33,233 bases of DNA from NCBI GenBank assembly GCA_964590575.1, contig CAZPWM010000031.1, forward strand, positions 1 to 33,233, in the 5' to 3' direction. The position numbers were made by a program, and so were the translations under genes. This stretch comes from an uncultured archaeon. GTDB taxonomy: Archaea > Asgardarchaeota > Thorarchaeia > Thorarchaeales > Thorarchaeaceae. Positions 1 to 33,233 of the stretch are shown here, piece by piece (position 1 is the stretch's first letter; each line of letters begins with the position of its first letter). Under the pieces are notes generated by a model that saw nothing but the letters and a program-made list of their open reading frames with translations, was not told the origin of the DNA and ran no database searches.

Positions 1-562
1 ACGTAGACTCATGTCTGTAGCCCTCACAGAGTCTATCAGCCAGATGAATCATATTTAACAGAGTGTTCTTGTCTTGAGGAAAAGCGGCAGCATAGTGATA
101 AAGACCTAAGATAGCAAAGGCTCGGGTCCGAGGTGAACCAGATCTCAATGCCCAAATCAGGCTACTGTCAAAGATCTCTTTCGCGATCAATCTAAAATCG
201 TCAGTAATCGGCATCCTTTGAGAATAGCCACAGGCCCAAAGAACCCGACCGAGTGAGTCTTCAGACCCCTCTTCATCGAGAAAGCTACGATTGTATCCCA
301 CGAAATTGTGAACTCGTCCATCCTCCTTCAGTACATAAAGAAGAAAGCTGAGATAGGTCCCAGCAAGCTTCAGGACTCGATTCTTTCTCCAAAGTCCATA
401 GTACTTGAGAACAGCTACAAGCGCACGAGCATTATCATCAGTAGTGTATCCTTCTCTCCTATCACCAATCGAGGATAATGAATGTTGGAGGATACCTGTG
501 TCGTCGGTCAGAGCTTGCAGCCAACTGCAGTTGATTGAAGGAAGTTTGATTAGGTCCACCAT
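1..562 (-). CDS. Six-hairpin glycosidase-like protein, related to the C-terminal domain often fused to GT4 glycosyltransferases; runs off the window edge (partial)
   Basis: Not in the ORF track. Manual translation from ATG at 562 gives MVDLIKLPSINCSWLQALTDDTGILQHSLSSIGDRREGYTTDDNARALVAVLKYY...VHNFVGYNRSFLDEEGSEDSLGRVLWACG...SPRTRAFAILGL, open to the edge. The TDDTGILQH, GYTTDDNARAL, HNF..Y.R and SEDS.GR.LWA motifs are typical of this family. Confidence 0.85.
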   Translation of the reverse strand, partial: MVDLIKLPSINCSWLQALTDDTGILQHSLSSIGDRREGYTTDDNARALVAVLKYYGLWRKNRVLKLAGTYLSFLLYVLKEDGRVHNFVGYNRSFLDEEGSEDSLGRVLWACGYSQRMPITDDFRLIAKEIFDSSLIWALRSGSPRTRAFAILGLYHYAAAFPQDKNTLLNMIHLADRLCEGYRHEST

Positions 563-596
563 CCTCTCTACTGAATCACTTCTTATATTAATGAAA

Positions 597-750
597 CATA
601 GTTATAACATGAGCTGGGCTCATTCTCAGCAATAATAGATGCGGGCTTCAAGACGTGGAGCACGTCTATACTCCTACTCAAGTCATTGGCGAAGGGGGGT
701 ATTCCACACTCCCTAGACGTATAGCTCCTCAAATAAAGAACATCAAACAT
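597..750 (-). pseudogene. Degenerate 5' fragment of a GT4 glycosyltransferase paralogous to 4071..5234
   Basis: With two frameshifts it reads MFDVLYLRSY/TSRECGIP/FANDLSRSIDVLHVLKPASIIAENEPSSCYNY, versus MLRVAYVSSYTPRECGIATFTEDLTKSIDDLNVLKPAAVIGINDSGSSYNY. Both genes have gatgtgattagt(c/t)tATG at the start. Confidence 0.85.
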
Positions 751-813
751 AGACTAATCACATCACCAGAGGATTCAAAGCCACCATCCAGTATGAATGC
801 TTGATTTGCATTC

Positions 814-836
814 TGAGATAAGCATTATGTATTAGC
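814..836 (-). promoter_or_regulatory. Duplicated promoter element (copy 1), upstream of the GT4 remnant
   Basis: tgagataagcattatgtattagc matches 5298..5320 at 22/23 nt. Both copies lie 64 nt from the downstream ATG and contain a TATA-like aatgcttat on the minus strand. Confidence 0.7.
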
Positions 837-1042
837 TCCCAGAGTTTGTGCTGTCAATGCGACCACTAGCATCGTGATACTAGTCGCGCATCTCCATAAC
901 GCTCCGCCCATCACTCCACCGTCCATGAAGACCAGAGTGGCGAGATCCTCAAAATAGAGTGGACGAAGCAGCGAATTCGCTAAGCTAAGACATTGTTTGA
1001 ACATAGCTACATCTTTAATTTCTTACATCGTTACTAGAATGT

Positions 1043-1696
1043 ATGGAAAAGAGGAAATATTTCACAGTAGCTATGATTGTGGCGCATCCTGATGATGAAA
1101 CGCTCTGGGCGGGCGGGACTGTGCTCATCCACTCGGACTGGCATTGGACAATTGTATCGATCTGTCGTGGAAGTGACACAGATCGGGCGCCAAAATTCAT
1201 CCGCGCTGTCCAGCAACTTGGGGGAGTTAGTGAAATCGGTGACCTTGATGATGGACCGGAGCAATTGCCTCTAACAGAAGCTGATGTACAACAAATGGTG
1301 CTCTCCTTATTGCCTGAAAAGCATTTTGACCTGATTATAACCCACAGTCCACATGGAGAATACACACGGCATCGACGCCACGAAGAAACCGGGACAGCAG
1401 TTGCTATGCTATGGGAGAAAGAACTGATTAAAGCAAAAGAGGTCTGGATGTTCGCTTATGAGGATGGGGGAAAGGGTGGTAAGCAGGACCGCCCTAGAGC
1501 AATCAAGGCGGCACACCGGAAATCATACTTGCCGGAGGACATATGGCAAAGGAAACGCACCATCGTTACGGACATATATGGCTTTGCTCCAGGGACATAT
1601 GAAGCTGATATCGTCATGAGGGAAGAAGCGTTCTGGTGTTTCCAATCTCCTGTTGAATTCCACGAGTGGTTAAAGACCAAGAGGAAGAAGCGATGA
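1043..1696 (+). CDS. PIG-L/LmbE family N-acetylhexosamine deacetylase
   Basis: N-terminal VAHPDDE metal-binding motif and second His motif THSPHGEYTRHRRH; 217 aa. Confidence 0.88.
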   Translation: MEKRKYFTVAMIVAHPDDETLWAGGTVLIHSDWHWTIVSICRGSDTDRAPKFIRAVQQLGGVSEIGDLDDGPEQLPLTEADVQQMVLSLLPEKHFDLIITHSPHGEYTRHRRHEETGTAVAMLWEKELIKAKEVWMFAYEDGGKGGKQDRPRAIKAAHRKSYLPEDIWQRKRTIVTDIYGFAPGTYEADIVMREEAFWCFQSPVEFHEWLKTKRKKR

Positions 1697-2835
1697 AAGT
1701 ACTTGTTCTATATGACTATCCACCTCCCCCTGGAGGGCTGGCAACCCAAGGCGACCTGCTCTACAGGGGACTCAAAGAATTAGGGATTGATACTCACGCG
1801 GTTCATTATACTTCTGCTCAGGAAAAGGAGTGGTACTACCGCTGGTTCAAACCGGATGTTGTCCTGGGAGTGGGTTACTGGGGAAATACACCTGATCTGG
1901 TTCTCCATCCTCAGCGGCATGGAATCCTGTCGGTACCCTGGCTAGTGGCTGATGGCTATATAGCAAATTATCAGGAGATCCTCAACAAGTTACCTCTCAT
2001 TCTGGTCACATCCCAATGGGTCAAAAATGTCTACATACGCGATGGTCTGCAGGGGAACAATATAGAGGTTTTACCAGTTGGAGTGGACACTGATTCCTTC
2101 ATGCCACGTGACAAGAGTGAACAGAAAGTGTCCTGTGTTCGTGAAGCTTTAGGTGTAAAACCTGAAGACCTTATGATCCTTACTATAGGCGGGGATGCCG
2201 CATCCAAAGGAGCACAGGAAGTGATGCAGGCGCTTGCAACTATTGATAGCAAAGCGCCTAAATGGAAATACGTGTGCAAGGTCTGGCCACAGCCTAGAAC
2301 ATTGCAGCAGAATCTTATGGATCTCCAGCTAGCAACCTCCCTTGGTATAAACAACAAGGTGATCTACACAACTAACATCGTTTCGCGGAATTTTATGCCG
2401 TACCTTCTGAACGCATGTGATATCTACGCAGCTCCTTCAAGGTTAGAGGGATTCGGAATGCCGCAGGTAGAAGCAGGAGCCTGTAGCAAGCCGGTTGTGT
2501 CCATAAAAGCTATGGCTATGCTTGATACACTGATCCATGGTGAAACCGCTTTCTTGGCTGATATCGCCACTGAGATCGTGATGAAAGAAACAACTGTCGG
2601 GGAGGAGTCTGGCTGGGAGCCAGGGCATAGGATCGTCTTTCAGAATCCAAGTACGGTCGATTATCGAGCCAGTGTCCATGATTTAGCTAACCACCTGCTG
2701 GCTCTTATGCAAGATGAGAAACTGCGACGACGGATGGGTGAAGCGGGGAGAAAACGAGTAGTAGAGAACTATGACTACCGAGTTGTCGCAAAGAAGTTCG
2801 TTCAGCTCATTTCGGAAAGACTGGGAGTTACGTGA
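1693..2835 (+). CDS. Glycosyltransferase family 4 (GT-B fold)
   Basis: Start MKVLVLYDYPPPPGG overlaps the upstream stop (ATGA). Motifs GVDTDSF, SKG, PSRLEGFGMPQVEAGAC (EX7E) and RRRMGEAGRKRV. Confidence 0.92.
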   Translation: MKVLVLYDYPPPPGGLATQGDLLYRGLKELGIDTHAVHYTSAQEKEWYYRWFKPDVVLGVGYWGNTPDLVLHPQRHGILSVPWLVADGYIANYQEILNKLPLILVTSQWVKNVYIRDGLQGNNIEVLPVGVDTDSFMPRDKSEQKVSCVREALGVKPEDLMILTIGGDAASKGAQEVMQALATIDSKAPKWKYVCKVWPQPRTLQQNLMDLQLATSLGINNKVIYTTNIVSRNFMPYLLNACDIYAAPSRLEGFGMPQVEAGACSKPVVSIKAMAMLDTLIHGETAFLADIATEIVMKETTVGEESGWEPGHRIVFQNPSTVDYRASVHDLANHLLALMQDEKLRRRMGEAGRKRVVENYDYRVVAKKFVQLISERLGVT

Positions 2836-2836
2836 G

Positions 2837-4009
2837 ATGAAAGAACAAGAATGGGCTAGTGTTAGAGAAGCCAAGAAAGCAGCCCTGGAGGTCTTACTGC
2901 ACAATGCCCGAGGTCCGTACCACGCACTGCCTAGAGCCGCCGGATGGGGGTACCCAGAGCCTTACACCCGTGATCTCTTAATCTCCGGGCTAGGCATATT
3001 AGCCTGCGAGAATCAAAAGTTGACTGTAGTTTTGCGACATGTACTACAGACGCTAGCCAGAAATCAAAACCATCTTGGACAAATTCCGGTACTTGTTCAT
3101 AACCCAAATGAACTTAATTCAAGCGATTCGACACCCCTCTTTCTTCTAGCCATCGGTCTATATAGAAAAGCAACCGGGGAAGCCAACTTCCTTGATGATG
3201 CGGTCCAGAAAGCGATGACATGGATGGAGTATCAGAGTCCAGCGGATGAAGTGATGGTAGCCCAATTGCCAACCAGTGATTGGCGAGATGAGCAGTGGAT
3301 ACTGGGGTATGGGCTCTTTGTGAATACCATAGTCTACAGTTATCTTCTCCTGCACAATAAAACCGAGAGAGCCTCAAGGATACGGAACGAGTTGAACAGA
3401 TATACGATTAGTGTCCAAAAAGGTTTGGCACACCGTCAGAAACCCTACTACGCTGCTTGGGTGTATAAAGTCCTGTATGACGAACATTTCGATCTCTTAG
3501 GCAACAGCTTGGCTATCCTCTCAGGTCTCGCATCGCCATCGAGAGCAAAAAGAATAGTCTCATGGATTGAGCGTGAATGTCAGACAATGCGTGAACAAGG
3601 TCAGCTGGCGATTGACCTCCCTCCTAATTTCTTCCCCTACATTCAGCCAGAGGATCGAGATTGGCACTCCAGATACGCTCAGTTCAATCTTCCTGGTGAA
3701 TATCACAACGGGGGAATCTGGCCTTTCGTTTGCGGTTTCTACATAGCAGCGATCGTGGCAACAGGCAAGTTTTCATTGGCAGAAAAAAAGCTGCTCGCTT
3801 TAACCAAACTGGTTCGCCCTTCACGTGAAGCTAATGTCGACTTTGGCTTCAATGAATGGTTTCGCGCTCAAGATGGCACACCAAGAGGGCAAGACTGGCA
3901 GAGTTGGTCAGCTGCGATGTATTTGTACGCCGCGGTTTCAGTCGAACAAAGAATAACCCCGTTTTTTGACGAAATTCGAAGTTTCTCACAAGAAGTATTT
4001 TCTGAATGA
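2837..4009 (+). CDS. (alpha/alpha)6 glycoside hydrolase, GH100 alkaline/neutral invertase-like or amylo-alpha-1,6-glucosidase-like
   Basis: Motifs YTRD, DSTPLF, FDLLGNSLAILSGLA, YHNGGIWPF, FNEW and QSWSAAMYL resemble GH100 YHNGGSWP and QTWS. The ATG at 2837 is 1 nt after the GT4 stop. Confidence 0.8.
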   Translation: MKEQEWASVREAKKAALEVLLHNARGPYHALPRAAGWGYPEPYTRDLLISGLGILACENQKLTVVLRHVLQTLARNQNHLGQIPVLVHNPNELNSSDSTPLFLLAIGLYRKATGEANFLDDAVQKAMTWMEYQSPADEVMVAQLPTSDWRDEQWILGYGLFVNTIVYSYLLLHNKTERASRIRNELNRYTISVQKGLAHRQKPYYAAWVYKVLYDEHFDLLGNSLAILSGLASPSRAKRIVSWIERECQTMREQGQLAIDLPPNFFPYIQPEDRDWHSRYAQFNLPGEYHNGGIWPFVCGFYIAAIVATGKFSLAEKKLLALTKLVRPSREANVDFGFNEWFRAQDGTPRGQDWQSWSAAMYLYAAVSVEQRITPFFDEIRSFSQEVFSE

Positions 4010-4041
4010 AATTTCGAGCTAGATATGAAGATAGACATGCG

Positions 4042-4069
4042 CAGGAGATTGATGGAATCCATCCTCCTG
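4042..4069. terminator. Hairpin between convergent genes
   Basis: caggag-att-gatgg-aat-ccatc-ctcctg forms a bulged stem-loop, with no strong U-tract. Confidence 0.35.
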
Positions 4070-4070
4070 T

Positions 4071-5234
4071 CTATTGAATCACTTCGTTGAATAAGGAAAC
4101 ATATTTCGAAGCTACTTTGGACCATGTCATGTCCTGACCGTACTCATATGCCAGCTTCTCAATGTGAGCTCTCTGTTCAGGGTTTTCTAAGAGGTGTCTG
4201 ATACCATCGGTAATGGAAGCAGGGCTTTTGAATTTGCACAGTACTCCACGGCCCTCAGCTAGAACCTCTTTCGCGTAGTAGAAGGGTGTAGAAACAATGG
4301 CTCTTCCAGCCCCTAAAGCATATGTCACAGTCCCACTTGAGAGTTGATCCACGTTAACATAGGGGCAGATGTACACATCCGTGGCTTGTAGGTATTGAAT
4401 AAGTTCGTCTTTACTCAAGAACCTATTATGGAACTTGACATTCTTCTCCAACTTTAGTTTCTTCACTAAATTCACAAGGCGTCTTCTGTATTTCTCGCCC
4501 ACACGCAGTCTAACTTGTGGATGAGTTGCTCCTATTATTAAATAGAGAATATCAGGCCACTCTTTGACGACATCTGGCAGAGCTTTAATTGCATTATGAA
4601 TTCCCTTGTCACGACTCAAGAGACCGAATGTAGACAAAACAATTCGTCCATCCAAACCTAAGGAGTCCTTTACTGACTCGCTTGGAACAAAAGGTATAGG
4701 CGGAGTTCCATGCGGAATGATTCTGATTTTATTGGCATCAACATTGTAACCCTTCTGAAGGATGTTGGCCGCCATCTTCGTCATGACAGTAATGGCAGAG
4801 CTGTATCGCCCTATCCCTTTCACTACTTTGTCGTGGGCTGCTTTACTTTCGGGTGTCTGGAATATCCTTGAATTGGGTGAAAGTGTCGTGTGCATGGTAG
4901 TGATGCTTGGTTTGTTCAATTTTTTAAGGAATGTCAAGAGATAATTTCCCCAATCTCCACCGAAAAGACCGAACTCATGTTGGACATTGACCAAATCAAA
5001 ATCTGAATCGTTGATTTGATCAGCTACTTGGAGATAGGTACGCTCGTCATTCGCATCAAGTTGCAATACTACTTCTTTTCCATAATTATATGATGAACCA
5101 GAGTCATTAATACCAATAACAGCTGCTGGTTTCAATACATTGAGGTCGTCGATACTCTTTGTCAAATCCTCAGTAAACGTAGCAATTCCGCACTCTCTGG
5201 GGGTATAGCTGCTGACATAAGCTACTCTAAGCAT
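4071..5234 (-). CDS. Glycosyltransferase family 4, mannosyltransferase-like subgroup
   Basis: Motifs SSYTPRECGIATF, QHEFGLFGG, IPHG, TFGLLSRDKG, GATHP and SSGTVTYALGAGRAIVSTP. Confidence 0.92.
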   Translation of the reverse strand: MLRVAYVSSYTPRECGIATFTEDLTKSIDDLNVLKPAAVIGINDSGSSYNYGKEVVLQLDANDERTYLQVADQINDSDFDLVNVQHEFGLFGGDWGNYLLTFLKKLNKPSITTMHTTLSPNSRIFQTPESKAAHDKVVKGIGRYSSAITVMTKMAANILQKGYNVDANKIRIIPHGTPPIPFVPSESVKDSLGLDGRIVLSTFGLLSRDKGIHNAIKALPDVVKEWPDILYLIIGATHPQVRLRVGEKYRRRLVNLVKKLKLEKNVKFHNRFLSKDELIQYLQATDVYICPYVNVDQLSSGTVTYALGAGRAIVSTPFYYAKEVLAEGRGVLCKFKSPASITDGIRHLLENPEQRAHIEKLAYEYGQDMTWSKVASKYVSLFNEVIQ

Positions 5235-5297
5235 AAACTAATCACATCGCAAGCGGATACAAGGGCGCTATCTAGTTAGAACACATACCATCCAGCT

Positions 5298-5320
5298 TGA
5301 GATAAGCATTATGAATTAGC
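5298..5320 (-). promoter_or_regulatory. Duplicated promoter element (copy 2), upstream of the intact GT4
   Basis: tgagataagcattatgaattagc; see 814..836. Confidence 0.7.
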
Positions 5321-5394
5321 ATTTTCTACAGTTATGATTCAAGTATCAAATCATCACATCATCTTGAGATTATACGAGATATTGGAAGGAGGTA

Positions 5395-6753
5395 TTAGAC
5401 CATTTCCTTTGCCCTCTCAATGAGCTTAACACCTTCATCGCTGAGACGATCAGCAGTTTCTTGTGTTTTTCCCTCGGCAAAACAACGATAGATAGGCTCA
5501 GTGCCAGACGGTCTGATAAGAAACCAGCCATCATCATGGATTATCTTCACACCATCTAGTGTTATACGATTCATGTCCTTACTTAGTTCAAGGAGTGCCT
5601 TTTGGAGTGGTTCCTTCTTTTCTTGAGGGACATGCACTTTCACCTTTGTATTGAAATATACAGGAAGTTCACTGACAAGCTGTGAGAGGGTTTTACCTTC
5701 TAGCGCAATCATTTCCACAACTTGGGTAGCAGTCATCGCACCATCACGAACAGGTTGATGAGCTGGATAAAAAACCCCCCCATTTTCCTCACCACCCAAT
5801 TCTGCACCAGTTTCCTCGAGTCTATGCGATACATCAACACTTCCAACCGTGGTCCAATCTATCTTGGCACCAGCTTTTCGGGCAACATCTTCAATAAGAC
5901 GACCGCTCGAAACAGGCGTGACTAGGGTTGATCCATGTTTCTTTGCCAGCACTCGTGAGGCTATCAATGCAAAGGATTGGTCACCCCATAGGACCCTGCC
6001 CGTTTCATCAACAAAGGTTGCTCGATCTGCATCACCATCATGTGCTATTCCCAAATCAGCTCCAGTGACTCTCACCATGAGCGCGAGGTCCTTAATATTC
6101 TCGGGGATTGGCTCAGGATTTCTTCCTGGAAATGAACCATCTAACTGAGAATTAAGTGAAACAACGGTACATCCAAGTTCTCTTAGGAGCCGGGGTGTCA
6201 CTAAACCACCTACACTATTGGCACAATCAACAATCACTTTCAGTTTTTTATTCCTTATTTTATCGACATCAAGGTGCGATTTGATTCCCTCTAAATACAC
6301 ATCAATAGCAGAGTCATAATCTGTGACTTGGCCAATTTTGTTCCAATCAGCAATATTGAATTTGTTCGAGTGGTAGAGTAGTTCAATCTGAGTTTCGGTT
6401 TCGCGGGATATCTCAATTCCATTGGAACCTATTACTTTGATTCCATTGAATTGAGGGGGGTTGTGTGATGCTGTGACCATGATTCCAGCGATACATCCTA
6501 ATCTGGGTATCATATACTGCAAAGTCGGAGTTGGTACAAGACCAAGATTGACAACCGAACAGCCTGTTGAGGTCAACCCAGAAGTCACCAACTGGGTGAA
6601 CATTTCACCTCCCATCCGCGAGTCCCGTGCTATTCCCACTAGACCGGGACCTAGCAAAGAGCCTACAGCACGACTCAGGTTGAGAACCAGTTCAACGGTA
6701 AAGTCCTCGTTTATTATACCGCGAACTCCGTTTGTACCAAACATTGTGGTCAA
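5395..6753 (-). CDS. glmM: Alpha-D-phosphohexomutase (archaeal phosphoglucosamine mutase / PMM-PGM)
   Basis: Motifs FGTNGVRG, catalytic TASHNP, metal loop DGDADR, GGEENGG and RPSGTEP. Sugar specificity cannot be fixed from motifs. Start is TTG 6753 or ATG 6744. Confidence 0.9.
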   Translation of the reverse strand: MTTMFGTNGVRGIINEDFTVELVLNLSRAVGSLLGPGLVGIARDSRMGGEMFTQLVTSGLTSTGCSVVNLGLVPTPTLQYMIPRLGCIAGIMVTASHNPPQFNGIKVIGSNGIEISRETETQIELLYHSNKFNIADWNKIGQVTDYDSAIDVYLEGIKSHLDVDKIRNKKLKVIVDCANSVGGLVTPRLLRELGCTVVSLNSQLDGSFPGRNPEPIPENIKDLALMVRVTGADLGIAHDGDADRATFVDETGRVLWGDQSFALIASRVLAKKHGSTLVTPVSSGRLIEDVARKAGAKIDWTTVGSVDVSHRLEETGAELGGEENGGVFYPAHQPVRDGAMTATQVVEMIALEGKTLSQLVSELPVYFNTKVKVHVPQEKKEPLQKALLELSKDMNRITLDGVKIIHDDGWFLIRPSGTEPIYRCFAEGKTQETADRLSDEGVKLIERAKEMV

Positions 6754-6876
6754 GATCGTATCACTGAAATCAGTGTAATTGGGTGGCGACTTAAGAGTTG
6801 TTATAGGGAATTTCTCATTGTGATTTCCGATGTCCTGATAAGATCAGTTGAAGAGTAGTAAAGAGTTTCAGATTTC

Positions 6877-7098
6877 TCAATTGACCCCTTTGATAATAGA
6901 TTGAACACGCCCCACCTGACCAGTCTGCAACCGCACCTTAATACCATGTGGATGACTAAGGGAGTTTGTGAGGATATCTTTCACTACTCCACGGGTGAGC
7001 CTTCCTGTACGTTGGTCCTGCTTTTGAACAATATCGACAGTGTCACCTAGATGAATACTCCTACGGTTCGACCCAGTTTTTGTAGTAGTTTCGCGCAT
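6877..7098 (-). CDS. YwbE family (DUF2196) small protein
   Basis: VDIVQKQDQRTGRLTRGVVKDILTNSLSHPHGIKVRLQTGQVGRV is the family signature; start uncertain. Confidence 0.88.
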   Translation of the reverse strand: MRETTTKTGSNRRSIHLGDTVDIVQKQDQRTGRLTRGVVKDILTNSLSHPHGIKVRLQTGQVGRVQSIIKGVN

Positions 7099-7208
7099 TC
7101 TAGAGGTTGCAAGTTGCATTGCGATTATATACCTACTCACGCCTGCAAATAGTACTCAGGTTCATCAGAACTCTTTGCTAACGGTGGACACTATTTTCCC
7201 GACATGAT

Positions 7209-7949
7209 TCAACCAACGAACGCTTTCAATAATGTAATGATTGCAAGTATTACAATCACAGCCGAAAGACCAATCTCCAGCGATCTTGATTTTGTCTTGA
7301 TGGAACGGTAACTTCCAAGCCTTGCACCAACCACTGACCCAACGATAACTGCCAGCCCTTGGTCCCACACCAAGTGTCCTTGAGCCCAGTAGAGGAACAC
7401 ACCAACAATGGATGTGAAAACAGCGGCGAATAAGGCGGTTGCAATAGCTTTGTGCATATCGACATTGAGCACCCTAAGAAGAGGGACAAACAAAGAACCT
7501 TCACTCCCACCTCTCATCCCAGTCAATGTATTGCTAGCTAACGTGCCAGCTGTCAATAGTAGCGGTGAGGGCTCAAGTTCATTCAGAGTGGTAGAACCTA
7601 AATGATTGAGGTTCATCGCTATCACTGCGACTAATGAAACCATGACAAAGATAACAGCCAACCAAACAGAGGATGTTGCTAGAGAGAAGGCAATCAATGT
7701 GCCAAGGACTGTACCCACTGATCCCCCAAGGACCATGTAACCTCCAATCCGAAAGTCAATATTCTGTCTTTGAGTGAATGCCCCGATAAAACACGTTATG
7801 GGGAGGGCCAGCATATTCAGCCCGTAGGAGGATATTAGTGTAAAACCAGCCAGATTCAGTAACGGGATTCTGATTGACCCTCCTCCAATTCCAAACATAC
7901 CACTTCCAAATCCTCCAATAAAACCTATGATACTTGATAACAATATCAT
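7209..7949 (-). CDS. Sulfite exporter TauE/SafE family membrane protein
   Basis: GFGSGMFGIGGGSIRIPLL and its internal repeat GMRGGSEGSLFVPLL, plus MHKAIAT; about 8 TM helices. The start is probably near 7949-7967 rather than 8033. Confidence 0.88.
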   Translation of the reverse strand: MILLSSIIGFIGGFGSGMFGIGGGSIRIPLLNLAGFTLISSYGLNMLALPITCFIGAFTQRQNIDFRIGGYMVLGGSVGTVLGTLIAFSLATSSVWLAVIFVMVSLVAVIAMNLNHLGSTTLNELEPSPLLLTAGTLASNTLTGMRGGSEGSLFVPLLRVLNVDMHKAIATALFAAVFTSIVGVFLYWAQGHLVWDQGLAVIVGSVVGARLGSYRSIKTKSRSLEIGLSAVIVILAIITLLKAFVG

Positions 7950-8151
7950 CTGGACTATGTCCGTTATTTTGCACCTTCTATGGTAACTAAATGCAAAGCA
8001 CTTAGATGTCTGGGCATCAGTAGTCTGAGTCATTTTTAAGCACTAATGTATGACAGACTCCAAGAAACAACAGGAGTATCTACTATTTGGTCTATAGAAT
8101 GACCTCTGGAGGATGGCTCTTACAGTAGGATGGGAACATTCACTCGGTAGT

Positions 8152-8355
8152 TTATGGAGGCTTCTCGTCTGCCATCGCTTTTGAGGCTGGTTTCCCCCCG
8201 ATTCCCCAATGGGTCTTTGGAACCTCCTGAACAATGACTTCGACAGCTCGTTCTGGAATTCCTAACTCAACAAAGACCTTCGTAATTCCCGAGATAATAT
8301 GCTCCACAGCGTCTTCAGATGTGCCTTTCCACATCTTAACGTCAACAATTGGCAT
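8152..8355 (-). CDS. 4-oxalocrotonate tautomerase family protein
   Basis: Catalytic Pro-1 after Met (MPIVDV), 67 aa, V.VIVQEVPKTHWGIGG. Confidence 0.92.
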   Translation of the reverse strand: MPIVDVKMWKGTSEDAVEHIISGITKVFVELGIPERAVEVIVQEVPKTHWGIGGKPASKAMADEKPP

Positions 8356-8486
8356 GATTTGGCCTTGGAATTTTTGATATTAAATAATTCTGATTTTGGA
8401 ATTTCCTATTTACGGTCTTTTGTGTCTTAGAAAGGTTCGTGAGATTTTCTTTTTTCAAAACAGCACTCAAAATAGTGTTTGATGTT

Positions 8487-9197
8487 TCATACGGTTATGT
8501 CTACTAGAGGGGTCAAATCAGGATTGGGTTTTCTGCATTGATATATCAGACTCTTACTGGAATCACTCACATCATGCCCAATCACATGGTCATCTAGACC
8601 CTTGATTTTTTGGGCGATACCAAGAATCTCTGGAATTGTCAGACCTAGTCGTTCGGCTACAAGGATCAAGTTCGTCTGGGAACGTTTCATCACAATATCT
8701 CGCACCAACTGCTCCCAATGGTTCTTGAAGGATAGACGCAAACTGGAAAGAGCGACAAAATCAAGCAACCATATGTTTGACGGTTTACCTTGAGTGGTTG
8801 CGGATTCATTGCGCTCGCCATCAACAGTAGGAGCAACTACATTTCGATGAATCATCAGATCCTTTACGAATGTTGCAGTTTCTGTTCTTTTTGAATACCA
8901 ATCGGGATTACTGGCTTGAAGCGTTGTTGTATCAATACTCGGATATCCCTCGTCCTTCCAGAATGAAGCCGAGAATTCGTAGTTCTTCACCCATCGACTC
9001 CATTTGACATAGCGAGACTCATCAAGATTCTGCATCTGTTCTCGTGCTATTTTGGCATCAGAAGAAAATGGACCCGTTGATAATTTTACTAACAGTTCTT
9101 CAGCTACTCCATCATTTCCAGCCAGAAATTCTTTCTCTGCCTGTTTCAAAGATTCCTCTGCAGACCTCAAATTATCGGGAAAATCCATCAAAATCAC
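8487..9197 (-). CDS. Hypothetical protein
   Basis: 236-aa ORF fills the space, with a ggagtg SD-like site at its start; no recognisable motif. Confidence 0.7.
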   Translation of the reverse strand: MILMDFPDNLRSAEESLKQAEKEFLAGNDGVAEELLVKLSTGPFSSDAKIAREQMQNLDESRYVKWSRWVKNYEFSASFWKDEGYPSIDTTTLQASNPDWYSKRTETATFVKDLMIHRNVVAPTVDGERNESATTQGKPSNIWLLDFVALSSLRLSFKNHWEQLVRDIVMKRSQTNLILVAERLGLTIPEILGIAQKIKGLDDHVIGHDVSDSSKSLIYQCRKPNPDLTPLVDITV

Positions 9198-9284
9198 TCC
9201 AATCTAGTAGAGATTGTTATAGCCCATAAGCACATAAGACAGCTGTAATAGACTGTCAGCTATTCTGACCGGACTATACGTTGG

Positions 9285-9321
9285 AAAAAAGAGAAGATAC
9301 AGGGTTCGAAAACCCTGTGTT
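9285..9321 (-). terminator. Hairpin plus U-tract terminator after the fasciclin gene
   Basis: Minus strand acagggtt-ttcg-aaccctgt followed by atcttctctttttt. Confidence 0.7.
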
Positions 9322-9339
9322 TGTTACGAATCTATGGAA

Positions 9340-9741
9340 CTAAGCAGGTATCATCACAGAGTCAATCACATGGATAACGCCATTACTCGTTTCTATGTCA
9401 GTCTTTACAACATTCGCGTTGTCGACCTTGACTCCAGAGGATGTATTAATTGTTAGTTCTTGGCCTTGGACAGTCTTAGCCTTTTTCAGGTTCAGGACAT
9501 CTTTAGCCATGACCTTCCCAGCAACTACATGGTAGGTCAGAATTTGCGTAAGCTTAGCTTTGTCCTTGAGCAACGATTCGACTGTGCCCTTAGGTAGCTT
9601 TGCAAATGCATCATCGGTAGGTGCGAAGACGGTGAATGGACCTGCACTTGTGAGTGTGTCCACGAGTCCTGCAGCTTCAGCAGCCGCCAAGAGTGTCTTG
9701 AAGCTGCCTGCAGCCTGTGCTGTTTCTACAATATTTTTCAT
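9340..9741 (-). CDS. Fasciclin (FAS1) single-domain protein
   Basis: H1 motif [20 protein letters not shown] and H2 motif [10 protein letters not shown]; ggtga SD before ATG 9741. Confidence 0.95.
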
Positions 9742-9773
9742 AATTATCACCAATAAAAGTTAGTAATCTAATG

Positions 9774-9787
9774 TTAACAATTGTTAA
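9774..9787. promoter_or_regulatory. Palindromic operator candidate directly downstream of the fasciclin TATA box
   Basis: Perfect 14-bp palindrome ttaacaattgttaa adjoining cttatatataa on the minus strand. Confidence 0.55.
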
Positions 9788-9936
9788 TTATATATAAGTA
9801 TTGTGCTGGGTGCTGAAAACCGTTACATTTGACTGTACAGTATTATGAATAGACTAATTACAGATATCAGACAAAAGGCGCGATGTGTAGCCATAACTTT
9901 GTGAATGGTATTCGTTGACAATTAGGGGATGCTGTC

Positions 9937-10809
9937 TTGTCAGACGAGATTGTGAAACTGAACAAAGAATTTCTAGGAAAAGAGTATAGTACTGGTCCAC
10001 AACTCGTGGATCTAGAGAGTATTCGCCAATTTGCTCTAGCGACAAATGAAAAGAATCCACGCTATCTAAGCACAGGTTTCGATGCTGAACTTGATTCACC
10101 CCCTCTCTATCCCGTTGTGTTCTTACCTGGAATCCTTAGCCAATTAGTGGATGATGCAGAAGAGATGAATCTTGACATCCTACGGGTGGTTCATGCTGAA
10201 CATAAGATGTCATGGAGTACGGTCCTCCATCCGGGGGATTCGATTTACACCACTGCAAAAATCATCAACATGGAACAACGTGGAGTAAACGGCATCTTGG
10301 ACCTGGAAATTCATTGCAAGCAAGAAGACAACATTGTAGTTGAGATGAAGTATCGATTATTGGCCAGGGGAAAAAAGACAGCAAAAGATGAACAGACTGG
10401 AAAGAGTGTTCAGGTCGTTGAGAGAGGAAAACTGCTAGTGAAGAAAGAATCTGTAGTCACGGGCGACCAGGGTGTAAGGTATGCGGAGGCTTCCGGAGAC
10501 CACAATCCAATTCATAAAAGTGATGAGATAGCCAGAAGTGCGGGACTTCCCCGAGCAATTCTCCATGGGTTATGTACTATGGCTCTTGCTTCACAAGTGC
10601 TTGTTGATGAACTCCTAGATGGTGATCCAAGGCGGTTGAAAAGTATGGAAGTCCGGTTCTCAAGGCCTGTTTTGCTTGACCAGAGTATAGTAACAGAGGT
10701 TTACGATGCAGGAATCAAAGATGATGGAATCCATGTTGTACATTTCGAAACAAGAGATGAAAAAGACATTCCAGTTTTGGTCCGTGGAATAGCCGAGTAT
10801 AGTGAATGA
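9937..10809 (+). CDS. MaoC-family double hot-dog (R)-specific enoyl-CoA hydratase/dehydratase
   Basis: N-terminal MaoC-like half (IRQFALAT...VVHAEH) and C-terminal hydratase-2 motif YAEASGDHNPIH...AGLPRAILHGLCT, plus RFSRPV. Confidence 0.9.
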   Translation: MSDEIVKLNKEFLGKEYSTGPQLVDLESIRQFALATNEKNPRYLSTGFDAELDSPPLYPVVFLPGILSQLVDDAEEMNLDILRVVHAEHKMSWSTVLHPGDSIYTTAKIINMEQRGVNGILDLEIHCKQEDNIVVEMKYRLLARGKKTAKDEQTGKSVQVVERGKLLVKKESVVTGDQGVRYAEASGDHNPIHKSDEIARSAGLPRAILHGLCTMALASQVLVDELLDGDPRRLKSMEVRFSRPVLLDQSIVTEVYDAGIKDDGIHVVHFETRDEKDIPVLVRGIAEYSE

Positions 10810-10838
10810 TACGACTATATCCTCAGGAATTCCAGAAT

Positions 10839-10874
10839 GAGAGGGCGACCGCCTCTCTCGTATATCCTTTCTTT
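10839..10874 (+). terminator. Putative hairpin terminator between convergent MaoC and SDR genes
   Basis: Imperfect stem gagagggc-gacc-gcctctctc followed by a pyrimidine tract. Confidence 0.4.
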
Positions 10875-10885
10875 GAGATTGTCAT

Positions 10886-11728
10886 CTATTTAGAGGGGTC
10901 CAATCCAAGTGTCGACTCGATCATATCAATCCATCTCATCTGCTGCGACCACATCTGTCCAGCACTTACACCACCATCCACAACCAATGCATGTCCGGTG
11001 ACAAAACTCGAGTCATCAGATGCTAACCAGAGTGCTGCGTTGGCAATATCCTCAGGGAGACCAGCACGTCGGATTGGTTGACCTTTTTCAAAGAGACGAG
11101 TCAAATTCTCATAGGTCTTGACGCTTTCGGCACTAGACAACCCCTTCGAAGCACCAAATATGGAGGACACAATCGATCCGGGGCAGATGCTGTTCACGCG
11201 GATTTTATAGTAAGCTAATTCCATTGCTACTGTACGAGTTAGTTGGAGGACAGCCGCCTTAGCCGCACTATATGGATGGTTTTGCGAAACACCGCGCAAA
11301 CCAGCTACGCTTGAGATGTTTATGATGTTCCCTCCACCTTGTTTTTTCATGACTGGTGCAGCATGTTTCATTCCAAGAAACACTCCACGAAGTAAAACTG
11401 CAATAGTCTGATCAAATCCTGCAACAGGTATAGACTCTATTTCTCCCTTAACTCCGCCCATTCCAGCATTGTTGACGACGCAGTCCAAGCGGCCGTAGGA
11501 ATCCACAGCATGGTCAATCATGCCCTTAACATCTTCTTCCAAACTAACATCAGCATGCACGAAGGTGGTGTTATCTCCAAGACTCTCAGCAACCTTTTGG
11601 CCTAGTTCATCCTGAATGTCAGTGACAACCACCCGAGCTCCTTCTTTCACGAATAGCTCTACTATTGCCTTTCCAATACCACTTGCGCCGCCAGTTACCA
11701 CAGCGACTCTATCATCCAGCTTACCCAT
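10886..11728 (-). CDS. Classical short-chain dehydrogenase/reductase (probably NAD-dependent)
   Basis: Motifs TGGASGIG, NNAG, catalytic S...YSAAK and IRVNSICPG; acidic residue after beta-2 (VTD). Start reassigned to MGKLDD at 11728. Confidence 0.93.
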   Translation of the reverse strand: MGKLDDRVAVVTGGASGIGKAIVELFVKEGARVVVTDIQDELGQKVAESLGDNTTFVHADVSLEEDVKGMIDHAVDSYGRLDCVVNNAGMGGVKGEIESIPVAGFDQTIAVLLRGVFLGMKHAAPVMKKQGGGNIINISSVAGLRGVSQNHPYSAAKAAVLQLTRTVAMELAYYKIRVNSICPGSIVSSIFGASKGLSSAESVKTYENLTRLFEKGQPIRRAGLPEDIANAALWLASDDSSFVTGHALVVDGGVSAGQMWSQQMRWIDMIESTLGLDPSK

Positions 11729-11916
11729 TTTCTCACAACCTCTATTGTATATCATCCAAGTCATTCGTAATGGTAGTGAAAAAGTATAGCTTTCCCCCAT
11801 TTCTTCGTTATTGTCAGTCCGGTCTTGGTTTCGAGAGATAAGGATAGGAGAGTATCCACCAAACTAAATAGAAAGTGCATAAGCTATTCATAAGTAGGAT
11901 AAAGAGGGAGAAATCC

Positions 11917-12270
11917 ATGGCAGAAGAGATCATTACATTTATTGGAGCTGCAGTGATTCTCTTCTTCATATGGCGTTTCGTTAGAACACACCGACTCTAC
12001 CGATTCTCACAAAGAGTCCTTCGTGGACTAGAGGGATCGGTTCAAGTCAAACCATCCCTCTCTAGAGAATTCTTCGATCAAACCGTCCTTGGTAATCGTA
12101 ACGTGAAACCGAACTCATTCTTTGTCAGAGCGTTTGTGTTTGCCGCTGTAGCTCTGATACTTCTTCCCTTCAGAGATTATGCGCCTGATCTTTATTGGAT
12201 TGTGGTCGTCCTAATCATTCTGTATGTTCCTTGGTGTGTGGGTCATGGAATTCTACTAAGAAAGGAATGA
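11917..12270 (+). CDS. Hypothetical membrane protein (about 3 TM)
   Basis: SD gagggag before ATG 11917; three hydrophobic segments. Confidence 0.7.
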   Translation: MAEEIITFIGAAVILFFIWRFVRTHRLYRFSQRVLRGLEGSVQVKPSLSREFFDQTVLGNRNVKPNSFFVRAFVFAAVALILLPFRDYAPDLYWIVVVLIILYVPWCVGHGILLRKE

Positions 12271-12377
12271 CAGGAATTATCACGAGTGGGAACATGTTCT
12301 ATATTAGATTCACCAGGAGCGAAAAGTAACATCCACATGAAAACCCATAATTCAAACCAGAGGATTATGAAGGCATC

Positions 12378-12773
12378 ATGAAAGATAGTAGTGCAAAGAG
12401 GGAAAGACCGTCTAATGTGGATGATTACCTCGCAGGATTACCTGAAGAAGATCGAGGTCTCCTAGAGGACCTTCGAATGAATATCAGATTAATTGTTCCG
12501 GATGGTGTAGAGATCATTAGTTACCAAATCCCCACAGTCAGATATCAGAATCGAGGGCTTGTTGCTTATTCCGCGCACAAGAAACAATGCAGTCTCCACC
12601 TCATGAGTTTCTCCGTCATGAGTGAATTCAAAGATGAGCTCAAGCAATACACTACTACTAAGGCATCAATCCATTTCACAGCCGCCCAACCTCTTCCGGT
12701 CAGGCTCCTGAAGAAACTCATTAAAGCTCGGATGGAGGAGAATGACAGGAAAAAGAAACAAACGCAGAAGTAG
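12378..12773 (+). CDS. DUF1801 / YdhG-like protein
   Basis: VDDYLAGLPE...LRMNIRLIVP...EIISYQIP...IHFTAAQPLP..LLKKLIKAR pattern. Confidence 0.88.
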   Translation: MKDSSAKRERPSNVDDYLAGLPEEDRGLLEDLRMNIRLIVPDGVEIISYQIPTVRYQNRGLVAYSAHKKQCSLHLMSFSVMSEFKDELKQYTTTKASIHFTAAQPLPVRLLKKLIKARMEENDRKKKQTQK

Positions 12774-12931
12774 ATTCGGTTATCAAAACGAATTCCTCCC
12801 AACGGTTCTTGAATGATAGACGCAGACTAGAGAGAGAAACAAAAGTAATGGGCTATCAGTCATACAGGTATTTTGTATCGATATCATAGAGTGTGATGGA
12901 GTGATTGTGACCACTCCACCGTGGCTGACAA

Positions 12932-13471
12932 TTATACCTTCTCGGTTTCAGAGAGACGGATGATCTTCTCCACGAAGTCATCCACAATTTTCTTAGCCTC
13001 TGTAGCCAGAGACTCAGAGTAGTCATCCCTGAGCTTCCTACGAAGTACATAACCAGCTCGTCTCATTCTCCGCCAACTATCAACCAGCTCGCGTGCCTCT
13101 TCAGGCATTGGTCCGTCCCAGTCATCGAACTGCGGTCCGAAGAATCGGGCTCCTTTGTTTTGGTCCCGTCGCTGCTTATCCTCTTCAAGAAACTTCTTGC
13201 CCTCGTTCGTTAACTCGTAACGTCGGACACCAGCTTCTGAGTCTGATAATTCCTTTGTATAACCGGAGTCTAAGAGCCACGATAGTAATGGATAGACTGA
13301 TCCCGGGCTTGGTTTCCATCGCAAACTGGTCGTATCTTCCATCTCTCTGATGATCTCGGCGCCTGACATCGGCTTCTCATTGAGTAGCTTCAGGACTCGA
13401 GACCTGAGGAATCCCTTTGGTACTGAAGATGTCCTCCTACTCCAGTGACGGTTTTTTCTTTGTTCGTGCAT
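12932..13471 (-). CDS. PadR family transcriptional regulator
   Basis: KGFLRSRVLKLLNEKPMSGAEII...WKPSPGSVYPLL...RRYELTNEG; strong SD aggaggtga. Confidence 0.92.
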   Translation of the reverse strand: MHEQRKNRHWSRRTSSVPKGFLRSRVLKLLNEKPMSGAEIIREMEDTTSLRWKPSPGSVYPLLSWLLDSGYTKELSDSEAGVRRYELTNEGKKFLEEDKQRRDQNKGARFFGPQFDDWDGPMPEEARELVDSWRRMRRAGYVLRRKLRDDYSESLATEAKKIVDDFVEKIIRLSETEKV

Positions 13472-13508
13472 GTTTTTCTGTTCACCTCCTTATCGGAAAT
13501 CGTGCAAT

Positions 13509-13549
13509 GTGATATCAATATTGATATCACTAGCGATATCACTAGTGAT
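13509..13549. promoter_or_regulatory. Operator array upstream of the PadR gene
   Basis: Perfect 22-bp palindrome gtgatatcaatattgatatcac (13509-13530). GATATC occurs at 13511, 13523 and 13535 (12-bp period), downstream of minus-strand TTTATA at 13563-13558. Confidence 0.7.
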
Positions 13550-13618
13550 TGTATGCATATAAAGTTTGAGGTGGAATAGTGAAATGTACACATCTCTAAA
13601 AAAAGAATCCAGCGTCAT

Positions 13619-13957
13619 TCAGTCCTGCGTTTGCAGCAGTTTGTCTGGAATTCCCTCTAGCAATCCCCTCAACTTGAAAACGTAGTTTCGGAAAGTCTCA
13701 GTGCCTAGTGATGTGATTTCAACAACAACTAATGGTCTCCATGACAACATCCGGCGGCTCCGAACAAGATCAGCTTCCTCCAGCGTGCGAAGGTGGTGAT
13801 CAAGATTTCCAGGAGTAAGCCTCAGAAGCTCTTTCAATTCAATGAACCCGATCCGTCTCTTCAAGAAGAGAAGGTACATGATGGAAAAGCGTGGCTGTGA
13901 CTGAAAGACCCGTTCTTTGTCGCTAAGGGTCAGGGAGTCACTCACAGTCAACACCAC
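13619..13957 (-). CDS. Winged-helix transcriptional regulator (MarR/ArsR-like, HTH_34 type)
   Basis: RFSIMYLL...FIELKELLRLTPGNLDHHLRTLEEADLV...ITSLGTETFRNYV..L. Confidence 0.88.
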   Translation of the reverse strand: MVLTVSDSLTLSDKERVFQSQPRFSIMYLLFLKRRIGFIELKELLRLTPGNLDHHLRTLEEADLVRSRRMLSWRPLVVVEITSLGTETFRNYVFKLRGLLEGIPDKLLQTQD

Positions 13958-13968
13958 GGAAATTCAGA

Positions 13969-14598
13969 CTATGGAGAGCGCTGCAACATCTGAGCAGCCA
14001 TTCTATTCATCGTAATCCCTGCAATGATGAAACATACAGAAAAGGCGATTAAAGCCAAGTATCCCAAAAGTACTATGTCCGAGATGAGTAGAAGGGGAAA
14101 CGAAACAAGAAAGAGGGAAATGCCCAGATAAAAGAGGACTCTGACTTTGCCATGGGAACCAACTGCTCTGAGGATCACAAAAGTAACCAAGCATGATGCG
14201 CTAGCAGCCCAGAGGAGGGAAACCAACCGTAGTGACTCAGGAAGCAGTCCCGTTAGTGTAAATGCAAGAAACCACGCAATTCCAATCAGGGGACCGTGCA
14301 TGGAGTCTTTGGATCCTTCAACAGATTTACTTTCCACAGTCTTCCATGACTCAAAGAATGAATAGGCAATGAATCCACAACACAGAACGACAGCCATCAC
14401 TGTTGCAAGAAGCGAGATGAGCTCAGCATCCAATCCAACAACGTTCGCAACGAGAACTGCGTTCATACTGATGAGCGCGCCTAGAGGAAAGACTATCCCA
14501 ATCACAATCAGTGCTTTCCCCCATATCTTTCTGAAGAGGTACTCCTCGTATCGTTCAACAACGCTCAGAGCTTGTAGTACTTTTTCAAGTTCCTCCAT
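13969..14598 (-). CDS. Hypothetical integral membrane protein (about 6 TM), co-transcribed with the wHTH regulator
   Basis: 209 aa with six hydrophobic stretches; 11-nt gap to the regulator. Confidence 0.8.
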   Translation of the reverse strand: MEELEKVLQALSVVERYEEYLFRKIWGKALIVIGIVFPLGALISMNAVLVANVVGLDAELISLLATVMAVVLCCGFIAYSFFESWKTVESKSVEGSKDSMHGPLIGIAWFLAFTLTGLLPESLRLVSLLWAASASCLVTFVILRAVGSHGKVRVLFYLGISLFLVSFPLLLISDIVLLGYLALIAFSVCFIIAGITMNRMAAQMLQRSP

Positions 14599-14648
14599 AT
14601 GAGTTCCCCATCATTATATGAAGTGTGAACAGACATTAAATGATAGCC

Positions 14649-14667
14649 AGTTCTGCATTACAGAACT
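14649..14667. promoter_or_regulatory. Inverted-repeat operator candidate in a divergent promoter
   Basis: agttctg-catta-cagaact (7-5-7) between a minus-strand tttaat box and a plus-strand cttaagta box. Confidence 0.6.
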
Positions 14668-14706
14668 CATCCACTCCTTAAGTAGAATTGTATCCCTATT
14701 ATACAC

Positions 14707-15657
14707 ATGAAAACTACTAGGACTGTATTGGATGCTCGAGAGATAACGAAGAGCTATAATGGGAAGAAAGTGCTAGATAACGTCAGTCTGCAAATCAGAG
14801 CAAACGATTTCTACGTGTTGATGGGACCTAATGGATCTGGGAAGAGTACACTCCTATCCATTCTAGCAGGAACGAACTCCGCTGATTCAGGATTTGTCAA
14901 AATTCTCGGAAATGACATTCGTCAATGTAAATTGGAGACAAGGGAACACATTGGATATGTTCCTCAGGAGAGCTTCTGTTCAGATTTCCTAACGGGAAGG
15001 GAGAATCTTGAATACTTCGCAGGCTTGCTTGGACTGACGAAGTCCCAGGCAAGGGAAAAGATTGAGCGACTCTTACGGTTGATGAATCTGGAAGAAGAGG
15101 CTGACAAGCGTGTAGCAGGATATAGTGGAGGAATGAAAAAGAAACTAGAGGTGGCCACGGCGTTATTGAGCGATGCAAAAATCCTCTTTTTAGATGAACC
15201 AACCACTGGTCTCGACCCAAACGTGAGAAAGGACTTTCTCGATCTTCTTCAGGGGATTAACGAACAGGGAACCGCAGTCCTCTTGGTAACGCACATAGGA
15301 GAGGACGCAGAGAGTGCCTCTCGCGTTGGTTTCATGATGCAAGGAGAGATTGTAGCCGAAGGCTCTCCTGAGCAACTGAAAGAGATGAGTGGACTGAAGA
15401 GCTCGATTATAGTCGATGCCTCTCCAAAATCCGATGAACTCATGTTACTCTTGGCAAGCCTTGGCAGTGACTGCATCGTGGCTGAAAAGGAGACATTACT
15501 CGAGCTCACTTGTGAGGACCCGAAGATGATGATTCCTGAGATCGTGCATGTCCTTTACAAGGCTGGGTTTGACATGCGTCGAGTAGACAGCAGACCTCCA
15601 AGTCTCGAAGATGTCTTTTACGGATTGACTGAATGTCCTGTTCGAGGTGAGGCATAA
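14707..15657 (+). CDS. ABC-2 type exporter ATP-binding subunit (DrrA-like)
   Basis: Walker A GPNGSGKST, signature YSGGM, Walker B LFLDEPT, H-loop VTH and C-terminal PSLEDVF. Confidence 0.95.
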   Translation: MKTTRTVLDAREITKSYNGKKVLDNVSLQIRANDFYVLMGPNGSGKSTLLSILAGTNSADSGFVKILGNDIRQCKLETREHIGYVPQESFCSDFLTGRENLEYFAGLLGLTKSQAREKIERLLRLMNLEEEADKRVAGYSGGMKKKLEVATALLSDAKILFLDEPTTGLDPNVRKDFLDLLQGINEQGTAVLLVTHIGEDAESASRVGFMMQGEIVAEGSPEQLKEMSGLKSSIIVDASPKSDELMLLLASLGSDCIVAEKETLLELTCEDPKMMIPEIVHVLYKAGFDMRRVDSRPPSLEDVFYGLTECPVRGEA

Positions 15658-16433
15658 TGAGCAGAATAAGCCAGGTTCGTGCCTCGTTTGTACGCTCAAT
15701 GAGAATCTTCCTTAGAGATAAGGCTATCATTGGGTCATCGGTATTGATTCCAGTCTTTTTCCTAATTGTACTTCCATTGGTGCTCTTCCAAGATGTACCT
15801 ATAGAGTTCATGCCAGCAGTAAAGGGGTTCCTTGTCATTGCCATGGTGACTCTTCTTATCATGAGTACAGCAATGAGCAATCTCCCAGGGTCAATTGCCG
15901 CAGATAGAGATGATGATTTGTATTCTAAACTCTCTTCAATGCCAGTTAATCCACTCTATGAGTGCATGGGAAGGATTGTAACAGTGTTTGTTTTCTCAGC
16001 AATTGGTAGTATGATTGTCATCGCACTTGGTCTAGCCCTTGGAGCTGTGTTGGTTGTAAAAACTATTGACCTGCTGCTCATCCTTGGTATAGCATCTGTA
16101 GTCATCCTCTTCGTATCTGGTCTAGGGTTGGTCATCGCATCTTTTGTGAAAAGCGAGTCAGCAGCTGCACATATTGGAGTAGCGATAGTCTTGGTAAACT
16201 ACTTCATTGGCATAGCATTCCCCTACCGTGATTTGCCAGAATTACTTAAGCCAATGGTCCATGTAAACCCGGTGTGTATTGGAAACAACATGATTGCAGT
16301 CCTCACGGTTGGCGAAGAGTTCCTAGGCTACAATCCATTCAACTTCATGGATGCCACCGTGTTGCTCCTGCTTGCTGCATTGATGTTCACAATTGGATTG
16401 TATATCTATTCAAGATACTGCTGGAGAAGATAG
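15657..16433 (+). CDS. ABC-2 type exporter permease
   Basis: About 6 TM, with DRDDDLYSKLSSMPV and P...LPELLKPMVHVNP motifs; TAATG overlap with the ATPase. Confidence 0.9.
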   Translation: MSRISQVRASFVRSMRIFLRDKAIIGSSVLIPVFFLIVLPLVLFQDVPIEFMPAVKGFLVIAMVTLLIMSTAMSNLPGSIAADRDDDLYSKLSSMPVNPLYECMGRIVTVFVFSAIGSMIVIALGLALGAVLVVKTIDLLLILGIASVVILFVSGLGLVIASFVKSESAAAHIGVAIVLVNYFIGIAFPYRDLPELLKPMVHVNPVCIGNNMIAVLTVGEEFLGYNPFNFMDATVLLLLAALMFTIGLYIYSRYCWRR

Positions 16434-16581
16434 ATTCAGCCTATAGTCTTTGGAGTTATAGAGAGAGAAACAGTAGACTTTTCCATAAAACCCGCCAGAA
16501 ACTTATAATCAAACACAGATACAATACAAAATCGGTTACTGAATACCAGCTCCTTAAATAGCTAAAGAACCATAGTACGAA

Positions 16582-16630
16582 ACCACTTCCATGAGTTCCC
16601 ATCGATAGTGGAACTCATGTGGAGGGTGGT
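16582..16630 (+). promoter_or_regulatory. 5'-UTR stem-loop occluding the ribosome-binding site of the SBP gene
   Basis: catgagttcc (16590-99) pairs perfectly with ggaactcatg (16610-19). The outer accacttc can pair with ggagggtggt (16621-30) just before ATG 16634. Confidence 0.55.
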
Positions 16631-16633
16631 ATT

Positions 16634-18292
16634 ATGCAAAGAAACCAAGTAATAGCTGTAGTACTCATTATAGTGATAGTTGGTAGCGTAGCCGGGTACA
16701 TCTACTTCTTTGGACCTACGCCGGAGGCTATCATAGTAATGGGAACTACTGACTCGGTTGAAACCAGCCTTGATCCTGCCCAAGCCTATGATTATTTTGG
16801 ATGGGAGATGATTATGTCTCTTAGTTCAGGCTTGGTGGATATAGAACCGGGGTCGCAAGCAGGCCCAGATGACATACAACCTGCGTTAGCGGCTAGCTGG
16901 GTAATGAGTTCAAACGGATTGTACTGGGACTTCGTCCTTAGGCAGAATGTGCTATATGAGGACGGGAGAGAGTTCAATGCTACAGATGTCAAGTACACTT
17001 TCGATCGCAACTGTAATCTTACAGGCGATGGCTTGTTGGAGGAAGATGGTGCACAACTAGCTCTTGAGTATCATCTGATCATAAAGAACGTGACAGTCAC
17101 AGGTGAGTTCGCGGTCAGATTCAACTTGTATCAACCATTTGCTCCATTCTTACAGCTACTGTCCTGTCAAGCATCCTACATAGTTGATAGAGTGCATGCA
17201 CCAAAGGCGGAGCTTGTACAGTTTACTAGTGGTGACGCTCGTGCCAGTCATCCATGTGGGCTCGGTCCGTTCATTTTGGAGAACTGGACCAGAAGTGGAG
17301 GCGCAGATGTAGAGTTTCGTCTCAGGAAGAATCCCAACTACTGGAATGCTGCAGAAGGCTATCCAAAAACGGATATGATAGTCATCAAGAAATATGCTGA
17401 CCCCGCTGCGCTCGGGACAGCAATGGATTCTGGTGACATCGATATTGCCTACCGACAACTGACAGCTCAGCAGATTCACAGTTTCCAGAGTGACCCAGAC
17501 GTTCGCGTCTGGAAAGGAGTGGGAGCGCAAATACAGTACATGTGCTTCGACCAGAAGTTCTACCCATTCAACGAAACAGCAGTTAGGCAAGGAATAGCTG
17601 CCGCCTTCAATAGGACCAACGTCTGTAGTACAGTCTTTCTCGGCGACTTTTCACCTCTATACACCATCGTTCCAGAGGGGATGGCATATCACAGACCATC
17701 CTTCGAGGTCTACGGGGAAGCTAACTACACATTCACGCAGTCTCAGCTGGCACTCTTCGGTTACAACTCGACAAACAAGCTAGTCATAGAGTTCTACTAT
17801 GAGAACTCTGGACACTATCCGCAGAGTCCTCAGCAGGCAGCTGTGTACAAGACCGACCTTGAGGCGAGTGGAGTCATTACGGTGAACCTCCATGGTCTGG
17901 ATTGGGCCGCATATAAAACTCAGAGAGATGCAGAAACCATGCCTATGTACATGTATGGCTGGTATCCTGACTACATAGATCCAGACAACTATGCATTCTT
18001 ACCGTTTGCAACATGGCTTCACATGAACTATGACAAGGACACTCTACCGGGCGGTGCTGCGCAGTACGATCTATGGATCGACGGTCGAACAGCATCTACT
18101 TCTGCAGGAAGACAGACAGCATATTATGACTTGCAAGACCTGCAGGCAGAGGAGTGCTCGGTGATACCACTTTGGCAGAGTGACACCACAGCTGTTACAA
18201 AGCCAACAATACATGGAGTGGTGCTCGACATCACAGTAAGCTGGCGTCATTGGCTCATATATCTCGGAAGCTCAGCAACCACTGGTCCGTAA
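16634..18292 (+). CDS. dppA: ABC transporter substrate-binding protein, family 5 (DppA/OppA-like)
   Basis: N-terminal TM anchor; motifs SLDPAQAYD, PALAASW, FVLRQNVLYEDGREFNATDVKYTF, GLGPF and GWYPDYIDPDNY. Confidence 0.92.
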   Translation: MQRNQVIAVVLIIVIVGSVAGYIYFFGPTPEAIIVMGTTDSVETSLDPAQAYDYFGWEMIMSLSSGLVDIEPGSQAGPDDIQPALAASWVMSSNGLYWDFVLRQNVLYEDGREFNATDVKYTFDRNCNLTGDGLLEEDGAQLALEYHLIIKNVTVTGEFAVRFNLYQPFAPFLQLLSCQASYIVDRVHAPKAELVQFTSGDARASHPCGLGPFILENWTRSGGADVEFRLRKNPNYWNAAEGYPKTDMIVIKKYADPAALGTAMDSGDIDIAYRQLTAQQIHSFQSDPDVRVWKGVGAQIQYMCFDQKFYPFNETAVRQGIAAAFNRTNVCSTVFLGDFSPLYTIVPEGMAYHRPSFEVYGEANYTFTQSQLALFGYNSTNKLVIEFYYENSGHYPQSPQQAAVYKTDLEASGVITVNLHGLDWAAYKTQRDAETMPMYMYGWYPDYIDPDNYAFLPFATWLHMNYDKDTLPGGAAQYDLWIDGRTASTSAGRQTAYYDLQDLQAEECSVIPLWQSDTTAVTKPTIHGVVLDITVSWRHWLIYLGSSATTGP

Positions 18293-18304
18293 CATCTAAA
18301 GGTA

Positions 18305-18367
18305 GGTGCTACCAGTCCTGAAGAAACCTAATTCTGTAATTGGGTTTCAACAACGGATGGTAGCACC
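18305..18367 (+). other. Long intergenic stem-loop after the SBP gene
   Basis: Outer stem ggtgctacca/tggtagcacc and inner stem gaaacctaatt/aattgggtttc. Confidence 0.65.
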
Positions 18368-18401
18368 AATGATTTCTTTCATTGATTGTGGGTGATTTGG
18401 A

Positions 18402-19418
18402 ATGACTCTGAGGTCCTACGTAGCAAGCCGTATACTACTTACTATTCCCATGATTATGTTTCTTCTCACATTTGTGTTTGTTATAATTAGAATCCTCCCG
18501 GGAGACCCTGCTGCTCTCCACTTCGAGAAGAACGTCACTCCCGAAGTTCTCCAAGCTTTCAAGGAGTCACTAGGTCTCGACAAACCTCTCCTTGAACAAT
18601 ACTTTGACTATCTTATTGGCTTGTTCCATGGAGATCTTGGTCTCTCGATGCAAGATTATTCGCCCATCAGTGAGCACTTAGTTTCACGCTTTCCAGTGAC
18701 CCTAGAGTTGAGTCTATATTCTATACTCTTCGCTATCCTGCTAGGAGTAGCGCTCGGGGTAAAGGCATCGAAGAACTACGACTCAACCAGTGATCACTCC
18801 ATTAGGCTCTTCGGGATTATCACCTACGCAATTCCCGTCTTCTTTCTAGGAATGGTTCTTCAATTCATCTTTGGAATCTGGTTGAATGTGTTACCAACAG
18901 GAGGGTCATGGGATTCACATTTCAATTACCTAAAACCTCCGACTATTACCGGAATGGTCACAATCGACAGTCTTCTCACTGGTAACTTTTACGGATTTTT
19001 ATTGGGAATGAGATACCTCATTCTGCCTTCAATCACTCTGGGCACAGTACTATGCGGCATTTTCATCAGATTGACCCGCACTAACATGATGGAAACTCTG
19101 AGGACCGACTTTGTCGTTGCCGCTCGTGCAAGAGGACTCTCAGAAAATACAGTGACATACAGATACGCTTTGAAGAACGCGTTTCTTCCAATCTTGACAA
19201 TGATTGGACTACAGGTTGCTGCACTCCTTGCAGGAGCTATCCTCACTGAAACCACATTCAGCATTGATGGGATGGGCAGCTATCTCGTAGCGAGGATTAA
19301 CCGACGTGATTACACTGCTATTCAAGGTGCTGTTGTTCTGTTTGGCCTTTTGGTAAGTCTTGTGAGTCTTGTGGTAGACTTGATCTATGCGTACCTCGAC
19401 CCGAGAATAAGACTATAG
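18402..19418 (+). CDS. dppB: Peptide/nickel ABC permease
   Basis: Motifs PGDPA, LGLDKPLLEQY, GDLGLS, EAA loop DFVVAARARGL and YAYLDPRIR. Confidence 0.95.
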   Translation: MTLRSYVASRILLTIPMIMFLLTFVFVIIRILPGDPAALHFEKNVTPEVLQAFKESLGLDKPLLEQYFDYLIGLFHGDLGLSMQDYSPISEHLVSRFPVTLELSLYSILFAILLGVALGVKASKNYDSTSDHSIRLFGIITYAIPVFFLGMVLQFIFGIWLNVLPTGGSWDSHFNYLKPPTITGMVTIDSLLTGNFYGFLLGMRYLILPSITLGTVLCGIFIRLTRTNMMETLRTDFVVAARARGLSENTVTYRYALKNAFLPILTMIGLQVAALLAGAILTETTFSIDGMGSYLVARINRRDYTAIQGAVVLFGLLVSLVSLVVDLIYAYLDPRIRL

Positions 19419-19429
19419 GAGGACAAAAG

Positions 19430-20698
19430 ATGAAACAGGATGCTATTGTAAAGGGAATCTTTCTGCGCATAGGTCCAATGAAGGAGTCTCTTCGACACCA
19501 GTCAACGAAGTGGTGGGTAGGTTTTGGAGCGGTCATCATAAGCGCCGTGGTGCTTCTAATCGGTTTGATTTCCTTAGCCGCAGTGTCCAATAGTGGGATT
19601 GGACTTCAGTCTGTTGCGATTTCACTCGCCTTTGCTGCAGTCTTGCTGTTCGTCACCACATTAGCGAAACGATTAGATTCGGGGAGATGGACTGAACGTA
19701 GACCGGTACTTTGGTTTGTACCCTTGGGCGCGATAGCCATGATGGATGTGGTAGTCTCACTTGGTCTTCTTCTCGCACAAGAAGAGTGGTTACGTTTCAC
19801 TGTGGAGATAACATTCGCAGGAGTAATACTTGGGATTATTCTACTCCTCTACACCGAGGGTTACCCACTTCTGCGGGATAGAGGCTCAGCGGGGTTCATA
19901 ACAATCGCAGGACTTACACTGGTGTTTCTGATACTCTATATGACCGCCATATCCGATTGGATTGTTCCATATGCTCCGTTTGATATCAACGTTGGTGGTA
20001 TACTCGCTGCTCCATCGCCAAGGTTTCCACTTGGAACTACTGACCTTGGTCAAGACCTCCTGAGTCGTGTCATCGCAGGAGGCGCGATCATGCTACAGGT
20101 GGCGGCAATCTCTGTGGCAGTCTGTTTCGTTATTGGGATTCCTGTGGGGCTATTAGCTTCATACAAAGGTGGAGTCCTGGACAGGATTGTTTCGCTGGTC
20201 ATGGATAGCCTCTTTGCATTCCCGGGTCTGGTATTGGCGATAGCTCTTGCTGCAATGCTAGGGGCAGGTGTTGTCAACATGGCCTTGGCCATTGCAGTCG
20301 TGTACATTCCATCATACTTCAGGGTAGTGAGAAGCCAGGTCCTTACCGTGAGAGAGCTACCCTATGTCGAGGCTGCAATTGTATTGGGCGCAACCGACCG
20401 TGAAGTGCTCCTCCGCTATATCCTACCCAATGTGCTACCCTCAGCAGTGGTGGTTATGTCAATCAACTTCGCTGATGCCATATTGACAGCTGCAGGTTTG
20501 ACATTTGTTGGGCTTGGATTGGGTATAGATATCACTGATTGGGGTCGGGACCTCACTACTGGTGCACAATACCTCAATGTCGTCCATGCATGGTGGGTCA
20601 TTTCCTTTCCTGGGCTCATGATTATCATTCTAGCTCTTGGATTTACATTGACGGGCGAGGGACTCAGTGAAATCCTCACGCCAAAACTAAGGGAGTAA
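19430..20698 (+). CDS. dppC: Peptide/nickel ABC permease with an extra N-terminal membrane domain
   Basis: Motifs PLGTTDLGQDLLSR, YVEAAIVLGA, YILPN and WWVISFPG; 422 aa. Confidence 0.93.
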   Translation: MKQDAIVKGIFLRIGPMKESLRHQSTKWWVGFGAVIISAVVLLIGLISLAAVSNSGIGLQSVAISLAFAAVLLFVTTLAKRLDSGRWTERRPVLWFVPLGAIAMMDVVVSLGLLLAQEEWLRFTVEITFAGVILGIILLLYTEGYPLLRDRGSAGFITIAGLTLVFLILYMTAISDWIVPYAPFDINVGGILAAPSPRFPLGTTDLGQDLLSRVIAGGAIMLQVAAISVAVCFVIGIPVGLLASYKGGVLDRIVSLVMDSLFAFPGLVLAIALAAMLGAGVVNMALAIAVVYIPSYFRVVRSQVLTVRELPYVEAAIVLGATDREVLLRYILPNVLPSAVVVMSINFADAILTAAGLTFVGLGLGIDITDWGRDLTTGAQYLNVVHAWWVISFPGLMIIILALGFTLTGEGLSEILTPKLRE

Positions 20699-20703
20699 AC
20701 ACA

Positions 20704-21711
20704 TTGACTGACCTTTTAAAAATCGAGGACTTGATTGTTGAATACAAGACCCGTCGTGGTGCCGCTAGAGGAGTAGACAGAATATCTCTTAAGCTTCAGA
20801 AAAACAAGACTCTCGGCTTAGCAGGAGAGAGCGGTTGCGGAAAGTCCACTCTTGGACGAGCTATAATCAATCTTGTTCCTCACCCTGGGAAAATTCTTTC
20901 CGGAAACATAATCCTGAATCTGGACGAGGACGTTCCATACGAGGGTGGCATAATCAGTACGGGTGAGGTGAACATACCTTATCTCGGTGAGAAGGAGATG
21001 AGGGCTCTTCGAGGAAAAGAGATTGCATACATCTTCCAAGATCCTATGACCTCCCTGAATCCGATGGTGAGCATAGGTAGTCACTATGTTGAAACTATCC
21101 AAGCACATGAACCTGATGTTGAAAAGGAGGAGGCGCTTGAGAGAGGATCTAAAATGCTCGAGAGTCTTGGTATTCTGGCTGAACGCATCAAAGACTATCC
21201 GCACCAGTTCAGTGGAGGAATGCGTCAGCGGGTAATGGTGGGTCTAGGTCTGGTCCTAAAACCCACGTTGCTAATCGCGGATGAACCTACAACGTCCCTT
21301 GATGTTGTAGTAGAGGCGCAGATACTTCGAGAAATGGCCGAGCTGAAAGAGAAGTTCAACCTCACAATGATTCTGATAACACACAACCTTGGAGTGTTAG
21401 CTCAAACTGCTGACAGCATAGCGGTGGTTTATTGTGGGAGGGTTGCTGAGTTGGCATCCACTGAGGCACTCTTCGAAGCCCCAAAGCATCCCTATACACA
21501 AGCACTTCTTCAGTCCGTCCCAGATGTGACCAAACCGGATAAGAAACTTACCTGGATACCTGGTGCCCCGCCGGATTTGACGCATCTCTTTCCGGGTTGC
21601 GTGTACAATCCAAGATGTCCTCATGCAATGGAAATTTGCAGGAGCGTGCAACCCCCACTCATCGAAGTAGACGACAGCAGTTTAGTAGCATGTCATCTCT
21701 ATGGAGGCTAG
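20704..21711 (+). CDS. dppD: Peptide ABC ATP-binding subunit
   Basis: Motifs GESGCGKS, FQDPMTSLNP, YPHQFSGGMRQR and IADEPTT; C-terminal Cys cluster GCVYNPRC...C...VACH. Confidence 0.95.
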   Translation: MTDLLKIEDLIVEYKTRRGAARGVDRISLKLQKNKTLGLAGESGCGKSTLGRAIINLVPHPGKILSGNIILNLDEDVPYEGGIISTGEVNIPYLGEKEMRALRGKEIAYIFQDPMTSLNPMVSIGSHYVETIQAHEPDVEKEEALERGSKMLESLGILAERIKDYPHQFSGGMRQRVMVGLGLVLKPTLLIADEPTTSLDVVVEAQILREMAELKEKFNLTMILITHNLGVLAQTADSIAVVYCGRVAELASTEALFEAPKHPYTQALLQSVPDVTKPDKKLTWIPGAPPDLTHLFPGCVYNPRCPHAMEICRSVQPPLIEVDDSSLVACHLYGG

Positions 21712-21714
21712 GAA

Positions 21715-22692
21715 TTGGGTCTCATAGAATTCAAACGAGTCAAGAAGTACTTCCCAATTCAGAGAGGATTTCTCGAATCCATCTTCACGAAGGAAAAAAC
21801 CTTCGTAAGGGCGGTGGATGATGTTTCCTTCAGTATTGCCAAAGGAGAGGTTCTCGGTTTGGTGGGAGAAAGCGGGTCTGGAAAGACAACCACAGGTCGT
21901 CTCTGTGTTCGTCTGATTGCGCCAACCGACGGGCAGATTCTCTATGAGGGAAAGGACATAGCTAAGCTCCACGGTAAGGACCTGAGATTAATCAGGAGAA
22001 GGCTCCAATTTACCTTCCAAGATCCAACATCCTCACTTAATCCGCGAATGTCGATAGGAAACGCCATTGCGGATGCAATGCGACTACAGGGCATCGGAAC
22101 GTCCGATGAAAGGAAGGCAAGAACGGAAGAGATCCTAGAGCGCGTGGGGCTCTCACCAGTTTCTACCTTCTACAATAGGCTGCCGCATCAGCTATCCGGT
22201 GGACAGAAACAGCGGGTAGTTTTCGCAAGAGCCACGATACTGAATCCTGAGTTTGTTGTCACTGATGAACCCGTGGCAATGGTAGATGTGTCAATCAAGG
22301 CGCAGATTCTAGAGTTGATGATGGACCTCAAGAAAGAATTTGATCTTACCTACCTCTTCATCACTCATGATCTCGCTACTGCGCGGCATGTCTGCGACAG
22401 AATAGCTGTGATGTATCTGGGCAGGATAGTGGAGGTGGCTGACAGAAATCGTATCTACGATGACCCCTTACATCCATACTCTGTAGGTCTTATGAAAGCG
22501 ATACCTGTTCCTAATCCGAAGGTGAAATCAGAAGCTGTTCTACAGGGCGAGATTCCAAGCCCAATAGATCCTCCCACTGGGTGCAGATTTCATCCGAGAT
22601 GTCCAAAAGCCTTTGCGAGATGTCCAGTGGAGGAACCAGAGCTCACGGACGTTGGGGAAGATCGACAGGTTGCATGTCACTTGTACTCATAA
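21715..22692 (+). CDS. dppF: Peptide ABC ATP-binding subunit
   Basis: Motifs GESGSGKT, PHQLSGGQKQR and GEIPSPIDPPTGCRFHPRC...VACH. Confidence 0.95.
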   Translation: MGLIEFKRVKKYFPIQRGFLESIFTKEKTFVRAVDDVSFSIAKGEVLGLVGESGSGKTTTGRLCVRLIAPTDGQILYEGKDIAKLHGKDLRLIRRRLQFTFQDPTSSLNPRMSIGNAIADAMRLQGIGTSDERKARTEEILERVGLSPVSTFYNRLPHQLSGGQKQRVVFARATILNPEFVVTDEPVAMVDVSIKAQILELMMDLKKEFDLTYLFITHDLATARHVCDRIAVMYLGRIVEVADRNRIYDDPLHPYSVGLMKAIPVPNPKVKSEAVLQGEIPSPIDPPTGCRFHPRCPKAFARCPVEEPELTDVGEDRQVACHLYS

Positions 22693-22750
22693 CACAGGAA
22701 TACGACCTACGAGTGCATCTATCAGATGCCATTTCAATTAATTCGGTCAT

Positions 22751-22849
22751 TTCAGCACGACTGGTCTTTTGCTATTAGCCGGAGGCGGAGCTGAAGCAGT
22801 TGTGCTTAATGTTGCAGTGATTGTCTTTACGAAGAAACGTGGTGGATGA
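22751..22849 (+). pseudogene. Possible remnant encoding a C-terminal membrane anchor
   Basis: Start-less frame FSTTGLLLLAGGGAEAVVLNVAVIVFTKKRGG*, a hydrophobic run with a basic tail, ends exactly at a terminator. Confidence 0.45.
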
Positions 22850-22881
22850 GAGAGGGTATTCCTCTCTCCTCTTTTCTTTTT
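22848..22881 (+). terminator. Hairpin plus U-tract terminator downstream of the dpp operon
   Basis: gagagagg-gtatt-cctctctc followed by ctcttttcttttt. Confidence 0.75.
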
Positions 22882-22905
22882 CCTCACAAAGGTGGCGAAA
22901 TCGCT

Positions 22906-23337
22906 TCACGATGGTGTTGTAGTTCTACTCGTAGCAAAATAGTACGCGACTACAGATGCTACAAAGCCGCCCAGCAATCCCATGATTGCGCCAAATTTGT
23001 CTAGCTCAAGCTGGTTGAACACGGTCATCACAACGACAAGTGTGAACAGTCCAAAGATCCAGACCGCCAACACAGTCCTCATATTCTTACGCAGACTCAG
23101 CAGCTGCACTGCACTTTCACCTGCTTTCTGGAGTGTCTGAATTGTTGTTAGGACTAGTGCTTCATTTACAACGATAATGAAACCAATGCCCAATCCCAAT
23201 CCAATTCCAAGTACAAAAACTGCGGTGGTGATTGTGTCAGTTAAAAACCATAGAAACACAACAATCAGTGTGAGCAACCAACCAACAACAAACCAACCTA
23301 CCTGAGCAGTCCTCTGGTGTAAATTCGTTTCTGCCAT
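22906..23337 (-). CDS. Hypothetical membrane protein (4 TM)
   Basis: Two pairs of hydrophobic helices; ends GGFVASVVAYYFATS. Confidence 0.75.
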   Translation of the reverse strand: MAETNLHQRTAQVGWFVVGWLLTLIVVFLWFLTDTITTAVFVLGIGLGLGIGFIIVVNEALVLTTIQTLQKAGESAVQLLSLRKNMRTVLAVWIFGLFTLVVVMTVFNQLELDKFGAIMGLLGGFVASVVAYYFATSRTTTPS

Positions 23338-23487
23338 CTTCTATCCCCGTCCATTGCATCCCTATTCAAAAGTAAACATCCCTTCCTAAAACGTCTTTCT
23401 CCTTCCCTCCTTCCTTTCTGGAGCAGGAATAGTGAATCTTCAGGACCTCTCTAATGCATTGGAAGCTCAACCTAGATAGATATCGTT

Positions 23488-25104
23488 TCAGTTGAAACTC
23501 GAGTCATCCAAAATCTCAATTTGGAACATCTTGGCATCATTCCAGAGTTCGCATGTCTTATACAGACCCCAAAGATATGTCCCATCCCATGTTATTCCAG
23601 AGATCCCTCGTGCAACATCGTAGACTTTACCCTCAACAATTCCATCCTTTGTAAATGCAAAGAGGTGGTTTCCAGTTCCAGTCCAGAAATGCGTTCCATT
23701 CCAGGTGATTGGTCCGACAAGATCCAAAGGCATCGAAATTTCCCTGTTGATAGTCCCATTCTTGAACAGCTCAAACATCTTATTGCCTGCCCTATTTGGC
23801 ACATATAGGTAAGTTCCATCGGTTGACAGGCTTTGACGTGCACCAGTTTCATTTTCTGGAATGTCGAACGAGTCATAAATTGTGACCGCAGTCGCATTGA
23901 CCTTGAACTTGACAATCTTCAACAGAGAATGGTCCTGAGTCCAGAAGTACTCCCCATCATAACAGAGACCTCTTGGTCCTAGGATTTTGGATGTGTCCAC
24001 CGAAAATGTGGTGTTAGTACCTGTTATGGAATCAATCCGGACCAATTCACCCGAGCCAAGCTTCCAGAGGAATCCATTCGCGTATTCAAATGCCCAACCA
24101 AAACCGAATCCTAATCCAATTCTGTTGACTACACGACGAGTTTCATCCTCAGAGGGATATACATACATGTATTTGTCCTCTGGGTCACCAGGAGTATAAC
24201 CAAGAACATAGTTTCTGACATCAAGATAATCGAGAACAGGAATGGGAACAGAACCATTGCCAAAATCGTTGTTGGCTGTAACTAGAATACTCATCGGCAT
24301 TAGTTTCAAAATGGCTGTATCATTATTGAAACCATCAAACTTGTTACCTGTCACATTTGCTTCTGCTGTACCGGCAATAGAAACCGCTGGTGATGCTGAA
24401 GTATTATAATTATAGAAGTAATTTCCTTCCACTGTGACTGATGAGTCAAAGATGATAAGAGGTACATGACCTCCAGCAAAGATATTGTTTCGTATCTGAA
24501 CGTCATAGTTGTACTGTTCAAGGGCTATCTCATGGTAGCCATTTCCATACAACAGATTGTATTCAATGACTGGCGAGGAGCGTTCCATATAGATCCCCTC
24601 TGCATTTACCCATCGCACAATTGAGTGGCTGATATTGGCTTTCGAATCGAACTGAGAGATTCCAAGACCTGAGAACTCTACTATTACATATTTGAAAACA
24701 GTTGTATTGGTGTTGTATAGTTCGATTCCACTCCAATCACCATTGATGGGAGTTTCAGTATCTGATGTAAACCATATCTGTTGCTCGGGGGTTCCAATAG
24801 CACGTACAGTACCTCCTACCACCGCAAATCCCACTGTCCGTTGATCCTTGTAATCCCGACTAGGTGCAAACATAATTCTAGTACCGGGAAGGATTGTTAG
24901 TGTGACTCCAGTTGGTACAACAATTGAAGCATTCACGAATATTGATCCAGACCATGTTTCATCCTGAAGTATAGTTCCACCCTTGAAAACAGGTTGGTCT
25001 TCTGTTTCTGGAGATAGTATATAGAAGCAGGTAAAGGCTGATGCGCCTAAAATAGCAATTATGATCAAAATCGACAAGACCTGTTTCCTATCCAAAATCA
25101 ACAT
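23488..25104 (-). CDS. Membrane-anchored surface protein with a right-handed beta-helix and C-terminal beta-propeller-like repeats
   Basis: N-terminal TM; DETWSG...VPTGVTLTILPGT...GTPEQQIWFTS...GDWSGI; I.NN.F repeats; then GLCYDGEYFW, LSTDGTYLY, ITWNGTHFW and ITWDGTYLW repeats. Confidence 0.85.
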   Translation of the reverse strand: MLILDRKQVLSILIIIAILGASAFTCFYILSPETEDQPVFKGGTILQDETWSGSIFVNASIVVPTGVTLTILPGTRIMFAPSRDYKDQRTVGFAVVGGTVRAIGTPEQQIWFTSDTETPINGDWSGIELYNTNTTVFKYVIVEFSGLGISQFDSKANISHSIVRWVNAEGIYMERSSPVIEYNLLYGNGYHEIALEQYNYDVQIRNNIFAGGHVPLIIFDSSVTVEGNYFYNYNTSASPAVSIAGTAEANVTGNKFDGFNNDTAILKLMPMSILVTANNDFGNGSVPIPVLDYLDVRNYVLGYTPGDPEDKYMYVYPSEDETRRVVNRIGLGFGFGWAFEYANGFLWKLGSGELVRIDSITGTNTTFSVDTSKILGPRGLCYDGEYFWTQDHSLLKIVKFKVNATAVTIYDSFDIPENETGARQSLSTDGTYLYVPNRAGNKMFELFKNGTINREISMPLDLVGPITWNGTHFWTGTGNHLFAFTKDGIVEGKVYDVARGISGITWDGTYLWGLYKTCELWNDAKMFQIEILDDSSFN

Positions 25105-25209
25105 CTCCTTGAAGCCATTTGAGATGCGATCTACATATTTGTGTTTTTGCTCAAATATCGAGTGCTACATTATGAATGAAGGACTTATCTTTTCAAAGAC
25201 AATATTGAA

Positions 25210-25662
25210 ATGGGCGTGCAGGAACTCAAAAGGAAAGCAGGAAGAATTGTGAGCAGGATGGATGACACTCAAAGAGAGACATTGTTTCTGACGATTAAAG
25301 CTGTAATCGATGGAATAATTATGGACAAGAGAGAGAATCCAAAAAACACCAAGAGACTAGATTCTTTCGAGGGTAGAATCAATATCGGACTACATGTTGA
25401 AGAAAATGAGATACTGTGGATAAATCTCATCGCAAAAGACGGAAACTACCTTGTTTCAAAAGATGCTCTTGAGAAATATGATTTGGAGTTGATTTCGGAC
25501 CCAGAGGACCTCATGTTCTTCTGCAATGGTCAATATTCGGTCATGCATATGATGGTGAAGAAAAATCGGTTTGGTAAGAGAAAACTTCGATTCAAAGGAA
25601 GAGCATACGGTAAACTCCTTGCACTACCTAAGATATTAGTGCTTGACAAGAAAAAACAGTGA
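25210..25662 (+). CDS. Hypothetical protein, probable SCP2-like fold
   Basis: C-terminal DLELISDPEDLMFFCNGQYSVMHMM...KLRFKG...KLL resembles the SCP2 pattern D..I......L..G..S...A....KL...G. Confidence 0.6.
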   Translation: MGVQELKRKAGRIVSRMDDTQRETLFLTIKAVIDGIIMDKRENPKNTKRLDSFEGRINIGLHVEENEILWINLIAKDGNYLVSKDALEKYDLELISDPEDLMFFCNGQYSVMHMMVKKNRFGKRKLRFKGRAYGKLLALPKILVLDKKKQ

Positions 25663-25674
25663 GAGGAATAGTAA

Positions 25675-26124
25675 ATGGCAAAATTCGGAAGTGCGGAATG
25701 GGCTGAACTTTTCATGAAAGCGGTCAATTCGAACGCGGCATATGCAAAAGCTGCAGACTGGTGGGAAGGAGACTTCATCTTCCAGGTCGACCCTTATGGT
25801 GGTTTGGACCATCAAATCAGGATTTGGGTGGGTCTGTACCACGGTGAATGTACTGGTTGTAAGATTCTGAAAGAGGATGACGAATTCAAACTTCTTGAGA
25901 AAGGAGAACCTCCGTCAGGTCAGCCATTCGAAGCTGAGTTTGTCTATTCTGCAAGAATTGATGTTTGGGAGAAGATTCTGAGGAAGGAGTTGGATCCAAT
26001 TCGAGCGCTTCTCTCAGGACAGTCCAAGGTTTCAGGGGACATGCCTAAAATTCTGCGGGCTACTGAAGCTGCTAAGGAATTAGTTTCTAGTGCAACAACA
26101 ATTGAAACAGAGTTTTATGACTAG
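25675..26124 (+). CDS. SCP2 sterol/lipid-binding domain protein
   Basis: FGSAEWA...VNSNAAYAKAADWWEGDF...LYHGEC...VWEKILRKELDPIRALLSGQSKVSGDM. Confidence 0.85.
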   Translation: MAKFGSAEWAELFMKAVNSNAAYAKAADWWEGDFIFQVDPYGGLDHQIRIWVGLYHGECTGCKILKEDDEFKLLEKGEPPSGQPFEAEFVYSARIDVWEKILRKELDPIRALLSGQSKVSGDMPKILRATEAAKELVSSATTIETEFYD

Positions 26125-26167
26125 CATGAGCTTAGATGCTCGCTGTCTCGGAATGGATTGATACAAA

Positions 26168-28039
26168 ATGCTGAAAGGATACATGGGAAGAATTCTGAGA
26201 GTCAACCTCACTGATGGAACAATCACAGAGGAATTCCCAGACGACGAGATTCTTAGAAAGTATTTGGGCGGTGCTGGGCTCGCAACATATTATCTGATCA
26301 ATGAAACGGAGAAAGGAATTGATCCTCTAGGAACAGAGAACAAACTCATCTTCATGACTGGACCCCTCACTGGAACGCAATCGCCGAGTGCTGGGAGATA
26401 TAGTGTTGTGGCCAAGTCGCCCCTGACCAATCTATGGGGCCAAGCAAACTCTGCAGGATTCTGGGCGAAGGACTTCAAGCGGTCAGGTTTTGACGGCATC
26501 ATCTTTGAGGGAATCTCTCCAAAACCAGTCTATCTTTTGACTGAAGATGGAAAAGCTGAGCTAAAAGATGCTGCTGAGATATGGGGAAAGACAACTTCAG
26601 AAACAACCAGGATTTTGAAAGAGAAACATGGTCCGAAGCATAATGTCTCATGTATTGGCCCTGCGGGCGAGAATCTTGTAAAATACGCTGCAATCATGAA
26701 TGACTGTGATGAGAAGTATTTTGGTCGTGCTGCAGGAAGGTGTGGGTTAGGAACCGTTATGGGTTCAAAGAACCTGAAGGCGGTAGTTGCTTATGGTAAA
26801 GAGCCAATCCCCATCGCAAATCCTGAAGAGTATAGATCAGAAGCCAAGAAGAGGTTTGATTGGGTCAACCAGAGCATGCTGAAGATGACCCTAGAGGTCT
26901 ATGGAACTGCTACTATGGTAGACCTGTGTCAGGTTGTTGGAGGATTGCCAACGCGGAACTTTCAGACTGGCGTGTTTGAAGGTGCTGAGAATATCAATGG
27001 TACCGCCTTGAATGATACAATCCTTGCATCGCGCAAGCCTTGCTTTGCATGCCCGATTGCTTGCGGTCGGATCGTGGAAATCAAGGAGGGGCAGTTCAAG
27101 AGCCGAGGAGAGGGCCCGGAGTATGAAACAATTGGAGCCTTTGGTAGCATGTGTGGTGTGGATGATCTCGAAGCCATCTCCATGGCACACTTCCTATGCA
27201 ATGAGTACGGTCTCGATGTGATATCGGCAGGAGTCTCAGTAGCCTTTGTCATGGAGTGTTTTGAGAAGGGAATCATAACAAAAGAGGACACAGGTGGAAT
27301 CGAATTCAAGTTCGGGGACAAAAATATCATTGCGGATATTGTGCCTAAGATTGCCCTCCGCGAGGGATTCGGAGATGTTATGGCTGAGGGTACGATGAGA
27401 ATGTCCAAGAAATTCGGAAAAGGTTCAGACCACTTTGCCATGCATGTTAAAGGATTGGAACTTCCTGCATATGACAGTCGAGCTGCAAAAATCACCGGGT
27501 TGGCTTATGCCACCGCAAATCGAGGTGGTGATCATATCACAGCATGGATCGAGGGGCCATCTTTTCTCTCAATGCCTTACATGATAGTGGATGACGCTGA
27601 TGTGGGAGACCCACAGAAGGAGATACCTGAGAAATCAGTGATACTGAAGGACTTTGAAGACGCCTTTCAGATATTTGATGCTGTTGGGGCGTGTAAGTTC
27701 ATGGGCATCGTCATGACCGCTGAGGACTGGGCAGTGTTGTTATCAAACCTCATGGGGATTGAATTCTCAGCAACAGACTTCCGGAAGACAGGTGAGCGGA
27801 TTTACAATCTTGAAAAGGTCTACAATATCCGTGAAGGAGCCACACGAAGGGATGACACTCTCCCTCCAAGGTTTCTCAAAGACCCACTTCCGGAGGGTCC
27901 AGCTAAGGGCTTGGTGGTCAATCTTGAACCCATGTTGGAGAGCTACTATGAGTTTCGAGGCTGGGACAAGGAAGGTAAGCCAACAAAGGAGAAACTGACT
28001 GAACTCGGACTTGAATTGGTCATTGACCAGATTTATTGA
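26168..28039 (+). CDS. aor: Tungsten-dependent aldehyde:ferredoxin oxidoreductase family protein
   Basis: Motifs GYMGRILRVNLT, KSPLT, IGPAGEN, GRCGLGTVMGSKNLKA, 4Fe-4S C-x2-C-x3-C (CFACPIAC), GPEYET, GLDVIS, RGGDH and YYEFRGWD. Confidence 0.95.
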   Translation: MLKGYMGRILRVNLTDGTITEEFPDDEILRKYLGGAGLATYYLINETEKGIDPLGTENKLIFMTGPLTGTQSPSAGRYSVVAKSPLTNLWGQANSAGFWAKDFKRSGFDGIIFEGISPKPVYLLTEDGKAELKDAAEIWGKTTSETTRILKEKHGPKHNVSCIGPAGENLVKYAAIMNDCDEKYFGRAAGRCGLGTVMGSKNLKAVVAYGKEPIPIANPEEYRSEAKKRFDWVNQSMLKMTLEVYGTATMVDLCQVVGGLPTRNFQTGVFEGAENINGTALNDTILASRKPCFACPIACGRIVEIKEGQFKSRGEGPEYETIGAFGSMCGVDDLEAISMAHFLCNEYGLDVISAGVSVAFVMECFEKGIITKEDTGGIEFKFGDKNIIADIVPKIALREGFGDVMAEGTMRMSKKFGKGSDHFAMHVKGLELPAYDSRAAKITGLAYATANRGGDHITAWIEGPSFLSMPYMIVDDADVGDPQKEIPEKSVILKDFEDAFQIFDAVGACKFMGIVMTAEDWAVLLSNLMGIEFSATDFRKTGERIYNLEKVYNIREGATRRDDTLPPRFLKDPLPEGPAKGLVVNLEPMLESYYEFRGWDKEGKPTKEKLTELGLELVIDQIY

Positions 28040-28045
28040 GCTCAA

Positions 28046-29755
28046 GTGTCTCTATCAGAGATGATTGCAGTGACAATATCATACCAAGACAAACCCTGGC
28101 TTAAGGCATATTCCCTGGGACCCTTCAAGCTGAAGCAGACCATGGAACCATATCCAGAGGTTAATGTCTACTCATTCTTGGAAGAGTCTGCGAAGAACTT
28201 TCCAGAAAATGTTGCCTGCGTGTACTTGGACGAGGAAATCACCTATACGGAATTGAAGGATAAGGTGGATCGACTTGCATCTGCGTTTATTGAACTCGGT
28301 GTGAAGAAAGGGGACACAGTCGCCACAGTTCTCCCATCCTGTCCAGAGTTCATTATTGCAGACTACGCTTGTATGAAGATAGGTGCAATTCACGTGCCCC
28401 TGAGTATCCTCCATAAAGCAGACGACCTTCTTCATGAGATTAAAGAGAGCAAAGCGGAGGTTGTCGTCTGTTCCTATCGACGAGTACCTCGGGTGAATGA
28501 AGTCAAACCGGACACAGATGTGAAGACTGTAATCTACACGCCCACGAGGATATTCCCTGACTACGAGCCTCCTAAAATGCAAGGAATCTCTGAGCCGGGA
28601 TACTATTTATTGAATGACCTGATTGAGAAGAACGAACCTCACTGCGAACAAGTTGAGATTAATCCAAAAGAAGACCTTGCATTGCTCCCTTTTACAGGTG
28701 GGACAACCGGAGTTCCTAAGGGCACGATGCTGTCCCACTATAATCTCACATCCAATGTTGTTCAGACAATTCACTGGATGCTGGACCCTCTAAAGGTAGG
28801 AGTTGTAGGGAAGGGTGCAACCACGATCTGTGTGCCAATATTCCACATGTATGGACACTGGGCAATTCATGCTAGCATCTCATGGGGTCTGAAGATGTAT
28901 TTAATGGACCCGAGAGACTTGGTGAAGATTGTGGAGATAATAAATGAAAAACGACCAGCAATAGTTTTTGCAGTACCTGCTCATTACACTATGTTCTGCC
29001 AAATGCCCCTGAATAAAGGACAGATTTTCTATTACTCTGGCGCTGCATCTTTACCCCCAGACCTCGCTGCAGAGTTCGAAAAGATATCAGGCGTGCCTAT
29101 GGGTGAAGGATATGGGGCTACAGAGACCTCAGCATGCGCTACAGCTAATATCTCAGCCTTCTCAAAGGTGACAGGATTCATGAAACAGGTGAAACGTGGA
29201 ATTGGTGTTCCATTACCTGATACTGAGGTTCGAGTTGTCAATCCTGAAACAGGGGAAGAACCACCAGTAGGAGAGCCTGGCGAGTTATGGGTCAGAGGGC
29301 CCCAGATTATGGTCGGTTATTGGCCATCCCTCGGTTCCGGTTTGGAAAAGGACGGGTGGTTGAAAATGGGGGACATGGTGGTCATGGATGATGAGGGATA
29401 CTTCAAAGTTGTCGATCGGATCAAAGACATGATTAATGTCGGGGGTAACAAGGTGTATAGTCGTGTCATCGATGACATCCTCCATGAGCATCCAGCAGTT
29501 GATGTGGCGGGAGTAATTGGAGTGCCTGACCCAGAAAGAGCAGGAAGCGAACGGGTCAAGGCATTCATTCAGCTGAAACCAGAGTTTAGAGGGAAGGTCA
29601 CAGAACAGGAGATTATTGAATTTCTTAGGAACAAGGTCAAGCCATATGCTTTACCTAAATTCGTTGAATTCCGCGACGAACTTCCACTCACACTCATCTT
29701 GAAACTGCACAAGAAATTGCTACGGGAAGAAGAACTGGCAAAGTTGTCAAGATGA
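28046..29755 (+). CDS. AMP-dependent acyl-CoA synthetase (long-chain fatty acid-CoA ligase-like)
   Basis: Motifs FTGGTTGVPKG, GEGYGATE, GELWVRGPQIM.GYW and GD...DDEGYF..VDRIKDMINVGG. Confidence 0.92.
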   Translation: MSLSEMIAVTISYQDKPWLKAYSLGPFKLKQTMEPYPEVNVYSFLEESAKNFPENVACVYLDEEITYTELKDKVDRLASAFIELGVKKGDTVATVLPSCPEFIIADYACMKIGAIHVPLSILHKADDLLHEIKESKAEVVVCSYRRVPRVNEVKPDTDVKTVIYTPTRIFPDYEPPKMQGISEPGYYLLNDLIEKNEPHCEQVEINPKEDLALLPFTGGTTGVPKGTMLSHYNLTSNVVQTIHWMLDPLKVGVVGKGATTICVPIFHMYGHWAIHASISWGLKMYLMDPRDLVKIVEIINEKRPAIVFAVPAHYTMFCQMPLNKGQIFYYSGAASLPPDLAAEFEKISGVPMGEGYGATETSACATANISAFSKVTGFMKQVKRGIGVPLPDTEVRVVNPETGEEPPVGEPGELWVRGPQIMVGYWPSLGSGLEKDGWLKMGDMVVMDDEGYFKVVDRIKDMINVGGNKVYSRVIDDILHEHPAVDVAGVIGVPDPERAGSERVKAFIQLKPEFRGKVTEQEIIEFLRNKVKPYALPKFVEFRDELPLTLILKLHKKLLREEELAKLSR

Positions 29756-29897
29756 TTATTTTGGCTTTCCAAGGCAAAATGGTACTCAATTCTGCAACTA
29801 TGAAGGAATCCTAGTGCAGTTCTCGATAGGTTGATTACATTGTTTACTCAGTCGCAATGACCGGGGTAGACAGTATCAGCCCAGAAGGTAATTATCA

Positions 29898-30923
29898 ATG
29901 ATAAGACCATTCAGAGTGATGCAGATTGGATTTGGTTCACTTGGTCGCCATATCACCAAATCGATTCTGAATAGAGAAAATTTAGAGCTAGTCGCAGTGG
30001 TTGACGCTAATCCTGCACTCGCTAAAAAACCGATTAAAGAACTACTCGAAAATGAGGTTGACAGTAATATCTCATTGACTAATGATCTGCAGACGGTATT
30101 GAAAGGAGTCCCAGCGGATATTGCACTTGTTGCAACTTCCTCTTCACTGGAAGCAGTATCTCCTGTAATTAAAGCGTGTCTCGATAATGGTCTGGATGTG
30201 ATTTCAATCTGTGAAGAACTATCATTTCCCTATCGAAAGAGTCCAGGTCTTGCAGAGAAACTAGACAGGGTTGCAAAAGAAAAAGGGAAGACTGTCGTCG
30301 GGACCGGCATCAATCCAGGTTACCTCATGGACCTCCTACCCATTGTACTCACTGGACCATGTCAGTCTGTTGATACTATCAAAGTGACTCGTCATATGAA
30401 TTCAAGCCACAGGAGACCATCATTTCAGAAGAAGATTGGGACAGGAATGACGAAAGAGGAGTTCAGAAAGAATATAGATGAAGGAAAAATCACTGGACAT
30501 GTTGGGCTTGTAGAGTCCATTCAGATGATTGATGCAGCATTGAATTTGGGATTAGATAAGATTGAGGAACTGCCTCCAGAGGCCATTATCGCTAAGAATA
30601 AGATAGCAAACTCCTTCACCACAATTGAGAAGGGTGATGTACTTGGTCTCAGGAGTATGGGAGTTGGAAAAAGGAAAGGAGAGCAAATTGTTACTCTCGA
30701 CTTTCAAGCATATGCTGAGGCGACACCACAATACGATGAGGTCATCATTGAGGGGCTTCCTAGAATGCATCAGAGAATCGAAGGAGGAGTGCAGGGAGAC
30801 CACGGGACCATTGGAATGCTACTCAACCTGATCCCCCTTGTAATCCACGAGTCACCAGGTCTCAAGACCATGAAAGACCTCCCAGTACCTAGAAACACTA
30901 TGCGATTCTGGAAAGAAGATTAG
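29898..30923 (+). CDS. DapB-like NAD(P)-dependent dehydrogenase (2,4-diaminopentanoate dehydrogenase / native amine dehydrogenase family)
   Basis: Rossmann motif GFGSLG, plus SICEELSFP, GTGINPGYLMD, GHVGLVES and GDHGT. Confidence 0.82.
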   Translation: MIRPFRVMQIGFGSLGRHITKSILNRENLELVAVVDANPALAKKPIKELLENEVDSNISLTNDLQTVLKGVPADIALVATSSSLEAVSPVIKACLDNGLDVISICEELSFPYRKSPGLAEKLDRVAKEKGKTVVGTGINPGYLMDLLPIVLTGPCQSVDTIKVTRHMNSSHRRPSFQKKIGTGMTKEEFRKNIDEGKITGHVGLVESIQMIDAALNLGLDKIEELPPEAIIAKNKIANSFTTIEKGDVLGLRSMGVGKRKGEQIVTLDFQAYAEATPQYDEVIIEGLPRMHQRIEGGVQGDHGTIGMLLNLIPLVIHESPGLKTMKDLPVPRNTMRFWKED

Positions 30924-30940
30924 AACGGAGGATGTATTGA

Positions 30941-32242
30941 ATGCTTGAGGAATATAACGCAAGAACACCAAAGTCAGCGGCTCTCTGGAAGAGAGCTCTC
31001 ACTCTATTTCCAGGTGGAGTAAGTCATAATATTCGTGACTTTGGCATGCCTGGATGTAACTCATACCCACCATACGTTAGCCATGGACAGGGCGGACACA
31101 TCTGGGATGTCGATGGGAACGAGTACATTGATTGGTGGATGACCCATTACTCGCTCCTTCTCGGACATAATGACCCAGCTGTGAAGAAGGCGATTAGTGA
31201 CCAATTAGAAGGGGGGCATCACTTTGGCATCCCGAATGAGCCTCAGGTCAAGTATGGTGAACATCTCAAGGCAGCCGTGCCTCTGCTAAAGAAAATGCGA
31301 TTCACAGCCACAGGTGGTGAGTCAACTATGTACGCAGTACGTTTGTCAAGAATATTCACAAAACGGAAACTCATAGGTAAGTCTTTGGGCGGATGGCATG
31401 GCGGAAATGATGCTCTGACCTATCACATGAGCTATCCATATGCTGACGATCCGTTCTACAATGGTGTGTCATTTGACTACAACGACCGAGAGAGCTTTGA
31501 CGGGATGTTGAAGAAGTATGGAAAGGACCTTGCAGCTGTGATCATAGAGCCGGTGATCGGTGCTGGTGGAGGTATTCCTCCGAAGGAAGATTTCCTCGTC
31601 TATATGCGTGAAGAGACTGCATCCCGTGACATACTTCTCATCTTTGATGAGATCATCACTGGATTTCGTCTGCGGTTTGGAACTGCGGGGGACAAGCTTT
31701 TCGGAGCAGAACCGGACCTCTTGACCCTCGGAAAAGCTGCTGCGGGAGGCATGCCCTTGGGGGTCTATGGAGGTCGAGAGGATATCATGGCTCTAGCCGC
31801 TCCGGGAGCTCAAGGTAGTCGATGGGTTGGAGGTGGGACATTCTCGAGCCACCCTTTGACCATGGCGGCGGGTATAGCTGTTCTTGAACGACTACGTGAG
31901 AAAAAGGATGACTATTCACGTTTGAACAAGATGGGTGATTCCTTTAGAATTCGATTGAACGAAATGCTCCGCGATATGAAAGCGCCACTCATCGGAACTG
32001 GATACGGGTCGATTAATTTCGTGAGTAACCTCACATCTGCTCTCAATGAGCCTCTGAAAACTCCCGGACAGCTTGGAGCACTCTTTGATCATAAGCAACA
32101 AGATGTCTTCCAGGGATTCCTCATGCAGGAGGGGGTATTCGGATACCATGGTCTTGGAGCACTCTCATTCACACATACTGAGGAGGACATCGAAAAGACC
32201 CTCATAGGAATCTCAAACGCCATTAGAAACATGACAGCTTAA
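30941..32242 (+). CDS. Class III PLP aminotransferase (glutamate-1-semialdehyde aminomutase-like)
   Basis: Motifs PGGVSH, WDVDGNEYID, IFDEIITGFR, PLP lysine in DLLTLGK and GGTFS. It diverges from canonical HemL (GGVNSPVR absent). Confidence 0.88.
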   Translation: MLEEYNARTPKSAALWKRALTLFPGGVSHNIRDFGMPGCNSYPPYVSHGQGGHIWDVDGNEYIDWWMTHYSLLLGHNDPAVKKAISDQLEGGHHFGIPNEPQVKYGEHLKAAVPLLKKMRFTATGGESTMYAVRLSRIFTKRKLIGKSLGGWHGGNDALTYHMSYPYADDPFYNGVSFDYNDRESFDGMLKKYGKDLAAVIIEPVIGAGGGIPPKEDFLVYMREETASRDILLIFDEIITGFRLRFGTAGDKLFGAEPDLLTLGKAAAGGMPLGVYGGREDIMALAAPGAQGSRWVGGGTFSSHPLTMAAGIAVLERLREKKDDYSRLNKMGDSFRIRLNEMLRDMKAPLIGTGYGSINFVSNLTSALNEPLKTPGQLGALFDHKQQDVFQGFLMQEGVFGYHGLGALSFTHTEEDIEKTLIGISNAIRNMTA

Positions 32243-32276
32243 TCATACAAAACCCTATTTGTCTAGCAATACATCC

Positions 32277-33233
32277 ATGCTCAATAGGGGAGTATCGAAG
32301 ATAACCGAAGACCATCCCAGCGCTAGCGAACTGGATAGCCAAAGAGTTCGTGAGATTGTCACAGAAGTGTTTCAACGTAAAGGGTTAGCTCCCCCTTACA
32401 CAATCGAGTTTGAGCCAAGCCCGTCAATGGACTCGAAAGCTCAAGTATACCTTGAGGAGGATAGTCTACACATTGTAGCCTACTCTGAACCAGAGCTTAG
32501 ACGACTGATTGGGCGTTTTGTTATAGAGCGTAGCTGGTCTCCACATGAGTGGCTTGTGACAAACCATATTGGGCTCTACAGTTTAATCAGCGCAACTATA
32601 CTCACGACTTTGCCTGCAATCGGATTCCAATTGTCATGGATGATTCCAGACCTACGTATTTGGATTGTATTGTCCACTATAATCACTATCTCTGTCTTTG
32701 CATTTTGGACGGGATATCAGGTTTCCACAAGAAGTGCAAGGCTCCTCAGGAAGCTCACCATGGAAATGGTCGATCTAGGATGCATGACGGAGTATGATTT
32801 CAAGGACTATACCCCAGACTACCACAAGGTTGCTGTTGGAGGAACAGCTATCTGTATTTGGGGAGGACTAGCAATCGGATTCTATGGCATGGCCTATTAC
32901 ATTCAGGCCAGTTTTGTCTTCATAATCCCATTGTTATTACTAGCTCTTGGGGGTCTGTACTTTCTCTTCGCTTCATCATGGAAGTCAATTGGCCTGAATC
33001 TTTGCTACGAGGACAACGACATGGATGAAGAAGAGTGGGAGATGCAATTTGAGGACAGTGAGTATCTCCAAGCCAAATTCACAGACATGATTGATCGAAC
33101 GAATCTTCAGGGTACTCTTCAGTCAAAACACGAGTCTGAGTATGATAGTATCAAAGCAAGGTTTGCTGAAACTAAGTATGCGCAATGCAGGGGAGTCTAT
33201 GACTATGTGGAGGAGAGAGTCCTCTATATTGAC
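32277..33233 (+). CDS. Hypothetical membrane protein, partial (runs off the window)
   Basis: Not in the ORF track. Manual translation from ATG 32277 (MLNRGVSKITEDHPSASELDSQRVREIVTEVFQRKG...) stays open for 319 codons, with about 4 hydrophobic segments and an acidic linker EDNDMDEEEWE. Confidence 0.8.
   Translation, partial: MLNRGVSKITEDHPSASELDSQRVREIVTEVFQRKGLAPPYTIEFEPSPSMDSKAQVYLEEDSLHIVAYSEPELRRLIGRFVIERSWSPHEWLVTNHIGLYSLISATILTTLPAIGFQLSWMIPDLRIWIVLSTIITISVFAFWTGYQVSTRSARLLRKLTMEMVDLGCMTEYDFKDYTPDYHKVAVGGTAICIWGGLAIGFYGMAYYIQASFVFIIPLLLLALGGLYFLFASSWKSIGLNLCYEDNDMDEEEWEMQFEDSEYLQAKFTDMIDRTNLQGTLQSKHESEYDSIKARFAETKYAQCRGVYDYVEERVLYID

Follow-up and report, generated by a model that had tools for sequence, protein, structure and literature searches.

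The window (the whole 33,233-nucleotide stretch of uncultured Asgard archaeal DNA that was analyzed, from a Thorarchaeota-like genome) carries near its 5′ end three genes on the forward strand: ORF1 (1043 to 1696; 217 amino acids [aa]), a PIG-L/LmbE-family de-N-acetylase; ORF2 (1693 to 2835; 380 aa), a GT4-type retaining GT-B glycosyltransferase, here called GT4a; and ORF3 (2837 to 4009; 390 aa), a GH100-like (α/α)6 glycosidase-like protein. The preliminary description presented these genes as overlapping or abutting and translationally coupled, and the sequence bears it out: the stop codon of ORF1 (TGA, 1694 to 1696) and the start codon of ORF2 (ATG, 1693 to 1695) form an ATGA overlap, and 1 nt (2836) separates the ORF2 stop codon (TGA, 2833 to 2835) from the ATG of ORF3 at 2837. 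Longer alternative starts appear in the open reading frame listing (GTG at 1666 for ORF2; ATG at 2771 for ORF3), but the shorter starts are preferred because they fit the homologues: alignments begin at those residues, and GT4a relatives measure exactly 380 aa in most of 120 among the matches listed. Logan contigs from public runs span positions 9 to 1526, 590 to 1845 and 1821 to 2874 of the window with zero differences, although the source sample may be among these runs (the best-matching DNA runs are salt-marsh and aquatic metagenomes), which are thus not independent support. Downstream, none of these contigs spans the window’s version of the junction between ORF3 and the next gene, and two X3 contigs cross it but skip 18 intergenic bases (4027 to 4046). 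Among the public runs listed as matching this stretch, none was of RNA.

The family names originally given to all three products agree with profile matches above cutoff. The ORF1 protein aligned with positions 2 to 126 of 129 in PF02585 (38.3 bits; cutoff, 28.2), the profile of PIG-L/LmbE deacetylases that we take to be equivalent to CAZy family CE14. The AHPDD(E) motif with a downstream His pair, which marks metal binding and catalysis in PIG-L/LmbE proteins, was found as AHPDDE at A14 to E19 and as the pair H110/H113; across 44 homologues, AHPDDE (residues 14 to 19), H101, GEY (105 to 107), H110, R112 and H113 were at least 97% conserved. To our knowledge, all characterized members of this family have glucosamine derivatives as substrates and act at the 2-N-acyl group.

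GT4a matched PF00534 at 76.5 bits (cutoff, 26.4), and both glutamates of its E252-x7-E260 motif were invariant among 32 sequences. Its AlphaFold model (pLDDT, 87) has the two Rossmann domains of a GT-B fold and is nearest to GT4 enzymes of known structure, with GlgM, HepE, MshA and BshA as the best structural matches (TM, 0.69 to 0.76); the top matches are GT4s whose acceptors are small and soluble (GlgM, MshA, BshA, SPS and TreT). The donor sugar cannot be read from the sequence, since there is no characterized close homologue and the best PDB matches share 12 to 21% identity. The GT4 family also contains phosphorylases (PMC4264767), which means that a nucleotide-sugar donor is not a given for GT4a. 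At least 7224 clusters (90% identity) in public data matched GT4a at an E value of ≤1e-50, nearly all of 380 residues and nearly all bearing generic names without much meaning. Identity between archaeal and bacterial copies, such as those of Asgard archaea and Planctomycetota or Bacteroidota, was about 70% (70 to 75%).

The ORF3 protein matched PF12899 (Glyco_hydro_100; 46.7 bits; cutoff, 23.6) over profile positions 248 to 429 of 435 only and PF06202 (GDE_C; 35.9 bits; cutoff, 21) over positions 269 to 364 of 367 only, and PDB invertases aligned only to residues 204 to 370. The model (pLDDT, 79; pTM, 0.87) forms an (α/α)6 barrel for which Foldseek ranks highest the alkaline/neutral invertases of GH100 (Anabaena InvA/InvB and Arabidopsis CINV; PDB 5goo, 5z73 and 6ttj) at TM 0.65 to 0.70 and 17 to 19% identity, while the Thermococcus amylo-α-1,6-glucosidase-type structure 7vma ranked 39th. 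As a further likeness, the invariant E340, within an invariant GFNEW, aligns with Glu415 of InvB, the catalytic glutamate of GH100 invertases being InvA Glu414 or InvB Glu415 (PMC6995568). In contrast to these invertases, the protein is encoded with PIG-L and GT4 genes and not with sucrose genes, is shorter by approximately 70 residues and lacks a counterpart of InvB Arg430, which falls in an InvB insertion relative to the 31-sequence profile. HMMER left the N-terminal half unaligned, the site of the catalytic InvA Asp188 included; the candidates for this residue, D148 and D151, are both invariant and lie in a loop modeled at pLDDT of <50. For the invariant loop PTSDWRDEQW, pLDDT is below 50. 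PF22422 (MGH1-like; 21.2 bits) and NF047898 (glucosylglycerate hydrolase; 18.9 bits) gave weak matches below their cutoffs, and searching the source genome with PF12899 identified no true GH100. Given 17 to 19% identity to PDB entries and no characterized close homologue, the substrate is not readable from the sequence.

Related loci (n = 58) were gathered by matching peptide patterns of the hydrolase, which limits the sample to fairly close relatives, and the 42 with ≥1850 nt upstream of the hydrolase were regarded as informative. All three genes occurred in 39 of these 42 (the exceptions were L052, L054 and L058) and were colinear with short gaps in 36, an arrangement not due to chance, establishing the conservation across genomes on which the preliminary description had let its proposal depend. 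Within the Asgard archaea, GT4a was carried by only 6 of 400 genomes, and in a phylogenetic tree the archaeal copies adjoin those of Chloroflexota and Myxococcota, which makes inter-domain transfer likely. To judge from these sequences, the Asgard module is probably a patchily distributed bacterial import and not a eukaryote-like trait, an acquisition by gene transfer that was overlooked at first. No transmembrane segment or signal peptide was predicted in any module protein, and a PADLOC search for defense systems with the module proteins (n = 7) returned zero matches. Most likely, the trio is one cytoplasmic operon and part of a horizontally spread sugar module that lacks a characterized counterpart; no paper on the cassette was found in the open-access articles that were searched.

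The trio itself was recognized correctly in the preliminary description, but the wider module was missed: the three genes are half of a larger set that includes a GH130 enzyme, a second GT4, a 349-aa (α/α)6-like protein (“up349”) and a CBS protein, joined in Thorarchaeota by GlmM. The second GT4 (“GT4b”; 387 aa; 4071 to 5234, reverse strand) is convergent with the trio and matched PF00534 (76.1 bits) and PF13439 (37.7 bits). It occurred together with up349 in 18 of the 58 loci, often as a fusion, as in Bacteroidota among others. In the window, up349 is cut by the contig end, leaving its N-terminal 187 codons (2 to 562, reverse strand), recognized by homology to locus L001 (74% identity to residues 1 to 186 of L001:1633-2679); the remainder lies at the end of another contig, C100, where residues 240 to 349 (C100:11365-11694) adjoin the GH130 and CBS genes. 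Pfam gave up349 only weak matches (C5-epim_C, GH127 and GH88), and an ESM Atlas search with it yielded only automatic “glycosyltransferase” names, with C5-epim_C in 12 to 19% of cluster members. Just upstream of up349, a GT4b relic resembling the first 51 residues (598 to 750, reverse strand; tblastn, 57% identity; E = 1.3e-11) marks a rearrangement relative to the gene order of L001 and related loci. GH130 genes were present at 26 of the 58 loci and elsewhere in the genome in all five tested genomes whose trio locus lacked one, although in Bacteroidota and Planctomycetota GH130 is a common gene in any case (4 of 14 control genomes). The GH130 of the source genome scored 233 and 231 bits against solved β-1,2-mannoside phosphorylases (a 1,2-β-oligomannan and a β-1,2-mannobiose phosphorylase) and is of the β-1,2 type, not the Man-β-1,4-GlcNAc type. 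The nearby phosphohexomutase, first pointed to as a possible supplier of precursors, is an archaeal GlmM-type phosphohexosamine mutase (452 aa; 5395 to 6753, reverse strand; TIGR03990, 562.1 bits; cutoff, 439) that recurs beside the module in four of five other Thorarchaeota-like loci (the fifth being truncated), and its adjacency to GT4b is repeated in L001, L002, L018 and L019. A NagB-like gene lies directly 3′ of the hydrolase in L049 and L054, though in only these 2 of the 58 loci. Together, the PIG-L family membership and the GlmM and NagB-like neighbors make an amino-sugar logic for the trio plausible.

We propose, with about an even chance of being right, that the trio and the GH130, GT4b and up349 proteins make and recycle an internal glycoside or short glycan containing glucosamine and mannose. 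GT4a would transfer an N-acetylhexosamine, probably GlcNAc donated by UDP-GlcNAc, in α-linkage to an acceptor that is soluble and probably of the carbohydrate type, and the PIG-L enzyme would then strip the N-acetyl group to leave a glucosaminide. The GH100-like (α/α)6 enzyme, whose nearest relatives cleave α-glucosidic bonds, would hydrolyze this α-glucosaminide again, providing turnover, while a second submodule of the β-1,2-mannoside-phosphorylase-type GH130, GT4b and the (α/α)6-like protein could handle mannose units. The product may serve as a stress solute or reserve. In this scheme the donor and acceptor, the sequence of steps, the substrate of the hydrolase and the role in physiology are inferred, as is the “glucosaminyl glycoside” that the preliminary description had named as the product. 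The 70 to 75% identity of GT4a between archaea and bacteria suggests a universal soluble substrate and not a domain-specific lipid. We also count in favor of this proposal that a GlmM paralogue lies near a true BshA, a UDP-GlcNAc enzyme, on contig C23 of the same genome.

Several known systems share parts of this logic. Compatible-solute synthase/hydrolase pairs (glucosylglycerate and mannosylglycerate hydrolase, GH63-like) likewise have a transferase that makes a cytoplasmic glycoside and a six-hairpin hydrolase that removes it, and the Thermus mannosylglycerate hydrolase is among the fold matches of the ORF3 protein. However, the trio has neither a GpgS/MpgS-type (GT81/GT55/GT78) synthase nor a phosphatase, scores below the respective cutoffs and adds deacetylation. 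The β-1,2-mannoside phosphorylase cluster of Thermoanaerobacter sp. X-514 has the same GH130 type, a nearby GT4 and cytoplasmic enzymes (PMC4264767); as described there, it also includes a GH5, a mannose-1-phosphate guanylyltransferase and an ABC transporter but lacks PIG-L and GH100-like genes. More ambitious, and rather doubtful, is the suggestion that the trio and its GH130, GT4b and (α/α)6 partners are among the most widespread uncharacterized cytoplasmic sugar cycles of prokaryotes, making and consuming either a β-1,2-mannoside that bears glucosamine, equivalent in prokaryotes to the mannogen that Leishmania keeps as a reserve, or a zwitterionic stress solute of a new kind, and have moved almost unchanged between bacteria and archaea, including Asgard archaea.

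A catabolic or salvage role is possible but unlikely. The PIG-L protein would deacetylate GlcNAc or a GlcNAc-containing oligosaccharide, in the manner of the Thermococcales diacetylchitobiose deacetylase, the (α/α)6 enzyme would cleave the glucosaminide, GH130 would phosphorolyze mannosides, GlmM and NagB would feed glycolysis, and GT4a would be a phosphorylase or have a side reaction. The GH130 phosphorylase and the mutase in the module are consistent with this, as are the NagB-like genes of L049 and L054, the phosphorylases known within GT4, and the sole match of the PIG-L protein in a PDB sequence search, Pyrococcus PH0499, which is very weak and insignificant (E = 0.37). The archaeal chitin pathway of Dac (PH0499/TK1764) and exo-glucosaminidase is similar in joining PIG-L-family deacetylation to a subsequent glucosaminide-specific hydrolase; in the trio, however, the hydrolase is from another family, a GT4 is translationally coupled and chitinase and transporter are lacking. 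The 58 neighborhoods show no recurring transporter, binding protein or secreted glycosidase, the module proteins are all cytoplasmic, two or three GT4s with an intact E-x7-E would be unusual for a purely degradative locus, and a GH130 of the β-1,2 type also speaks against salvage.

The preliminary description had also entertained a lipid head group, and a glucosamine-containing one (a GPI-like GlcN-inositol lipid or GlcN-phosphatidylglycerol) would follow the PIG-A/PIG-L logic; GT4 lipid glycosyltransferases often have no transmembrane segments. There are weak matches to NF053787 (N-acetylglucosaminyl-phosphatidylglycerol synthase), but at 37.9 bits against a cutoff of 480, and Pfam searches found no PIG-A-specific domain. 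With no recurring membrane protein in a module of soluble proteins, soluble-acceptor GT4s as the best structural matches and GT4a sharing about 70% identity across archaea and bacteria, whose membrane lipids differ, this role appears very unlikely. We are just as skeptical of an ordinary sucrose or α-glucan set, where GT4a would be a sucrose-phosphate- or starch-synthase-like enzyme, the hydrolase nothing more than a neutral invertase or a debranching enzyme and PIG-L an unrelated passenger. Pfam does place the hydrolase in GH100 and GDE_C, GlgM is the top structural match of GT4a and automatic names of GT4a relatives include “starch synthase”, “alpha-maltose-1-phosphate synthase” and “mannosylfructose-phosphate synthase”. 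Nonetheless, GT4a scored far below cutoff against the SPS (19.5 versus 576 bits) and glgA_Coryne (79.9 versus 302.4 bits) profiles; the hydrolase diverges from invertases in identity, length and the Arg430 position and matches the GH100 profile in its C-terminal half only; and a PIG-L gene that overlaps GT4a and is kept in 39 of 42 informative loci is not a passenger.

MshA/MshB (mycothiol) and BshA/BshB (bacillithiol) also couple a retaining GT4 to a PIG-L/LmbE deacetylase, and both MshA and BshA rank with the top structural matches of GT4a. The trio differs from both, as the preliminary description held, in falling far below the NCBIfam equivalog cutoffs (GT4a: MshA TIGR03449, 60.4 versus 462.5 bits; BshA TIGR03999, 45.6 versus 273.7 bits; PIG-L protein: BshB2 TIGR04000, 23.3 versus 195.25 bits, with no match to TIGR04001 or TIGR03445 at E ≤ 0.01) and in having a glycosidase-like third gene always attached and no cysteine ligase partner; consistent with the ligase’s reported absence from the operon, the 58 neighborhoods show no recurring ligase-like gene beside the trio. 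A BshC-like gene does occur in the genome, housed on contig C23 with its own BshA (377.8 bits; cutoff, 273.7), a BshB1-like gene and the GlmM paralogue, whereas MshC searches gave only a below-cutoff match (270.8 versus 485 bits) that the 14 control genomes produce likewise; the suggestion to look for bshC or mshC elsewhere thus led to a BshC-like gene only. Identity to the C23 proteins is low (GT4a to BshA, 18%; PIG-L protein to the BshB-like protein, 28%), and a cofactor pathway would gain little from a hydrolase that breaks down its own intermediate, so that the earlier thiol-precursor option, with the trio as the first steps of a bacillithiol- or mycothiol-like thiol and a ligase encoded elsewhere, is extremely improbable.

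Turning back to the proposed glycoside cycle, the conservation of GT4a and the fixed gene order indicate that the metabolite behind them is important and specific. The cassette has carriers in culture (Salegentibacter, for example S. salarius; Neptunitalea, for example N. chrysea; and an Akkermansia lineage), and the question of this metabolite is therefore directly testable.

The genes for the PIG-L de-N-acetylase (217 aa; 1043-1696, + strand), the glycosyltransferase GT4a (380 aa; 1693-2835, +) and the GH100-like hydrolase (390 aa; 2837-4009, +, start ATG 2837) follow one another as first described, with the TGA of the PIG-L gene overlapping the ATG of GT4a (ATGA at 1693-1696) and GT4a ending one base ahead of the third gene. 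Longer alternative starts are also possible (GTG 1666 for GT4a, ATG 2771 for the hydrolase); the short starts were preferred based on homologue lengths (380 aa for most GT4 relatives among the 120 matches listed) and on alignments beginning at those residues. Logan contigs from public runs, possibly including the source sample, span 9-1526, 590-1845 and 1821-2874 without differences. Judged from the sequence, the stretch TTTAATTT at 1014-1021 (+), centered ∼25 nt 5′ of ATG 1043, resembles a TATA box of the archaeal type that could serve a trio transcript with a short leader or none, and a CAGGAG...CTCCTG inverted repeat lies at ∼4043-4070, between the convergent genes for the hydrolase and GT4b, a second GT4. 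To evaluate conservation of the trio across genomes, for which the preliminary description had called, 58 loci were collected by hydrolase search from both Archaea and Bacteria (Thorarchaeota, Bathyarchaeia, Thermoplasmata, Planctomycetota, Bacteroidota, an Akkermansia MAG, Chloroflexota, Myxococcota, Nitrospirota and others). Among the 42 loci with at least 1,850 nt upstream, to which counting was limited, PIG-L and GT4a were present in 39 and colinear with short gaps in 36; L052 lacks both genes, and L054 and L058 lack GT4a. Column identity averaged 80% across 32 GT4a sequences and 70% across 31 hydrolase sequences; L030 and L048 were left out of the hydrolase alignment because of a stop codon inside the matched stretch. 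At least 7,224 GT4a clusters were recovered at E ≤ 1e-50 from 8,000 scored candidates, and all of them carry automatic or generic names.

The initial PIG-L and GT4 family calls were upheld by Pfam (PIG-L: 38.3 bits, cut-off 28.2; GT4a: Glycos_transf_1, 76.5 bits). In PIG-L, AHPDDE, H101, GEY, H110, R112 and H113 are each ≥97% conserved (44 sequences), and E252-x7-E260 of GT4a is invariant (32 sequences). The GT4a model (pLDDT 87) adopts the GT-B fold and includes a conserved beta-hairpin inserted at residues ∼291-326; its best structural matches (GlgM, HepE, MshA, BshA, ManT, SPS and TreT; 12-21% identity) are for the most part GT4 enzymes acting on small, soluble acceptors, and these modeled similarities do not identify the donor. 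Convergent with the trio lies GT4b (387 aa; 4071-5234, −), followed by an archaeal GlmM-type mutase (5395-6753, −; TIGR03990, 562 bits, cut-off 439), and at the left window edge is the N-terminal part (2-562, −) of up349, a 349-aa (alpha/alpha)6-like protein with only faint Pfam matches of that type. The window opens contig C31 (genome of 3.40 Mb, 194 contigs, 91% complete), and the end of contig C100 carries the C-terminal part of up349 together with genes for GH130 and a CBS-pair protein, so that the two contigs join and the genome has the complete set (CBS, GH130, up349, PIG-L, GT4a, hydrolase, GT4b, GlmM). This order differs from that of other Thorarchaeota-like loci (GlmM, GT4b, up349, GH130 and CBS, both on the reverse strand, PIG-L, GT4a, hydrolase), but GlmM is a conserved neighbor. 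Just upstream of up349 lies a 51-residue relic that resembles the GT4b N terminus (598-750, −; 57% identity). Combined with the trio being inverted relative to those loci, it suggests either that the region was rearranged long ago or that a second GT4b copy was lost.

We give about an even chance to the trio running a cytoplasmic cycle that makes and then breaks down a glycoside containing glucosamine, coupled to a mannoside submodule of GH130, GT4b and up349. GT4a would transfer alpha-GlcNAc, the PIG-L enzyme would deacetylate the product and the GH100-like enzyme would cleave the deacetylated glycoside; beyond family assignment, we infer every step. GH130 occurs in 26 of the 58 loci and GT4b and up349 in 18 each; in Bacteroidota, and in some loci outside this phylum, GT4b and up349 are fused (∼750 aa). 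A third GT4 is present in six loci (five Flavobacteriaceae, one Rikenellaceae). The GH130 of the window's genome scored 233 and 231 bits against solved 1,2-beta-oligomannan and beta-1,2-mannobiose phosphorylases, and 297.7 bits against NF052550, under the cut-off of 450. Of five genomes tested whose trio has no GH130 beside it, all have one elsewhere, versus 4 of 14 control genomes; this co-occurrence is a weak sign of linkage, as GH130 is common in those phyla. GlmM paralogues beside both the trio module and a separate Bsh-type locus mildly support the module using a UDP-GlcNAc-type donor. The same genes could instead serve catabolism or salvage, a clearly less probable reading. Directly 3′ of the hydrolase in L049 and L054 (e.g., L054:6495-7376) lies a NagB-like gene (TIGR00502: 196.7 bits, under the 236.9 cut-off) whose match to NF002557 ("glucosamine-6-phosphate deaminase-like", 281.8 bits) best covers the front part of that 653-position profile, which we take to represent NagB-LmbE fusion proteins and which would thus place deaminase and PIG-L domains together in other contexts as well. 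We consider a lipid head group an improbable product; no transmembrane segment or signal-like N terminus was found in the module proteins, with the TauE neighbor as positive control.

An ordinary sucrose or glucan set is similarly improbable. The hydrolase matches Glyco_hydro_100 (46.7 bits) only over profile positions 248-429 of 435, along with GDE_C (35.9 bits) and a subthreshold MGH1-like match, and its model (pLDDT 79, pTM 0.87) folds as an (alpha/alpha)6 barrel whose closest matches are GH100 invertases (TM 0.65-0.70, at 17-19% identity), followed by other six-hairpin enzymes. With residue roles for the Anabaena alkaline/neutral invertases InvA and InvB taken from PMC6995568, catalytic Glu415 of InvB aligned to the invariant hydrolase E340, Arg430 of InvB had no counterpart and no alignment was obtained at the InvA Asp188 position. 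Low identity and the missing arginine, with E340 shared, set the hydrolase apart from a plain invertase as a distinct family related to GH100.

The thiol precursor that the preliminary description had listed among possible products is very improbable: contig C23 of the same genome carries a separate Bsh-type locus (L061:6465-12015), and the low identity of GT4a to its BshA (18%) and of the trio PIG-L to its BshB1-like protein (28%) indicates a different system. This locus encodes BshA (377.8 bits, cut-off 273.7), a divergent BshB1-like protein (81.6 bits, under 182.5), a 153-aa unknown protein and a second archaeal GlmM (521 bits). Of the bshC and mshC genes proposed as search targets in the genome, a BshC-like gene was found there below threshold (77.8 bits, cut-off 265.8), and the sole MshC match fell under its cut-off (270.8 versus 485 bits); MshC matches occurred in 14 of 14 control genomes, only one over cut-off. 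Asgard BshA and BshC homologues are already in print (PMC7278568). The remaining probability lies with an explanation outside the readings considered here.

GT4a was detected in 6 of 400 Asgard genomes (E ≤ 1e-60), all in one family, and in 3 of 27 genomes of the genus besides the window's own; the closest loci (83-92% protein identity) come from Thorarchaeota MAGs. A quick maximum-likelihood tree built from 44 GT4a sequences, unrooted and midpoint-drawn for display only, placed Thorarchaeota and two Bathyarchaeia in a clade (SH-aLRT 96). This clade joined one Dehalococcoidales and one Myxococcota sequence (SH-aLRT 99) among bacterial clades, and a third Bathyarchaeota sequence fell elsewhere. 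The simplest reading is that archaeal GT4a was acquired from bacteria, a direction that can only be suggested from an unrooted tree.

Two whole-module copies occur in another Thorarchaeota MAG, G328 (loci L019 and L004; contigs C89 and C96), each with GT4a 92% identical to that of the window; the module was either duplicated, or the bin mixes two strains. In both Chloroflexota loci (L034 and L037; e.g., L037:7275-7994), a 240-aa SAM-dependent methyltransferase just 3′ of the hydrolase hints at possible methylation of the product in Chloroflexota. Upstream of the trio, seven Planctomycetota loci (L006, L017, L020, L041, L053, L055 and L056) show an ion- and polyamine-related neighborhood, with recurrent CorA, a TrkA-C domain protein, MarC, a DUF5698/DUF2179 membrane protein and arginine decarboxylase, agmatinase and deoxyhypusine-synthase-like genes. 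Farther along the window, an Opp/Dpp-type peptide ABC transporter (16619-22692) precedes genes for aldehyde:ferredoxin oxidoreductase, AMP-forming acyl-CoA ligase, a 2,4-diaminopentanoate-dehydrogenase-like protein and a class-III aminotransferase (26168-32242, +), a run that looks like an amino-acid fermentation set unrelated to the trio.
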